A stretch of DNA of 64,000 nt from Octopus sinensis. Its lineage: Eukaryota. Both the position numbers and the translations under genes were made by a program. Under the pieces are notes generated by a model. That model worked only from the letters and a program-made list of their open reading frames with translations, was not told the origin of the DNA and made no database searches. Shown piece after piece: positions 1-64,000 of this stretch. The DNA is taken from contig NC_042997.1 in NCBI RefSeq assembly GCF_006345805.1, positions 84,258,001 through 84,322,000 of the forward strand, written 5' to 3'. How positions within the stretch are numbered: position 1 is the first letter of the stretch; every line of letters starts with the position of its first letter.

Positions 1-283
1 CGGTCTCTTTTTGCCGAACCGCAAAGTGACGGGGACGTAAACACACCAGCATTGGTTGTCAAGCAATGCTAGAGGAACAAACACAAACACACACGCATAC
101 ATATATATACATATATATGACAGGCTTCTTTCAGTTTCCGTCTACCAAATCCACTCACAAGGCATTGGTCGGCCCGGGGCTATACCAGAAGGCACTTGCC
201 CAAGATGCCACGCAGTGGGATTGAACCCGGAACCATGTGGTTGGTTAGCAAGCTACTTACCACACAGCCACTCCTGCGCCTAT
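1..283 (-). mobile_element. tRNA-derived SINE family 1, truncated by window edge; carries the intact (empty) target site AAGTAGCTTGCTAAC at 244-258
   Basis: Reverse complement reads ATAGGCGCAGGAGTGGCTGTGTGGTAAGTAGCTTGCTAACCAACCACATGGTTCCGGGTTCAATCCC (A box, B box), then a CORE-like TTGGGCAAGTG and an internal TA/TG tract. Many homologous copies in the window. Confidence 0.9.
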
Positions 284-669
284 ATATATATATTTATATA
301 TATATATATATAGACTTATGTGTATATATGTTATATATATATATATATATTATATATATAATATATATATATATATACACACACACACACGTACATATAT
401 GTGTGTGTCTGTGTATACAAACTCACACATACACACACAAGAATTCTTAAACATACTCATCAATTTCGTTGTTTTTTATTCTTCTAATACTTTCTGTTAT
501 TGGACTGCGGCCATGGCTGAATAACATCTTAAAAGTTTTTGTTTTCTTTCGTCGATCATGTTGACAGTTGTATGTATTTCATAGGCTCACTAATTTACAT
601 TTTGGGTCATAATGCTAGTTCGTAAGCCGGTACACATACACACCATCATACACGCCCACATGTGATGCG

Positions 670-1157
670 AATCTTCACCAAATACATTTTACTAAATATC
701 AATGAACCTCAGAGTACAGTAGAATACACTTCTTCAAAATACCGCGCAGTGGATTCGAGCCAGAAACCTCGTGTATGAAAAGTGGAATTCCTAACCACAT
801 GACTACGGCTCCACCAACAATGTTTTTTTTTTTTTACTTTTAATTGTTTCAGCCAATGGAGCACGACCATGCTGGAGCACGCCTTAAAGGGTTTTAGTCA
901 AACAAATACAATACTTATGTTTTGTGTTTAAGTCTGGTGCTTATTCTATCGGTCTTATATGGAACCACTAAGCTTCGGGGATGTAAACAAACCAACATTG
1001 GTTTTTAAGCGGTGGGGCGACAGATATGTCCCCGTAATTTAGCGGTTTAGCAAAAGAAAATGATAGAATGGGTAATGTAGTCGACTTTTTTCGACTAAAT
1101 CTTTCAAGGCGGTGCTCTAGCATGACCATAGTCCAATGACCAAAACGAGTAAGAGAA
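670..1157. mobile_element. Degenerate SINE family 1 pieces (minus head ~670-812, minus tail ~843-1022, plus tail ~1024-1157)
   Basis: Similarity to SINE1 motifs ACCATGCTGGAGCAC, CTTATTCTATCGGTC and AGGCGGTGCTCTAGCATG in opposite orientations. Confidence 0.65.
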
Positions 1158-1312
1158 ATATACGTTATCGAAGATTGCTTAACTTTAGACAGTAGAGTGT
1201 GATTTGAAAGATATTTGGTTCTTATTTCTAGCTGGTAGAGCGACAACCTATAAGCTTCCACGTTGATTCGCGCTGTGTGTTGGATTTATTTTTGGTTGTT
1301 TTGTGTTGCAAA

Positions 1313-1470
1313 GGCATAGTTGGTAGTGGTTAGAATGTTGAGCTCACAATCGTAAGCTCATGGGTTCGATTCATTGACCGGGTGTTATAACCTTGAGCAT
1401 GTACTTTATTTCCCATTACTCTAGTCTACTCAGCTGTAATGAATACCAGCAGCGTGTTGGTGCAATCCCC
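1313..1470 (+). mobile_element. tRNA/CORE-type SINE (family 3-like), degenerate
   Basis: A-box-like TGGTAGTGGTTAG, B box GGTTCGATTC, then CORE-like CTTGAGCATGTACTTT and CTACTCAGCTGTAA. Confidence 0.6.
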
Positions 1471-2312
1471 ACTCCCTCTAATTGTCACATCCTGGATCTC
1501 CGCTGGGTCAAGGGTCGTTCATGACTACACAATTAGCACAGATATGTTACAAGTCATACTCGCTTGCTAATGACGGCTATGGCTTTGTATTGTCTATGTG
1601 TTTCATGCTGTCTGTCAAGCTGTCTACTTACTGTTTTATAAACCTATCCACCAATTCACTTCACTACCTATCTATGTTTGTCACCTCTCCAAATACTTAT
1701 CTACCGATAACTTAGCTATTTGCCAAGCTGATCACTTGCCAATCAAATTTCTACCTTGTTACATCGTCAATCACAGTCTCGACTTCAACCTACGTAAAAC
1801 ACACAATTTCTATTTCACCCCTAACCCAATCACAACTAACTGTCGTAAAACAACTGCATACCTAAAATGAAGGCTGGTACAAACACACAAGAATCCACTG
1901 CAAATGCAAACAAGATAGAAATAGCTTAGAAAACAATTCCAAATCCTACTTAAAATGAAACAAAGAAAAATAAAATGAAATGATAAAGATACAATCATGA
2001 ACCAAAGGGAAATAACACAAATCATCTCAATGCAAATAAAATATCCGTCTTTAAACAAGCAACACACCGGAAACAAACGGCAGCCATGGTTTACATAGCA
2101 GCCACACATTAACTGTTACATGTAAAACGGAAAAAAAAAATGGAGAAACGGTCCGCACACAATCAAAGCACAAATAAAACATACGTGCAAGACAGTGATT
2201 TCAATATTCAATACGGAAGTTGTGGAATGACCAAATATATAAAATATCAGCTGAAATGTTTTGAATTTATTTCCCATTTACACTAGTATTGTAATCTCTC
2301 TCTTTCTCTTTC

Positions 2313-2394
<82 letters not shown>

Positions 2395-2802
2395 TCTGCA
2401 GTAGCACAGTAATACACTATCTACTAAGTATCTTGCACATGAGGGCTAGTCATACTCAACTCATCTCGTTTAACCATGCAGCAGATTGTGTTTAAAAACG
2501 GGGGATTATTGACATCGTTGTGGAATGCTCAACAAACTGCAATTTGATGTGTAGTTAGATGGTTTTCAGTGCTAAGACCCGGTATTTTTTCAAAGCGATT
2601 ACTTAGTTATCCAAACATTGAGTAAAAAAAAAAAAACTTTGAAAAAATAAAATAAAAAAATAAAAAAATTATCAACCAAGAATCTTTTGTGTGGTCGAAA
2701 ACTCTTCCAACAAACAAATTAAGGTTTAAAAATACAGATCTCTTGTTTTAAATCCTTAATTACAATAAGTCGAGATGTTCACGTCTAAAATGTTGATAAA
2801 AC

Positions 2803-2995
2803 GTAGTAGTAGTAGTAGTAGTAGTAGTAGCAGCAGCAGCAGCAGCAGTGTTAGCAACGGCAGAAGCAGCACTATTAGCAACGGCAGCAGCAGTAGTATT
2901 AGCAAAGGCAGCAGCAGCAACAGCAACAAAAGTATTAGTAGTAGCAGTAGCAGCAGCAGCAACAACAATAACAGTAGTATTAGCGGCAGCAGCAA
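2803..2995. repeat. Compound (AGT)n/(AGC)n trinucleotide array with a higher-order AGTATTAGCA(A)CGGCAGC unit
   Basis: Directly visible; gives rise to the poly-S/L/A ORFs. Confidence 0.95.
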
Positions 2996-3354
2996 AAAGT
3001 TATTTTAACTGCGACCATCTCGTCCTTTGTTTATATCTAGGACCACATGATCTTATGACCTTCTTTTTATTTTCATGATTTTGTGTGTAATAGGATTGAG
3101 ATATGACAGCTATTTCTATCGAGCCAATTGACTACATAGAGACTCATTCCAAAGTTCTCTCTAATTCTGTAGACTGTTATTTTTTGGGTGAAAGTCAGGC
3201 TGGAATGAAAGACTTTGGATCTCGAAATATGAAACCACTCAAAGCCGAAACTGCCTTATAGTTCTTGATCTTCGTTTTTATAAATGTTATTGTTCTTGAT
3301 ATTCGCTTTTTTTTTCTTTTTAAAAATAGGAAAAGAAGAAATAGATCTAGTGCA

Positions 3355-3500
3355 GGATTTATCCTTTATTTATTGACTCTGTAAAGATGAAAGCTAAAAC
3401 TGACCTCGGTGGGATTTAGACTCAGAGCGCAAACACCTAAAACGAATTCTGCTTAGGATTCTGTCAAATGCTCGAACGATTCTATCATCTCACCACATAT
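3355..3500 (-). mobile_element. SINE family 2 fragment
   Basis: AAAGATGAAAGCTAAAACTGACCTCGG...ACTCAGAG matches family-2 copies such as 37818-38040. Confidence 0.6.
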
Positions 3501-4197
3501 GCAACAAAAACTGTCAAGATCGGGAAAACATGTCCAAGAAGTTTTATCATCTCATTATTTTAAATTTCCTAACCAGAGAATGCCTTTATACTTAACGTGT
3601 CTATCTTGTTAGTCATACCAAAATATTATTAATACGAGTAAGACTACTTCGCCGAAGAGGCTCAATAAGAACGAAACATATCTGTATTTGTCACTGTACG
3701 CACCAGAGGTCAGATTCATTACACACAACTTGCCTACTCCAGTCAATATTTAATCCGTTTTAAAATAAAGAGTTGTCTCCCTGATTTTCTTGACTAGGGT
3801 TAATGCCACTAATTTTCTTTTTAATTACAGGTGTGACATTAATTTAAATTTTGAGCAGGGAGCTCATAATATTAAATATGTTAATACCGTCGTAGCTATA
3901 GCATGGTTCTGTGTCATCTGACTGTATCACTTAATCAGGTGGAACGTCAATCCATACAGTCCTTTACAGGGTCTCCGAAATTGGTGGGGAAAAGCCTGCC
4001 CCTGCTTACAACACAGTGTACTCCGTTAACGGTAGTCAATGTGTCAGATGATGATGTTAAACTGGGCAATAAATTAAGACCAATACCCAAATAAGCTATG
4101 GCTGAATTTAGACTCAGACAACCCCCGCAAAAAAAAAAAAAATCTAGGACAAATACCAAAGTTCATTCTGTCTAATGTCCTAACACTCCCTCTAACC

Positions 4198-4488
4198 TAG
4201 TGGTTCTGAACCAGGGTCCATATAGCCCTTAGAGGTCCATATAGCCCTTAGAGGTCCATATAGCCCTTAGAGGTCCATATAAGATTTTGTTGTTAAAATG
4301 TATCTGCAATAAACTGCTTATATTTCTACAATGCATAAAATATTATTTGTTTTATACACTTCATAATAATATCTAATTATAAAAATACAGTAGGATTTGT
4401 CTTTATACATCGAATGCCTATGGAGGTCCAGTAGAATAAAATAGGAATCAAACGTGGTCCACAGACAAAAAATGGTTGAGAACCATTG
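4198..4488. mobile_element. hAT (Charlie-like) MITE, ~290 bp, with an internal 19-bp tandem triplication
   Basis: Imperfect TIRs TAGTGGTTCTGAACC (4198-4212) and GGTTGAGAACCATTG (4474-4488) resemble the CAGTGGTTCTCAACC hAT-Charlie terminus. GGTCCATATAGCCCTTAGA x3 inside. An 8-bp TSD is not clearly preserved. Confidence 0.7.
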
Positions 4489-5268
4489 CAACCCATAGTT
4501 CTTGATTGGTACCTTGTTTATATGACCCCATAAAAACGTAAGATTCGGTTGATCTTAGCCGAATTTGAACCCAGAAGGTAAGAAGCTGGAATAAAAAGAC
4601 CGCACTGCATTTCGATCGACGCACTAAAAACTGCCAATTCTCCACCTTTTGTAATGCGCCTTTGTTTTAATGTTTTATTAAAAAACAGCCTGGATGTGGC
4701 AATATATTTATATACTCTTCAACTCTTCAAATGCATTGAAGAAACTTAAAGAAATATTTTCCATTTTCGCAATACATTAAATTTGATTTAGAACAGGAGT
4801 AAATTATTGGTTTATTTATATAACTTTTAATTATTTCATAACAAATATTCTTTTCATAGGTCGTAACTGTAATATGGATACAGGAAGGTTATAATATTTC
4901 ATTTTTTTTTTGTATATACTTAAGACAAGAAAAAAAAAAAAAAATGAAGTCAAATAGTTCCGTTCCGTTAACAAAGAAATGGCGCAAACCGTAAAATTAA
5001 TTGAGATATTAAAAAGAAGGCAAATATAAATATAAACATAAACAACTTATTAAAATAATAAACAGAATTCAATTAAAACTAAGACTGAATTATTAAAAAG
5101 AAAACAAAAAATATTCACCTCCCAAGATGTAAAGATCAGACGATAGAGGACAATATAATTGCGAGATCAAAATAGGTGATTGTTGGAATATAATTATGCC
5201 AGGATTTATTTGGCGATGCGTTGCAATCGTTAATTATTCCTCCTATTAAATACTTTGTCCAACAAGAT

Positions 5269-5292
5269 ACACACACACACACACACACACAT

Positions 5293-5324
<32 letters not shown>

Positions 5325-5575
5325 TCATAGATTCATATATACATACATATATATATATTTTTGTGTGTATGTATGTATGCGTATATATGTACATACGTAT
5401 GTATGTATGCATATATGTATGTATATATGCATGTATGTATGTATGCATGTATGTATGTATGTATGTATGTATGCATGTATGTATGCATGTATGTATGTAT
5501 GTATGTATGCATGTATGTATGTATGTATGTATGTGTATGTATGTATGTATGTATGTATGTATGCGTGTGTATGTG
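5269..5575. repeat. (CA)n followed by (TATG)n microsatellite
   Basis: Directly visible. Confidence 0.95.
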
Positions 5576-5634
5576 ATTGTATGTGCTTGTGTATTTGGGC
5601 TGATGTTTATGCTTACATATATACATGGACAATT

Positions 5635-5950
5635 GCATAGTTGAACGATTATGACGCCCACTTCCCAGTCATGGCTACCTGGGTTCGATCTTCCTGTTTG
5701 CCACATTGAGCCAGTGTATTTTTTCACCGTAACCTCGAATTGGCTTTAACTTTGTGGGTAAAATCGAGCAGATGGAAACTATGTGGGATCCCGTCAAGTG
5801 GACTATACCTGTAAATGAAACATGCAGCCTCGTCACACACTGATTCTATCTGAGAATTACATTAACGATGTAACGATGTGAAGAATACTTAACCACTTAC
5901 ATGAATATTCAATAAGTGAGCAATTGAACTACCTCTAGAGTAATCATCTG
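5635..5950 (+). mobile_element. Degenerate tRNA-headed SINE
   Basis: B-box-like GGGTTCGATCTT at ~5680, followed by CORE-like TTGAGCCAGTG. Confidence 0.4.
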
Positions 5951-6135
5951 CCGAGGTAAGCATTTACTTTTACTGTTCACATGTATAGCATGTCAATTGT
6001 TTTGCCCTCACAACTCGTGATGAACTTGTAGTGGGGTTGTCCTGATATAATAATATCACAAGATTTCAATTAGGCTCAAACAACTCAGCCAGTTCGCCTC
6101 TCTGTGAATTTGTATATTTTGTATATCTATAAGCA

Positions 6136-6178
<43 letters not shown>

Positions 6179-6237
6179 TCATTCACTCTTTCTCTCTCTC
6201 GGTATATATATATTCCTTTATTCTTTTATTCTTTTAC

Positions 6238-6630
6238 TTATTTCAGTCATTTTGACTGCGGCCATGCTGGAGAACGGCCTTTAGTCGAACAAATCGACCC
6301 CAGAACATATTCTTCCGTCAGCTGTAATCTCAGCTTCCCTTATCATTTTAGTACTTATTCTATCGGTCTCTTTCGCCGAACCGCTAAGCTACGGGTACGT
6401 AAGCATACCAACATCGGTTGTCTAGCGATAGTGAGAGACAAACACAGACACACAAACACAATTGTATATACATATATACAATGAGCTTTTTTTAGCATCC
6501 ATCTACTAAATCCACTCACAAGGCTTTGGTCAGTCCGCGGCTATAGTAGAAAACATTTGCCTTAGGTGCCACGCAGTGGGACTGTGCCCGGACCCATGTA
6601 GTTGGGAAGTAAGCTTCTTACCACAGAGTC
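6238..6630 (-). mobile_element. SINE family 1, near full length
   Basis: Tail (TCAGTCATTTTGACTGCGGCCATGCTGGAG), internal CA/TA tract, CORE and head all present in reverse orientation. Confidence 0.85.
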
Positions 6631-6644
6631 ATACACACACATAT

Positions 6645-6780
6645 CGATATTTCTCTCTCTGAGTATAGGCTCGAAATGTCAAAGACGTTTCCATTCTTCC
6701 CAATCGTCAAACTAATACGCTTCCTTTTTGTTCCCTCACCTGTCCCTGTCTTTTATTTTCTGTATATTTGAATCTTAAGG
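6645..6780 (+). mobile_element. Penelope-associated repeat fragment with a partial hammerhead-like motif, ending at (TA)n
   Basis: GAGTATAGGCTCGAAATGTCAAAGAC plus downstream CGTCAAACTAATAC, homologous to 7915-8117 and 42090-42240. Confidence 0.55.
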
Positions 6781-7149
6781 ATATATATATATGAAACCTT
6801 GTATTCCTGGCGTAAGACTTTATCTCCACACACGCCAGCTTAATTGAATTCATCCTTAATCGAAAGACACCTGTTGTTATGTCCTGTTATTTGTATTTGT
6901 GTAACATTCTCCGTTTTTTTTCCGTCCTGGTTTTCGTATACATTCACTGCTTTCTTCTAAGGAATCTAATGCTCTTAGCTTAGTTTTTCATTGGGGCTGG
7001 CGAGATTGGAGCAATCTCGAATATAACCAGCCGAAATTGCAAAGATAATCTGGAACTCGACTGAGGAAAGAAAACTCCGAATGACCCGTCCTTGTTTTCT
7101 TTATATCGTCTATCTGGATGTTTTGTGTCTTGTCCCATTTTGTATTTTA

Positions 7150-7204
<55 letters not shown>

Positions 7205-7319
7205 CAATAAGAAAATGGAGGGGATCAAGAGATGGTACTCATCAACTTTTAGACTTGGATAGATATTATCCCTTGGTTGGATTCTCAACCTCTAACTCTC
7301 TTGGAATTATATATATATA

Positions 7320-7368
<49 letters not shown>

Positions 7369-7399
7369 TTTTTTTTTTTTTCTCTGGTTTCACTCTGAG

Positions 7400-7708
7400 C
7401 TGCGGCCATGCTGATGCACCGCCGTTATGTGCTACACTGTTATTGCGAAGAACCTTGTCTAATATGTGGCACTTGGTGAAGAATGCAGTTTGATATAGCT
7501 ACTCTCATTTGCACCTCTTCCAGACATATATTACTGAATACCTCTCCCGTCTTCTCTGCAGGGAGTAGAGTCTTAGCTGTTTCAACCTTTCCCAGTAGCT
7601 GAGCTGTTGCAAAGAGACGATCTTCTTTGTGAATCTTCTCTGGATTGCTTCAAGGTCCGCTGTTAATTTTACACTGGTGGGTGATCATAGCTGTGAGCAG
7701 TAATCCAG

Positions 7709-7710
<2 letters not shown>
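7400..7710 (-). mobile_element. CR1/L2-group LINE ORF2 C-terminal fragment
   Basis: Minus-strand translation DYCSQL*SPTSVKLTADLEAIQRRFTKKIVSLQQLSYWERLKQLRLYSLQRRRERY matches the CR1-group post-RT motif. Confidence 0.8.
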
Positions 7711-7775
<65 letters not shown>

Positions 7776-7914
7776 GTATGTATTCCACACATTGAGAATC
7801 CAGACATTTTCAGTATAGAAGACACTTAGTAGTGCTCAAAAGATTCAAACTTAGACTCCGATGTCTTCACGCAGTATCGATTCCGATTATATATGTATAT
7901 ATATCGCCATGTTG

Positions 7915-8117
7915 ATTCGTTAGCTACTGCACGCATTTTTTTTTCTCTCCTTCTTTCTGTGTTTTTCTCTCTCTGTGTATCTTTCTGTTGAAGAGCGTAG
8001 GCTCGAAACGTTAAAGACTTGTTTTATTTATATTTCCTGAGCGCCATACTAATACAATTGTTCGTTTGTTTTCCACCTGCCTTCGTCTTTTGTTTATTTT
8101 CATAAAGCTTCCCGTTA
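7915..8117 (+). mobile_element. Penelope-associated repeat between (TA)n arrays
   Basis: Homologous to 6645-6780 and 42090-42240; contains a hammerhead-like fold; 3' end abuts (TA)n. Confidence 0.55.
7980..8017 (+). ncRNA. Minimal type I hammerhead-ribozyme-like motif (non-canonical core)
   Basis: TCTTT-CTGTTGA-A-GAGC(GTAG)GCTC-GAAAC-GT-T-AAAGA. Helix I TCTTT/AAAGA, helix II GAGC/GCTC, palindromic ACGT helix III. Core position 6 is U rather than A. Confidence 0.5.
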
Positions 8118-8131
8118 TATATATATATATA

Positions 8132-8169
<38 letters not shown>

Positions 8170-8412
8170 TTAAAAATGAAAGAAAGTTGTAGATGTACAA
8201 TTACTTTCACTGGTTTATAGTTGTTCCTGCTGTAAGAGCTGGATTAAGGTGCGACATCTTGTAGCTTTCTCAGAGCCATTTGAATGAAGTGTGTGTGTGT
8301 GTATGTATGTGTGTACGTGTGTGTGCGTGTATGCATGTATCTCCTTGTCTATTCTTTCACTCTACACGCTTACGTCGCAACCTCAACTGTTCATTATATT
8401 TTCTGCGTGATA

Positions 8413-8460
<48 letters not shown>

Positions 8461-9139
8461 ACGGGGTATATATCAATGTTTCATGCATACATACATTTGT
8501 ATGACTGGAGTATAACATGCTAATTATGAATTGTTTTGTTTCTGGGTAAATCTGTTTCATTTCCCTTCAGGTATTAATGTTATTTGGAAAGCGTGACTAT
8601 CATAGTTCATTCCCGCTGATTAATATTTCTGTTTAGAAAAGACCTAGCAATAATTCATGAAGTGCATGCAGAACAGTGAAAATCCAAAGAATAACAAACC
8701 TATTCATTTTAAATACATTCTGGCATATTCGAGCCTGAATATGCTGATCGCTGCTGCATTTCGTTTCGGAGATGTCATTGGTTCTAATTGCTATCCCCTT
8801 CATATGTGGTGTTTTTTATGGCAAAGCTTCATAATTGTCCACCATTCTGTTCACTAAACAGTGTCAGGGAACATGAGAACGGCATAATTCTTTAGTTTGA
8901 GAAGTAGCAGATCTTTAAACTTGACCACTATTTCTATACATTGCAGATCCCGCTTCAAGATCCTACTCTGGATGTGGGGAAAAGAAAAAGAATCGATTTC
9001 CATATGTAGAATAAATTTCACCCATAAGGCTGAGAGGTAACCACCGCTATGATAAAAGGCCCTTGCTTAAGATGTCTTTCAGCAGGGCGAACACAGGTCG
9101 CATGATTGCGAAGTGATATGCAAAAAAGGCCACAGAAGC

Positions 9140-10072
9140 GCTATTATTAGAAGTAAAAGGTCAGGCTTATGTCGGATGAAAGATTGCAAAGGTAAAGCAC
9201 TGTACAAGAAATTGAAAAGGAATGAAATTGAAAAGAAAAGAATGCATGGTCAATTTCATAGGGATGCTGAAGATAAGACAGACAGAGAAAAAAGATAGTT
9301 GTTGATGACTAAAAGTGATTTAAAACCGGAAGCATAGGCTCTAATCTGTGCTGCCCAAGAGCAAGCACTAAGAACAAACTACATAAAATATAGAATAGAC
9401 AACACAGCAGAAAGTGATAACTGCAGAATCTGTGGACAAAATGGTGAAACCATATGGCATATTACCAGCGAACGTACACCACTAGCCCAGAAGGAATATA
9501 AGAGATGCCACGACAATATAGCCAGGCTTGTCCATTGGACACTTTGCAACAAGTATGGACTTGACAGAGCAAAAAATTGGTACGACCACAAACCTGAAGG
9601 CATCGACGAAAATGGAAATGCAAAGATCCTATGGGATTTTATGATTCAGTGCGACCATGAGATAGAGAATAGGAAGCCGGTGATAGTCTTAATTGAGAAA
9701 GAAAACAAACTATGCTGGATCATAGATATAGCATGCCCAGCTGACAACAAGGTATGCGATAAGGAAAAAAGAAAACTCGAGAGATATGACAGGTTAGCTT
9801 GGGAAGTTAAGCAGTTGTGGTCGATGAAAAAAGTAGCAGTAGTACCAATAATTGTCGGAGCCCTGGGAACAGTGAGCAAAAATGTCGAGAAGTACGTGGA
9901 ACAAATAGGGGCTGCAGTAAGGGTGGATCACTTGCAGAAAACAGCACTGCTTGGAACCGCTCGAATACTCCGGAAGGTGCTCGAAAAATAAGAGTGTTAC
10001 CTTAGTTCACTGGTAGTGAACAGCTAACACTCTAATATATCTCCAGCATTAGAAGCTGTGAAAAGGCAACAA
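9140..10072 (+). mobile_element. R4/Dong-type RLE LINE, 5'-truncated, degenerate
   Basis: MHGQF, AAQEQAL, CRICGQNGETIWHITSE (CCHC), CHDNIARLVHW, RLE region IIDIACP..K..KLERY, GALG, QKTALLGTARILRKVL. Ends at an (AAT)n array. Confidence 0.9.
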
Positions 10073-10089
10073 AAATAATAATAATGATC

Positions 10090-10144
<55 letters not shown>

Positions 10145-10188
10145 TCATGATAATAATAATAATAATAATGATGATGATGATGATGATG

Positions 10189-10252
<64 letters not shown>
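10073..10252. repeat. (AAT)n/(GAT)n array at the 3' end of the Dong-like LINE
   Basis: Directly visible. Confidence 0.95.
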
Positions 10253-10619
10253 TTCTTTGCATCTCTGACACTAGCAGAAGTAGTGGGGGAGCGTCATAGC
10301 CATGAGAGGAATTCTTTGAGGTTTGAATAATTCGCCTCTGGAAGCATGAATGTTTCGCTCAACATCCTTAAACAAACCTTATTCAGGGATCTTTTGAGCA
10401 GGATGGGCTACTCATCCTGGAAAAATTCTGAACCCAACCTGCAAGGTCATGAGCTGTTTGTCTCGATATGAAATCACCATGTTGCGCAAATATGGTTGTG
10501 ATACATGTGCCTGGTGTACACTTATCAGACGGGTAGTCTTGATGGGTATATTGGGCTTCATATATTTGTATCCCATCGTCACTTCGATGGCATGCGCTGC
10601 TCTCTCACTCCATGATAAT

Positions 10620-10830
10620 AATACAAAAGTTTCGTAATTGAAATATTCAAGATGTGGGGCATGAAGTTATAAATTATACCAGTAATAATTGGAGCAATGG
10701 GTATGATAAAAAACATATGATCAAAAAGGTAGAAGCTATACCTCAACTCTCAACACTACACACTATCCAAAAAATAACCCTACTAGGAGCAACACACATC
10801 CTACGCAAAACACCATTAATTCAATAGTTC
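10620..10830 (+). mobile_element. Short 3' fragment of a Dong-like LINE
   Basis: Encodes IPVIIGAMG...IQKITLLGATHILRKT; begins right after GATAATAATA. Confidence 0.7.
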
Positions 10831-11059
10831 AATCCAAATAAAACAATCCACAAACACCATACACACTCTACAGTACATAGTAAATATCCAATAAAATGAG
10901 CAACCCCCACAAATACCCTACAGGTGGGATACCTAACATAACACAACTCACATTACGCACACAACTCACAGTACAAACACTAATTCAACAAAAGACTGCA
11001 ACGGAACTCCATAACAAAACAAAACTGATGCAATACAATACCAGGAGGAGTTTTCACTT

Positions 11060-11460
11060 TTTAATTTTGGTGCAAAGCCTGCAAATTATAAGAAGATCAC
11101 ACTAGGATCGATTACATCGTCCCCAGAGATGAACTGGCACTTATTTCTATCGCCCTTGAAAGGATGAAAAGCAAAGTTCACCTCAGCGAGATTTCAACTC
11201 AGAACGTAAAGAACTGAAAGAAATTCGGCTAAGAATTTTGTTCGATTCGTTAACAACGCTACCAGTAGCAGTTACAATGGTTTCAAATTTTGGCATAGGA
11301 CCAGTAATTTTAAGTGTCCAACTGGTGCTTATTTTATCGAATCCGAAAGGATGAAAAGCAAAGTTAACCTCAGCAGAATGTGAACATAGAAGGTAAATAT
11401 ATATAAAAAAAGCGGAAAAATGACGGTCAGTATTTTATACGACGTGCTAACGTTACTACC
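11060..11460 (-). mobile_element. Two tandem SINE family 2 copies
   Basis: Repeated GAAAGGATGAAAAGCAAAGTT.ACCTCAGC.GA.TT..AAC.CAGAA motif at ~11158 and ~11345. Confidence 0.75.
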
Positions 11461-12119
11461 AAAAACAATAATATTAAACGGAGAGAAAGAATCGGATCCA
11501 AAACAGGCTACACATGTATTCGTAATAATAATTATCTTATTAGGTTATTATTGCTGAAGTTAGAGTTTTTCTTGTTGTTTACAACTTTTGCACGTTCTTC
11601 CTATTTAAAAGCCATATCTGGTGGGTCGTCTGTGGAAGTACGTTGCGCGCGCAATGTCGTCTGCTTTTATCGCTGTTTTGCTTGTTTGTCTTACCTTTCT
11701 TTTTTTTGTGTGTGTCTGTATACAAGTATGTGTGTGTGTGCGTATTTTTAATATTATTATTTCGTTATCAATGAGAAACCCTAACCAGTTCAGCATGACC
11801 TCAGATAAAAGAGAGAAAATAACTCTGCAGTATGTACCTACCAACTGTTGAATGTACGACAGCAAGGATAGTTATCTAGTTTATTGATAAGGACGACGTA
11901 TCAACTTAGGGTTATAACTGATTAAATTATAAGAAGTTGGGTATGAACAAAAAAAAGAGAGAGAGAGAGAGAGAGAGAAGAGAAAGAGAGAGAGAGAAAG
12001 AGAAGAGAAAGAGAGAGAGAGAGAGAGAGATAGAGAGAGCGAGAGAGAGAGTGAGAGAGAGGGGTTGATTGGCAAGAAGGGGCACCACTGAATACATTTA
12101 GATGATGAGATAGAGAAGT

Positions 12120-12219
12120 NNNNNNNNNNNNNNNNNNNNNNNNNNNNNNNNNNNNNNNNNNNNNNNNNNNNNNNNNNNNNNNNNNNNNNNNNNNNNNNNN
12201 NNNNNNNNNNNNNNNNNNN
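12120..12219. other. Assembly gap (100 N)
   Basis: Run of N. Confidence 1.
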
Positions 12220-12389
12220 GATTCGCTCTTTTAGTAACTAGTTTGGTGTCAACTTCATCTTGAAGCTACCTAAGCGGATTTAGTTTTCACATCCATACAT
12301 CTCGTACGCATTTTACTAGTAACGTTTAACCTAAGCTATCACGTGTACCGGTGACTAGAGCTAACTCACAATATATCTTTTCTGGTATC

Positions 12390-13190
12390 AGTACAAGTTC
12401 TGAAATTTTGTGGGGAAAGTGCTAGTCGATTACGTCAATCCCAGTGTGCAACTGGTACTTATTTTATCGACCCCAAATGGATAAAAGGCAAAGTCGAGCA
12501 AAGTGGAGTTTGAACTCAGAACGTAAGGACGGACGAGATATCGCTAAACATTTTGTTCGGTGCGGTAACGATTCTTATTTCTTATTTCTTTACTGCCCAC
12601 AAGGGGCTACACACAGATGGGACAAACAAGGACAGACAAACGGATTAGTCGATTACACCGACCCCAGTGCGCAACAGGTACTTAATTTATCGACCCCGAA
12701 AGGATGAAACTCAAAGTCGACAACGGCGGAATTTGAACTCAGAACGTAGCGGCAGACGAAATACCTATTTCTTTACTACCCACAAGAGGCTAAACACAGA
12801 GAGGAAAAACAAGGACAGATGAACGGATTAAGTCGATTGTACGACCTCAGTGCATAACTGGTACTTATTTAATCGACCCCGAAAGGATGAAAGGCAAAGT
12901 CGACCTCGGCGGAATTTGAATTCAGAACGTAACGGCAGATACCAGCTCGCCGCCCTATCTGAATGTTAATAATCATTTTTGCTATAAGCACGAGACCTCA
13001 AATTTACGGGGAGGCAGGGTAATCGATTACATCAGTCCCAGTACTCAACTGGTACATATTTTATTAATACCGAAAGGATGAAAAACAAAGTCGATCTCGG
13101 CGGGATTTGAGCTCAGAACATAAAAGATAGAGGAGAATACACTAAACATTTTATCTGGTGCGGTAACGATTCTGCTAGCTTGCCGCTTTA
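12390..13190 (-). mobile_element. Cluster of four same-orientation SINE family 2 copies
   Basis: TATCGACCC...AAAGGATGAAA..CAAAGTCGA...GAACTCAGAACGTA recurs at ~12465, ~12690, ~12870 and ~13065. Two copies carry the extra TAAAGAAATA/CCCACAAG segment. Confidence 0.85.
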
Positions 13191-13759
13191 TCTCAATGTA
13201 AATAATAATAGCATAATAGCAATAATAATGATTTATGTAGAGAATCGTTGGTGTGTTGGTGGTTAAATAAGCCAACAAATAAAAGATGAAATATGTAACT
13301 GTGTAAGATGGCTGTTTGATCATTAGTGACTTACTGTGCACAAGAGAAATAAGTTGGAAAGGATCCACAATCAAAGTCTTCACAGGCAAGGAACAGAAAT
13401 AAAAATTCAACTGGGCGAGAAACAACGGTAGGGTAATCGGAGTAGGCATATTTCTAATAACGAAATGGACAGATAAAGTAAGTGAGGTAGTCACAGCGAG
13501 CGACAGGTTTGTGAACCTTAAGATTGTTGTAGACAATTCAACAGTGATATTTATATTTACTTACGCATCACATCCAGGACTGTCAGATGATCATCAGGAC
13601 CACTTTTATAGAAACCCTTTTGTAGACTGTGGATTGCGATTGCTTTTGACTCCGCCATTACAGATGATGATTTTAATGGATGTGTTGGACAACTCCATGA
13701 GGACCTTTCTGGTTATGGTATGTGAAATAAAGAGGAATCAAGACTCCTAGAGTTCTATG

Positions 13760-15070
13760 ACGCAAAGGTTTAAATTATGTACAGTATAAACTTTAAGAGA
13801 CAAGCTAACTACTTGACCAATCACCTATCATGGGAAGACACAATTTCGATAGCTCTTATTTTCACCTAGAAACAGGATATGCAGATCAGTAGGAATGCTA
13901 AATCAATTCTAAGTAAACAATACATCACCCAGCATAGATCTGTGATTGACAACATTGATTAGTGATTAACTAGACAGACTTTGAAAAAAACAACTTGGAG
14001 AAAGAAGACTAGAAAGCTAAAAAAAAAAACAAAAAAAACCTCCCGGTAGTTCGTAGATTCAGAGAACCATAAATGACACTTATTTCCGCAGTGAAGAGAT
14101 TAAAACTTATTAGATAGAAGACAACTGGGAGATTTCACAAGATAAGCGTCCAATGCTTATCTATATCAAATGTGTGGTTGATAAAAAGTTCCAATCAGAC
14201 CAAAAGTGTTGTGATGGTGAAATGATGAGTAGTTAGAGCCATAATGGCTAAGAGATAGGACTGGAAAGACTGGAGAGAATGGGAAAAACAGAGAGAATTT
14301 TATCAAATAGCTAGAAGAGAAGCTCGGTGTCAAATATATTTAACTAGGGGAAAAAGTAGAAAGATTTATAAATGTTCTGCGACGTTTGGACCAAAGGAGT
14401 GAAATATTTTAGATTGCAAGACAGTGTGCCAGGGTTAATCGTGACGTCGTTGGGGAAATATGTATTGATAATAATGGTGGCATAGGCACACTCGCCTTTA
14501 ATAATGATAAAAAAGAAAGAGTTATGGAAGTGATATTATTAGTATCGTTAATTGTAGAATATGCCTTTCAAGATGATCGATCAACAGAGAGACCAACCAT
14601 TTATATTGACAACATTATAGTCAGATCGAAGTTAGGGAATGTACCTAGTCCGTCCATTAAAAATTACCGTTAAAATGTTTAAAATATTCGACAGTGTAGG
14701 GCACTAGCGAAACACCCGCATAGACAATCAAGTAGTACTGAAAGGTGTCATACCCAGTGATTGGTGCTGTTGTTTGATAGTGAAATGCAATAAGGACAAA
14801 GTAAGAAAATACAAAAGCATCAACTTGTTGGATTAGATTATAAAAGTTACAGAAATTGTTACTTGAAAACTGATGAAGAAAAGGATTAACCTTGATGAGA
14901 TGCATTAAGATTTGTACGTAGGAATGGTGCTATTGATCCATATTCCTTGTAACTACAAGAGAAGCACTCAGAGAGAGTAGGATCCCTATCTTAGAATTCG
15001 TCGAAAACCTTTGACAGGGTCCTTCAGTTTGTTATCCGGTGGTCTGCAGGAAAAGGTTTTAGCCCTCAAG
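13760..15070 (+). mobile_element. Degenerate RTE-clade LINE (APE C-terminus, linker, RT N-terminus)
   Basis: Broken frames give ITYHGKTQ, ITQHRSVID, YQIARREAR, VEYAF, GRNGAIDP and KTFDRV, in the RTE ORF order. Confidence 0.7.
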
Positions 15071-15309
15071 AACATTCATGCTGACATGGGTGCTACATTA
15101 GGGGGTGACGCGCCAGCTTTATCAACAGCGTTGAGGAGATTCTGCACTGAATATCTAGATAGATTGTTGGATAGATAGCTAAATAGAGAGAGAGAGAGGG
15201 AGGGAGAAAGAGAGACAGAGATTGATATTAACAGACTGTCAGATAGACAGACAGATATATAGATAGATAGATAGATTGAGAGAAGAAGAAGAAGATAGAT
15301 AGATAGATG

Positions 15310-15376
<67 letters not shown>

Positions 15377-15658
15377 GGATAGATATGAATGTATGGATGT
15401 ATGCATGTATGTATATATGTTTGTATGCAAGTATGTAGTTGAGGATGTAAAATTTCTTGAGGATGATGCACTCACACGAACCATTATACATACATCAAAT
15501 GAATCAGAAAATGAATTTTCAATCAGCAAAATACCTCATTTGTTGACTAGACTAAAAAAAAAAACAACACACACGCACATACATACATACATATACATAC
15601 ATACATACATACATACATACATACATACATACATACATACACACATACATTCGTGCAT

Positions 15659-15689
<31 letters not shown>

Positions 15690-16094
15690 CACACATATAC
15701 ATAATGCCAGTCATTATGTCTTGGGTATTTAGCAAACAGAAACGCCGAATTCATAACCCAAGTGAATATCCTAGCTTTCACGCATGACGACTTACAATCC
15801 ACTGCGCTCCAAATCCGTTCTCCGAAATCGTGTCCGTTTCCTACGAGAAGTCAACCAGGCCAGTAGAATTGTAAATCGTAAGGTAGATAATTAAGGCAGG
15901 AACATGAAAGGAAAAAATACCAAGATCAAATGTTTCCGAAAATTATTAAGATTTTGATTTAGATTTAGTGAATAAATAAATAAAACAAAACTCTTTTTCT
16001 CTCACTCCTTTCTTTTTCCCCCTGATTACCTCCCTTGGTTTCTCTCTATTTTTTCTCTCTTCCTCAAGCAATTTTACCTTCGTATACTAACACC

Positions 16095-16096
<2 letters not shown>

Positions 16097-16125
<29 letters not shown>

Positions 16126-16625
16126 CTTCTTCTTCTTCTTCTTCTTCTTCTTCTTCTCCTCCCTCCCCTCCTCCTCCTCCTTCTTCTTCTTCTTCTTCTT
16201 CTTCTCCTCCTCCCTCCCCTCCTCCTCCTCCTTCTTCTTCTTCTTCTTCTTCTTTCTTCCCCTTCTCCTCCTCCCTCCCCTCCTCCTCCTCCTCCTTCTT
16301 CTTCTTTTCTCTTCTTATCTTCTTCTTCTTCTTCTTCTCCTCCCCCCCCTCCTCCTCCTCCTCCTCTTCTTCTTCTTCTCCCCCCCTCCTCCTTCTTCTT
16401 CTTCTTCTTCTTCTTCTTCTTTTCTCTCTCTCTCTCCCGCTCTCTCACTCTCTCGTACACCTCCTTTACATTGTAACACCCACACTCTCAAACAACAACT
16501 TACAAACTAACAAGTACACTTTCTCTCTCTCTTTCTTTATCTCTCTCTCTTTCTCTCTCCATCTCTCCCTCTCTATCTCTGTCTTTCCATCTCTCTCTCT
16601 CTCTTTCTCTTTCTCTCCCTTCTTT
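16097..16625. repeat. Long polypyrimidine tract: (TTC)n/(TCC)n then (CT)n
   Basis: Directly visible; one A/G-containing interruption at ~16455-16520. Confidence 0.95.
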
Positions 16626-17319
16626 CCTTGACTGATATGTCTTCAGTAATATCCCTCAACGAATACTACTTCTCTATCACGTGAGATCTATTCATTTCTC
16701 TCTCTTTCTGTCGCTCCTTCTCTCACGCTCTTTATCTTTTTGCTTCTTTCTTTTACATAGCTTCTCATTCACTGCACAAACACACATTCTACTCTTTCTT
16801 ACTGTTTTATCTTCCGCTCTAATCATTTACGATATGGCCGATAGACAAACACATCATATTCGCCTAGCAGTTTCATATACCACAAGTTCAGATCTTATGA
16901 AGGTTCAAATCTTATGGATATTTTTTGTGCTTCAGTTTATATATATTATTACTTATTTTATATCACAATTTCTGCTCATTCTCGTTGATTGAGGTTTCCG
17001 ACTAACTAACAACTCGCTCATTGTTCTCTGCCAGCGAGATTGACAAAAGAAGTGTCTTTAACTTGAGGTTGCACAACTATCTCACATGATTCGTAAGCAC
17101 TGTTCTATTGCAGAACTTCGCCGATATACCTAAGTGAAAGACACACCCACATACATGCATGCATACAGACATATTGATATATATGTCAATTTATATTTGA
17201 GTTTTCCTTGAATTCCTTCTAAACCTTTTACTCATGAGACATTTCTTATTACTTGGCATTAACTCTATAATACGCATTGCGTAAGTTGATCTTAAATTGT
17301 TTCAAAGGTCGACTTTGCG

Positions 17320-17452
17320 TTTCATCCTTTCGGGGTCGATAAATTGAGTACCAGTTGTACACTGGGGTCGGTGTAATCGACTAATCCGTTTGTCTGTCCT
17401 TTTTTGTCCCATCTGTGTGTAGCCCCTTGTGGGCAGTAAAGAAATAAGAAAT
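17320..17452 (+). mobile_element. SINE family 2 (long-tail subfamily), 5'-truncated
   Basis: GTCGACTTTGCGTTTCATCCTTTCGGGGTCGATAAATT...TAGCCCCTTGTGGGCAGTAAAGAAATAAG. Confidence 0.8.
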
Positions 17453-18872
17453 TGTGATATGAACTTGCAGCAGGTCTCTGCCTCAATGTTAAACCCAACT
17501 GTTATCTTTGTAAACAAAATGTGCATAAACAGATAAACATGATCTTTCAAAATGAGTGATACGCTTTTAATAATCTGGCCAATCAAATTAAAAGAAACAC
17601 ATCCTGGATTTTCGAGTGATGACGTCATCACAGGTCTCTTCAACCAGGTTCATTCTGGGGGTCAATAAAAGAGACAACGTCTGAAGAGAATGTAGCAGAG
17701 AATTTGACCGGGGGATGGTTTATCAGGAATCTAGCAACGTCTACAGCGAAGCATGCTAGCCTGAAAATTCTCGATCTTGACAGTAACCGTGGTTGTAGCT
17801 CTCAAAATGTTGGATAGTAATAAGAATTGTTAATATTACCATTAAAGCACTCACCGTTTCCACAAACATATTTCTAGCTACTCTTAGAGCATGCATTTGC
17901 TTCTGGCATGAAGAGAACTCCTCAACGTACCTTGGTTTTCTTTCCCTACCAATAACATAGATGAATAATTAGAACCGAAGATTACTGTTCTCATTCATCT
18001 AATAACATACACTTATTACAAGCTCTTCCTGTAATGTTATATACAATGCATACTGATTAGGACTAACCAAAAAACGTTTTCAGTTCTTCCAGCTATTTTA
18101 CGGTTTCCTCCAGCATATGTATTTTGAACAATATTCACTTTTATCGTTAGAATGTACTCAGTGTATGACGATTATAACAGTTAGTAAAGCTCTGACTTTC
18201 CTTCAACAAAATCAAATGATGCTTGTTGAGTTTCTGCAAACACTGTGGAAATAATCTGAATAAAGAACCAGAAGGTTCAACTGCAATTTGGAAGATAAAG
18301 AAAGTTTAACACCATGCAAGGTATGAATGTATCCATTACTTTCTTGATTGTCGTCCTGCGTGAGTTATAGAGCTAGCTAAATGTGTCCCAGTTTGCGACC
18401 TGTTTAGTTTTCTTCGATTGGTAAAGCTCATTGATCACGTTGAATATTAAGTGTAGAATTTTAGGAACTCTGATAAGTTAGTAGACTTAAGTAATATTCT
18501 TAACTTGTAAGAAGATGGTTGCTGTGCAATAGAAAGATATAAATGGGCTCTTTAATTTAGAGTTAATCAGACGATTGTGATAGGAGACGAAATGCAGAAG
18601 GCTGCTCGTAGAACGATATCAAAATGTTTGTAGAGACAATATGTCGGTCAGGGTTATAGAGGAGTGAAGGTACAAACTGATGTAGATAGTCCAGAATGAA
18701 AGATAAAATCTGGGATAAAAGAGAGGAGAGTAAAGATGAAAGATGCATTAATAGTAACTTCCTTTTCTTTCCCCTGTATCACTGGTTTTCTTTCTTCAGC
18801 AGCACGTTGTTTTCTATCATTGAGTATGTGTGAGTGTATGTACGTGTATGTACGCAAAAAGATACAAACATA

Positions 18873-18963
<91 letters not shown>

Positions 18964-19309
18964 ATCCTATCACTTTATTCTGTTCCTTTATAAACTTTCA
19001 GTTCGCTTTCTAATTTACTTACAATATAAGTGCACTCAAATACATACACACGCTGTCCTTGGCTTTGATGTCATTCCATATAGATAAATATTACTTTGCA
19101 TTTATTTATCTACTAATATAATTGGCAGCATTACTCTCTCATTGTCTTTCTCTTTCTCTCTCTCTCTCTTTCTCTCTGATTGTCCATCCCACTGATATTT
19201 GCATCAAAGGCAAGAAGATGCATTATCTATGCTATCTTTGTATTTTATTGAAAGACACCAGATCGCTTAAGTAGCAGAATACGAAGTAGAAATGTACATA
19301 ATTTTAGCT

Positions 19310-19884
19310 GTCTACATACATACATACATACATACATACATACATGCATGCATATATACATACATACATACATACATACATACATACATACATACATACA
19401 TACTACATACATACATACATACATACATGCATACATACATAATATTTGTATGTATGTATTTAGTCATTGGACTACGACTATGCTGGGGTACCAGTTTGTA
19501 GGTTTAGTCGAAGAAATCAACCCAGGTATTTATTTTTTAAATCTAGAACAACTAAATTACGGAACGTAAATAACACCGACTATCAAGTGGTGCTGGTGGG
19601 GAAAATACATACACAAATCACACACATACACACAAACACACATACATACATACATACATACATACATACATACATACATACATACATACATACATACATA
19701 CATACATACATACATACATACATACATACATACATACATACATAATACATACATACATACATACATACATACATACATGCATACATACATACATACATAC
19801 ATGCATACATACATACATACATACATACATACATACATACATACATACATGCATACATACATACATACATGCATACATACACAC
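19310..19884. repeat. Two (TACA)n arrays flanking a SINE1 tail fragment
   Basis: Directly visible. Confidence 0.9.
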
Positions 19885-20751
19885 AAAAAAAGACATGGGT
19901 ATGTTGCCCGGAAGCTTGAAGAAGACAGTAAAATTGACACGGAGCGCAGCCTCTCTAGGATACAAGAGCTCTACATCACATCACACTTTGAGGGCTTTGC
20001 GTTTGCAATCCAGGTACAGGAGATTGCCAGAAAGTACTTGGTGAGTAAGAGAGACAGTGCCGTCCTTGTACTCTTAAGGTGCAACCGTATGTGTAGGCTA
20101 TGTCACGTTTCTGTGGAACACATCACGCATGTGATTAGCAGCTGTCCTAAAATATTGTCACAGTACTACCTCCCTATGCGGTATGATGTTGTTGTTAAAA
20201 CAATTTACAATACCATCCGCAAAAAAGACTGTCCTGAAATAAACTCAGAATATCCCTCTGTTATGGAGTACATTCATGAACACCAACTCAAGGAATACTG
20301 GTGGAATATTCCCACCAAAACTTCTGTCAAATGTAAACACAACAGGCAAGATATTGTTGTTTGGAACAGAGAGGCAAAGGTATGTACCAGCATAGAGGTC
20401 AGCTGCCCTGCAGATATAAATAACTCTTTGAAAATCAAAGAAAAAGAGGATATCTATGGACAACTGCTTGAAAACCTCCAGCTTCTATATCCAGACTATG
20501 AATTCATATTCATAACAAAACTAATTGGAGCTCTAGGTTTTGTTAGTAAATGCTTAAAGAAAAATCTGGATAAACAGGGAAATCGACCGGCTAATTCGTC
20601 CATTACAAGTGCAGTCTGTGAGTGGAACAGTAAAAATATGCAAGACTTTTCTCAAGTCCCAGAAGTGAATTGATGGAGCTTTGTGTCTTTGTTGAAACCG
20701 GCTACCTCCTCAGTAGAAGATAATAATATAATAATTAAAAAACAGAAGAGA
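19885..20751 (+). mobile_element. R4-like RLE LINE lineage 2 (WWNIP type), 5'-truncated copy 1
   Basis: ORF 19777-20673: FEGFAFAIQVQEI, CRLCHVSVEHITHVISSCP (CCHC), YWWNIP, HNRQDIVVW..IEVSCP (RLE). 3' UTR ends ...CAGAAGAGA followed by CATACATAC. Confidence 0.85.
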
Positions 20752-20761
20752 ACCATACATA

Positions 20762-21420
20762 CATTAGCAGCTGCTCTCAAATGTCATAAAGGTACTACCT
20801 TCCTATGCAACATGACATTGTCGCAAAAACAATATTCAAGGCTATTTCGAAAAAAAAAAAAAAACTATTCTGGAACAGATACAGAGAATCTCCCTGTTAC
20901 TGAACATGTACTCAAATATCAGCACAGGGAATACTGGTGGAATATTCCCATCAAAACATCTGTCAAGAGTAAGCATAACAGGCCGGATATTGTTGTTTGG
21001 GACAGACCAGAAATAGTATGCACTGTCATAGAAGTCAGCTGTCCTGATGATGTGAATATCTCTTTGAAAGTCACAGAGAAAGAAGTTAACTATGGACAAC
21101 TGCTTCGAAATTTCCTGCTTCTATATCCGGATTACAAATTTATATTTATACCAAAAATAATTTGGGCATTTGGTTTTGTAAGTAAATGCCTAACTGTCTG
21201 TCTGGATAAGCTAGGATTTTCAGAAAAAGAAATCAACCAACTTATTTGCATATTACAAATACAATCTGTAGGCGGGACAGAAAAAAATATGCAGGGCTTT
21301 TCTCAGGTTTAAAATATGACTGTTTTCGTTATCTACATTCCAAAGATGGGGCTTTGTATCTTTGTTAGAAACCAGCTGCTTCTTCAGAGAAAGAATTTGA
21401 ATAATTAAGGAAAGAGGAGA
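20762..21420 (+). mobile_element. R4-like RLE LINE lineage 2, 5'-truncated copy 2, directly behind copy 1
   Basis: Starts ATTAGCAGCTG, homologous to 20134 onward. YWWNIPIKTSVKSKHNRPDIVVW, IEVSCP, same 3' UTR. Confidence 0.85.
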
Positions 21421-21476
21421 AACACATACACAGATATACAAATACACACGACACGCACACACATACACTCACACGC

Positions 21477-21504
<28 letters not shown>

Positions 21505-21516
<12 letters not shown>

Positions 21517-21635
21517 CGGGCTTCTTTATGTTTTTGTCTACCAAATCCACTCAAAAGGCTCTAGTAAAAGGCACTTGTCCAAGGTGCCGCGCCGTGAGAG
21601 ATGCTTGGGAAGCAAGTTTCTTAACCACACACCCA
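21505..21635 (-). mobile_element. SINE family 1 partial
   Basis: CTACCAAATCCACTCAAAAGG...GGCACTTGTCCAAGGTGCCGCGC. Confidence 0.65.
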
Positions 21636-22619
21636 CACACACGTGATCGTAAATTTTATTGTTTATTAAATGGCAAAGAAGTATTTTATTCAATTAATCA
21701 ATTTAGATCCAGTTATTGCCAGAAGTTAGCGTTAAATGTAGACGTTTATCTCCGGTAGATATTCCACGGATTCTTACTACTTTACACAGGTTTGTAAATG
21801 TGTGTGTATGTATGTGTGTATGTGTGTGCGTGCGTGTGTTCACTTCAATCTATGCACAGCCGTCGAGATGCTTGCAGTAGTTTCTTAATTGGTTTCACAC
21901 ACGTATATCTGTTTGTATATCTGTTCGTACTGGCTTGACTGATTAATTCGTGCATCTTAAATATCTTTTGTTACAAGTAATGCATTTGTCTAATCTGTAT
22001 AAACAAAACATCGGTTCTCTAATAATGTACGCCAATAATGCGTATCCAGCTGTTTTAATTAATTAGCTTCTAGATTTCTCAGTTAAAAATCTGCACAGCT
22101 AATATCAGATATCAGTTTGAACATTTCCTCAACCGTTAAGCTGATTGCAACCATCCATATTTATTTTAAATCCGTTAATTTTTCGGAATAACTTATGTTA
22201 ATTCCTACTATCTCCTACACATAGTACCCCTATAAAATCAATATCTCTACTCTACTCCCATTCATATTTCTCACAAATAACCAGATGCATACATGCATAC
22301 ATGCATACATGCATACATACATACATACATACATACATACATACATACATACATACATACATACATACATAATTCGTAATACATACATGTTAAATTCGAG
22401 CTGTTATTTGCTTCATGCTGTGAAAACATAATTGCCTGACAAGCTTGTATGCGTTCTATGTGTTTCCAGGTAATTGTTCATGAAACCTATGGTGCTCGAA
22501 TTTATATCCTGTATACATTAAATGATATTTATCTCTCACTGGATGGAGTATTTTTATGTTGATCCTACAAATAACAGAACAGTGCATTATTCACGCGAAC
22601 GTGCGTGTATGTATATGTA

Positions 22620-22955
22620 TGGGTGTGTGGCAAGAAGTTACTTCCCAATTACATGGTTCTGGGTTCAGTCCCACTGAGTAGAACCCCGGACAAATGTCTC
22701 CTACTATAGCCTTAAGCTGCCCAAAGCCTCATGAGTGGATTTGGTAGACGGAACATGAAAGAAGACTGTCGTATATGTCATCCTTTGTTGGTGTGTTTGC
22801 GTCCCCGTAACCTAGCCGTTCGGTAAAAAGAGAATAAATACCAGGTTTATAGGAAAATAAGTACTAAGGTAGATACGTTCGACTAAAATTCTTCACGGCG
22901 GTGCCCCAAAATGACCGCAGTCTAATAGCTGAGAGTAGTAAAGGATAAAAGAAAC
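22620..22955 (+). mobile_element. SINE family 1
   Basis: GTGTGTGGCAAGAAGTTA...GGGTTCAGTCCC...GAGTGGATTTGGTAGACGGAA...CGGTGCCCCAAAATGACCGCAG, ending in an AGTAAAGGATAAAAG tail. Confidence 0.8.
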
Positions 22956-23009
22956 ACACACACACATGTTGGTGATGACGGAATTTGATTTTCAACCATT
23001 GCATTTATA

Positions 23010-23270
23010 CATCAATTAGGTGTATGTTGTCTGAGTTTATTTCAGTTATGTGTTGTATTAGGAGTTTTGCTTCCAACATTAATGGTCGATATTCATGGAA
23101 AATTCTGCAGACTATTGAAGTGTTGTTCACCAGTGTTTTCTTGTCTAGTTTTGTTTTGTGTTGTTCGGTGTAGTACATCGCAGTTCCTTCATATTGTGAG
23201 TGGGGAACCGGGGAGAATGTGTCGTTCTTAGTCAATTTCAGAGCTGGAGTCATGAAGCTTACAGATTTCA
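23010..23270 (-). mobile_element. Possible Penelope-like GIY-YIG endonuclease C-terminal relic
   Basis: Minus ORF ...EQHKTKLDKKTLVNNTSIV...LMLEAKLLIQHITEINS resembles the H..H...LE...I...P.(I/L)N end of PLE GIY-YIG domains. The GIY/YIG motifs themselves are not seen. Confidence 0.4.
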
Positions 23271-24329
23271 CTTTTAAAAGAAAATTTATAAACTACACTG
23301 GTTTTAGTAGCTTGCTTACATGTTTGTGATTATTTATAAAACATTTTAAATTTCATCTTTGGTAGCATATTAGTAGTTTTAGTTTATAGTTTAATACAAT
23401 ACATTTCTGTTCTGTTTTAGGAAGTTTTTTTTTGACAATGTGTTCTATTTTCTAGTTAGTATATATTTGTTCCATATAATGCACTTTATACGTGGTTCAA
23501 GTATTTTTAACTGTTGCTTTGCTGGATGTATTTGTTGCCTGTGTTATATATTTTAGCTTGTTAGTTTGAGGGAATAACCGTTGTTGTTCTATTGTGTCGA
23601 ATTCTTTTATGCAGTATTCGTTATATTATATCTTATTTAGCTAGTGCGTCGTTTGACTTTGGTGGAATTGATACGGTATCAGATTAACGACCGAAGTGTC
23701 TACAAAACGATGATATGATGTCTTTGAACATGACATGAGGCATGGGACTACAAGAAGATACAACATATCTCTTTAACCAAATTTTATCGTGAGCAAGCGA
23801 ACTCTCGCTCTGCTACTAACTTAATAAGAAAGTTGAGTCAACTTCAAATTTGTGATTTGCCGTTTTTAAATTACACTGTGGAACGCGAATATTGTCCTTG
23901 GATAACAACTGTTATTTCCTCTTTGCTTGCCCTTAGAAAGTACGAAAAGTGGCTAATATTTCCTTCAAACTTTACTTTTGTGACATTTATTCAAACCCTA
24001 AGGAATCCCTCTTAACTCATGGCTATAACGCTCCCCTATTACTCTTGCTCATGGTCAGACATGCATATATTTTCAGTCACTAAGAGACATGCTCAAGGGA
24101 TTAAGGTCAAGCAACTGACAAGCAAATCTGTGATGTTGAGCAGAATGTTTGCTCTAATGATATTTCTGCTTCAACAGTTCAGCGTCGAATCTGTCTGAAA
24201 TGTAATGGAAAATAGGTAAGTTTCAAAACATTGATATTCAGGTCTCAAAATCAAAGTTTAAAGGAAATAGTAGTCATTTTGTTTGATTTCTAGATAGAAG
24301 CAAATATGAAGTAACACTTCCTGACTAAA

Positions 24330-24660
24330 GACAAAAAAAAACTTGTTGCACAGTATCTTTGGTGTAAATGGACGTCCTTTTGCTGACCTACTGTATTATA
24401 GGGACGTAAACAAACCAACACCGAGTGTCAAGCGGTATAGGGAAGACACACACATACACATATGTACAAACATACACACGCAAACATGCTCATGCACTTA
24501 TACAAGGGGCTTCTCCACCGTTTCTGTCTACTCACAAGACATTGGTCAGCACGGGGATATAGTAGAAGATACTTGTCTAAACTTCCACGCACTTCCACTG
24601 AACTCGAAACCAAGCGAGCTTCTTAACCACACAACCATGTTTGCACCTATTCTTAACCAC
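24330..24660 (-). mobile_element. SINE family 1, degenerate
   Basis: GGGACGTAAACAAACCAACACC, CA tract, CTACTCACAAGACATTGG, TTCTTAACCACAC. Confidence 0.7.
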
Positions 24661-25054
24661 GCAGCCTTGCATTTGCAGAGTTGCTTTCCAGCTTTTGCGA
24701 TGAGTTCGTTATGACGTGTATATCTTTTTTCATATCTACTGTATATCGGATATCTCAGTTTCGATTAATTTTCCGATGTCAATGGCCGTTTATGGAAAAA
24801 GAGAAAGAAACGCTTGCGTCGTGCATTATTAATTAACCACGTTATCAGCGTATATAATATAAATTAGTTACAAACCAAGCGAGTTCTTTATCTTATGCAT
24901 ACCTAATTTGCATAGTGGTCATCGAGATAGTACTTCTGTTGTACAGCACACTTGTAATTTATTTAGTATGTGCGCTAGTAACGAAATCATTAGTAGAGAA
25001 CACATCTCATTCCTACAGGATTTATTTCTTTAAAAACATAAAAGAATAATAATA

Positions 25055-25160
25055 GGTGCAGACGTGGCTGTGTGGTAAAAAGCTTACTTTTCAAGCTTAC
25101 TTCAGTCCCACTGCGTGGCAATTTGGGCAAGTGTGTTCTCCTATAGCCTCGGGCCAACCA
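25055..25160 (+). mobile_element. SINE family 1 head
   Basis: AGGTGCAGACGTGGCTGTGTGGTAAAAAGCTT...CAGTCCCACTGCGTGGCAATTTGGGCAAGTG. Confidence 0.75.
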
Positions 25161-27634
25161 AAGAAGAAAATATGAACGATAGAGCGGCAGCAGCGGATCA
25201 TAGTAGTAGCAAGTAGCAGCACCGAAACCCTGGACAGGGAATCACGCGGCTCGTCCGTCGATGGCTTAACAAGATTTGTAGTTTTTATTATTACATTATC
25301 TTTACTCACTTTTCTGATTGAGTGCTTTTCTACTTATACACACCTCTAATAACATAACGTTAAGCGTTGCAGTACAATCTACGTAACTTTTTGTATGTTA
25401 AATAGTACTATTCTCGAAGTATTATAGCACTATAGCAGTTTAGTGTTATTGAGTAGGGTGTATAACGTCCTGTCACCTGTTTACATGGTCCAGTTTGGCT
25501 GTTGTAGTTCAGTAATTTATTTTAAATTTTTCCTTGTGTCACTCATCCCTAAAAAAAGACTTGAATGGTTTTTATTTATCTTACATAATTATGAAACCTT
25601 GTATTAATGTAAAAGATGGTTTCATGTCATCAAGTAACGTATTTCGAACTGTTGGGATAACACTGAAGGTCGATTCTTTATATTTCTGTATATCTAAATT
25701 ACATGTTTCGACTCTCATTCAAGTAATAGCCTTCTTGTTTTCTTTTGTGACATATTCCAGACTATATTATCCAGTATATCTATTCGTTTTAATATGATAA
25801 TGTAGTATTTGAAGTTGTTTCCCTAAGATATCTCTGATCTATAATCAACGACATTCCATTCATAACCATCCCATTTTTTATAGAGGAGGACTACATTAGC
25901 CAGACTAATCTTTCTTTATTTAAGACTATGGCGGGTGACTCAAAGGAGATTTAGAAGTTAAGCCGATCGACTATTTAGAGATTTCTTCGTTTGGCGTAAT
26001 ATTTGAAACATATTTAGCTGCATAAATTAGCGGGTTGAGGAAACGGATGGAAACGCTTTCGTTGGAATAGAACAAGTAATGCACTTTGGCTGAGTTCACA
26101 TTGTCCGCCTTTCTGGTAGTACCTATCACAAAATAGACTGAAACACTATACCTGTATGATTTATAACTGCATAATGAAACGTGCAGTATAGATGTCAGCT
26201 AAGTGGAAGCATAGTATAATGGGATAACAGACCTGTGAGTTGCGTTGCCTCGTCGTTCGAGGCCGACTGTATACATGCTATAAATCTGCTCTTGTAGAGT
26301 TGATCTGGGGAAAATCAAGTTTCCATGTAGTAGTTTTCACTAGAGTGCTTCCCCCTTTACTTGCCTTTTCCTGATGTACTCGCGCTTCTGAGATGTTAAA
26401 CCGATGAGAAACGTCTCAGTCTATGGCGAGTCTTCATGGTATGAAGATTTGAGTAGTATTCACCATTACAAGTTAATGACTCACTGCTATTTAGAGTCGG
26501 TTGTTTGAGAGTTAACTAATATAATGCAGTGCCTTTGACAAATTACGAATGCTCGGTCTTTCAACAGGCTGTCTCATTGACACTGTTAACTTTGCCAACT
26601 TTGCCAACTTTGCCAGCTGAGTCCTTTATATATATGTAGTATAGTATAAACGTTAATCGAGTCTTCTCTCAAATGGAGCGCAGATAAATATTATGAAAAC
26701 TGATTAAGAAGACACAGCGGTGACTGGATATATCGTTCCCGGAAAGTGTGAAAACATTAATCGATTCCTCTTTATTTCAGTCAATGATTGTTAAATATGA
26801 TAATGAAGGAGAAATAAACGCTGCCACACGCGAGGATTTCGAAGATTGCAAATATGCTGCAACGTTATCAAGGAATTTAATTAACAAGGGAATTTTAAGT
26901 TGATCCTTAGATTCTCGTGCTTAAAGCGTATGTATAAAATAAGCACGAACGCAGATACGATCGAAGACCAAATCAATAAATTTACAAGAAAACATTTCCT
27001 TTTTCTAAAGGATGTACACAATAGTAATCAGAGCAGTATTATTAGGGGACAGTGACTCATTGTTATTGTAATGTGTAGGTTATTTAAAGTGCTAATATCA
27101 AACCTTGATTGTATGAATATTAACACACAAATAAATGCCATATTTTACAAGGAAATCATGCAAATAGAAACTTATCACGATGTGCATATGCAATGTCTCT
27201 GTAAAAGTATTCCAGAATTGAAAGATATATATTATATTCACTCATAAAGAAACAACACATAATCTCATAGTAACGTGTTTAAATAATTCCTTTTTCAATT
27301 CTTCAGTGGAAGAAAACTAATTCTTTAGTTCTTTAGCTTGTGTAAGCAATTACGGCCAGGAACATAGTGGATCATCGATGAAAATGTTTTCGAAATTTCA
27401 GATTTTATTATCTTCATATTTTCCAGAAGTTAAAGTTGGTTGTTTGGTTGAAATGGCAGCTGAAATTATAGACTGTTCACCAAAATACCATTTATTTCGT
27501 CTCTTAATATTCTGAATTCAAAACTTATCGAGTTTGAACTTAGCTGTTGCTTTTCACTTTTTCAATGTCAAATCAATAAATACCAATATTCTTCTGGTAT
27601 TTATTAAATTCGTCATAATTATTTTTCTACAGGA

Positions 27635-28115
27635 AATCGGTGAGCTTGGAGAATCGTTTTGGGCGTCGAGTGTTTTGAAGCATTTTACCGCTTCTTTACG
27701 TTCCGAGTTAAAATTCTACCGAGGGACTTAGCTTTTATTCTTTCGCAGTTGGTAAAATAAGTACCATTTGAGCACTGGGGTGGGTGTAATAGACTTGCCC
27801 TCTCTCACTAAAATATTGCTGGCCTTGTGCTAAAATTTGAAGTCATTGTTTCTGTACAAGTGCAGTCATCGCATCTGGTGAATAGAAAGCATTATTTTAT
27901 TACAATTAGGGATGTGAGCTGACAAAATCATTAGGGCATCGGGAAAATGCTGTGTTCCGGGTCTTTGTATTGAGTTCAAATCCACCGAAGCCATCTCTGC
28001 CTGTCATCCCGCCAGGGTCGATAAAATAACGTACTAGTCAAGTGCTAGGTTTGATGTAATCGACCAATTCCTGCCTCCCAAAGTAACCGATTTTATGTCT
28101 AAATCACAGGTCATT
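27635..28115 (+). mobile_element. Two degenerate SINE family 2 copies
   Basis: GTTCCGAGTTAAAATTC...GTACCATTTGAGCACTGGGG and GAGTTCAAATCCACCG...GGGTCGATAAAATAA. Confidence 0.6.
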
Positions 28116-29599
28116 ATTTTAAATTAATCCGATAAACTCAGACAGTTTGTGCCATAAAAAATTTCCATTTGTTGCAGATAGGTTTTTCTTCTAAATAGGT
28201 GTGTGTGTGTGTGTGTGTGTGTGTGATGGAGTATTTCACATACTTCATTGCAACAGTTTATTGTCTTAAAGTACACATATTCCTTGTTAAAAAGTAGTCT
28301 AACAACTCCTACCGATATATGTCGAAATTATTTTGTACAAAATTGCTACGTTGTTAAGGGACTTAACTAATTTGCAAATTCCTCCGGTTATCTGATTTCA
28401 AATTAACTCAAAATTGACCCAGAATTGATGTAAAGGATAAGGTTGCTTGAAATCTGAGCAAAATTGATGCAGATCAAGATCAATATAATAACGAATAGAT
28501 AATTATATTGTTACTGGGGACTGTTTTCAACATCCTTCTCTCTTGAAGCTGGGAAAAGGTAAGTCGATATTGAATTCGTCCATCTTAGTCTTAAATTTAC
28601 CATTTTATCGACTATCCAGTAAATTCTGTCGAAATTCTGGTGTCATACAACCATGGAATGCAATTCTCTTACACTTTATTTATCTATTTATTTAATGGCT
28701 GATAAGGGAGGTATTGACTAAATTCTTATTGGAATCTAGTATCATACTAATCTCACAAAAATAAAATCGATTTTCCCTGTCAAAATCGTATATGATTTAT
28801 CTAACAGTAGCCCGATAATATTACTTAATTTTTACACATCAGATTCATCCATTAAAAAGTATTAGCTCCCTTGACTTCTGGAGGTTGCTGGCTTGCTTAG
28901 TTATGTTCACGATAAGATTTGAACGAAGCGCTGATTTCATTGGTTTCTTCTTGTAGTCCCATGGTTCGTGTGATGTTCAAAGACATCATAACACTGGTTT
29001 GTAGACCCTTTGGTCGTTAATCCGATACCGTATCAATTCCACCAAAGTCAGTTTTATCTCTCTGTTTCTTTCTTTCTTTCTTTCTTTCTCCCTCTCTCTC
29101 CCCCTCTCTCTCTTACTAACTATATAGAAAGCTTGAGTTGGCTTATATTATGTATATCAATCCTCTGCAATAGCACATCTCCCTGAATATACTGGGACGA
29201 AGTATAGTCAACTGAATTGCCCCAGTATATGACGTTGCTAGAAATAGCAAGCAAATCTCTTACTCCCTCTCTCTTCCATTCTCTCCCCATCTCTCGCTCT
29301 CTAGAAAGAAAAAAATGGCTTATTGGTTAATGTAGTTACACTGATTGCTAAAAGTGGTTACACTGTTTGCTAAAAGTCGTTACTCTGCTAAAATTGAAAT
29401 GGGATGTCAGATATGAAATATTTTAAATATTATGTTTGTATGATTAAAGGATTTTTATTTTATTAAACTCTGAAGTATGGAAGGTCGACCCAGTATTTCA
29501 CATCAGAATGTAAGGATTTGTAACTAAATGAAGGAATCTCCCATCAAAGACGACGTATGAGTGTTCAGTTTCTACTGAACGACCTTCACGAATGACTTG

Positions 29600-29790
29600 T
29601 TTATAGTGACGAAATGTATGTGCTGAACAGGTGCACAGTGTACCATATATCAGGTGTCAAAGTGATCGCAAAGCAACATGAGATGAAGTGTTTTGCTCAA
29701 GAACACAACGCACTAACCGGTCCTGGAACTGAAACCACAATCTCGCGATCATGTGTGCAACACCCTATCCGCTAGGCCATGCACCTTCAC
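29600..29790 (-). mobile_element. tRNA/CORE SINE family 3
   Basis: Reverse complement: GTGAAGGTGCATGGCCTAGCGGATAGG...GGTTTCAGTTCC...TTCTTGAGCAAAACACTTCAT. Confidence 0.75.
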
Positions 29791-29820
29791 GTGTAATTAA
29801 GTCACTGTATTTTAACCTTC

Positions 29821-30120
29821 CGTGGAAGTACATGGCCTAGTGGTTAGAGTAGCGGACACGCGGTCGAGGTGGGTTCGAATCTCAGACCGGGTGATGTGTG
29901 TGTTTATGAGCGAAACACCCAAGCTTCACGTGGCTCCAGCAGAAGGTAATGGCGAACTTCTGCTGACTGTTTCGCCACAACTTTCGCTCACTCTTTCCTC
30001 CTGCATCTTGCAGCTCACATGCGACGGACCGGCGTCCCGTCTAGGTGGGGAACCTATACGCTAAGGAAACCGGGAAACTGGCCCTAATGAGCCAGGCATG
30101 GCTCGAGAAGGAACAAACAA
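29821..30120 (+). mobile_element. Full-length tRNA-headed SINE with a distinct body and AACA tail
   Basis: A box TGGCCTAGTGG, B box GGTTCGAATC, body GACGGACCGGCGTCCCGTCTAGG...GGAAACCGGG, tail GGAACAAACAA. Confidence 0.75.
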
Positions 30121-30289
30121 TTTTAAACTTCCACTACCATTACACTCAGCCACACCCGACAAATTACTGACTTCTTTAGTATCATGAATGATTAGTGGTA
30201 TCGCGGAAATCACACGCTTTATAACTGATCTTTATTTCAATTTTAGTTTTGATACATGAATTCATAAATCTAGGTGTAGGCATGGGAGG

Positions 30290-30410
30290 ATGGTTAAGAA
30301 TATCGATATGCGGCCACGTGGCTTCGGGTGCAGTCCCACTGCACAGTATCTTGGGCAAGTGTCTTGTACTACAGCATCGGCTCAACCAATACCTTTTGAC
30401 TGAATTTGGC
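30290..30410 (+). mobile_element. SINE family 1 head/CORE fragment
   Basis: GGTTAAG...GGGTGCAGTCCCACTGCACAGTATCTTGGGCAAGTGTCTT. Confidence 0.65.
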
Positions 30411-30430
30411 GCGCACACATGTATGTATGT

Positions 30431-30583
30431 CTCTTCCGTATTTAATCATTTAAATTTCCTCTGAAGGAGGAGCTGATTTCTAACGAAGATACAAAGCTCC
30501 CTCTTTGGAATGCAGATTACGAAAACAACGTCATGTTTTAAACCCGAGAAAAGTCTTGCATACTTTTACTGTTCTGCTTACAA

Positions 30584-30584
<1 letters not shown>
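30431..30584 (-). mobile_element. R4-like lineage 2, extreme 3' stub inside a (TATG)n array
   Basis: Reverse complement matches 20625-20750 and 21270-21415. (TATG)n on both sides (30418-30430; 30585-30676). Confidence 0.8.
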
Positions 30585-30614
<30 letters not shown>

Positions 30615-32215
30615 TGTATGTATGTATGTATGTATGTATGTATGTATGTATGTATGTATGTATGTATGTATGTATGTGTGTGTGTATTGTCCACATTGTG
30701 ACAATACATGTGGTGGTTCAATAAGCCAGGCTCATGCTCATATCCATATTAATGTTGATGGCCTGAGGACTCACATGAGGTGTCATTTGGTGAAGTGAAT
30801 GGATTGTAAACATTGGTGAATGGTAGTAATAGTAATGTGAATGTGTTGCTGATTGTTTGGTTGGCTGGACGTGTTTTTGTTATTTCGCTGAACACTCATA
30901 CGTCATCTTCGACGGGAGAGTCCCTCATCTATATATGCTCATATATGTGTTTGTTCCTAGTCATGGGCGACCAGTGGACCGAGGTATTTTCTGAATGGCA
31001 AGCCTAATGGGAGATTACTTTCATTTTTTACAGTTGTGCAGAGGCCTGATGATGAGTAATATCTCGTGCGGCCTGAGAAAAGTTGCTTGTGCCTGCTTTA
31101 GTCGAAGAAATAGAGCCGAATATTTATTTCTAAGTTTTGCACCTATTCTTTCGGATTTTTTTGCTGAACCGCTAAGTTATGTGGTTGTCAAGCTGTGTAT
31201 ATAAGGACAAACACTAAGACACTTTACTTCAGCAAGGCTGCTGTCTACTAACTGATACAAGTAAAAAGCAAACGACGAAGGATATTGTTTCATTATGTTT
31301 TCGATTTCGTTCCATAATCGAAATTATTGAAAGTGTAATACTCAAACTTTTTCGTTTGTCTTAAAAATTTTTGATTATATCCTCGATTTTGTTTTATAGT
31401 TAAAAAGGGCTGTTAAAACCTTCGAACACATATCATGACATATAGAATAATAATTATTATAGATACAATCTGCTTTAGAGTGTCTTTTGAAAAATGTTTC
31501 TTTTCAATGAGTGAAATGTCTTCAGACTGACTATACAGTATTACAGACGAAATCTAGCTTTCCCACATTTCTTAATATAATCTATACTGATAATCTCATT
31601 AATACAAGATCTATTCACGCTTCTCAAGACTATTGATTCATAACTTTTATGTAATCAATCCTAGTCATTTTCATTTCCTTCCGTTTTATTTTCCTTCCGC
31701 TAATAATAAATTTGTCAATAATGAGCTGATGTTTGGGACCTCATTGTGTTTCTTTTGTTCACCTAACTCATATCGCCTTCCAACTGCCTGCTTGCCTACC
31801 TGCCAGCCTGCCTGCCTATCTCTACCTATCGAACAGCGTTTCTTTTTGCTTCGAGATGTTTCCATATGTTATCTGCAATCATAGATATCATTAATTTCGC
31901 ATGATAAGCACAAGTATTTATTGGATAATAATTAATGACTACGTCCTTATTTCAGTCGACTGCTTTGAATGAGAATCGTAATTTCTCTTTCTTCTCATTC
32001 ATAAATCACTCCTCCTCGCCAGCACCATTCTCTTCATCTCACTCACTTTCGCTTCTTATCTTTCTCTCCATATGTCTTTTCTCTATATGTATCTATCTCT
32101 GCTTAGAGTGATAGTAAGCATTTGGTTTATTATTTCCAATGTATTACATTTATTATATTTTCCATCAATGTTCTTCTTCACCGCTATAACAGTAACGTTG
32201 TGTGTCTTAATGATA

Positions 32216-32268
<53 letters not shown>

Positions 32269-32277
32269 TAATAACAC

Positions 32278-32313
<36 letters not shown>

Positions 32314-32379
32314 TAATAACAATAATAATAATGATGCTAATAATAGTAATAATGATAAATAATAACAGCAATAATAATA

Positions 32380-32680
32380 AACTCGAATGTAGATCCTAAA
32401 AACAGAAACAAAGATCTGGAAATAGAGGTAACTCGAATGTGGAGCCTAAAAACCGAAATAATTCCTATCATAGTAGGTGCATTAGGTATGATAAAAAAAC
32501 ATTTAGACAAATACATAACAAAACCACCAGGACTTACAAGTACATATAACATATAGTACTACTAGGTACCGCACACATCCTACTTAAAACACTTTCAGTA
32601 CAGTGAAAAAAAGAGCACCATTACAAACCACAGCACATGCCCAAGGCACACAGACCCCACTTGTAAAGAAAAGTGAGGAT
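32380..32680 (+). mobile_element. Dong-like LINE 3' fragment after an (AAT)n array (32215-32380)
   Basis: Matches 52705-52950 (GATCTGGAAATAGAGGTAACTCGAATGTGG...ACAGCACATGCCCAAGGCACACAG). A ~30-bp piece is duplicated at the 5' junction. Confidence 0.85.
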
Positions 32681-32707
32681 GTAGAAGAAAGTCTTCCCCT
32701 CCAGAGA

Positions 32708-32817
32708 AGAGATTATATGACAATAAAATACTAGAGTTTGTCGTCCATCCATCCGTCAGTCTGTCCGTCCGCCCGTCCATCCATCCATCCAACCATCCAT
32801 CCATCCATCCATCCATT
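32708..32817 (+). repeat. Copy 1 of a perfect 110-bp direct repeat (copy 2 at 35300-35409)
   Basis: Base-by-base identical by eye, including the interrupted (ATCC)n tract. Confidence 0.9.
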
Positions 32818-32989
32818 GTCAAAAGGTGAATGGCTGACAAAAATGGTCATACATCGATCTCAAACATTCCATGTGGGAAATGGAAATGGAGGTTCAAGGT
32901 GTCGCCTCCTCTGTCTTCTTCGTCTAGGTTGGCCTTTATAATTATTTTAATTAATTATTTTAATGAATAATAATAATAATAATGATTTT

Positions 32990-33170
32990 CAAATTTTTGC
33001 CCCAGGCCAACAATTACACCGATTCCAGTATTCAATTGGCACTTATTGATCCCGAAAAGAGAAAGGCAAAGTCGAGCTCGGTAGAATTTGAACTCAGATC
33101 ATAAAGACGGACGAAATTCCGCTAAACATTTTGCCCGGTGTGTTACTATTACTGAGCATGTCGCCTCAGT
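32990..33170 (-). mobile_element. SINE family 2 with (AAT)n tail to its left
   Basis: CCCGAAAAGAGAAAGGCAAAGTCGAGCTCGG...GAACTCAGATC...GACGAAATTCCGCTAAACATTTTGCCCGG. Confidence 0.75.
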
Positions 33171-33209
33171 AATAGTAACAGCAACAACAACAATACTACT
33201 AATAATAAA

Positions 33210-33990
33210 AAATTAAATACAAGGTGAGAAATCATTTGGAAGTGAAGAAGCTATCTAGCAAACATACAAATTCATTGGAATGCTAGAAATAGCAGTGAAA
33301 TTTCTTAAAACTTACACCAAATGTCATAAATACGGAGAGTAGGTATTCTATAATATGCCCCTAGATACTTTCCACGCAAAAAAAACAAAAACGAAAGAAG
33401 GAAACAAACACTCATGCCTGGAATCATTTTGATCGTATGTTTACCTATTCAAGTGAAGAATCAAAACCACAAATTGTCAAAACACTTAAAACTATGCTGA
33501 AAATAGACTTTTGAATGACATACTAAGACGATGGCATATAAAAAGAAAAGACATTGCATAGGCAATATCTGACAAGACTGAACAAAAGAAGAAGGGGATC
33601 AAGAAAACACATATGCCGCACTTAGCACATAGCACAAACCTGAATCCGAAGGATATCCTTTTGCGACACAGGACCGAAGCTTTCTTACCAGGAACTACCC
33701 AAAGCATATGGCGATGCAGAATAAAAAAAAAAGTAATTTCAGAATTTGTTATGAAGAAACAATCAATCATAGTTTTTTTTTCTGACTATTTAGTCTTAGC
33801 CAAAACAGAATATTATTCACAAGCGCGAGAGAGTTGCATTTAATGTGCGCTGGACATTATATACCAACGTCTTGAAATACCGATAATAAAGAAATGGTAT
33901 AAACATACATCTGTAACATCCTCAGAGAATGACAAAGTCCATACTCTGGGATATGCCAATCTACACAGACAATGAGATTAAGGAACTTGT
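33210..33990 (+). mobile_element. Heavily degenerate Dong-like LINE fragment
   Basis: Broken frames give QTYKFIGMLE, ESEGYPFATQDRSFLTRNY and ILWDMPIYTDNEIK. Confidence 0.65.
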
Positions 33991-34149
33991 CCAGATATTG
34001 TTGCCAATGACCATCGGGAAAGGAAACATCTCCTGTTCGATTTATCACATTCTACAGAAAATGCGTCTTTCAAAGAAAAGGGAAGTCCAAAGGAAAACCA
34101 GAGATAAGCAGAATGGAGAATGGGGGATGAAAATGATTTAAAAGATTTT

Positions 34150-34740
34150 GCTGTGGCTGCGTGAAGTTAGATTCACAACCACATGGATTCAGTTTCAGTC
34201 CCATTGCGTGGCACCTTCAACAAATGTCTTCTGCTATAGCTCCGGGCCGACTAGCGACTCGTGAGTGGATTTCGTACACGGAAACCGAAAGCCCGTCGTA
34301 CGTACATACATACATGTACATGTATAATCACATGTATGTATATATGTATATGTCTATGTGTGTGTATGTGTGAGTGTTTGTATTTGTTCCCTGCCAATCC
34401 CTGACAATCGGTGTTGGTTTGCAAAGTCGACCTCAGCGGAATTTGAACTCAGAATGTGAAGATGGACGAAATGCCGCTTAGCTTTTTTCACGGTTTGCTA
34501 ACGATTCTGCAGCTCACCGCCGGTTTCACGTTTTGGCATAAGACCAGAAAGTTTTTGGGTAAGGGTATTAATCGATTACATAAACTCCCAGTTTCAACTG
34601 GAGTTTATTTTATCGACTTCGAAAGAATAAAAAGCATAGTCAACCTCGGCGGAATTCGTACTCAGAACGTAAAGACGGACGAAATGCCGCTAAGTATTTT
34701 ACCCGGTGTGGTAACGATTCTGCCTGCTCGCCACCCTATA
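34150..34740. mobile_element. SINE family 1 (+, ~34150-34420) joined to two SINE family 2 pieces (-, ~34420-34740)
   Basis: Head GCTGTGGCTGCGTG...TTTCAGTCCC, then GTCGACCTCAGCGGAATTTGAACTCAGAA and a second copy at ~34640. Confidence 0.75.
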
Positions 34741-34879
34741 GTGTAGTTATTAATTGGACAAAATCGATAGTAGCTATGTTAGGAATATTACGAAAGTATA
34801 TGGCAGCCTTCATTTACGGTCACATAGCAGCAGGTGATGAGTATGTGATGAATATATGATGAAGAATTAAATAAATTGC

Positions 34880-35160
34880 ACCTCGAAAGTTCCCATTGGC
34901 GGCACAATCCAGGAAAGGTTGTTTGTTTGTGGAAGACCAGCAGCCGCCTATGTATACCAATCTCCCTTCTGCATGCTACCAATGTTGTCCGAGGGAAAGA
35001 TAAAGTCTGATACAGCTTGGCACCAGTGACGTCGCAACTCGTTTCTACAGCTGGAGCAACGTGAAATAGTGCCTTGCTCAAAAACACAATACACAGCCTG
35101 ATCTGGGAATCGAACTCACAACCTAATGATTGTGAGTCCGACGCTCTAACAACTGAGCCC
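34880..35160 (-). mobile_element. tRNA/CORE SINE (family 3 variant)
   Basis: Reverse complement: CAGTTGTTAGAGCGTCGGACTCAC...GTGAGTTCGATTCCC...TTTTGAGCAAGGCACTATTTC. Confidence 0.7.
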
Positions 35161-35299
35161 TCCAATATATTAACTGACGAAATATTCACTCTTAGATGAA
35201 ACCAATGAAACAAAATGAAAGAAAATATCAAAAAAATATAGAGAAATGAAATAAAGTTTTAAAATAGACGACTTCATGAATAGTTTGACAGAAAAACGG

Positions 35300-35409
35300 A
35301 GAGATTATATGACAATAAAATACTAGAGTTTGTCGTCCATCCATCCGTCAGTCTGTCCGTCCGCCCGTCCATCCATCCATCCAACCATCCATCCATCCAT
35401 CCATCCATT
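35300..35409 (+). repeat. Copy 2 of the perfect 110-bp direct repeat
   Basis: Identical to 32708-32817. Confidence 0.9.
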
Positions 35410-35864
35410 TTTGCCCTTTGTAATTCTTTCCCTCGACATTCTAATTACTTCCGTGGCACAGAGAAATAGTGGCTCAGCCTAGAGAGATTCCCTTATCTTC
35501 GACCTACGCACCCCGTCGAATAACGTTATCCTAGAGATCCTTCGAGACAACACCATTTCGACTGCTTGTATTCGTGATTACACCCTTCCAGTCATTGCCC
35601 AACGTTCATGACCTTAGGTGAAGATAGGCACGGAAACCGAATTCAAAAAAGTTTGGTCGTGGAAAATAAAATTCGGAAAACTAATAGAATTTACTGGTGG
35701 TTTCCTTAGACCACATATAAAAAACAGATTCTATTAAGAAATTCAGTTACCATCTTAGAGGTGATATCTAATGTTATCTTTGTGGTAGAAAACTGAATTT
35801 GACCCATTTGGTCAATGGCTTCAGTTTTATTAACCGGAAGCATAGCAAATGTAACTGCAGGCGT

Positions 35865-36023
35865 AGGCATAGCAATGTGGTTAAGAAACTTGCTATGCAA
35901 GCACATGGTTTCGGGCTCAGTCCCACTGTGCGGCGCCTCAGACTAGTATCTTTTATTATAGTCCAGAGACGACTAATACCTAATGAGTGAATTTGGTAGA
36001 CGGAAACTGCGAAGAAGCTTTTC

Positions 36024-36025
<2 letters not shown>
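35865..36025 (+). mobile_element. SINE family 1 head followed by a long TA/TG tract
   Basis: GCAATGTGGTTAAGAAACTTGCT...GGGCTCAGTCCCACTG...GAATTTGGTAGACGGAAACTG. Confidence 0.75.
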
Positions 36026-36112
<87 letters not shown>

Positions 36113-36503
36113 GTGTGTGTGTGTGGTGTGTGTGTGTGTGGTCTGAGTGTGTGTATTTATGCATATGTTATCAAAAATATTTTATATCTTTGTTTTTCTC
36201 ACAGGCGGTGCCAAACTGACATTCTGTAGTCGGCAAAATGAAAAATACAAAATATGAAATGGCGACAATTTACCCGTCGTATCCTGTATTACGCAGCTAT
36301 TGCTATATATATATATATAAATACACACACACACCACACACACACACACACACCCATATATATATAGCAATATCTGCATTTCCATTTGTAAGGAGCTGCG
36401 GTCCTGGGTCAAGTCCAAGACTGAGCATCTGGTACCCATAATGTCGTAAGATGCTTACTCCCACCAGTTGTGCAATGAACTTGTTGAAAGCTCCCCGTTG
36501 ACG

Positions 36504-36545
<42 letters not shown>

Positions 36546-36639
36546 TATATATATATATATATTATATATATTACAGTTCTATATTTAAGAGATGAGGAAT
36601 TATATACATTATTTACATTTGGCGGATACTTGTCCTCAT

Positions 36640-37769
36640 CTTGCTTGTTGTTAAGACACCGCATTTTTAGACTAAATCTGTCATCTTCGTGACATCTGCA
36701 TTTTAGTCCTTTTTGCACAACATGGTTGTACACATTTTGTCCTAAATGAAACAAGCAACATATCAAATTCGACCCAGTAAACGGTTCCAGAAATCCGTTA
36801 TGTACTGCTTTTTCGAAATCCATAATTATATTATCAGATCCCTCATTCTGCAGTAATCCATTTATTTTGGCAAAAAGTCCACTGTATATGTCTTGAGTTT
36901 TGTCAGAGAGCAAAGCAAACAATCAATTTGAATGTGAAGTATATATATAACTGAAAAAATATACTTGAGCAGCACTTGTTCCATCTGCTGTTTTAACTGT
37001 CGAAGTGCTTCGTCACTTGCAAATATTCGTATTCGTTTTGAATCTTCTTCCTCGCTGTCATACTGTAAAAATGTTCATCATTGTCAAGGGCGGAGTATTC
37101 ACTTGGAATGGAAAAACCCGACATTTTTATAAGTGGGGTGGCAGGATCGTTCAAATCAGCTTGCCTCCAACGTCTAATATTCCTATAAAGCTGTACAAAC
37201 GGAGGTATTTGCGACGATGTACACTCATTTAAATTCTGAACTTCACCAGCGATAATTGTGCAAAGGGCATCACGAGATGAAATAAACTTTACTTTAATAT
37301 TTGAAACTATCATCCTTGCATTTACCTCAGCAGCAGTTGAAACGTGATTATGGATCCCAATCTTATGGATTATGGATTCCAATCTCTTTATAATTTTCAT
37401 CTGTATGAAGTCTCACCTTGTACACACGATTTTCGCACCGTCAATCCATCTGCATTCTACTTATTTTTTGTGTGCATGTAATTTTTTTGAACGATCACTT
37501 TGATTTTTCCTTTCTCTGAAGTTATGATCTTGTAGATAATCATGTTGATGGGTATTAAAGAAAGGAAAAAAAATATCTATAACTGTCTAACGACAATTTT
37601 AATCCTAAAGTGATTGATCTAAACTTTCCCTCGAAATTCACATTTAAAAGTATTTTGGGACGAATTCACCAGCGACGAATTGACCTGGGAATTAATTGAT
37701 CAACGATGAAATGACCGGGGGCAAATTAACCGACGACGAAATAACCGGGGACGAAATGTCCTAGCACCG
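36640..37769 (-). mobile_element. MULE (Mutator/Phantom-like) transposon: one terminus plus a frameshifted FLYWCH-DDE transposase fragment
   Basis: SEKGK..IV.NYM..KNK and HNH (FLYWCH-like); FALLSDKTQDIY, IIMDFEKAVHN, CCLFHLGQ (MULE DDE region). Terminal repeat array at 37657-37761. Confidence 0.85.
37657..37761 (-). repeat. Seven 15-bp subterminal repeats (GGTCA(A/T)TTCGTCNCN) at the MULE end
   Basis: Reverse complement: GGACATTTCGTCCCC GGTTATTTCGTCGTC GGTTAATTTGCCCCC GGTCATTTCATCGTT ... GGTGAATTCGTCCC. Confidence 0.8.
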
Positions 37770-37817
37770 TTTTAGGGGTACGGGTCCAACTTCCGTAGCC
37801 ACTTGCTGGCAACTTTT

Positions 37818-38040
37818 TAAGGCGGCGAGCGGGCAGAATCGTTAGCACGCCCGGCGAAATGTACAGTGGTATTTTGTTTGTCTTCACGTTCTGGGTTCAA
37901 ATTCCGTCGAGGTCGACTTTGCCTTTCATCTTTTCGGGGTCGATAAATTAAATACCAGTGAAACACTGAGGTCGATGCAATCGACTAGTCTCCTCCCTCC
38001 AAAATTTCAGGCCTTGTGGCTTTGGGAGAAAGGATTATTA
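37818..38040 (+). mobile_element. SINE family 2, full length (best copy in the window)
   Basis: AAGGCGGCGAGCGGGCAGAATCGTTAG...B-box-like GGGTTCAAATTCC...ends AAAGGATTATTA. Confidence 0.85.
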
Positions 38041-38819
38041 GTATTCTCGCATTTAGCAACATTCCTTTATATTCTGAGATAAAAATCTATGAGATCAGCT
38101 TTGTCTTCAATTAATATGCTACTCTCATCCTATATAAACTGAGAAGCAGTTTAAATATTGAGTTCGAGATAATCAACTAGACCCACTCGCTACCAAACAT
38201 ATGTGACTGTGCTTATGTTACAAATTATAGAAATAGTAGACGCAGTGTCACCACCACCAATCCACCACCACCACCACCACCACCACCACCACCACCACCA
38301 CCACCACCACTACAACCATTGCCGCCGGCGTCATCGTAGCCGTCGTCATTGTCGACATCGTCACTGACACCATCATCCTAATACCGCAGCAATAGGAACG
38401 GTGATAGAATTGCATTTGGTAATAATGTTAGTGATTGCTTTTGTTGATGATGTGAAGAAGAAGGAGGAGGAGGAGAAGGAGAAAGGAAGAATAAGAAAGA
38501 AGAGGAAGAGAAGAAGAAGAACAACAACAAGAAGAAACAGTAGTAGCATCGGTGGCGGTGGCATCATCTATGACAAAGACTTGCGCAAGTTTACTCATTA
38601 ATCTTCAGTGATTCTACTGCATCTGTTCAAGTGGACACACATACCGAGGCATACAACAAAACGCGCACATGCATTTATATATATATATATCACTCATCTC
38701 TCTCTTTGTGTGTGTGTCTATACATGTATATATAGACACACGCACATACACACAGATATATTCACACACATTCATACATACACATACGTATACGCGCATA
38801 TTATAATTCTCTCACTTTC

Positions 38820-39015
38820 TCTCTCTTGATACATATATACATACATACATACATACATGCATGCATACATGTATACTGATATGCATGTGTATATATAATA
38901 TATATTATATATGTATGATATATAGATAAACATACATATATACATATATATATGTGTGTGTGTGTATATATACGTGCATGCATACACAACCATATATATA
39001 TATATATATATACAT

Positions 39016-39086
<71 letters not shown>

Positions 39087-39797
39087 TGCATTCATACATA
39101 CATACATACATAAATACATACATACATACATACATACATACATACATACATACTTACATACATACATACATGCTTCGGACCAGTAGCGTGCATAACCATC
39201 TCAACGGCATAGCAGCACCTGATTAAAACCGATCTCCTCTTGACTATAAAACATACAAGACAAGACAATACCTAATACATTGCCAACCTATGCAATCTGC
39301 CTAAAAGTATCCTAGCAACACATATTGACCATATAACTAATATTTCGTATTTCCACCATTGCTTTCTATGTATAGAAATACATGCGTAATATATGTATGT
39401 ATGCATGTATGTATGTATGTATGTATGTATGCATGTATGTATGTATGTATGTATGTATGTATGTATGTATGTATGTGTGTGTATGTACGTATTTGGTTAT
39501 GTATGTATGGGTGTATACACATAAATGTATATATAATATAATATAATATAATATATATATATACATATTTATGCACATATTCATATGTGTATAGACATAA
39601 AGTAATACACAGACAGACACACGAATATGTATATACGTAGCATATAAGCATTTTTGTATACATATATTTATAGGTATGTGTATATTATAGATATACATGC
39701 ATGTATACACATGCATACAGACATATATATATATATATATATATATATAAACATTCATGTATACGCATATATGTATAAACATACATACATGCATGCA

Positions 39798-39840
<43 letters not shown>

Positions 39841-39900
39841 ATGTGTGAGTGTATGCATACACATATATGTGTGTACATATTTTTGTATGAATGTGTGTAT
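38820..39900. repeat. Compound TA/TACA/TG microsatellite fields
   Basis: Directly visible; source of many spurious ORFs. Confidence 0.9.
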
Positions 39901-40894
39901 TCTAGCTGTCAAATGCAGATCGATCCGACAGAACATTAGCTGTTTTTCGTATAACTAACACTTCCCCGTCACCAGCAGCTATCGTCGCAAGAATGAAACT
40001 TATATAAACTAGTAGCAAGGCAAATACCAGCATCACCAAACAATATTTCACAACTTGGTGAAGTAAGTTGAATAATTTGTTACTTCACTTGATCACATGA
40101 TAGTCGGGCTGTTTCTGCATTTGCATGAGGGGAAAGAGAATGAAAATATTTACTTACCGGCATAATACTTCTGTATCTGACACACACACACACACACACA
40201 CACACAGGAATATAGAGAAAGTCAGGAGGTATGAGATGAATATATTTATTTCACTGTTAATATCCATAGAATGATGGTCGTTTTGCAACCAACATTATGC
40301 AAAACTAGTTTATTTTAGTGTATAATAAATCATTTTACAAGCTTGCACTAGTGTGTATACTAGAAATTGCTTAGTACTATTGTACATTTTACAAACAAAT
40401 GTAAGTACAGAAGGCTAGCTCATGAGATCAACAGAATATGTTTACGTCCATTTTCTCAACTCCAGAATACAATCATGTAAAATGATTTATTGTACACTAA
40501 AATAAATTATTTTCGCACGATGTTGGCTTTGAAACGACCAACATCCTATAGATATCAACTGGTGAAATGAATATATTCATCTCATATCTTTATATTCTAT
40601 ATACTCTTCCTTAAATAATTTTCACTGATTGGATTTACTGGATTTCAACTACATGGGACACTACGTTACATTCCTACGTATAGGTTTACTATGTGGTTTG
40701 TACCCTAGTCCACTAAAGGTGGTTTCATTTTTTTGTGATTACCACCAGATTATACAAATCGATATATTGCGCATTGAATATATAAACAACACACATATAT
40801 ACACATATATACTAACACATATATGGGCACATATGTAATTCATATGTACATACTGTCTTACAGATATTTTTCTGTCATATGTATATATATATAT

Positions 40895-40992
<98 letters not shown>

Positions 40993-40997
40993 TATAC

Positions 40998-41340
40998 ACA
41001 ACTTCACATGTGCTTCGGAAAATCTAATAATTGTATTAACTTGCTCAGAATGTCGAGAGAAATACATAGGCCAAACCAGAGCAATCTACGTCAAAGGATG
41101 ACTCTACATAGATCCCAGATCAAAATTCAGGAAGAAAGAAAAATAGCATTCAGTGAACACATCGACATTTGCGCCACTAACGAGCAACACAACTTCAGAA
41201 TTTTTCCTCTCTATAAATTCAGGAACGATGCAACCTATAATCAGCGCATTAGCAAAGAGTCATATTTTATCACAAAATATAAACTCCTTTTGAGTGCATC
41301 CACCACAAATGACAGTTCTACAAGGGCCTCAGAATAATAC
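40998..41340 (+). mobile_element. Penelope-like element GIY-YIG endonuclease fragment
   Basis: [27 protein letters not shown] / NLRQRMTLHRSQI...FSEHIDIC...RISKESYFITKY (one frameshift). Starts immediately after (TA)n. Confidence 0.85.
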
Positions 41341-41756
41341 CCACGCAAGTATTAAAAACGATACATTTAGAACAGTCACTACCCATTAATTTATTCAAAA
41401 CAATTCCAATCACTACTATTACAACCGCAAGTCACTTTTATGTCACTTGACCATTTAAGAGGATTCCATCAACATCCTACTACTGTCATATCACTCCCGT
41501 ATTTTTCTTATTCTTTCTCTTCTTTTCCTCCTCGTCCCCTTCTTCCTCTGTCTCTTCTTTCTCCCCTTTCTCCTCCTCCTCCTCCTCCTCCTCTTCTTCT
41601 TCTCCCCTTCTTCTCCTCTCCTGCTCCTGCTCCTCCTCCTCCTTCTTCCTCGGCTACTGCTGCTTAAACAATCAAAACCAAGAACTCACATCCCCCATCT
41701 CAAATATTATTTTAGGATTGCTATTACCTACTACCTACTACCAAGCCTTCACAAGA

Positions 41757-41845
<89 letters not shown>

Positions 41846-42089
41846 AAGGTAAAATGTCCTTTGTATTCGAAAACTATGAAAATATTTGAAAAAACATTTC
41901 ATTTCATTTTTCCACAATTTAATTGTTTTTCATGCTATGCTCTAAGTTGAAAAAGTCGCAAAGACTGAAACCGACACTAAAATGTTCGTCGTGTTAAAAT
42001 TATTTTAGCATTTTCTACCTTGTCTTATTTTCCAAATACATATCAACTCGTGTATTCCTTTTCAACCTTCTACACCCCCCACACATAAA

Positions 42090-42240
42090 TGTATATTTTT
42101 TATTCTCTGTTTATTTCATCATGTTCCTTTCTATTGAAGAGCGTAGGCTCGAAACGTGAAATACTTTCTCACCTTCCCGAGCGTCAAACTAATTCACCTT
42201 GTTGTTTATACACCTGTCTCCGTCTTTTGTATCTAATTGT
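42090..42240 (+). mobile_element. Penelope-associated repeat with a degenerate hammerhead-like motif (42127-42160)
   Basis: CTTT-CTATTGA-A-GAGC(GTAG)GCTC-GAAACGTGAAA; homologous to 7915-8117. Confidence 0.55.
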
Positions 42241-42524
42241 ATGTATATGCCCATATACTTGGATGTGCGTGTGTGAGCGCATATGTATATGTGCGTGTAT
42301 ATATATATGTATCTGTGTATGTATATATGCGTCTAAGCACGGACACAAAAAACGAAAACTTTTATTAAACGAAACATTTTAAAAGTGTAATGGGTGCTTT
42401 TTATGCGGCACAAGCAAAGAGATATCAACAACTTGCTAAAGAATCCCCCTCAAATGAACTGGAAATGACAGATAGATTGAAATAGGCGTCTTGCAGTAAA
42501 GGTGATACATGGCAACTCCAACTG

Positions 42525-42599
<75 letters not shown>

Positions 42600-42649
42600 A
42601 AGAGAAAATGGAGAGAGAGAACAAGAAAGAAGGAAAGAGAGGGGTAATA

Positions 42650-42875
42650 ATCCTTTCTGCTAAAGGCACGTGGCCTGAAATTTTGGGGGAGGGGACTAGT
42701 CGATTATATCGACTCCAGTGTTTAACTGGTACTTAATTTATCGACCCTGACAAGATGAAAAGCAAAGTCTACCTAGGCGGCGTTTGGATTCAGAACGTAA
42801 GGACGGATGAAATGCTGTTAAGCATTTCGCTCGGCGTGCTAACGATCCTGCCTGCTCGCCGCCTTAAAGCGAGGC

Positions 42876-42910
<35 letters not shown>

Positions 42911-43115
42911 GATAATAATAATCCTTCCAATTTAAGGCACAAGGCCTTAAATTTGGTGGGAGTTTGAACTCAGAACGTAACGACGAGCGAAATACCGCTA
43001 ATCATTTCGTCCAGCGTACTAACGATTCTGCCAGCATACATACATAATAATAATAATAATGATAATAATAATAATAATATTAGTGAAGTGAAAGCACGTT
43101 ATAAAAATAAAACTA

Positions 43116-43172
<57 letters not shown>

Positions 43173-43372
43173 CCTATCTACTAAAAGCACAAAGGCTGAA
43201 ATTTTGGGGTAAGGCACTAGTCGATTACATCGACCCCAGTGTTTCATTTATCGACCCTGAAAGGATAAAAGGCAAAGTCGACCTCGGCAGAATTTGAACT
43301 CAAAATGTAAAGACGGACGAAATGCCGCGAAACATTTTGCCCGGCGTGTTAACGACTGCGCCAGCTCGCCGC
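42650..43372 (-). mobile_element. Three tandem SINE family 2 copies separated by their (AAT)n tails
   Basis: Family-2 motifs at ~42650-42865, ~42920-43035 and ~43170-43372. Confidence 0.85.
43081..43118 (+). mobile_element. 38-bp extreme 3' stub of a Dong-like LINE inside an (AAT)n array
   Basis: TAGTGAAGTGAAAGCACGTTATAAAAATAAAACTACTG equals 52962-52999 with one mismatch. Confidence 0.85.
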
Positions 43373-44670
43373 AGGTAGAGAACGTAGCAGACTGGATCAA
43401 GCTGAATACTCAACTTTTCATCTGACGTAAACGGTAGAGTCGATTTTGGTAAGATTTGAAATTAGATGATAATAACCTATAAACTTCTTGAAGAAGAATT
43501 ACAAGACAACAACGATTAAACTTTGTGAATTCTGCTGAAATACTCCTTCGTCAATCTCTTTAAATTTTCATCATTATAAGCGGAAATGCTGGATTACGAT
43601 TCACAATGGTCATTGGAGACAAAGAATACACACACACTCACACACTCATATAGATTGATAGATACATGTGTGTATATAAATATATATATGTATGTGTACA
43701 TGTATTTATGTATACATATATATGTATGCAAACATGTATGTATGTGTATATATATATATGTGTGTGTGTGTGTATGTATGTGCGTGTGTGTGATGTGTGT
43801 GTGTGTGTGTATATGTATGTATGTATGCACGTCATTTATATCAGAGTCTATTGTCTAGCTTATCCTCTTCGCTCATTCCAATTACAAATATTTATTCTGA
43901 CCGAATTCCATTCTCATGTCCTCCGAAGTATACGTTTAATTGTCTTTCATCGAAATGAATTTTATTGAAGCAAAGCTTTAGGCTGTTCAGCTAAACGCCA
44001 TAACAAAGTCAAGTGTGCAGCTCTAATTGTTGGCTTGGAAATTTATTATTCCCCTTTCTGTAGATCTTCATTCAAGGGAAGGGTAGGTTTGTTTGGCGCT
44101 GTATCCTCCCAATTTTAATCGACCACAGCCTTCCCAGTTTGTTGTTGAATGGTAACAGCCGTACAATATGACAACACATTGAACATCCATAAATTAAGTG
44201 CTTCCACATGTGATAAGTTTTCTTCAGCTGCATAATTTATCACTGAGACTACATAGGTTCGTTTCTTTACTGACTCTAGTAAATACGATGTATGTTTTGC
44301 AGACTGGGTTTTAAGGTGTTTGTATTTATTGTAGTTTATCAGTGAGTAAACCTCTTATCAACAGGTTCATTCTTTACCATATCGGTTTTATGTTTTCCGG
44401 ATAAAAGACGATAGGGTACGATTTCAGGAAAATATGGTTTACTATTTGTAGCCGGTTGAAGAAATACATAGAGGCAGCGTCTTTCATTCGTTCCGGCAAA
44501 GGCATTAATTCTTCTCTCTAGTATCCATTAAGTTGTAAACAGAAGACACCCGAGACTTTGGAACCCCCCCCCCCCACACACACACATGTATGTATGTATG
44601 TATGTCATTATTCAGTCTATTTCATACATACATACATACATACATACATACATACATACATACATACATG

Positions 44671-44760
<90 letters not shown>

Positions 44761-45295
44761 AAGGGAGACGTCTAGTGGCGGAGGAGAGTGCATGCCTATA
44801 AGGGATATTTTATCCGAACGAATACCGCAGTAAGTTTGCTTGTCACAATGCATTTAGATTAAGTGTGAAACATATATGACTATCTTGATCTAAAATTGCT
44901 TTTGTTGCATACAACGGATTTTTATTCAGCCGAGCAGCTAGTCGCAACATCGGTGATTGGTTATTCAATGTTTTCCTAGACATTGCTGGTAAAAAAAATT
45001 GTCTATGTATTCTGGTTTGAGTATACACTAAGCTACTCCGTATAGGAATATGTCTTGCAGAAGGATTCGATTGTAGTATACTCACTACCTTAGATGCGCA
45101 AGACTTTCAAGTACTGACCTACGACATCTAAGAGAAATCAATAATTCATTATATTGTGATGGAGAGTCTTCAATGTAAATCCAAATAACTTGGTAAATTC
45201 CAAATATCTTATGCCGTTTTCATTCGTAGGTGCTTCGATCTCATAATGTATTTTATTAGTATTGGTTGATACACACACAAACGCACACACGCACG

Positions 45296-45333
<38 letters not shown>

Positions 45334-45351
45334 ACACACACACACACACAC

Positions 45352-45406
<55 letters not shown>

Positions 45407-45559
45407 CGTGTATGTATGTATGTATTCCTTACAGGGCGTCGGATTACGACGCTTTTATTAGGATTTAAACAGCATCAAATTGGTAGTCATATAAAGGCAC
45501 AAGTTTGACGGCAAGTTGACGAAATCGTCAAATCGCCAACAAAAAGGCATAACATGATG

Positions 45560-45730
45560 TCTTCCGGCTCTTTAAGTTCTGAATTCAAATGCCACCGAGG
45601 TCAACTTTGCCTTTAATTCTTTCAGGGTCGATAAAATAAGTACCAGTTGAGCACTGGGGTCGATGCAATCGAGTTACCCACTTACCCTTATATTGCTGGT
45701 TACCTCTCATAAAATTTGAAACCACATTTG
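45560..45730 (+). mobile_element. SINE family 2
   Basis: GTTCTGAATTCAAATGCCACCGAGGTCAACTTTGCC...CACTGGGGTCGATGCAATCG. Confidence 0.75.
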
Positions 45731-45735
45731 TAAGT

Positions 45736-45970
45736 ATCTCTTCTGTTTTTAACTACTTAAATTCTTCCTTCGAAGAAGGAGCTGGTCTCTAACAAGGACA
45801 CAAAGTCCCATCGCTGGAATGTAGATAACGAAAACAATGTCACATTTTAAATCTAAGAAAAGTCTTGTACAATTTTACTGTTCCACTTACGGATTGTATT
45901 TGTAATGTAAAAGTCGATTCATTTCTTTTTCTGAAAATCAAAACTTATCCAGATTGACCGTTAGACATTT
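45736..45970 (-). mobile_element. R4-like lineage 2, 3' fragment
   Basis: Reverse complement matches 21180-21415. Degenerate TATG tract at its 5' junction (45971-46010). Confidence 0.8.
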
Positions 45971-46160
45971 ATATGCATATATGTACGCACGTATGTATGT
46001 ATATGCATGTTGGAAGTATGTACGGATGTTGAAGCTATGTATGCATGTGCATGTAAATGCATACATGCACGCATTTCATTACGTATCTGAACCTGGATAA
46101 CGAATATACAAACATATATGTTTGTGTGACCATACTTGGGGAATGTCTTAGATATTTTCA

Positions 46161-46301
46161 CAGGAGTGGCTGTGTGGTAAGTAGCCTGCTTACCAACCAC
46201 ACAGTTCCGGGAAAGTGTCTTCTACTATAGCCTCGGGCCGACCAAACCTTGTGAGTGGATTTGGTAGACGGAAACTGAAAGATGCCTGTCGTATATATAG
46301 T

Positions 46302-46344
<43 letters not shown>

Positions 46345-46567
46345 TGTGTGTGTTTGTGTGTGTGTGTTTGTCCCCCCAACATCGCTTGACAACCGATGCT
46401 GGTATGTTTACGTCCCCGTTACTTAGCGGTTCAGCAAAAGGGACCGATAGAATAAGTACTAGGCTTACAAAGAATAAAACCTGGGGTCGATTTGCTCGAC
46501 TAAAAGGCAGTGCTCCAGCATGGCCGCAGTCAAATGACTGAAACAAGTAAAACAGAGTAAAAGAGAG
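46161..46567 (+). mobile_element. SINE family 1, near full length, B-box region deleted
   Basis: CAGGAGTGGCTGTGTGGTAAGTAGCCTGCTTACC..., internal TG tract, tail AAACAAGTAAAACAGAGTAAAAGAG. Confidence 0.85.
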
Positions 46568-46678
46568 TTCCATTAATGTCTTGTAATTATAATTTTCTAA
46601 TTTGTGGTACATTTTCTGGTTTTGTGACACTCAGCTATACAAAGGTGATACTTGAACAACTAATTAGAACGTATGAGC

Positions 46679-46679
<1 letters not shown>

Positions 46680-46709
<30 letters not shown>

Positions 46710-46955
46710 TGTATGTATGTATGTATGTATGTATGTATGTATGTATGTATGTATGTATGTATGTATGTATATATATACGTACGTACGTACGTATGTAGAT
46801 AGGCTAATATGCCTATGTGTATGTGTTAGTGTATGTGATTGTGTGTGTGTGTATGTAAGCATGCATGCATGCATGTATGTAAGTATGATGCATGTCTATG
46901 TATGTGTTTTTATGCTTGCAAGTATGTATGTATGCAAGCAAGAATGTCTATACGC

Positions 46956-46989
<34 letters not shown>

Positions 46990-47050
46990 TTATACATATG
47001 TATATGTATATGTAAATGTATATGTAAATGTATATGTCTGTGCATATCTA

Positions 47051-47102
<52 letters not shown>

Positions 47103-47125
47103 CTATCTATCTATCTATCTATCTA

Positions 47126-47165
<40 letters not shown>

Positions 47166-47170
47166 ACTCT
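46680..47170. repeat. (TATG)n, (TG)n, (CTAT)n and (CT)n microsatellites
   Basis: Directly visible. Confidence 0.9.
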
Positions 47171-50100
47171 CTCTCTCTCTTTCTCTCTATCTATCTATAT
47201 ACATATACATATATACAAATATATCCGTGCAAATATATGTATAACTACACATACTCACGCGTTTATATGTTTGTATGTGCATGTGTATGTATTCGTTATA
47301 TAACTATAGCCACCACCAGCACGACTCCCAGCCCCAGCATCAACACCGCCACCTCCACCTCCAACAACAACAACAACAACAACAACAACAGCAACAACAT
47401 CAAACTACAACTTCAATTTGTACTAGGCATACTGTAAATTAGTAATCTCTGAACGTCATGCGAAAGACCATAATTCATACGAAACTGCGGCGTTAGAATT
47501 TATTTCATTTATTTAGTTACTTTAATATCCGTCGTAAGTTGTTGTCTTGGTCTTGGCATTTTTATTAAGTTTTTAGATATCTCTTGGTAACCAAGTTCAA
47601 TAATTGCTTGGTTATTAATTATCAAAATATGTTTGTTATGTCTTTCCCTCTACTTAAAGAAAGTTTGGCTAATAAATCTACAACTATTATCGCGTTGTTC
47701 AATTCTGTACTCCTTCTCCTCTCTTCCCAACAAACCAAACGACCAAACGACCAATCACCACGGTTGGGAGACGGCAATAAATATCTCGCAAGTGTCAAAC
47801 ATAAAATGCCCGGGTATTTGTAGTGTGTGTGTGTGTGTAAGTGTGTTTGTATCTGTGAGTGTTTGTATAAGTGTGTGTGAGCTGTATGTTTGTGTAAGTG
47901 TGTGTGTGTTTGTGTATGTGTAAGTGTGTTTGTATCTGTGAGTGTTTGTATAAGTGTGTGTGAGCTGTATGTTTGTGTAAGTGTGTGTGTGTGTGTGTGC
48001 TTATGTCTCACTCTCTTCCAGCTTCATACCCATCCCGCCATTCTTTATTCTTTATTCTGCATGTCTGTTCAGTGAATATGTGTGTATTTATGTATAAGTG
48101 TTTATATGATGTGTGCATGTGTGCGAATATCTGTCTGTATATGCACGTGTATGTACATATATGTATATGTATGTATGTATGTATATATGTAATACATATA
48201 ATAATCCATGTATGTATGAGTTAGAGAGCGTGTATGTGTGTACGTCTGTATGCGTATACGTGGTGTGTGTGTGTGTGTGTGTGTGTGGGTCTAAGTACGC
48301 TTTGTATTTTCGTTTGTTTAGATTAATAATACAGGCACACCGACGTGTGTGCAATTATATATGTGCGATTACATAGATAAACACACACACGTTCATGCAA
48401 ATGCATACATAAACACACTGATATTGATCATCAGACACATTCATACACAAGTATCTGCATATACATAAATATATGTAAATATTAGAGACCTACCATCAGA
48501 GATTCCAAAGCTCAGTGATCGTAGCACAGTGGTGACTTTGGTGTTGTGTTTTTCTTTAATGTAGAGAGAGCTGGTGTACTTCGAAACCGTTTACTTATTA
48601 ACTCGTGATTATTGTGTCACTGTAATGCTGAAGGAATCCGGTGATAATGGCCCTCATTGAGAGGCATTTTAAACATCCCTGCTCACAGAAAATGTGTTTG
48701 TCTTGCGTGAATTAAGTGTATTAGATGTTACATATGTCTTAATACTTGTTTCTATGTTCAGTTATAATAATAAAAAAAAAACGATTTTACATTAATCTAA
48801 TTGATTACTATATACTTTTGTAGAGAGCAAATTTATCATTCTTATACAAGAGTGTTGTTGACAGTGACTTTGAAGTTTGGGCTAGCTAAGCCACCGTCGG
48901 ACATATTTGTATGTATGTATGTATGTATGTATGTATGTATGTATGTATGTATGTATGTATGTGATAGAAAATATACTTACAGACTATGTGGAAGAAGGCA
49001 GAGCCTGAGTGTCATGGCGAAAACAGGTTGTAATCCCCAACCATAGCATGTGCAGTTCATTCATCACTGCTGTTATACTTTATTCAATGAGATCATGGTT
49101 TTTTTTGTTAATGTTCGTGGGGAGCAAAAGAAAAGTAACCCTGATGCGTGTGAATAGTTACGTCCCATTACTTCGTCGCAAAGCTAGCCTATACAAATTC
49201 ACACATATATGCATATGCACGCATATACATATACGCATACAAATGTAAAGTTCGTAATATACTTACAATTTCATATTGCCAACATATACGTACACAGACA
49301 CGCATAAAGAAATACAAATACAGCGATATATATATATATCCAGACATATACTGATAACTAGCTTAATATACGTTTACAACTCTATTACATACGCATGCAC
49401 CACAACACACACACGGACATACACACACACACAAACACATATATATATACACATACATACATATGCACACGCATGCACTGAAGCTGACTGTCACACCTAC
49501 ACTCACACATAAATATAATGCATAGCTTGACAAGCCGTACGGGAGAGAAAAACATACAAACATGAGATGAAACGTCTTCCTCTGATGAATGGATATCTAG
49601 TCATACGTATATATATATATATATATATATACATATGTGTGTGTGTGTGTGGTGTGTGTGTGTGTGCGTGCGTGTATGTGTACTTTACACCCTCCCACTC
49701 TCAGTGTTATAAATAACAAAATATTTAAATAGAAATACATCCATATACGCACACACATACACGCATACATAATACTGATATTCAAACACAGACACATAGT
49801 TAAATATACACATCTTTACATCTACACACGCAATTACCCTTACCTATACGTAATCCACACATACGCATGAACGTATACACATATAGGAATTCATATATAT
49901 CCATTTATACATATACATACAATCATATGTATGTATACGTGTGTATGTGTATACATGTACAAGTACGCATCTCGGGCAACAGCAATAAAACGTTTCAAGT
50001 TCTGTTCCTGTATAATGGCGCCATGCAGTGAATAACTGACATGGCATGGTTTTTGCTTTCCAAGCATAAATGAACTAAAAGTCATTGAAAGAAATCAACC

Positions 50101-51044
50101 GCTAGTAGAGTTCGATCTATGGAGACAATATTCCGCGACATATATGATTTTCCGTTCATTAATTTCCGTCCATAAACGATTCTATTCTTGTCCAGTTTAG
50201 ACAAACTGCTATTTAGAAAAATGACATTTGCATACAATATAGTGTTATCCAAACATTTTATGACATTGTGTCCTTAATGTTTAAGATGGGGGGAAGGGAG
50301 TGGAAATAGAAGCATGTCTTATAGGTATAATACAGTTAAGTAAAGACATGTATATATGTCCGAATTTTTAAGTCACTAAGATCGAATTTGGGTGTCTATT
50401 AAATCGAAATACATGGAAGTCAAACAGATAATCTCAAGAATTGCCTACATATATATAATAACGATAATGATGATGATGATGATGATGATGATGGTGCTGA
50501 TAAAGATGATGATGATGATGATAACGACGACGACGATGATAATGACGACGACGATGATGATGATGATTACGACGGCCGTTTCTTCGTATCTGGAGATCAG
50601 TATAGAAGAGCGATGCGCCTTCAAACCGTTCCTTAAACTGCAGTGAATGTTCTTCCTCCCTGTGCTTACGTAGTAGATTCTTGTAGCGAGAGTCAGTCTG
50701 CACAATCCGATCCCACTCGTCAGACCTGGCAGTCTAACTCAAAGGGCTCATGGAGCTTTGGGCATGACTTTAAACTGCATCTGATAGTGGGGGATTTCGT
50801 TCAGGAGTTCTAGAATTGTGAGAGTGTATGGAACAACGTCTTAGTCACTGTAGTTCCGATGCCTACTCTAAGCCGGAGTTGTAGCGCCCATCACAGAGTC
50901 CCAGTTATTGGTTAATAAGCATTCAGTATAACTGTATTGTTCCCGAAACAATACGCACGACCCGTTCGATAGAAACATCATCTACTTCGTAGCCATTCCA
51001 CCGATTTTTAATTGGAAGCTACTTTGTACTATGTGTTCCGATTT

Positions 51045-51195
51045 TTTAGATTCTGATTTCAAATCCCACCGAGGTCAAATTTGTCTTCCATCCTTTCGGG
51101 GGTCGATAACATTAGTACTAGTCAAATCCTAGGGTCGATGGCAGCAATTAATCCGCTCCTCACAAAATTACAGGCCTTGTGCCAAAATTTTATAT
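51045..51195 (+). mobile_element. SINE family 2
   Basis: TTCTGATTTCAAATCCCACCGAGGTCAAATTTG...GGGTCGAT...CAAAATTACAGGCCTTGTGCC. Confidence 0.7.
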
Positions 51196-51249
51196 GCTTA
51201 ATTTTCTTTTTGGCAGTATCATGCGAGTTTCTACATCAATCCATTGTCC

Positions 51250-51284
<35 letters not shown>

Positions 51285-51298
51285 TGATGATGATGATG

Positions 51299-51350
<52 letters not shown>

Positions 51351-51405
51351 TGATGATGATAATGATGATAATACTACTACTACTACTACTAATAATAATA
51401 ATAAC

Positions 51406-51434
<29 letters not shown>
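51250..51434. repeat. (AAT)n/(GAT)n/(ACT)n array at the 5' junction of the Dong-like LINE
   Basis: Directly visible. Confidence 0.95.
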
Positions 51435-51436
<2 letters not shown>

Positions 51437-52999
51437 TAGAAAAAAAAAGAAAAATGCGCCAAAGTAACCATGAAAAGAGGAAAACTAGTTAAGAGTAACA
51501 ACATCACACTAGATAAAACCAATGAAATAAAAGAATTAGACCAAAGCCAAACTTACAAATACTTAGGAATCCATGAACTAGATAAGACACAACACACACA
51601 AATGAAAGAGAAAATAAAAAAAGAATATTATAGACGAGTTAGATCAATACTAAAAACAGAGCTCAATGCTAAAAACAAGATAATAGGTATCAACACTTTA
51701 GCTGTCCCAGTTATAAGTTACAGCTACAATATCCTTAACTGGACACGAAATGAACTGTCCAAAATAGATAGGAAAACAAGAAAAATAATGACAGGATCTA
51801 GGATGCATCACCCAAAATCTGACATAGAGAAAGACTATATATACAACGTATAGAAGGTGGTAGAGGCCTTATACAGCTGGAAAACTACTATAAAATAACC
51901 ACCATAGGACTGCAAAAATATCTACTTCAGGAGGAAGGAAAACTGATCCAGATAGCAGCAAAACACGAGCAAAACAAAAAACTTCTCAGTATTTAAGGAA
52001 GCTGACAAATACAAACAAGAAATCATACCACCTAATAAACATGAAGAAGAAAAAGAAGAAGATGAAGAAACAACAAAAGCTATAAAACAAATGAAATCCA
52101 AACTAAAAATAGAACAGCAACGAACCATGATAAAACGATGGCAAGAAAAGCCCCTTCATGGTAAATACTGCATTAAACTAAACGCAAAAGAAATAGACAA
52201 AGAAAAATCCCAGCAATGGTTGAGAAGCTCAGGACTCAAAGCAGAAACAGAGGGATTTTTAATTGCAGCACAAGACCAAAGCCTCCCCACCAGAAATTAC
52301 CAAAAACATGTAATGAAAAGAAATATTACAAGTAACTGCAGAATATGTGGAGATGGACAAGAAACAATAAATCATATTATCTCTAGCTGCCCAGTCCTGG
52401 CTAAGAAGGAATATATTCACAGACATGACAGAGTTGGAACCTACATACATTGGAAGCAATGCCAACACTATGGAATAACAACAGGAAAAGATGGTATAGG
52501 CACACACCAGAAAGGTCACAGAAAACGAGAAAGCAACCATACTCTGGGATATGCCGATACACACAAATAGAGAAATTAAGGCCAACAGACCAGATATAGT
52601 TGTCAGAGATCATGAAGAAAAAAAATGCCTTCAAATTGATGTATCAATACCGGCAGATGACAACGTGTCTCTAAAAGAAATGGAGAAACTCTCAAAATAC
52701 AAAGACCTGGAAATAGAGGTAACTAGAATGTGGAATCTGAAAACAGAAACAATTCCTATCATAGTAGTGCATTAGGCATGATAAAAAATATTCAGACAAA
52801 TACATAACAAAAACACCAGGACTTACAAACATATATAACATACAGAAAATTGCACTACTAGGCACTGCACACATCCTACGCAGAACACTTTCCATACAAT
52901 AACCATCAGAGCATCACAACAAATCACAGCACATACCCAAGGCACACAGAGCTGCGCTCGGTAGTGAAGTGAAAGCACGCTATAAAAATAAAACTACTG
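51435..52999 (+). mobile_element. R4/Dong-type RLE LINE, 5'-truncated (RT C-terminus, CCHC, RLE, 3' UTR), frameshifted
   Basis: TYKYLGI, INTLAVPVISY, HHPKSD, GGRGL, LHGKY, ETEGFLIAAQDQ, CRICGDGQETINHIISSCP, RHDRV, RPDIVV..DVSIP..EKLSKYKDL. Flanked on both sides by (AAT)n. Confidence 0.92.
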
Positions 53000-53615
53000 A
53001 ATAATAATAATAATAATAATAATCAATAATAAATCTCTGAACGAGGTATAAACAGTAGCTGTCAGTTAAATGTGGCTAACCACTAAGGGTGGATGCTTGT
53101 AGCCCCAGGAGAGCATCCTCTCCAGCTGGCTATTGACACACTTTCTGTGCCCTATCAGTATTCGCAAAGGGAAGCCATCCCTCCCATCGTCGACCTGACG
53201 TGATACGCACGGACCCATGAAATACATTCATTGATTTTTGAAAATAGAAATAATACATTTCTAAATCGCTCAGAGAGATTTATGCAGTAGTAGCACGATA
53301 AAGTGACAGTATATTGTCAAATTAATGTGATAGTCCCATATAATTTATATATGTTTTCAAGGGCAGATAGGCATCGACGGCTAGCAAGCCATGCTACTCC
53401 AGATTGATGATGAGCATTGACTCTGATACATGTCTCTGGATGCTGACTTTGCTGGATGGAGGTGCTTATCTCCAATTTGAAAACATAAGGACACAGGAAA
53501 TGTGTCAAGTCCAACAGGAAACGGTGTTTCCTAGGGCTAAATAACAGTAGCATTCTTCCCTTTTATGGGACTGTCGCATTAAGTTGATAACATACTATCC
53601 CCTTCCATTTTGTGA

Positions 53616-53696
<81 letters not shown>

Positions 53697-53989
53697 CATA
53701 TATATACATATATATACATATATATAAGATTTGGGCACAAAGTAAATGAATATAAATAAGAGCAATCTTTATATTTATTTACTTTGAAGGAGAAGCCGCT
53801 AAATAGTAATATCAGGTGAGACCATTATCCTAGTATTTTTTCTGTCCATCACCATTCACAAACTAATCCTCAAAGCATCTCCTGGGTATGCTCGCGTATG
53901 AGTAGTTTGAGTGAACCAGGGAGTTGTTCGTTACGTGGGTTGTAACTTTTGCCAGCAGTTTCATTTTTTTCTTTTCTCATTTTTGTGTC

Positions 53990-54620
53990 CGAGATAATGC
54001 TCTTCAAAAAGCAGTAAAATATGACAAGCGATGCAGACTTTGTGGAGTTCACACTGAAGATATCACCTACATCATAAGCGGTTGACTGAAAATGTCATTA
54101 CCGCATTATCTACCGATGGGACGTGATGTTGTAGCTAGGACACACTATTGTGAAACCCGTCGGAAGGATAATCCCGAGGACAAATAATAAGAACCTACAA
54201 TATGGTAGAAGCCATAACCACTCATAATAAAAAGGAATACTGGTGGAATGTCCCTGTGAAAACCTCAATAAAATGTAAGCACAACAGATCTGATATAATG
54301 ATTTGGGATAGAAAAGAGAAACTGCAGTGGTGGAAATTAGTTACCCAGCCGATGTTAACATAAAGCTGAAAATCAGTGAAAAAAGAGAACACCTACGCTG
54401 AACAATTGAAGAATCTGCAGAGACTCTATCCAGATTACAAGTTCAGGCTTATACCTGTAATTATTGGGGCACTGGGATATTTAACACACTGCCTAAATAC
54501 CAGTCTTAAGAAATTGGACTTCTCAGAACCAGATAGGGGAGAGCTAATTCGAAGACTACAAATCCAATCCATCACGGGAACTGTAAACATCTGTAAAACT
54601 TTCCAGAAGTTTATCATTTA
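53990..54620 (+). mobile_element. R4-like RLE LINE fragment related to lineage 2 (more diverged)
   Basis: CRLCGVHTEDITYIISG, YWWNVPVKTSIKCKHNRSDIMIW, LQRLYPDYKF..IGALG, QIQSITGTVNICKTF. Confidence 0.8.
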
Positions 54621-54701
54621 AATATATATCAGCATGTCTAGATATGCAACTATATGCATGAGAATACATAAAACATACAAATCCGGACACACACACAAAC
54701 A

Positions 54702-54766
<65 letters not shown>

Positions 54767-55469
54767 CACACACACACAAACTCACACACACACACACACA
54801 CATATGCACGCACACAAAAACATAAAGATACCTCGCGTTAAGGAATTATTGATTTCATTAAAATAACAATTTTACTGTAATGTGGAATTACTCAAAGCAA
54901 AACATATTTTCGCATCAATTTCCTCTTCACTGAATGAAGTTATTGCAAAATAGGGTTCGCGCTACAGGTGTTCACATTACAGAAAGATTTTCTTGGAGGT
55001 ATCGTGGTGTATGTCTTTGTTTGTGTGTGAGTGACTATATGCGTGTCAGTGAGTGTATACATATTTTTTATTGTAGATGTATAGGTGTATAAGTATATAA
55101 GGAAATGAGGACACATACACACATACACCTCCCCACCTTATATTTACACAAACTGGTGCATGCCCTAAATTTTTCCAAATATCAAAGACGTTTCTGAAAA
55201 TATTTTAGCCGTATATTTCATATTTTCTTAATCCAGAGTGAAGTTGTATATTCTTCAGTAGAAATAGAAACAAATAAGTAGGCAAATACTTGAGCGAAGC
55301 AAAGAAATACATAATGAAATAAATATATTTCACAACAAGTAATAAATAAATAGCTAACTATATAGGCGCAGGAGTGGCTGTGTGGTAAGTAGCTTTCTCA
55401 CCGAACGGACGTGTTTTTTTTCGCTCCGGCAAATGTCACGTTTTAACGTGAATTACTGAACATTTTACG

Positions 55470-56060
55470 TCAACAGGTGGGGCGTTCGAATATTGTTGGA
55501 AGCCTAGTGATGTTTATTGCCTGCCGTTAATACTTTTTAACATTAACAACGTTACTTAGTGTTAATAATTTTTGCGCGTAATAAACTTCACTTTGCTTCG
55601 GATATATTTTTTCTACCTGTTGGCGTATTTAAAAGTCTCACTTTTTAGAGAGAAATTGTGTTTTTTGAGGAAGGCGTAGCCCCTCCTCAGAAATATTTTT
55701 GACTCATTGGAGTACCAATTTTCACACTTGGATTACCACACGTGGAATATTGAACTGTTTGGCAACAGCAGGTAGGATTTTTTGAATGTTTTTGGAGGCT
55801 TAGCGAGGTTTATTGCCTGCCATTAATACTTTTTGGCGTCAACGTTAATTAGCGTTAATAATTTTTTGCGAATAATAAACTTCGCTTTGCTTCGGATATA
55901 TTTTTCTGCCTGTTGTATTTAAAATCTCACGTTTTAGTGAGAAGTGTGTTTTTTGAAGAGGCGTAGCCCACATCAAAAATAATTCGATTCATTGGAGCAC
56001 CAATTTCGCTTTGGATTACCACACGTGGAATATTGCACCTTTGGATTACCAGGAGGCACC
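55470..56060 (+). repeat. Two ~297-bp tandem monomers in the 5' UTR of element A
   Basis: TTATTGCCTGCC..TAATACTTTT...CTTTGCTTCGGATATATTTTT...GGCGTAGCCC...TTGGATTACCACACGTGGAATATTG at ~55514-55755 and ~55811-56036. Confidence 0.85.
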
Positions 56061-56311
56061 AAGGATATTCGTGGATTGTTTTTACAAGCACCAGAATTAC
56101 CAAGGATTGCCGTGACGTTTGGCCTGGACTACCTTTTCGGCCAAAAAAAAAAATATTTCTTTGCCACATTTGAACTTCTTCCTCTAGCTATCCTTCATTT
56201 GAACTCCGAACTGTTTTTATTGTAACTCTCGTTTCCATTTTGTTTTTGCTTCTCTCTTTCTGTCACTTTTGTGTTTTTCCTATTCGAACTGTATTAATAT
56301 TTTTGTTAAAA

Positions 56312-57298
56312 ATGGCAAAGGAACTGATTGTTTGGGAGCTGGAAGCTCCCCAAAAATATGTCAAACAGCTCGAGGATAAGACCGTGGTACTGAGGACTTA
56401 TTCAAGGTTGCTCAACGCTATCATGGTTTTTCCGAAGGCGAAAATTATTGAAGAGCTGGCAGACCACATGCCAGCCGTGAAATATATCACGCGGGGAGCC
56501 AAATACGCAACGGTTTGGTTGCTGTTTGACTCCCCAAAAGATGCTTGCAATTTTGCAAGCCAGCCCATTGAGGGCAAAGAAATCTTGTTTCTCCCTAGTT
56601 ATAAGGGAGAAAAATTGACAAAACTATGGGTCTGCGGCCTGCCACCCGGCATTGAACCCGAGTGGATAGAAGACTCTATCCGCCGGGGTCTGGGTGACAG
56701 GGACGCAAAAATCCTAAATGTCAATATACTGCCTGCGGCTGATTGGGAAGGGTCTAAGGCTACCTTAACCCTATGGACCCAGTCAGCCAAGAGTCTGGTT
56801 TTGCCGGACTTTTTGAGAATGGCCGGGTCCAAGTATCCGGTGATGCTCGAGGGACGCCCCCCCAAGTGTCACCTGTGTTTGGAGACCGGCCACATCAAGA
56901 AGAGCTGCCCCAGGGACCAGAGTAGGATCCTGGAGCGGCTGATATTGGAGCCTCTCCCTGCCTCTTCAATGGAGGGAGAGAAGCAAAGTGAGGAGGGAGA
57001 AGAATCCTCCTCCAAAAGAAAAAGACAGGTGGGGAGCAATGGCGACCCACCAAAGGACCTGAAAGCTGCGGGAGAGGAGAACCCGGTGCGCACAGCTCCG
57101 GAACCTCAGCCTCCCGTGGCCCAGGGCCAGAAGAAAAAGAAAAAAAGAGAAACGGAGCGTCGCCGGCGGATTGCTACACGCAGACGGCGGTTCCCGAGTA
57201 TCCCGGGTCCTCTCAGGCGGGTGTGCCGCCTGAGGGACAATTCGTGGAAGATTTTGTGTTCCTCTTTTTTAAAGGAAAAAAGGTGGAAAGCACTATAA
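56312..57298 (+). CDS. ORF1p-like nucleic-acid-binding protein (two RRM-like regions, one CCHC knuckle, basic Lys tract)
   Basis: ATG at 56312. RNP-like ATVWLLF and LWVCGLPPGIEPEWI; CHLCLETGHIKKSC is C-x2-C-x4-H-x4-C. Homologous to the copy B frames. Confidence 0.8.
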   Translation: MAKELIVWELEAPQKYVKQLEDKTVVLRTYSRLLNAIMVFPKAKIIEELADHMPAVKYITRGAKYATVWLLFDSPKDACNFASQPIEGKEILFLPSYKGEKLTKLWVCGLPPGIEPEWIEDSIRRGLGDRDAKILNVNILPAADWEGSKATLTLWTQSAKSLVLPDFLRMAGSKYPVMLEGRPPKCHLCLETGHIKKSCPRDQSRILERLILEPLPASSMEGEKQSEEGEESSSKRKRQVGSNGDPPKDLKAAGEENPVRTAPEPQPPVAQGQKKKKKRETERRRRIATRRRRFPSIPGPLRRVCRLRDNSWKILCSSFLKEKRWKAL

Positions 57299-57519
57299 GA
57301 AAAGTGAGAAAGAGAGGACGTTGGGAGGTAATCCAGTCCTGTACGGAGAACCCCGAGTGGCCTTCGCAGTTAGCTGCGGGGGTCGTGGGAAGGGTTGATC
57401 TACACAGGATCGTGGGTTCCTGCCCAGCGGACTCCTTCGAGATTATACCTCTGGATACCGGCCTGACCAGCGGGTATTGCCTCAATGAGGCAAGAGCAAT
57501 GGTCGGCCGGGTCACATAG
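57181..57519 (+). CDS. Conserved C-terminal module of ORF1 in the -1 frame (frame open 56992-57519)
   Basis: VPPEGQFVEDFVFLFFKG...TENPEWPSQ...YCLNEARAMV aligns with copy B VPPTKELNVLVLFYRG...TQDPEWPPQ...YVLREAWLMV. Confidence 0.6.
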   Translation, partial: QTAVPEYPGSSQAGVPPEGQFVEDFVFLFFKGKKVESTIRKVRKRGRWEVIQSCTENPEWPSQLAAGVVGRVDLHRIVGSCPADSFEIIPLDTGLTSGYCLNEARAMVGRVT

Positions 57520-57853
57520 GCGGTGTAACATCCTTGTAACATGTGGAAGAGGAGGTTTATTGCCTCCTCTAAAATTTGTAAAATTTGTAATTCAATGTTA
57601 ATTCAAACATTTTTGCAACAGGTTGAAGAGGAGGTTTATTGCTTCCTCTAAAATTTGTAATTTGTAATCATTGTATTAAATGTAATTATTGAACATTGTT
57701 TTAGAGAAGCGAGAGTCGGCGGGCGCTTTTTGACTTCTCCCATCACCATCTTCATCCACCACCACCATCATCCATTAATGTCCTTGTCCAGCCCGTAGCT
57801 ACTCTGTGTGCTGCCCTAGTGGAAAAATTGTTGAAATAAAGTAGCTTGCTAAC

Positions 57854-60121
57854 ACACATGCACAGTTAGTCAGTTGCTTCCTGTTCAGCCAGAGTGGACG
57901 CGAGTCAACCAGCTCCGTCCAATTAAAGAAAAAAGACCAAAAACGGAAAGTTGTCGAGGTAAGTGATTTTGTTTATTGTGAGTTGGGCATAATTTATTGC
58001 GTGCCAATTATTATTTCAGTAAGTTGTGTCCAACTCTGAGACAATTCGCCTGCTCTCGGCGGCTGCCGTTTTTGTGTTCATTGAAAAAAAAAGAAAAAAC
58101 AGTGGAGGGGCGTATCCTCGGAATTCAATACAGTTACTGTTAAAATTACCGTTGGCGGTAGCCAGTGCTGTGTTTGGGTTTGTTGAATTTATTCCCTTGT
58201 CAGAGTACTTCGCAAGAAAATTATAAAAATAAGCCACTATTGGATTACCTTTCGGACCCATTTTTGTGGAGGTTGTGTTGCAGTTGCGGCGTTCCAGGTT
58301 CAACCCAGGCCGGGAGTACCGCAAGGCCAGAATATTTTTGCTGTGTTTTTTCTGTTTATTAACTTTCTTTTGAACTTCATTTAACCCCCCCCCCCTTTTG
58401 TTTTTTTTCTTTATTGCGACTTTCCGTTGATTTCTTCCCTTCTGTTGTGCTTTCTCCTTTTTGTTTTTTCAAAAATCTATCAAATTTTATTTGGACTTTT
58501 GAACTTTTTTCTTCTTGCTTTTTGAGTTTAATTTGAATATATTTAAAAAAAAACATGGCAATGAAAAATAACAAAATTTTGGAATGGGAAATCATACCAC
58601 CTAAAAAGTGGTTAAAAGACCGTGAAGATAGGACGGTGGTGTTGAGAACCTACTCCAAGGCACTCGACACCATCGCCCTATTCGAAAAGACGGCAATTGA
58701 AAAGGAGTTGGAAGAGTATTTGCCAACAATTAAATTCATTTCCAGGGGTGTCAAATATGCAACGGTGTGATTGCTATTTGACACCCCTGAAGAGGCTTGC
58801 AAATTTGCTAGCAAACCCCTGGAGGGTAAGGAAATCTTATTCCTGCCCACGTACAAAAAAAAAAGAAATTGATGAAAGCTTGGATTTGCGGGCTGCCACC
58901 CGACATAGAACCCGAGTGGATAGAGGAGACTATCCGCCGGGGTCTGGGTGGCAGCGAAACTAAGCTCCTTAATGTAAAAGTTCTTCCTGCGGCTGCTTGG
59001 GTTGGGTCAAAAGCAATTTTGACCCTGTGGACCCAATCAGCCAATCTGGTTCTTCCAGATTTTTTGAAAATGGCCGGGTGCAGGTACCCGGTGATGCTTG
59101 AGGGTCGCCCCCCTAAGTGTCATCGGTGCTTGGAGTCCGGCCACATAAGAAGAACTGTCCTCGGGAACAAAATAGGATCCCGGAACAGTTAAGTAAAACC
59201 CCTCTAGAAGAGGGAACGGTAACGGCCGAGAAAGCAGAGGACTCCTCAAACAGAGGCCGAAAGAGGAAGGTGAGCAACAATGGGTGCTCACCAAAGGATA
59301 ATAGGGATGAGGAGAGGAAGGCGAATCTTCCAGCCACGGAGGAGACGCACCCTCCCTCAGTTGAAAAGGGAAAAAAAAAGAAAAAGAGGAAGAAAACGGG
59401 ACATTACCGGCTGTCAGTGTAGCACCGGAATGTCCCGGAACTACGTCGGTTGGGGTTGTGCCACCGACAAGAGAAGGAATACCGTTGGCGGGAACTGTGC
59501 CGCCAACGAAAGAACTGAACGTATTGGTCCTCTTCTATAGAGGAGGAGAAATTGAAAAAAAAAATGATGGAAGAGCACCAGAAGGGAGCACCTTTAGCCT
59601 TCACACAGGACCCCGAATGGCCTCCGCAGATAGCTGTGGAGGCCGTGACGTTCGACGTAACGCTTGGGCTAAAGGAGCTCAATGAAGATTATAGCTTGGT
59701 CCCGGGCGACGCGAACTCGGAACTTGATTACGTTCTGAGGGAGGCGTGGTTGATGGTGGAGGGCGCGGGCACAAGCTATTTCGAGGACGATATGTAATTA
59801 TTGAACTGTTAGTATTAATAATGGACTGCTAAGTCCAAAAATTGAAAAATTGTAAGAGGTTTAATACCTCGTTTTGTATTTTTATTAATAATGGACTGCT
59901 AAGTCCAAAAATTGGAAAAATTGTAAGAGGTTTAATACCTCGTTTTGTGTTTATCTTTAAAAAGAACAATGTTTTAGAGAAGCGAAAGTCGGCGGGCGTT
60001 TTTTGTCTTCTCCCATCCTTATCATCTGTCTTTCATTATCATTCACTTCATTAATGTCCTCGTCCAGCCCGCAAAGCTAACTTAATCTGTGTACTGCCTT
60101 TATGGCAAATGTTTTGAAATA
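57854..60121 (+). mobile_element. ORF1-only non-LTR retroelement, copy B (2268 bp), 15-bp TSD AAGTAGCTTGCTAAC
   Basis: TSD at 57839-57853 and 60122-60136; same ORF1 and conserved 3' end (TTGAAATA) as copy A; no APE, RT or LTR. Confidence 0.85.
58555..59797 (+). pseudogene. Disrupted ORF1 of copy B
   Basis: ATG at 58555; TGG>TGA stop at 58768-58770; frameshifts near 58860, 59145, 59375 and 59560. The reassembled protein aligns with copy A at roughly 65-75% identity over the RRM-CCHC part (counted by eye). Confidence 0.8.
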
Positions 60122-61083
60122 AAGTAGCTTGCTAACCAACCACATGGTTCCGGGTTCAGTCCCACTGCGTGGCATCTTGGGCAAGTGTCTTCTGCTATAG
60201 CCCCGGGCCGACCAATGCCTTGTGAGTGGATTTGGTAGACGGAAACTGAAAGAAGCCTGTCGTATATATGTATATATATGTGTGTGTATATGTGTTTGTG
60301 CGTGTGTGTTTGTGCCCCTAGCATTGCTTGACAACCGATGCTGGTGTGTTTACGTCCCCGTCACTTAGCGGTTCGGCAAAAGAGACCGATAGAATAAGTA
60401 CTGGGCTTACAAAGAATAAGTTCCGGGGTCGATTTACTCGACTAAAGGCGGTGCTCCAGCATGGTCGCAGTCAAATGACTGAAACAAGTAAAAGAGTAAA
60501 AAGAGTAAAAGAGTATATAACCAGGTAAATAAAAAAAAGTAATACAAAAATACACAACGCGTGCCCTGACAGTCTCTTATCTTAAGGGAGATAATTAGTT
60601 CCCGATCAATTCAAGTGGGAGTGAAAGTTTGAATTTTAAATCAAAGAATGATGAAGGTGCAAGAATGTATTTCTATTTTATGTTAGTTTCTTTCTCACAC
60701 ATAAACACATCAAAATTTCTAGTCGTAGATACATAGATAGATCATTGAAACTCAGAATTTATTACACGGAGATGAGCACACAAGTATGGTGTATTGAATT
60801 ATGAGTAGTTTTTATCGTGGATTTAAGTTGATTTTTTTTGTTTCCATTTGGTACATTTTCTGTTCTATTTTGCTCTTAATACTTCCTCTCCACCTTCGCC
60901 TTTTTTTTTGTTTTACTTCTCTTATCTACTTTGCTATTTTTGTTAATATACGTCTCTGAAGCACCTGGTGACCTTTCCACTTTCTATCTATCTCGTTGTT
61001 AACATTGCATATTAAAAAAATAGGCCCACTTTTTGTACGCAAATCGTAAGTACGTACGCGTAAGTTTGTTAGAACGTGTACAT

Positions 61084-61126
<43 letters not shown>

Positions 61127-61639
61127 CATATGTATGTACACACACACACGCGCGTATATATATATATATATATATGTACACACACGTATGTATGTATGTA
61201 TGTATGTATGTATGTATGTATGTATGTATGTATGTATGTATGTATGTATGTTGTCTGCATATATGCAGAGCCGGATTAAGGCCAACTGACGCCCAAAGCA
61301 CATCCCTATAATGGCCACTCACCCCGACCCTTCCGTTGTCTAACTGACAAGGTATTAAGACATAACAATCTCTAAGTGAGAAATAATAGATTAAAAATAT
61401 AGTTTTCTTCCTGGACATACCTCGGGCCAAACTCGATAACTGTTTTAAGTCCCAGACTTTTAAGAAACTGTTTAACATAACATATCATCAAGCATATAAG
61501 CAAATCATTAACTCAATAATACAATTAACTAATACAATAGGAAAAATGCAAGTTTTGTACACTTATTCTTTATTCAATAAATCGTGTCATTATAACAGAA
61601 ACACACACACACAAATTCATATGTATTTCTAGATTTAAT

Positions 61640-61975
61640 TCGTTTCAGTCATTCGACTGCGGCCATGCTGGAGTACCGCCTTGAAGCGTCTAGTCGAATA
61701 AATCGGCCCCAGTACTTACTATTATTATTATCATTATTTTTTGGCCTGTTACTTATTCTTTCGGCTCTTTTTGCAGAACTGCCGAGTTATTTGGATATAA
61801 ACAAACCAACATCAGTTGTCAAGCGGTGGTGGAGGACAAAGACACTCGCACACACACACAAGTACACATACATACACATATCTAATTACGCATACATACA
61901 CATATACCCCTACACACCCACATGCACACACACGCATACACATACATATATACGACGGTCTTCTCTCAGTTGGTC
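61640..61975 (-). mobile_element. SINE family 1 tail/body
   Basis: TTTCAGTCATTCGACTGCGGCCATGCTGGAGTACCGCC...GGCTCTTTTTGCAGAACTG...CA tract. Confidence 0.75.
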
Positions 61976-62870
61976 GGTCCGAGTCAATAGTAGATGAGAC
62001 ATAAAGAGGAAAAAACAATTTTTAGTGAGGAAATATAACTATTTCTATACGATATTAATCATGTTTAATTGCATTAAACATGGCTTCTGGCCTTAAAAGT
62101 ATATATGTGACTCAAAAAACTTAAAATAAAATCCTTGTTGTTGCATATTTATAAAACTTCATCGAAACTTTAAAAAGTGCACCCTTACCTACTATTGCAC
62201 TTGTACAGTTTTGACCGAATTCTCAGAACTCTTCTCCCATAACAAATCTCCTCTCATATTTTGCAGAGACAAGGCATCCAACTTGTCTCGTGCTATTTGT
62301 TGTGCAAGGATTTTTAATAATTCAAATGTGACGCCAAAGCTATCTCACGTTTGTGCCATACACTGGAACAACGGGAAATGAAGTGTCTTACTCAAGGTTT
62401 CATATATGCATACACACACGCACGCATATACCTATACATAAATATATATACATATACATATATATGTATATGCATATATGCATACGCATACATACAAGTA
62501 TGTGTGTGTGTATGTATATATGTATGTACGTATGCTTATGTTGGTTTGTGGTGTGTGAGATGAATGAGAGGATTACTGAGAATATAGAGAATATAATATT
62601 TTGCATTGGAAATGGAACTGAGATTGTCTCGTGACTCTAGTTTCATGACACTGCGATCTTCAGGTGAGAACTCTTATAACTCAGTATTGGTGGTGTATTT
62701 ATATACTTTTGTGTTAGAGGTTAATGCTTCTATTTGTTCACCGGTTACTTTTCCTCTTGATAGATTATGCAGTGTTTTTCTCGTCTCTCTACTGGTGGAT
62801 TATGCACTTTTGTAATGTCATTAAATTGCTTCGAATTGCTGAGCCGCTGATAGTGTAGTTTTCTTTATCG

Positions 62871-62874
<4 letters not shown>

Positions 62875-62932
<58 letters not shown>

Positions 62933-62965
62933 CGTGTGTGTGTGTGTGCGTGCGTGCGTGTGTGC

Positions 62966-63004
<39 letters not shown>

Positions 63005-63005
63005 T
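62875..63005. repeat. (TG)n/(TGCG)n microsatellite
   Basis: Directly visible. Confidence 0.95.
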
Positions 63006-63019
63006 GCGCTCGCATTTGT

Positions 63020-64000
63020 TTGTAAAGAGCATCAACAGGAATCGCAGCAGCTATAAATACAGCAACAACTGCAACAACAACAATTACTGGATCTATATTC
63101 AAAGTCTAAAAATGAGGTAAGTTTGTTTTCGCCAGACGGCATTTCAAACTCGATTAATGAACTCACTTATAACCCAGAGGAGGTTATAATTTTTGCATCG
63201 TACTACAGATGGAACGAGGAGATTTTTTAATCAAGATTGCAAATCATGGTCGGACGAACCAAAAGTGAGATCGTTATTGCGAAAATTAGCTCCGTTAGAG
63301 CATGAACGTTACTGTAATTTCACATTGCCCCCAAAACACAATGAAATTTGTTTTATAGAAACAATAGAATTACTGCCTAACATATTCGGTGATAAAACTT
63401 CTCTATTTAACACTCGAATGGAGTGTTGGAATATAACGAAAAAATAAAATGATGATTTTATCACATACACAGGAACAGTCAATAGGATGTGTGAAAGTTT
63501 CAAACTTACACCTGAATGTTCAAATGTCTTATTTTCGTACAAGGCCTTACAGCAAGCGAAGCTACAGAAATTCGGGCAAGAACAAGCGAACCAAGATCCT
63601 ACATTACTGTCCGTGGCAGACGAATGTCAAAGGATGGTAAACCTGAAACACGATGTAGAATAAATACAAGAAAAAGATTCCTCAAAAATACAGATATGCC
63701 GACCAGAAAAAAGTACAACCAAAAAAGAGCGTCACGTCCTAATCCATGTTATGGATGTGGGGGCATACATTTCAGAAAAGACTGCCCATTTAAAAATCAA
63801 AAATGTTACAGTTGCAAAAGATTTGGTTACAAGAGTCATATTGCAGAACAAAATTACGAAGGTCAAACGTTAAAAATCCTAAAGTGCTCTCAGCAGAAAC
63901 AAAGATCGACTCCAAATAAGAAAATTCGTACACATAAAAATAAATGAGATACATATTAAACATCAATTGGATACTGGAAGTGATATTTCAAAAATAAATA
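63020..64000 (+). mobile_element. Degenerate Ty3/Gypsy LTR retrotransposon gag-protease region, continuing beyond the window
   Basis: Q-rich N-terminus, KVRSLLRKL...EHERYCNF, FGDKTSLFNTR, FKCLIFVQGL, CYGCGGIHFRKDC knuckle, aspartic protease LDTGSD at ~63970; several frameshifts. Confidence 0.8.

What the first reader, a model, noticed from the sequence alone, without database searches (positions are those of the whole stretch)
55363..60514. Two different retroelements inserted at the same nucleotide inside a SINE tRNA-like head: candidate SINE/tRNA-targeting site-specific system
Seen in sequence: SINE head ...GTGTGGT AAGTAGCTT [A, 55396-57838] AAGTAGCTTGCTAAC [B, 57854-60121] AAGTAGCTTGCTAAC CAACCACATGG... 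(rest of SINE). The intact site is visible in another copy at 244-258. Both 3' junctions are identical (TTGAAATA|AAGTAGCTT), while the TSDs differ (9 and 15 bp). A and B are ~30% divergent in protein, so these are two independent events and not a duplication. The site lies between the Pol III A and B boxes and contains a quasi-palindrome, TAGC-TT-GCTA. Established: a fixed 3' junction with variable TSD length is the signature of target-primed reverse transcription; Tx1-clade elements include sequence-specific families (Keno on U2 snRNA, Dewa in tRNA arrays, Kibi/Koshi on microsatellites). Inference: a sequence-specific endonuclease supplied in trans uses an abundant SINE, or the tRNA it derives from, as a safe landing pad. 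Each insertion separates the host SINE's A and B boxes and regenerates a target.
Basis: partly seen in the sequence, partly recalled or inferred. Interest (0 to 1): 0.92.

Follow-up and report, generated by a model that had tools for sequence, protein, structure and literature searches.

The report
Site-specific retroelements in an octopus SINE
Two related retroelements that carry only the first LINE gene sit head to tail at the same nucleotide of one octopus SINE, and a third relative in another octopus species starts at the same SINE position, so this is a sequence-targeted retrotransposon family of a well-known kind (Tx1/Keno-like) with a new target.

Summary
One SINE (55365-60513, with its own TATATA duplication) is split after its A-box-like motif by element A (55396-57838) and element B (57854-60121). 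Both end ...TTGAAATA|AAGTAGCTT, and their target-site duplications are 9 and 15 bp. A and B align only in the ORF and the last ~150 nt (77% DNA identity). Neither has a reverse transcriptase or an endonuclease.

New evidence:
- The only close database relative (Octopus sinensis LOC115225585) sits at a non-orthologous locus and starts right after a SINE head, at AAGTAGCTTGCT(TCC), in the same orientation.
- The ORF (two RRM-like folds plus a CCHC knuckle, dN/dS 0.12-0.27) is homologous (hhalign E 3e-12) to the ORF1 of metagenomic LINEs. One of these is followed by an APE-like ORF2 start. The other begins inside a U2 snRNA gene, as Keno of the Tx1 clade does.

Best reading: an ORF1-only, non-autonomous, Tx1-like family inserted by target-primed reverse transcription at one site of a SINE head, with the enzyme supplied in trans. 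Tx1-clade families that target other transposons, with tandem insertions sandwiching a duplication, are already described, so this is a new member rather than a new kind. Genome-wide flanks could not be tabulated here.

The parts
55359..55364 (.). Left copy of the host SINE's own target-site duplication (TATATA)
   Evidence: Same hexamer at 60514-60519, directly after the SINE tail.
55365..55386 (+). Host SINE, 5' part of the head up to the insertion point. Includes the A-box-like TGGCTGTGTGG at 55375-55385.
   Evidence: Aligns to other SINE copies in the window. Motif coordinates.
55387..55395 (+). Target-site duplication of A, left copy (AAGTAGCTT). The next six bases, TCTCAC, match GCTAAC at 4 of 6 positions.
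55396..57838 (+). Element A (2443 bp), an ORF1-only LINE-type retroelement. 5' UTR 55396-56311, with two ~270-bp monomers (55485-55755 and 55781-56038, 83% identical). ORF 56312-57298. Conserved C-terminal coding segment in the -1 frame, running to the stop at 57517-57519. 3' UTR 57520-57838, with a 65-bp tandem repeat (57527-57591 and 57606-57668) and the conserved tail 57691-57838 (predicted hairpin 57704-57739). Ends ...TTGAAATA.
   Evidence: No RT or EN domain. The ORF has no lesion other than the shared -1 offset.
57839..57853 (+). Middle copy of the target, AAGTAGCTTGCTAAC. Its first 9 nt are the right duplication copy of A; all 15 nt are the left duplication copy of B.
57854..60121 (+). 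Element B (2268 bp), a second subfamily and decayed. 5' UTR 57854-58554. ORF remnants 58555-59797: an in-frame TGA at 58768-58770 where A and C have TGG, a +2 shift in the A-run near 58855-58866, a 3-nt deletion near 59043, a 1-nt deletion near 59149, and a further shift in the C-terminal part. 3' UTR 59798-60121, with a 70-bp tandem repeat (59813-59881 and 59883-59952) and the conserved tail 59964-60121. Ends ...TTGAAATA.
60122..60136 (+). Right duplication copy of B (AAGTAGCTTGCTAAC), continuous with the rest of the SINE
60137..60513 (+). Rest of the host SINE: B-box-like GGTTCAGTCCC at 60153-60163, the body, and an (AGTAAAAG)n-like tail
60514..60519 (.). Right copy of the host SINE's own target-site duplication (TATATA)
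244..258 (-). Unoccupied target site in another copy of the same SINE subfamily (SINE copy 1-301, minus strand)

Best explanation
A and B are two diverged members of one family of non-autonomous, ORF1-only non-LTR retrotransposons from an octopus genome. The family integrates by target-primed reverse transcription at one defined site in the head of an abundant SINE.

Proposed mechanism:
1. A sequence-specific endonuclease/reverse transcriptase nicks the bottom strand at 5'-AAGCTACTT^ACCACAC-3'. On the top strand this is between GTGTGGT and AAGTAGC, one base after the A-box-like motif. The enzyme is encoded elsewhere, most likely by an autonomous Tx1-clade-like LINE that shares the conserved ~150-nt 3' tail.
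2. It primes cDNA synthesis on the element's 3' end (...UUGAAAUA).
3. The top strand is cut 9-15 nt downstream, which produces the variable duplication.

The duplication restores the sequence around the nick, so the site can be hit again. That gives the head-to-tail A-B array, in which the decayed B was probably first and the intact-looking A second.

What is shown: the junctions, the duplications, the independence of A, B and C, the absence of RT and EN, selection on the ORF, and homology of the ORF to the ORF1 of Keno-like LINEs. What is inferred: the trans-acting partner, the nick position as an enzymatic specificity, the order of insertion, and the 'safe landing pad' rationale.
For: - Junctions and duplications are exact and far beyond chance, and the empty-site join restores a continuous SINE.
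- A and B share only the ORF core and the 3' tail at 77% identity, so they are separate events.
- The only close relative in 5.8 billion proteins, O. sinensis LOC115225585 (P0001, 59% identity), lies at a locus that shares only repeats with the window. It begins immediately after a SINE head...GGCTGTGTGGTAAGTAGCTTGCT(TCC)|TGTGCATGCG..., in the same orientation, and its 5' end is homologous to B's 5' end.
- All three insertions have the SINE's orientation.
- No RT or EN is present. The ORF has a CCHC knuckle and a tandem-RRM-like predicted fold.
- dN/dS among A, B and C is 0.12-0.27, so the lineages diverged while the ORF was functional.
- hhalign of the A/B/C ORF against the P0031/P0095 family gives probability 97.6% and E 3e-12 over 188 columns. 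P0031's ORF1 is followed 11 nt later by an ORF that starts MALILASLNVRGMKE...LETH, which looks like an APE N-terminus by eye. P0095's element starts after the first ~47 nt of a U2 snRNA gene (Rfam U2 53 bits against a cut-off of 46). That is the hallmark of Keno, an APE-type Tx1-clade family (PMC4494074, PMC4640811).
- The published Tx1-clade behaviour matches: targets include other transposons, TSDs are ~16 bp, tandem insertions sandwich a TSD, and 3' boundaries are precise while 5' boundaries vary.
- SINEs make up about 11.6% of an octopus genome (PMC13282606). By my own arithmetic, two further random insertions matching the same nucleotide and orientation of a ~400-bp SINE would have a probability of about 1e-8.
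Against: - There are only three insertions, and the third (C) has lost its 3' part, so the fixed 3' junction rests on two cases.
- No copy with an ORF2 and no partner sharing the 3' tail was found, so the endonuclease is hypothetical.
- Clade assignment rests on ORF1 homology at ~21% identity to unnamed metagenomic elements, not on an RT phylogeny.
- The APE reading of the 45-residue ORF2 start is by eye; Pfam gave no hit.
- Other SINE copies in the window with an exact or near-exact target are unoccupied (244-258; 46176 with one mismatch). This fits a low-copy family but does not demonstrate preference.
- The order 'B first' rests only on the relative decay of the two elements.
Confidence: 0.8

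Rival explanations
1. Hitchhiking. One ancestral insertion into a master SINE was later amplified together with the SINE as a composite unit, so the shared junctions reflect common descent and not repeated targeting.
For: All three copies are flanked by SINE head sequence. The same concern was raised and had to be tested for SINEU-3 and Mariner-N4_AMi (PMC4494074). The window composite is flanked by a single SINE duplication.
Against: - A tandem A-B array with the 15-mer present three times needs two insertion events into one SINE copy.
- The 5' junctions differ (9 versus 15 nt).
- The duplication copies are identical although A and B are ~23% diverged in their alignable parts.
- A and B contain 34 and 23 runs of four or more T on the sense strand, the first only 19 nt into A. 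A Pol III SINE transcript therefore could not carry them.
- The SINE head next to C differs from the window head at 5 of 21 positions, and C is not at an orthologous locus.
Confidence: 0.05
2. A LINE enzyme without sequence specificity, with only an L1-like preference for TT|A steps. The coincidence of sites reflects the sheer abundance of this SINE plus a local hot spot in DNA structure or chromatin.
For: The nick (bottom strand CTACTT^AC) follows a TT, loosely like L1 endonuclease sites. SINEs make up ~11.6% of an octopus genome. Only three insertions were seen.
Against: Same nucleotide, same orientation, three of three copies, across two species. My arithmetic gives a chance probability of about 1e-8. 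The second insertion went into the regenerated site and not elsewhere in 5 kb of AT-rich sequence. The ORF1 type belongs with target-specific Keno-like elements.
Confidence: 0.08
3. Chimeric cDNA or recombination. Template switching between SINE RNA and element RNAs during reverse transcription, or gene conversion between SINE copies, created and spread the head-element-body structure.
For: Template switching onto small RNAs is documented for L1 and is discussed for SINEU heads.
Against: It would need four switches at exact positions, and these would have to produce perfect 9- and 15-nt direct repeats of target sequence. Ordinary target-site duplication explains the same facts with two events. 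No 3' poly(A) or SINE-tail priming signature is seen at the internal junctions.
Confidence: 0.03
4. Assembly artefact. The A+B block is a mis-join of two separate SINE-embedded copies through the shared SINE or target sequence.
For: The region is highly repetitive and the window has one 100-N gap (12120-12219). No read-level data were available.
Against: The gap is 43 kb away. The A-to-B join is only a 15-bp shared sequence, and assemblers do not normally bridge on that. Even if A and B came from two loci, each would still be an insertion at the same SINE nucleotide, so the main conclusion would stand.
Confidence: 0.03

Closest known systems
Tx1-clade target-specific LINEs that insert into other transposons: Tx1L into Tx1D (piggyBac-type) in Xenopus; Tx1-Mar into Mariner-N4_AMi, and other crocodilian Tx1 families into LTR retrotransposons and Harbinger elements (PMC4494074)
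   Same: A fixed site inside another repeat family, a fixed orientation, duplications of about 9-16 bp, tandem insertions sandwiching a duplication, and non-autonomous passengers sharing the target (SINEU-3). The ORF1 here is homologous to that of a Keno-like element.
   Different: The target is the Pol III promoter region of a SINE. I found no report of such a target in the searchable literature. The copies seen have no ORF2, so clade membership by RT cannot be shown.
Keno (Tx1 clade, U2 snRNA genes), Dewa (tRNA gene arrays) and Mutsu (5S rRNA), from Kojima & Fujiwara 2004. Cited from my own knowledge and through PMC4494074, PMC4640811 and PMC5035012.
   Same: APE-type LINEs that cut one site inside a small-RNA gene. 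Here the target is a small-RNA-gene-derived head. The related metagenomic element L003 lies in a U2 gene.
   Different: Here the interrupted sequence is a retroposed, degenerate tRNA-like SINE head, not a functional gene (no tRNA call). Whether true tRNA genes are hit is unknown.
HAL1 (half-L1) of mammals, and HeT-A of Drosophila telomeres
   Same: LINE derivatives that keep only ORF1 (gag) and rely on ORF2/RT in trans (HAL1: PMC5753468; HeT-A from my own knowledge). HeT-A also has a fixed type of target and forms head-to-tail arrays.
   Different: HAL1 has no target specificity. HeT-A attaches to chromosome ends without an endonuclease cut. Here an internal sequence-specific nick with duplications is implied.
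R1/R2, TRAS/SART and other classical site-specific LINEs
   Same: Precise 3' junctions with variable 5' junctions, multicopy targets, and the safe-haven logic (PMC4640811, PMC5035012).
   Different: They differ in clade, ORF1 type and targets (rDNA, telomeric repeats).
Position-specific integration near tRNA genes: Dictyostelium TRE5/TRE3, yeast Ty3 (from my own knowledge)
   Same: Association with Pol III-type promoters (A and B boxes).
   Different: Those elements insert at a distance outside the gene through contacts with Pol III factors. Here the break is at one nucleotide inside the A/B-box interval, which points to recognition of DNA sequence.

Membership tests
Target-specific non-LTR retrotransposon (general class) | Independent copies are flanked by the same target sequence in the same orientation | tested here: met
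   A, B (window) and C (O. sinensis L001, non-orthologous) all follow ...GGCTGTGTGGT AAGTAGCTT... of a SINE head in the SINE's orientation. The sample is only three.
Target-specific non-LTR retrotransposon (general class) | Precise 3' junction, variable 5' junction or duplication | tested here: met
   Both 3' junctions are TTGAAATA|AAGTAGCTT. The 5' junctions lie 9, 15 and 12-15 nt into the target.
Target-specific non-LTR retrotransposon (general class) | More than 20% of genomic copies are flanked by the target (criterion used in PMC4494074) | not testable with these tools
   The searchable DNA collections hold no octopus DNA, and exact-protein look-ups found nothing.
Tx1 clade | Reverse transcriptase groups with Tx1-clade RTs in a phylogeny | not testable with these tools
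   A and B encode no RT, and no autonomous relative could be retrieved.
Tx1 clade | ORF2 with an APE-type endonuclease | tested here: not met
   A and B have no ORF2, so they can at most be non-autonomous derivatives. A distant relative (L002) has an ORF2 start that looks like an APE N-terminus by eye, but Pfam does not call it.
Tx1 clade | ORF1 homologous to that of a recognised Tx1-type (Keno-like) element | tested here: met
   hhalign gives probability 97.6% and E 3e-12 against the P0031/P0095 family. P0095's element is inserted in a U2 snRNA gene. The evidence is indirect, because those elements are unnamed metagenomic contigs.
ORF1-only non-autonomous LINE derivative (HAL1-like) | Keeps 5' UTR, ORF1 and 3' tail, lacks ORF2, and ORF1 is under selection | tested here: met
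   The architecture is the same in A and B. dN/dS is 0.12-0.27. The 3' tail is conserved at 77% while the adjacent UTR is unalignable.
ORF1-only non-autonomous LINE derivative (HAL1-like) | An autonomous partner shares the 3' tail | not testable with these tools
   No other sequence with this tail occurs in the window or in L001, and no genome was accessible.
tRNA-derived SINE (host element) | Internal Pol III A and B boxes at tRNA-like spacing | tested here: met
   TGGCTGTGTGG lies at SINE nt 11-21 and GGTTCAGTCCC at nt 54-64 of the restored SINE. At least ten copies occur in the window.
tRNA-derived SINE (host element) | The head is recognisable as a tRNA | tested here: not met
   ARAGORN at default settings finds none. 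Rfam gives no tRNA hit even at E<=10 on the intact copy. ARAGORN in relaxed mode gives only an implausible fold that uses flanking bases.
Pol III-factor-guided, position-specific integration (TRE5/Ty3 type) | Insertion outside the gene at a characteristic distance | tested here: not met
   The insertions are at one nucleotide inside the head, between the A and B boxes.

The most novel reading that the evidence does not exclude
A long-lived lineage of gag-only retroelements specialises, genome-wide and across octopus species, on one nucleotide of the Pol III promoter region of the dominant octopus SINE. Each insertion would disable a SINE copy and recreate its own landing site. The lineage would depend on an as yet undescribed Tx1-like endonuclease with a new DNA specificity, and possibly also cut the parental tRNA genes. 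It would be a three-layer parasite system: a LINE enzyme, an ORF1-only passenger, and a SINE as the target.
Probability: 0.45. Interest if true: 0.6.

Novelty: new member of a known kind. Interest (0 to 1): 0.45.

Why it matters
- It would add SINE heads to the list of targets of sequence-specific LINEs. That list currently holds rDNA, snRNA, tRNA and 5S genes, microsatellites, telomeres, DNA transposons and LTR elements.
- It would show a transposon that parasitises, and inactivates, the most abundant repeat of octopus genomes.
- It points to an APE-type endonuclease with a new 15-20-bp specificity. That is of practical interest for programmable or safe-harbour integration.
- It offers a second example, alongside HAL1 and HeT-A, of a gag-only LINE lineage that persists under selection.
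- For annotation, it explains why a transposon ORF is listed as a protein-coding gene (LOC115225585) in O. sinensis.

Tried and rejected
- **Other copies in the window or in L001.** None were found, even with word size 7.
- **More copies from public data.** Three protein searches returned only P0001 plus two distant metagenomic proteins. DNA-pattern and protein scans of the metagenome, prokaryote-genome and viral collections found neither the element nor even the SINE head, so those collections hold no octopus DNA. Exact look-ups of window ORFs, including one spanning the B/SINE junction, found nothing.
- **A fourth copy.** P0011 (XP_029639579.1, O. sinensis) carries a B-like N-terminus, but its locus was not fetched because the look-up tool admits only proteins returned by the search for homologous proteins.
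- **B's or C's 5' end contains SINE-derived sequence.** Rejected: local alignment scores are no better than shuffles.
- **The C-terminal segment of A/B is homologous to the C-terminal domain of the wider ORF1 family.** No signal.
- **Ribozyme or other known RNA at the 5' ends.** Rfam found nothing at gathering thresholds.
- **Pfam on the short ORF2 starts of L002 and L003.** No call. The L003 downstream 'gene' is another ORF1 start, not an ORF2.
- **Sequence search of solved structures.** It detects only the CCHC knuckle.
- **Covariation in the 3' tail.** Two sequences are too few. Only one-sided changes were seen.

Full report
**Observation.** Reading 55200-60700 and exact-string searches confirm the finding base for base. 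The layout is:
- a SINE head ending ...GGCTGTGTGGT (to 55386);
- AAGTAGCTT (55387-55395);
- element A (55396-57838, ending TTGAAATA);
- AAGTAGCTTGCTAAC (57839-57853);
- element B (57854-60121, ending TTGAAATA);
- AAGTAGCTTGCTAAC (60122-60136);
- the rest of the SINE.

The 15-mer and the 17-mer junction have expectations of 0.00 and 0.06 in dinucleotide shuffles. Joining the two flanks restores a SINE that aligns without a gap across the join to the uninterrupted copy at 1-301 on the minus strand (91% identity), where the unoccupied site is at 244-258. The composite is bounded by the SINE's own 6-bp duplication, TATATA (55359-55364 and 60514-60519). An A-box-like TGGCTGTGTGG ends one base before the break, and a B-box-like GGTTCAGTCCC lies 31 nt after it in the restored SINE. 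The head is nevertheless too degenerate to be called a tRNA by ARAGORN or Rfam.

**What A and B are.** Each has a long 5' UTR, one ORF region of about 1.2 kb and a 3' UTR of about 320 nt, and neither has any reverse transcriptase or endonuclease.
- They align only in the ORF core (77% over 493 nt) and in the last 150-160 nt (77%). The 5' UTRs and proximal 3' UTRs are unrelated. They are therefore two subfamilies and two separate events.
- A's ORF is open. B has an in-frame stop, several frameshifts and a 3-nt deletion. B is probably the older insertion, and A probably entered the upstream regenerated site.
- The protein has a CCHC knuckle. A low-confidence model (pLDDT 63) has two beta-alpha-beta-beta-alpha-beta units that Foldseek matches to tandem-RRM proteins. 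This is the layout expected of a LINE ORF1 protein with RRM and CCHC domains (from my own knowledge of ORF1p types).
- dN/dS among A, B and the O. sinensis copy is 0.12-0.27. The lineages therefore diverged while the ORF was needed.
- The conserved 3' tail contains a predicted 19-bp hairpin. With only two sequences there is no covariation evidence.

**A third, independent insertion.** The only close relative among 5.8 billion proteins is Octopus sinensis LOC115225585 (P0001, 59% identity). Its locus (L001, chromosome CM016886.1) shares only repeats with the window, so it is not orthologous. There the element (C) begins directly after a SINE head...GGCATGGCTGTGTGGTAAGTAGCTTGCT(TCC)|TGTGCATGCGTTGATTAGTTGCTTCC..., in the SINE's orientation. 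Its first bases are homologous to B's first bases. C's 3' part is missing: there is a breakpoint near L001 10972, and no remainder lies within 10 kb. A fourth, B-like copy is implied by a chimeric O. sinensis gene model (P0011), but its locus could not be retrieved.

**Which kind of LINE.** An exhaustive profile search found 88 relatives of the ORF. Most named ones come from Octopus and Argonauta, and there are three long metagenomic proteins. Profile-profile comparison with that metagenomic family gives probability 97.6% and E 3e-12 over 188 columns, covering both RRM-like units and the knuckle. In one contig (L002) this ORF1 is followed 11 nt later by an ORF starting MALILASLNVRGMKE...LETH, which by eye looks like the N-terminus of an APE-type endonuclease, although Pfam does not call it. 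In the other contig (L003) the element starts after the first ~47 nt of a U2 snRNA gene (Rfam U2, 53 bits against a cut-off of 46). An APE-type LINE at a fixed site in U2 is the definition of Keno, a Tx1-clade family (PMC4494074, PMC4640811). It cannot be proven without an RT.

**Mechanism.** The fixed 3' junction places the first (bottom-strand) nick at 5'-AAGCTACTT^ACCACAC-3'. The variable 5' junctions place the top-strand break 9-15 nt downstream. This is the pattern described for other site-specific LINEs, which have precise 3' and variable 5' boundaries. A and B lack ORF2, so the enzyme must come from an autonomous partner, most plausibly one that shares the conserved tail. The tandem array shows that the duplication recreates a usable site, exactly as described for tandem SINEU-3 and Tx1-Mar insertions 'sandwiching a TSD' in a Mariner transposon.

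**Rivals.**
- *Amplification as a SINE-plus-insert composite.* This is contradicted by the tandem array, by the different 5' junctions, by identical duplication copies next to elements ~23% diverged in their alignable parts, and by 34 and 23 Pol III terminator-like T-runs inside A and B.
- *Random insertion.* SINEs are about 11.6% of an octopus genome. My arithmetic puts two further hits on the same nucleotide and strand at about 1e-8.
- *Template-switch chimeras.* These need four exact switches.
- *A mis-join.* This would still leave two insertions at the same SINE nucleotide.

**Novelty.** Target-specific LINEs are a classic class. The Tx1 clade in particular is known to target other transposons: Tx1D, Mariner-N4_AMi, LTR elements and Harbinger. 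ORF1-only derivatives are known as HAL1. L1-Tx1 families are reported as recently active in O. vulgaris. I found no report of a LINE family that targets a SINE head, but Repbase could not be consulted.

**Limits.** The decisive test is the genome-wide tabulation of 3' flanks, together with the search for the ORF2-bearing partner. It could not be run, because none of the accessible DNA collections contains octopus sequence.

Noticed in passing
window 57120-57300 (A), 59365-59422 (B); L001 10762-10846 (C): In all three copies the N-terminal reading frame stops soon after an A-rich run, and a conserved peptide (LPAV...PE(C/Y)PG...V(I/L/F)(F/L)F(K/R/H)GG...) continues in the -1 frame. This could be a native -1 frameshift or slippage site. 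It could equally be recurrent 1-nt deletions, biological or assembly errors, in a homopolymer. C has no canonical slippery heptamer.
   Followed up: partly
window 55485-55755 / 55781-56038; 57527-57591 / 57606-57668; 59813-59881 / 59883-59952: Internal tandem repeats: two ~270-bp monomers in A's 5' UTR (83% identical), and unrelated 65-70-bp tandem repeats with small hairpins in the 3' UTRs of A (88%) and B (97%).
   Followed up: no
window 51450-52900 (+): A 5'-truncated fragment of an unrelated LINE ORF2 C-terminus (RT thumb region; Pfam zf-RVT, E 2e-6, at 52091-52570). It has no similarity to the tails of A or B.
   Followed up: partly
L003 1-3200 (JGI metagenome 3300030226): A Keno-like element in a U2 snRNA gene. 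After the ORF1 stop the contig runs straight into more 5'-UTR-type monomers and a second ORF1 start instead of an ORF2. This is either a tandem or rearranged ORF1-only unit, or an assembly loop through repeats.
   Followed up: partly
L001 10001-10846 and 3129-20846 (O. sinensis CM016886.1): The transposon ORF of copy C is annotated as a protein-coding gene (LOC115225585). It lies within the span of another called gene on the same strand, probably in an intron. A second model (XP_029639579.1, 'K02A2.6-like') fuses a B-like ORF1 N-terminus to an integrase-like sequence.
   Followed up: partly
window 60170-60200 and the other SINE copies (e.g. 1-301, 6207-6631, 46161-46568): The host SINE carries a CTTGGGCAAGTG... 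stretch that recalls the CORE domain of CORE-SINEs such as MIR and octopus OR1 (recalled from memory; OR1 is listed as a CORE-SINE in PMC4824008). The window has at least ten copies or fragments of this SINE group.
   Followed up: no
window 12120-12219: A run of 100 N (assembly gap), far from the finding.
   Followed up: no

What the first reader, a model, noticed from the sequence alone, without database searches (positions are those of the whole stretch)
55396..60121. Complete elements encoding only ORF1 (RRM+CCHC) with no endonuclease or RT: a half-LINE-type non-autonomous family
Seen: both elements run 5' UTR, then ORF1 (plus a short conserved C-terminal module), then a ~320-bp 3' UTR, then the TSD. 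There is no room for an APE or RT, and both TSD-bounded copies share this layout, so it was mobilised in this form. Substitutions between A and B are mostly conservative (K/R, I/L, D/E, S/T) and there are many silent changes, which suggests selection on ORF1 in both lineages. Established: ORF1-only retroelements exist (mammalian HAL1, Drosophila HeT-A) and rely on a partner's RT. Inference: this is a cephalopod analogue that keeps its own RNP protein and borrows a site-specific ORF2. I know of no such family described with a SINE target, but could not search.
Basis: partly seen in the sequence, partly recalled or inferred. Interest (0 to 1): 0.8.

Follow-up and report, generated by a model that had tools for sequence, protein, structure and literature searches.

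The report
ORF1-only retrotransposon targeting an octopus SINE
Two neighbouring copies of a small octopus jumping gene keep only the RNA-binding protein of a LINE, have no copying enzyme of their own, and always land at one exact spot inside another repeat: a new example, in a new animal group, of a known kind of genomic hitch-hiker.

Summary
Window 55397-60121 contains two head-to-tail elements, A (about 2.44 kb) and B (about 2.27 kb). Both are inserted at the same nucleotide of one SINE-like repeat, and three copies of a 15-bp target sequence bound them. Each has a 5' UTR, an ORF1, a roughly 120-codon downstream module and a roughly 315-bp 3' UTR. Neither contains endonuclease or RT sequence. 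A confident AlphaFold model shows two tandem RRM-like domains followed by a CCHC knuckle. Two more copies in Octopus sinensis (C and D) sit at the same SINE position and also lack ORF2. ORF1 dN/dS is 0.17-0.22 at dS of about 0.8-1.3 (0.34 at dS 0.37 for the closest pair), so ORF1 was under selection while the ORF2-less lineages diverged. Distant ORF1 homologues (20-28% identity) are the first ORFs of full cephalopod L1/Tx1-type LINEs carrying APE, RT and zf-RVT domains. The HAL1/HeT-A analogy is therefore supported. No autonomous partner was found. B and D are dead copies. The "C-terminal module" lies in the -1 frame in all four copies, after an A-rich tract and a hairpin. I rate this a new variant of a known kind, of moderate interest.

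The parts
55365..55402 (+). 5' part of the target SINE-like repeat. It ends in the upstream copy of the target duplication (55388-55402, AAGTAGCTTtCTcAC, 13/15 match).
   Evidence: Alignment with intact SINE copies.
55397..57838 (+). Element A, complete and ORF1-only. The true 5' end lies between 55397 and 55403.
55485..56038 (+). Two ~270-bp direct repeats ('monomers') in A's 5' UTR: 55485-55755 and 55781-56038, 83% identical.
   Evidence: Self-BLAST.
56312..57298 (+). A ORF1, intact, 328 aa. RRM-like domain 1 is about 56381-56602, RRM-like domain 2 about 56609-56848, and the CCHC knuckle 56864-56911. The conserved part ends in the K-rich tract at about 57150. The frame-0 extension 57155-57298 is not conserved in B or C.
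57130..57153 (+). A-rich, Lys-coding tract where conservation switches from the ORF1 frame to the -1 frame.
57153..57197 (+). GC-rich hairpin region directly after the A-rich tract. It is well formed in B (59397-59437), C and D, and weaker in A.
57151..57519 (+). Downstream module of A in the -1 frame: 122 codons plus a stop, with no ATG.
   Evidence: Stop-free in 0.4% of shuffles. Protein-guided pN 0.42 is below pS 0.77.
57520..57838 (+). A 3' UTR. It contains two ~65-nt hairpin-bearing repeats (57527-57591 and 57606-57668) and then a conserved tail (57686-57838) with hairpin GAGAAGCG...CTTCTC. It ends in GAAATAA, which contains AATAAA.
57839..57853 (+). Middle copy of the 15-bp target sequence AAGTAGCTTGCTAAC. 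It is the only SINE sequence between A and B.
57854..60121 (+). Element B, complete in length but decayed. Its 5' end is homologous to those of copies C and D.
58555..59385 (+). B ORF1 remnant. It has TGA at 58768-58770 in place of Trp, a +2 indel in an A-run at about 58850, and a -1 indel at about 59150.
59395..59797 (+). B downstream module, in the -1 frame relative to B's local ORF1 frame. It carries one further shift in an A-run at 59553-59562.
59798..60121 (+). B 3' UTR. It contains two 69-nt repeats (59813-59881 and 59883-59952, 97% identical) and the conserved tail 59964-60121.
60122..60480 (+). Downstream copy of the target sequence (60122-60136) followed by the rest of the SINE-like repeat.

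Best explanation
A and B are two independent insertions of a non-autonomous, ORF1-only family descended from cephalopod L1/Tx1-type LINEs.

Shown:
- The family's standard form is 5' UTR, ORF1 (two RRM-like domains, a CCHC knuckle and a K-rich tract), a ~120-codon module in the -1 frame, and a ~315-bp 3' UTR with a conserved ~170-nt tail. There is no ORF2.
- It inserts at one nucleotide position of an abundant SINE-like repeat and makes a ~15-bp target duplication.
- ORF1 evolved under purifying selection while the ORF2-less sublineages diverged.

Inferred:
- The element is transcribed from its own 5' UTR.
- Its ORF1 protein coats its own RNA in cis.
- Endonuclease and reverse transcriptase are supplied in trans by a related autonomous LINE that recognises the conserved 3' tail and nicks the SINE site. 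Integration is by target-primed reverse transcription.
- AATAAA sits at the very last bases of the element, so transcripts probably end a few tens of nucleotides into the flanking SINE. That read-through sequence could pair with the nicked target and help fix the exact 3' junction.
- B inserted into one copy of the target duplication made by A, or the reverse. This explains the tandem pair separated by only 15 bp.
For: Structure, duplications and empty site.

No ORF2-like sequence in the window.

Four copies:
- C is L001 9488-10975.
- D is L005 about 15740-17680.
- All four 5' junctions fall after SINE ...AAGTAGCTTGCT(A/T)(A/C). A and B have identical 3' junctions.
- The three host SINE copies have different flanks and different head sequences.
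- B, C and D start at homologous nucleotides.

Selection: dN/dS is 0.17-0.22 for A-B, A-C, A-D, B-C and C-D at dS 0.8-1.3, and 0.34 for B-D at dS 0.37.

ORF1 fold: pLDDT is 82.7, above 90 for residues 10-200. There are two beta-alpha-beta-beta-alpha-beta domains plus a knuckle. Foldseek top hits are NONO/SFPQ, IMP3 RRM12 and hnRNP A1 UP1, at E about 1e-4 and probability 1.0.

LINE ancestry: an exhaustive profile search gave 82 hits; the ten whose sources were looked up are mostly cephalopod. In L002, L003, L004 and L007 the homologue is followed directly by an ORF2. The L003 ORF2 has Exo_endo_phos, RVT_1 and zf-RVT domains and matches human L1 ORF2p at E 2e-71.

Available source of ORF2: 13 recently active L1-Tx1 families are annotated in O. 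vulgaris (PMC13282606).

Target preference: preference for other transposons and small-RNA genes is documented for the Tx1 clade (PMC4494074). The related L002 LINE is itself flanked by (ATT)n on both sides.
Against: - No autonomous element with the same 3' tail or the same SINE target was found. The tail has no blastn match in the related LINEs fetched. It shares only a short motif, GCCCTTGTGG followed by an A-rich end.
- Only four copies could be examined, and C and D lack their 3' parts.
- B and D are dead copies, so current activity is unproven.
- Copy number and length distribution in a whole genome could not be measured, because no octopus genome can be searched by DNA with these tools.
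- Repbase and Dfam were not searchable.
Confidence: 0.72

Rival explanations
1. The propagating unit is a full-length autonomous SINE-targeting LINE. A, B, C and D are dead-on-arrival internal-deletion products that never propagated as ORF1-only elements.
For: Related LINEs place the ORF2 start right after the ORF1 stop, so clean ORF2 loss is mechanically easy. Another relative, L006, also shows ORF1 followed directly by a 3' UTR, which suggests such deletions recur. Only four copies were sampled.
Against: A and B differ at dS about 1.1 and have unalignable 5' UTRs. They nevertheless share the same junction of module stop, two hairpin repeats and conserved tail. D also continues from the module's stop into B-like UTR. 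Three independent identical deletions are unlikely. No ORF2-bearing relative closer than 28% identity in ORF1 exists among 1.8 billion cluster representatives.
Confidence: 0.1
2. The family is ORF1-only and trans-mobilised, but target choice is not set by a site-specific partner endonuclease. It comes mainly from the element's own RNA, through read-through SINE sequence pairing with the target, and/or from its ORF1 protein. The ORF2 would come from a LINE that is not SINE-specific.
For: AATAAA occupies the last bases of both A and B, and there is no poly(A) tail, so transcripts must end in flanking SINE sequence. The 3' junctions are identical to the nucleotide while the 5' junctions vary by a few bases. 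No SINE-targeting autonomous LINE was seen in any fetched locus. Co-transcribed target sequence is reported to strengthen target-specific integration of other non-LTR elements (PMC4494074, discussion).
Against: Nothing direct. In known target-specific APE-type LINEs the endonuclease contributes to specificity (my own knowledge). Four of four insertions at one site would need very efficient RNA guidance.
Confidence: 0.1
3. The intact copies (A, and C which equals LOC115225585) are domesticated host genes derived from a LINE ORF1, like L1TD1. Selection would reflect a host function rather than transposition.
For: dN/dS is low. C is annotated as a protein-coding gene in O. sinensis.
Against: Several non-orthologous copies have target duplications, conserved UTR tails and one shared insertion site. 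Half of the copies are decayed. A sits next to a dead copy inside a SINE. This is transposon behaviour, not that of a single conserved locus.
Confidence: 0.03

Closest known systems
HAL1 ('half-L1') of mammals
   Same: It is a non-autonomous derivative of an L1-clade LINE that encodes only ORF1p and depends on a partner's ORF2p. HAL1 arose several times independently (PMC5753468). The element here has the same logic, and ORF1 is kept under selection.
   Different: - HAL1 carries the mammalian Type II ORF1p (coiled coil, RRM, CTD). This element has a Type I-like ORF1p (two RRM-like domains plus CCHC).
- HAL1 has no fixed target. This family hits one nucleotide position of a SINE.
- The hosts differ (cephalopod versus mammal), and the two arose independently.
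HeT-A of Drosophila telomeres
   Same: It is a Gag/ORF1-only non-LTR element with a specialised target that relies on an RT encoded elsewhere. It forms head-to-tail arrays.
   Different: HeT-A belongs to the Jockey clade and has a different Gag architecture. It targets chromosome ends and serves a host function. Here the target is an interspersed SINE, and no host role is indicated.
Target-specific Tx1-clade LINEs (Tx1L into Tx1D, Keno into U2 snRNA genes, Kibi/Koshi into microsatellites, Tx1-Mar into Mariner-N4_AMi)
   Same: - They belong to the L1/Tx1 group with RRM/CCHC-type ORF1.
- They insert at a fixed position of a multicopy sequence, including other transposons (PMC4494074, PMC5203782).
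- The cephalopod relatives found here have APE, RT and zf-RVT domains. One sits in (ATT)n and one forms tandem arrays.
   Different: Those elements are autonomous (ORF1 plus ORF2). This family has no ORF2. In the literature I could search, a SINE was not listed among Tx1 targets.
Cephalopod L1/Tx1-type LINEs found here (L002 and L003 octopus, L007 Argonauta)
   Same: The ORF1 is homologous (profile E 1e-16 to 1e-18, 20-28% identity), with the same RRM-RRM-CCHC core and a K-rich tract. The 3' ends share a short motif, (G/C)CC(C/T)T(T/A)(G/A)TGG followed by an A-rich AATAAA end.
   Different: - They carry a 1100-aa ORF2 directly after ORF1.
- Their ORF1 ends in an in-frame 'FPxDVG' module. I could not show this module to be related to the -1-frame module of A-D.
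- Their targets differ.

Membership tests
ORF1-only non-autonomous LINE derivative (HAL1-type, in the functional sense) | Encodes a protein homologous to the ORF1 of autonomous LINEs. | tested here: met
   A profile search gave 82 hits. The homologues in L002, L003, L004 and L007 are each followed by an APE/RT ORF2.
ORF1-only non-autonomous LINE derivative (HAL1-type, in the functional sense) | No endonuclease or reverse transcriptase anywhere between the ends. | tested here: met
   tblastn with a related ORF2 finds nothing in the window. The ORF list and Pfam show no APE or RT. The element is only 2.27-2.44 kb long.
ORF1-only non-autonomous LINE derivative (HAL1-type, in the functional sense) | The ORF2-less form itself was copied: several insertions share the layout and have target duplications. 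| tested here: met
   A and B are complete and bounded by target duplications. D has the module's stop followed by UTR. C is compatible but truncated. The four copies occupy three different SINE copies. The sample is small.
ORF1-only non-autonomous LINE derivative (HAL1-type, in the functional sense) | ORF1 is under purifying selection within the ORF2-less lineage. | tested here: met
   dN/dS is 0.17-0.22 at dS 0.8-1.3, and 0.34 for the closest pair.
ORF1-only non-autonomous LINE derivative (HAL1-type, in the functional sense) | Shares its 3' end with an identifiable autonomous partner. | tested here: inconclusive
   The tail has no blastn match in the fetched LINEs. Only a short shared end motif is seen. 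No octopus genome is searchable by DNA here.
HAL1 proper (mammalian L1 derivative) | Type II ORF1p (Transposase_22: coiled coil, RRM, CTD) derived from mammalian L1. | tested here: not met
   Pfam gives no Transposase_22 match. The model shows two RRM-like domains plus CCHC. The host is a cephalopod. This is an analogue of HAL1, not a member.
L1/Tx1 group of non-LTR retrotransposons | RT phylogeny places the element in the L1/Tx1 clade. | not testable with these tools
   The element has no RT. The ORF2 of ORF1 relatives has APE, RVT_1 and zf-RVT domains and matches human L1 ORF2p best, at E 2e-71 against 1e-24 for R2. No reference RT tree was built.
L1/Tx1 group of non-LTR retrotransposons | Type I ORF1p: at least one RRM plus a CCHC zinc knuckle (Khazina and Weichenrieder classes, as cited in PMC5203782). 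| tested here: met
   AlphaFold pLDDT is 82.7. Foldseek hits are tandem-RRM proteins. The motif is CX2CX4HX4C, with Pfam zf-CCHC at E 0.049 in A and 3.6e-6 to 1.6e-4 in relatives.
Target-specific non-LTR retrotransposon | Independent insertions at the same position of a repeated target sequence. | tested here: met
   Four of four copies lie after ...AAGTAGCTTGCT(A/T)(A/C) of the SINE. A and B have identical 3' junctions.
SINE | Short, non-coding, with a Pol III promoter head derived from a small RNA. | tested here: not met
   The element is 2.3 kb, protein-coding, and has its own long 5' UTR. It is the target that is SINE-like. Even the target's head is not recognised as tRNA by ARAGORN or Rfam.

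The most novel reading that the evidence does not exclude
The family may be a self-sustaining third-tier parasite: an ORF1-only element that lives on a LINE's ORF2 and inserts into a SINE. It would carry its own targeting and expression devices.

(a) Targeting. The transcript ends in flanking SINE sequence because AATAAA is the element's last hexamer. The RNA itself would then guide the exact insertion site.

(b) Expression. The ORF1 protein would be made in two forms by programmed -1 frameshifting or ribosome sliding on the Lys-coding A-rich tract, stimulated by the hairpin that follows. The evidence is:
- All four copies keep the module in the -1 frame at the same 114-117-nt spacing.
- There is no ATG in that frame.
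- The module stays open in A and B.
- The hairpin has a z-score of -3.1 to -3.4 in B and C.
Probability: 0.2. Interest if true: 0.7.

Novelty: new variant of a known kind. Interest (0 to 1): 0.5.

Why it matters
ORF1-only 'half-LINEs' are known mainly from mammals (HAL1) and from fly telomeres (HeT-A). A Type I (RRM-RRM-CCHC) version in a mollusc, with strict insertion into a SINE, would show two things. First, losing ORF2 while keeping a selected ORF1 is a recurrent strategy across LINE types and phyla. Second, it can be combined with target specificity.

It also gives a compact natural system of about 2.3 kb for three questions:
- What does ORF1p contribute in cis?
- How is a partner's ORF2p captured?
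- Is the target chosen by the endonuclease or by the RNA?

For octopus genomics, SINEs make up 11.6% and LINEs 12.9% of the O. vulgaris genome. The family documents three-level nesting of parasites and a class of LINE-derived 'genes' that annotation pipelines call as host proteins, such as LOC115225585.

Tried and rejected
- Pfam on ORF1 and on the module gave only a sub-threshold zf-CCHC hit. There was no RRM, DUF4283 or Transposase_22 match.
- AlphaFold on a 4-sequence alignment was useless (pLDDT 35). It worked only after the exhaustive search supplied 57 sequences.
- The module had no hit in 5.8 billion proteins.
- hhalign and a custom HMM against the relatives' C-terminal 'FPxDVG' module scored no better than shuffles.
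- BLASTP and phmmer of the module against a related ORF2 found nothing. I therefore reject both 'ORF2 remnant' and 'shown homologue of the relatives' C-terminus'.
- The nucleotide-level codon-position test on the module showed no third-position excess (54/52/54). Only the protein-guided alignment and the open-frame test support coding.
- The exact-protein look-up of A's ORF1 found nothing on record.
- Metagenome scans with the 3'-tail motif and with ORF1 found nothing.
- ARAGORN and Rfam did not recognise the SINE head as tRNA. I therefore do not call the target 'tRNA-derived' on tool evidence.
- Rfam found no known RNA family in 55300-60500.
- The HAL1 paper by Bao and Jurka (PMC2923044) is not held.
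- I first suspected that the -1 frame came from homopolymer errors in long-read assemblies, because nearly identical tandem LINE copies in L003 differ at A-runs. The identical 114/117/114/114-nt spacing in four diverged copies makes independent errors unlikely. An ancestral frameshift mutation is still not excluded.


Full report
**1. What is in the window**

Reading 55000-60600 and aligning the two halves shows two related elements lying head to tail.

They interrupt one copy of a short repeat that occurs more than ten times in the window. An uninterrupted copy (window 1-300, minus strand) reads ...GTGTGGTAAGTAGCTTGCTAACCAACCACATGG....

In the interrupted copy:
- The repeat's head ends at 55388-55402 with AAGTAGCTTtCTcAC.
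- Element A follows and ends at 57838 with ...TTGAAATA.
- The 15-mer AAGTAGCTTGCTAAC follows at 57839-57853.
- Element B runs from 57854 to 60121 and also ends ...TTGAAATA.
- The same 15-mer recurs at 60122-60136 and runs on into the rest of the repeat.

B therefore has a perfect 15-bp target duplication. A has 9 exact bases, or 13 of 15. The two 3' junctions are identical to the nucleotide.

**2. Anatomy**

Both elements have the same layout:
- A long 5' UTR: 915 bp in A, including two 270-bp monomers, and 701 bp in B. The two UTRs cannot be aligned with each other.
- ORF1.
- A further conserved coding-like module.
- A 3' UTR of 319 bp in A and 324 bp in B. Each has two copies of a 65-70-nt hairpin-bearing unit, different in A and B. 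A tail of about 170 nt follows that is 77-78% identical between them.
- The tail contains a conserved hairpin, GAGAAGCG...CTTCTC. It ends in an AATAAA hexamer with no poly(A) run.

A's ORF1 (56312-57298) is intact. B's has a TGA at 58768-58770 and two frameshifts, so B is a dead copy.

There is no room for an ORF2. tblastn with the 1132-aa ORF2 of a related octopus LINE finds nothing anywhere in the 64-kb window.

**3. More copies**

- The word-indexed protein search found a single close relative, LOC115225585 of Octopus sinensis, at 59% identity.
- Its locus, L001, is a third copy, C. A SINE head ends ...GTAAGTAGCTTGCTT. A 5' UTR follows whose first bases resemble B's, then an intact 281-aa ORF1 and the start of the module. 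The copy is cut off by unrelated DNA at about 10975.
- A profile search picked up a chimeric gene model, P0012. Its locus, L005, holds a fourth copy, D. D sits at the same SINE position and has the same 5' start. Its ORF1 is decayed, the module runs to its stop, and a few B-like UTR bases follow before unrelated DNA.
- The three host SINE copies have different flanks and differ in their head sequences. Together with the tandem pair in one SINE, that makes four independent insertions, all at one position.
- A composite 'SINE plus insert' copied as a unit is excluded, because only the 15-mer separates A from B.

**4. Selection**

Nei-Gojobori estimates on the structured 205 codons are as follows.

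| Pair | dN/dS | dS |
|---|---|---|
| A-B | 0.18 | 0.8-1.3 |
| A-C | 0.18 | 0.8-1.3 |
| A-D | 0.22 | 0.8-1.3 |
| B-C | 0.17 | 0.8-1.3 |
| C-D | 0.22 | 0.8-1.3 |
| B-D | 0.34 | 0.37 |

Half of the A-B mismatches are at third codon positions.

The reasoning from this is:
- A and B share the same ORF2-less junctions although their UTRs have diverged to neutral levels.
- The ORF2-less state therefore predates their split.
- ORF1 was consequently under purifying selection while in that state.

The higher B-D value fits post-insertion decay of two dead copies.

**5. What ORF1 is**

- Pfam gives only a sub-threshold zinc knuckle, on CHLCLETGHIKKSC.
- An exhaustive HMM search of 1.8 billion cluster representatives gave 82 hits at E below 1e-3, with 20-28% identity. 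The ten whose sources I looked up came from O. bimaculoides, O. sinensis, O. vulgaris and Argonauta hians, plus unnamed Logan, ENA and JGI assemblies.
- With these as an alignment, AlphaFold gives a confident model: pLDDT 82.7, above 90 for residues 10-200. It shows two consecutive beta-alpha-beta-beta-alpha-beta domains, at residues 24-97 and 100-179, and then the knuckle.
- The best Foldseek hits in the PDB are all tandem-RRM proteins: NONO/SFPQ, IMP3 RRM12 and hnRNP A1 UP1, at E about 1e-4 and probability 1.0. TM-scores are low because the two domains are oriented differently.
- This is the 'Type I' ORF1p architecture of RRM(s) plus CCHC described for plant L1 and Tx1-type elements (PMC5203782).

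**6. The relatives are LINE ORF1s**

- In L003 (O. vulgaris) the homologue sits in a tandem array of full-length elements. Each ORF1 is followed 6 nt later by an ORF2 with Exo_endo_phos, RVT_1 and zf-RVT domains. Its best PDB match is human L1 ORF2p, at E 2e-71.
- L002 (O. sinensis) has ORF1 followed by decayed APE/RT. The element is flanked by (ATT)n on both sides.
- L007 (Argonauta) has ORF1 followed by a full ORF2.
- L004, a short-read contig, shows ORF1 and then an ORF2 start.

The family therefore descends from cephalopod L1/Tx1-type LINEs. At least some of these are themselves target-specific. Thirteen recently active families of this group are annotated in O. vulgaris (PMC13282606). Target preference for small-RNA genes, microsatellites and other transposons is a known trait of the Tx1 clade (PMC4494074).

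**7. The downstream module and its frame**

Conservation between copies runs in the ORF1 frame up to a Lys-coding A-rich tract. It then continues in the -1 frame, for example NGASPA / NGTLPAV / NRALPAV. The frame-0 continuations are unrelated and stop after 0-48 codons.

Evidence that the frame relation is ancestral:
- The distance between an anchor in ORF1 and the first module codon is 114, 117, 114 and 114 nt in A, B, C and D.
- The relation is therefore not four separate homopolymer errors.

Evidence that the module is coding:
- It has no ATG.
- It is stop-free over 122 codons in A, matched by 0.4% of shuffles. In B it is open apart from one A-run shift.
- A protein-guided codon alignment gives pN 0.42 against pS 0.77.
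- Against this, a nucleotide alignment shows no third-position excess.

Evidence for an RNA structure at the junction:
- A hairpin directly follows the A-rich tract. Its z-score is -3.1 in B and -3.4 in C. It is present in D and weaker in A.
- One compensatory change and several G-U changes are seen.

This is the layout of a -1 frameshift signal. It would also fit ribosome sliding on an A-tract. An ancestral frameshift mutation with a slowly decaying tail is not excluded. I put programmed recoding at roughly 40%.

The module shows no detectable similarity to three candidates:
- the in-frame 'FPxDVG' C-terminus of the relatives;
- ORF2;
- any protein in the large database.

**8. Mechanism**

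Shown: the ORF1-only structure, target duplications of about 15 bp, one fixed target site, a conserved 3' tail, and a selected ORF1.

Inferred:
- Transcription starts from the element's own 5' UTR. A has promoter-like monomers, as some L1s do.
- ORF1p binds its own RNA in cis.
- A related LINE's ORF2p is captured through the 3' tail.
- The SINE is nicked and reverse transcription is primed from the target.
- The poly(A) signal is the element's last hexamer, so the RNA should carry downstream SINE bases. These bases could pair with the target and set the exact 3' junction.
- A second insertion into one copy of the duplicated target yields the A-B tandem.

**9. Comparison and novelty**

- Functionally this is a HAL1-like element: ORF1-only and dependent on a partner (PMC5753468). 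It also has HeT-A-like target restriction.
- It is not a member of either family. Its ORF1 type, clade and host all differ.
- Its nearest autonomous kin are Tx1-type target-specific LINEs.
- I found no description of an ORF1-only Tx1-type family, or of a SINE-specific one, in the searchable literature. Repbase and Dfam could not be checked.
- I rate it a new variant of a known kind.

**10. Limits**

- The sample is four copies.
- No partner was found.
- No genome-wide census or expression data were available.
- The SINE's tRNA origin is not confirmed by the tools.

Noticed in passing
window 57130-57200 (A); 59371-59440 (B); L001 10824-10905 (C); L005 17252-17330 (D): In all four copies the conserved module after ORF1 is in the -1 frame, at a fixed 114-117-nt spacing. 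It follows a Lys-coding A-rich tract and a hairpin (z -3.1 to -3.4 in B and C). The layout resembles a programmed -1 frameshift or A-tract sliding signal. An ancestral frameshift mutation is not excluded.
   Followed up: partly
window 58768-58770 (B) and L005 about 16651-16653 (D): B and D, which are non-orthologous copies of one subfamily, share a TGA at the Trp codon that is TGG in A and C. Their dN/dS is nevertheless 0.34, not 1. This could be a parallel mutation (my rough estimate is about 10%), a stop already present in a still-mobile master copy, or a UGA recoded to Trp by A-to-I editing, which is extensive in coleoids. None of these was tested.
   Followed up: partly
L003 (O. vulgaris OX597840.1) 6058-19297: There is a head-to-tail tandem array of at least three nearly identical full-length L1/Tx1-type LINEs (ORF2, ORF1, ORF2, ORF1, ORF2). 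One unit's 3' end runs straight into the next unit's 5' UTR, with no target sequence visible between units. The copies differ by indels in A-runs, which may be assembly errors or hypermutable tracts.
   Followed up: partly
L002 (O. sinensis CM016872.1) 9720-9780 and 15345-15385: A related LINE, with decayed ORF2, is flanked on both sides by (ATT)n microsatellite. This suggests a microsatellite-specific member of the same cephalopod LINE group.
   Followed up: no
L006 (O. vulgaris OX597833.1) 5971-7650: A distant ORF1 relative (P0010, 379 aa) is followed directly by a ~500-bp 3' UTR whose end resembles that of the L003 LINE. No ORF2 lies within 6 kb. This may be a second, independent ORF1-only derivative. 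Its boundaries and copy number were not determined.
   Followed up: partly
window 55485-56038; 57527-57668; 59813-59952: Each element has internal tandem units. A's 5' UTR has two ~270-bp monomers (83% identical). Each 3' UTR has two 65-70-nt units carrying a short hairpin. The units are unrelated in sequence between A and B but sit at the same position.
   Followed up: partly
P0033, P0039, P0059 (unnamed ENA/JGI contigs) and P0005, P0018, P0020 (cephalopods): Many long members of this ORF1 family end in a conserved C-terminal module with the motif Y..LK..FP.DVG. No Pfam family covers either this module or the RRM-like core, so the family appears to lack a curated model.
   Followed up: partly
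L005 10001-36638 (gene model P0012, 'K02A2.6-like'): The annotated O. sinensis gene model joins a piece of the decayed ORF1 of copy D to an integrase (rve) fragment across 26 kb. It is probably an annotation chimera of two transposons.
   Followed up: no
window 54376-54621 (+): An 81-aa ORF (…IPVIIGALGYLTHCL…) lies just upstream of the SINE, next to (CA)n repeats. It looks to me like the conserved C-terminal tail of another retroelement protein. Pfam gives no match.
   Followed up: partly
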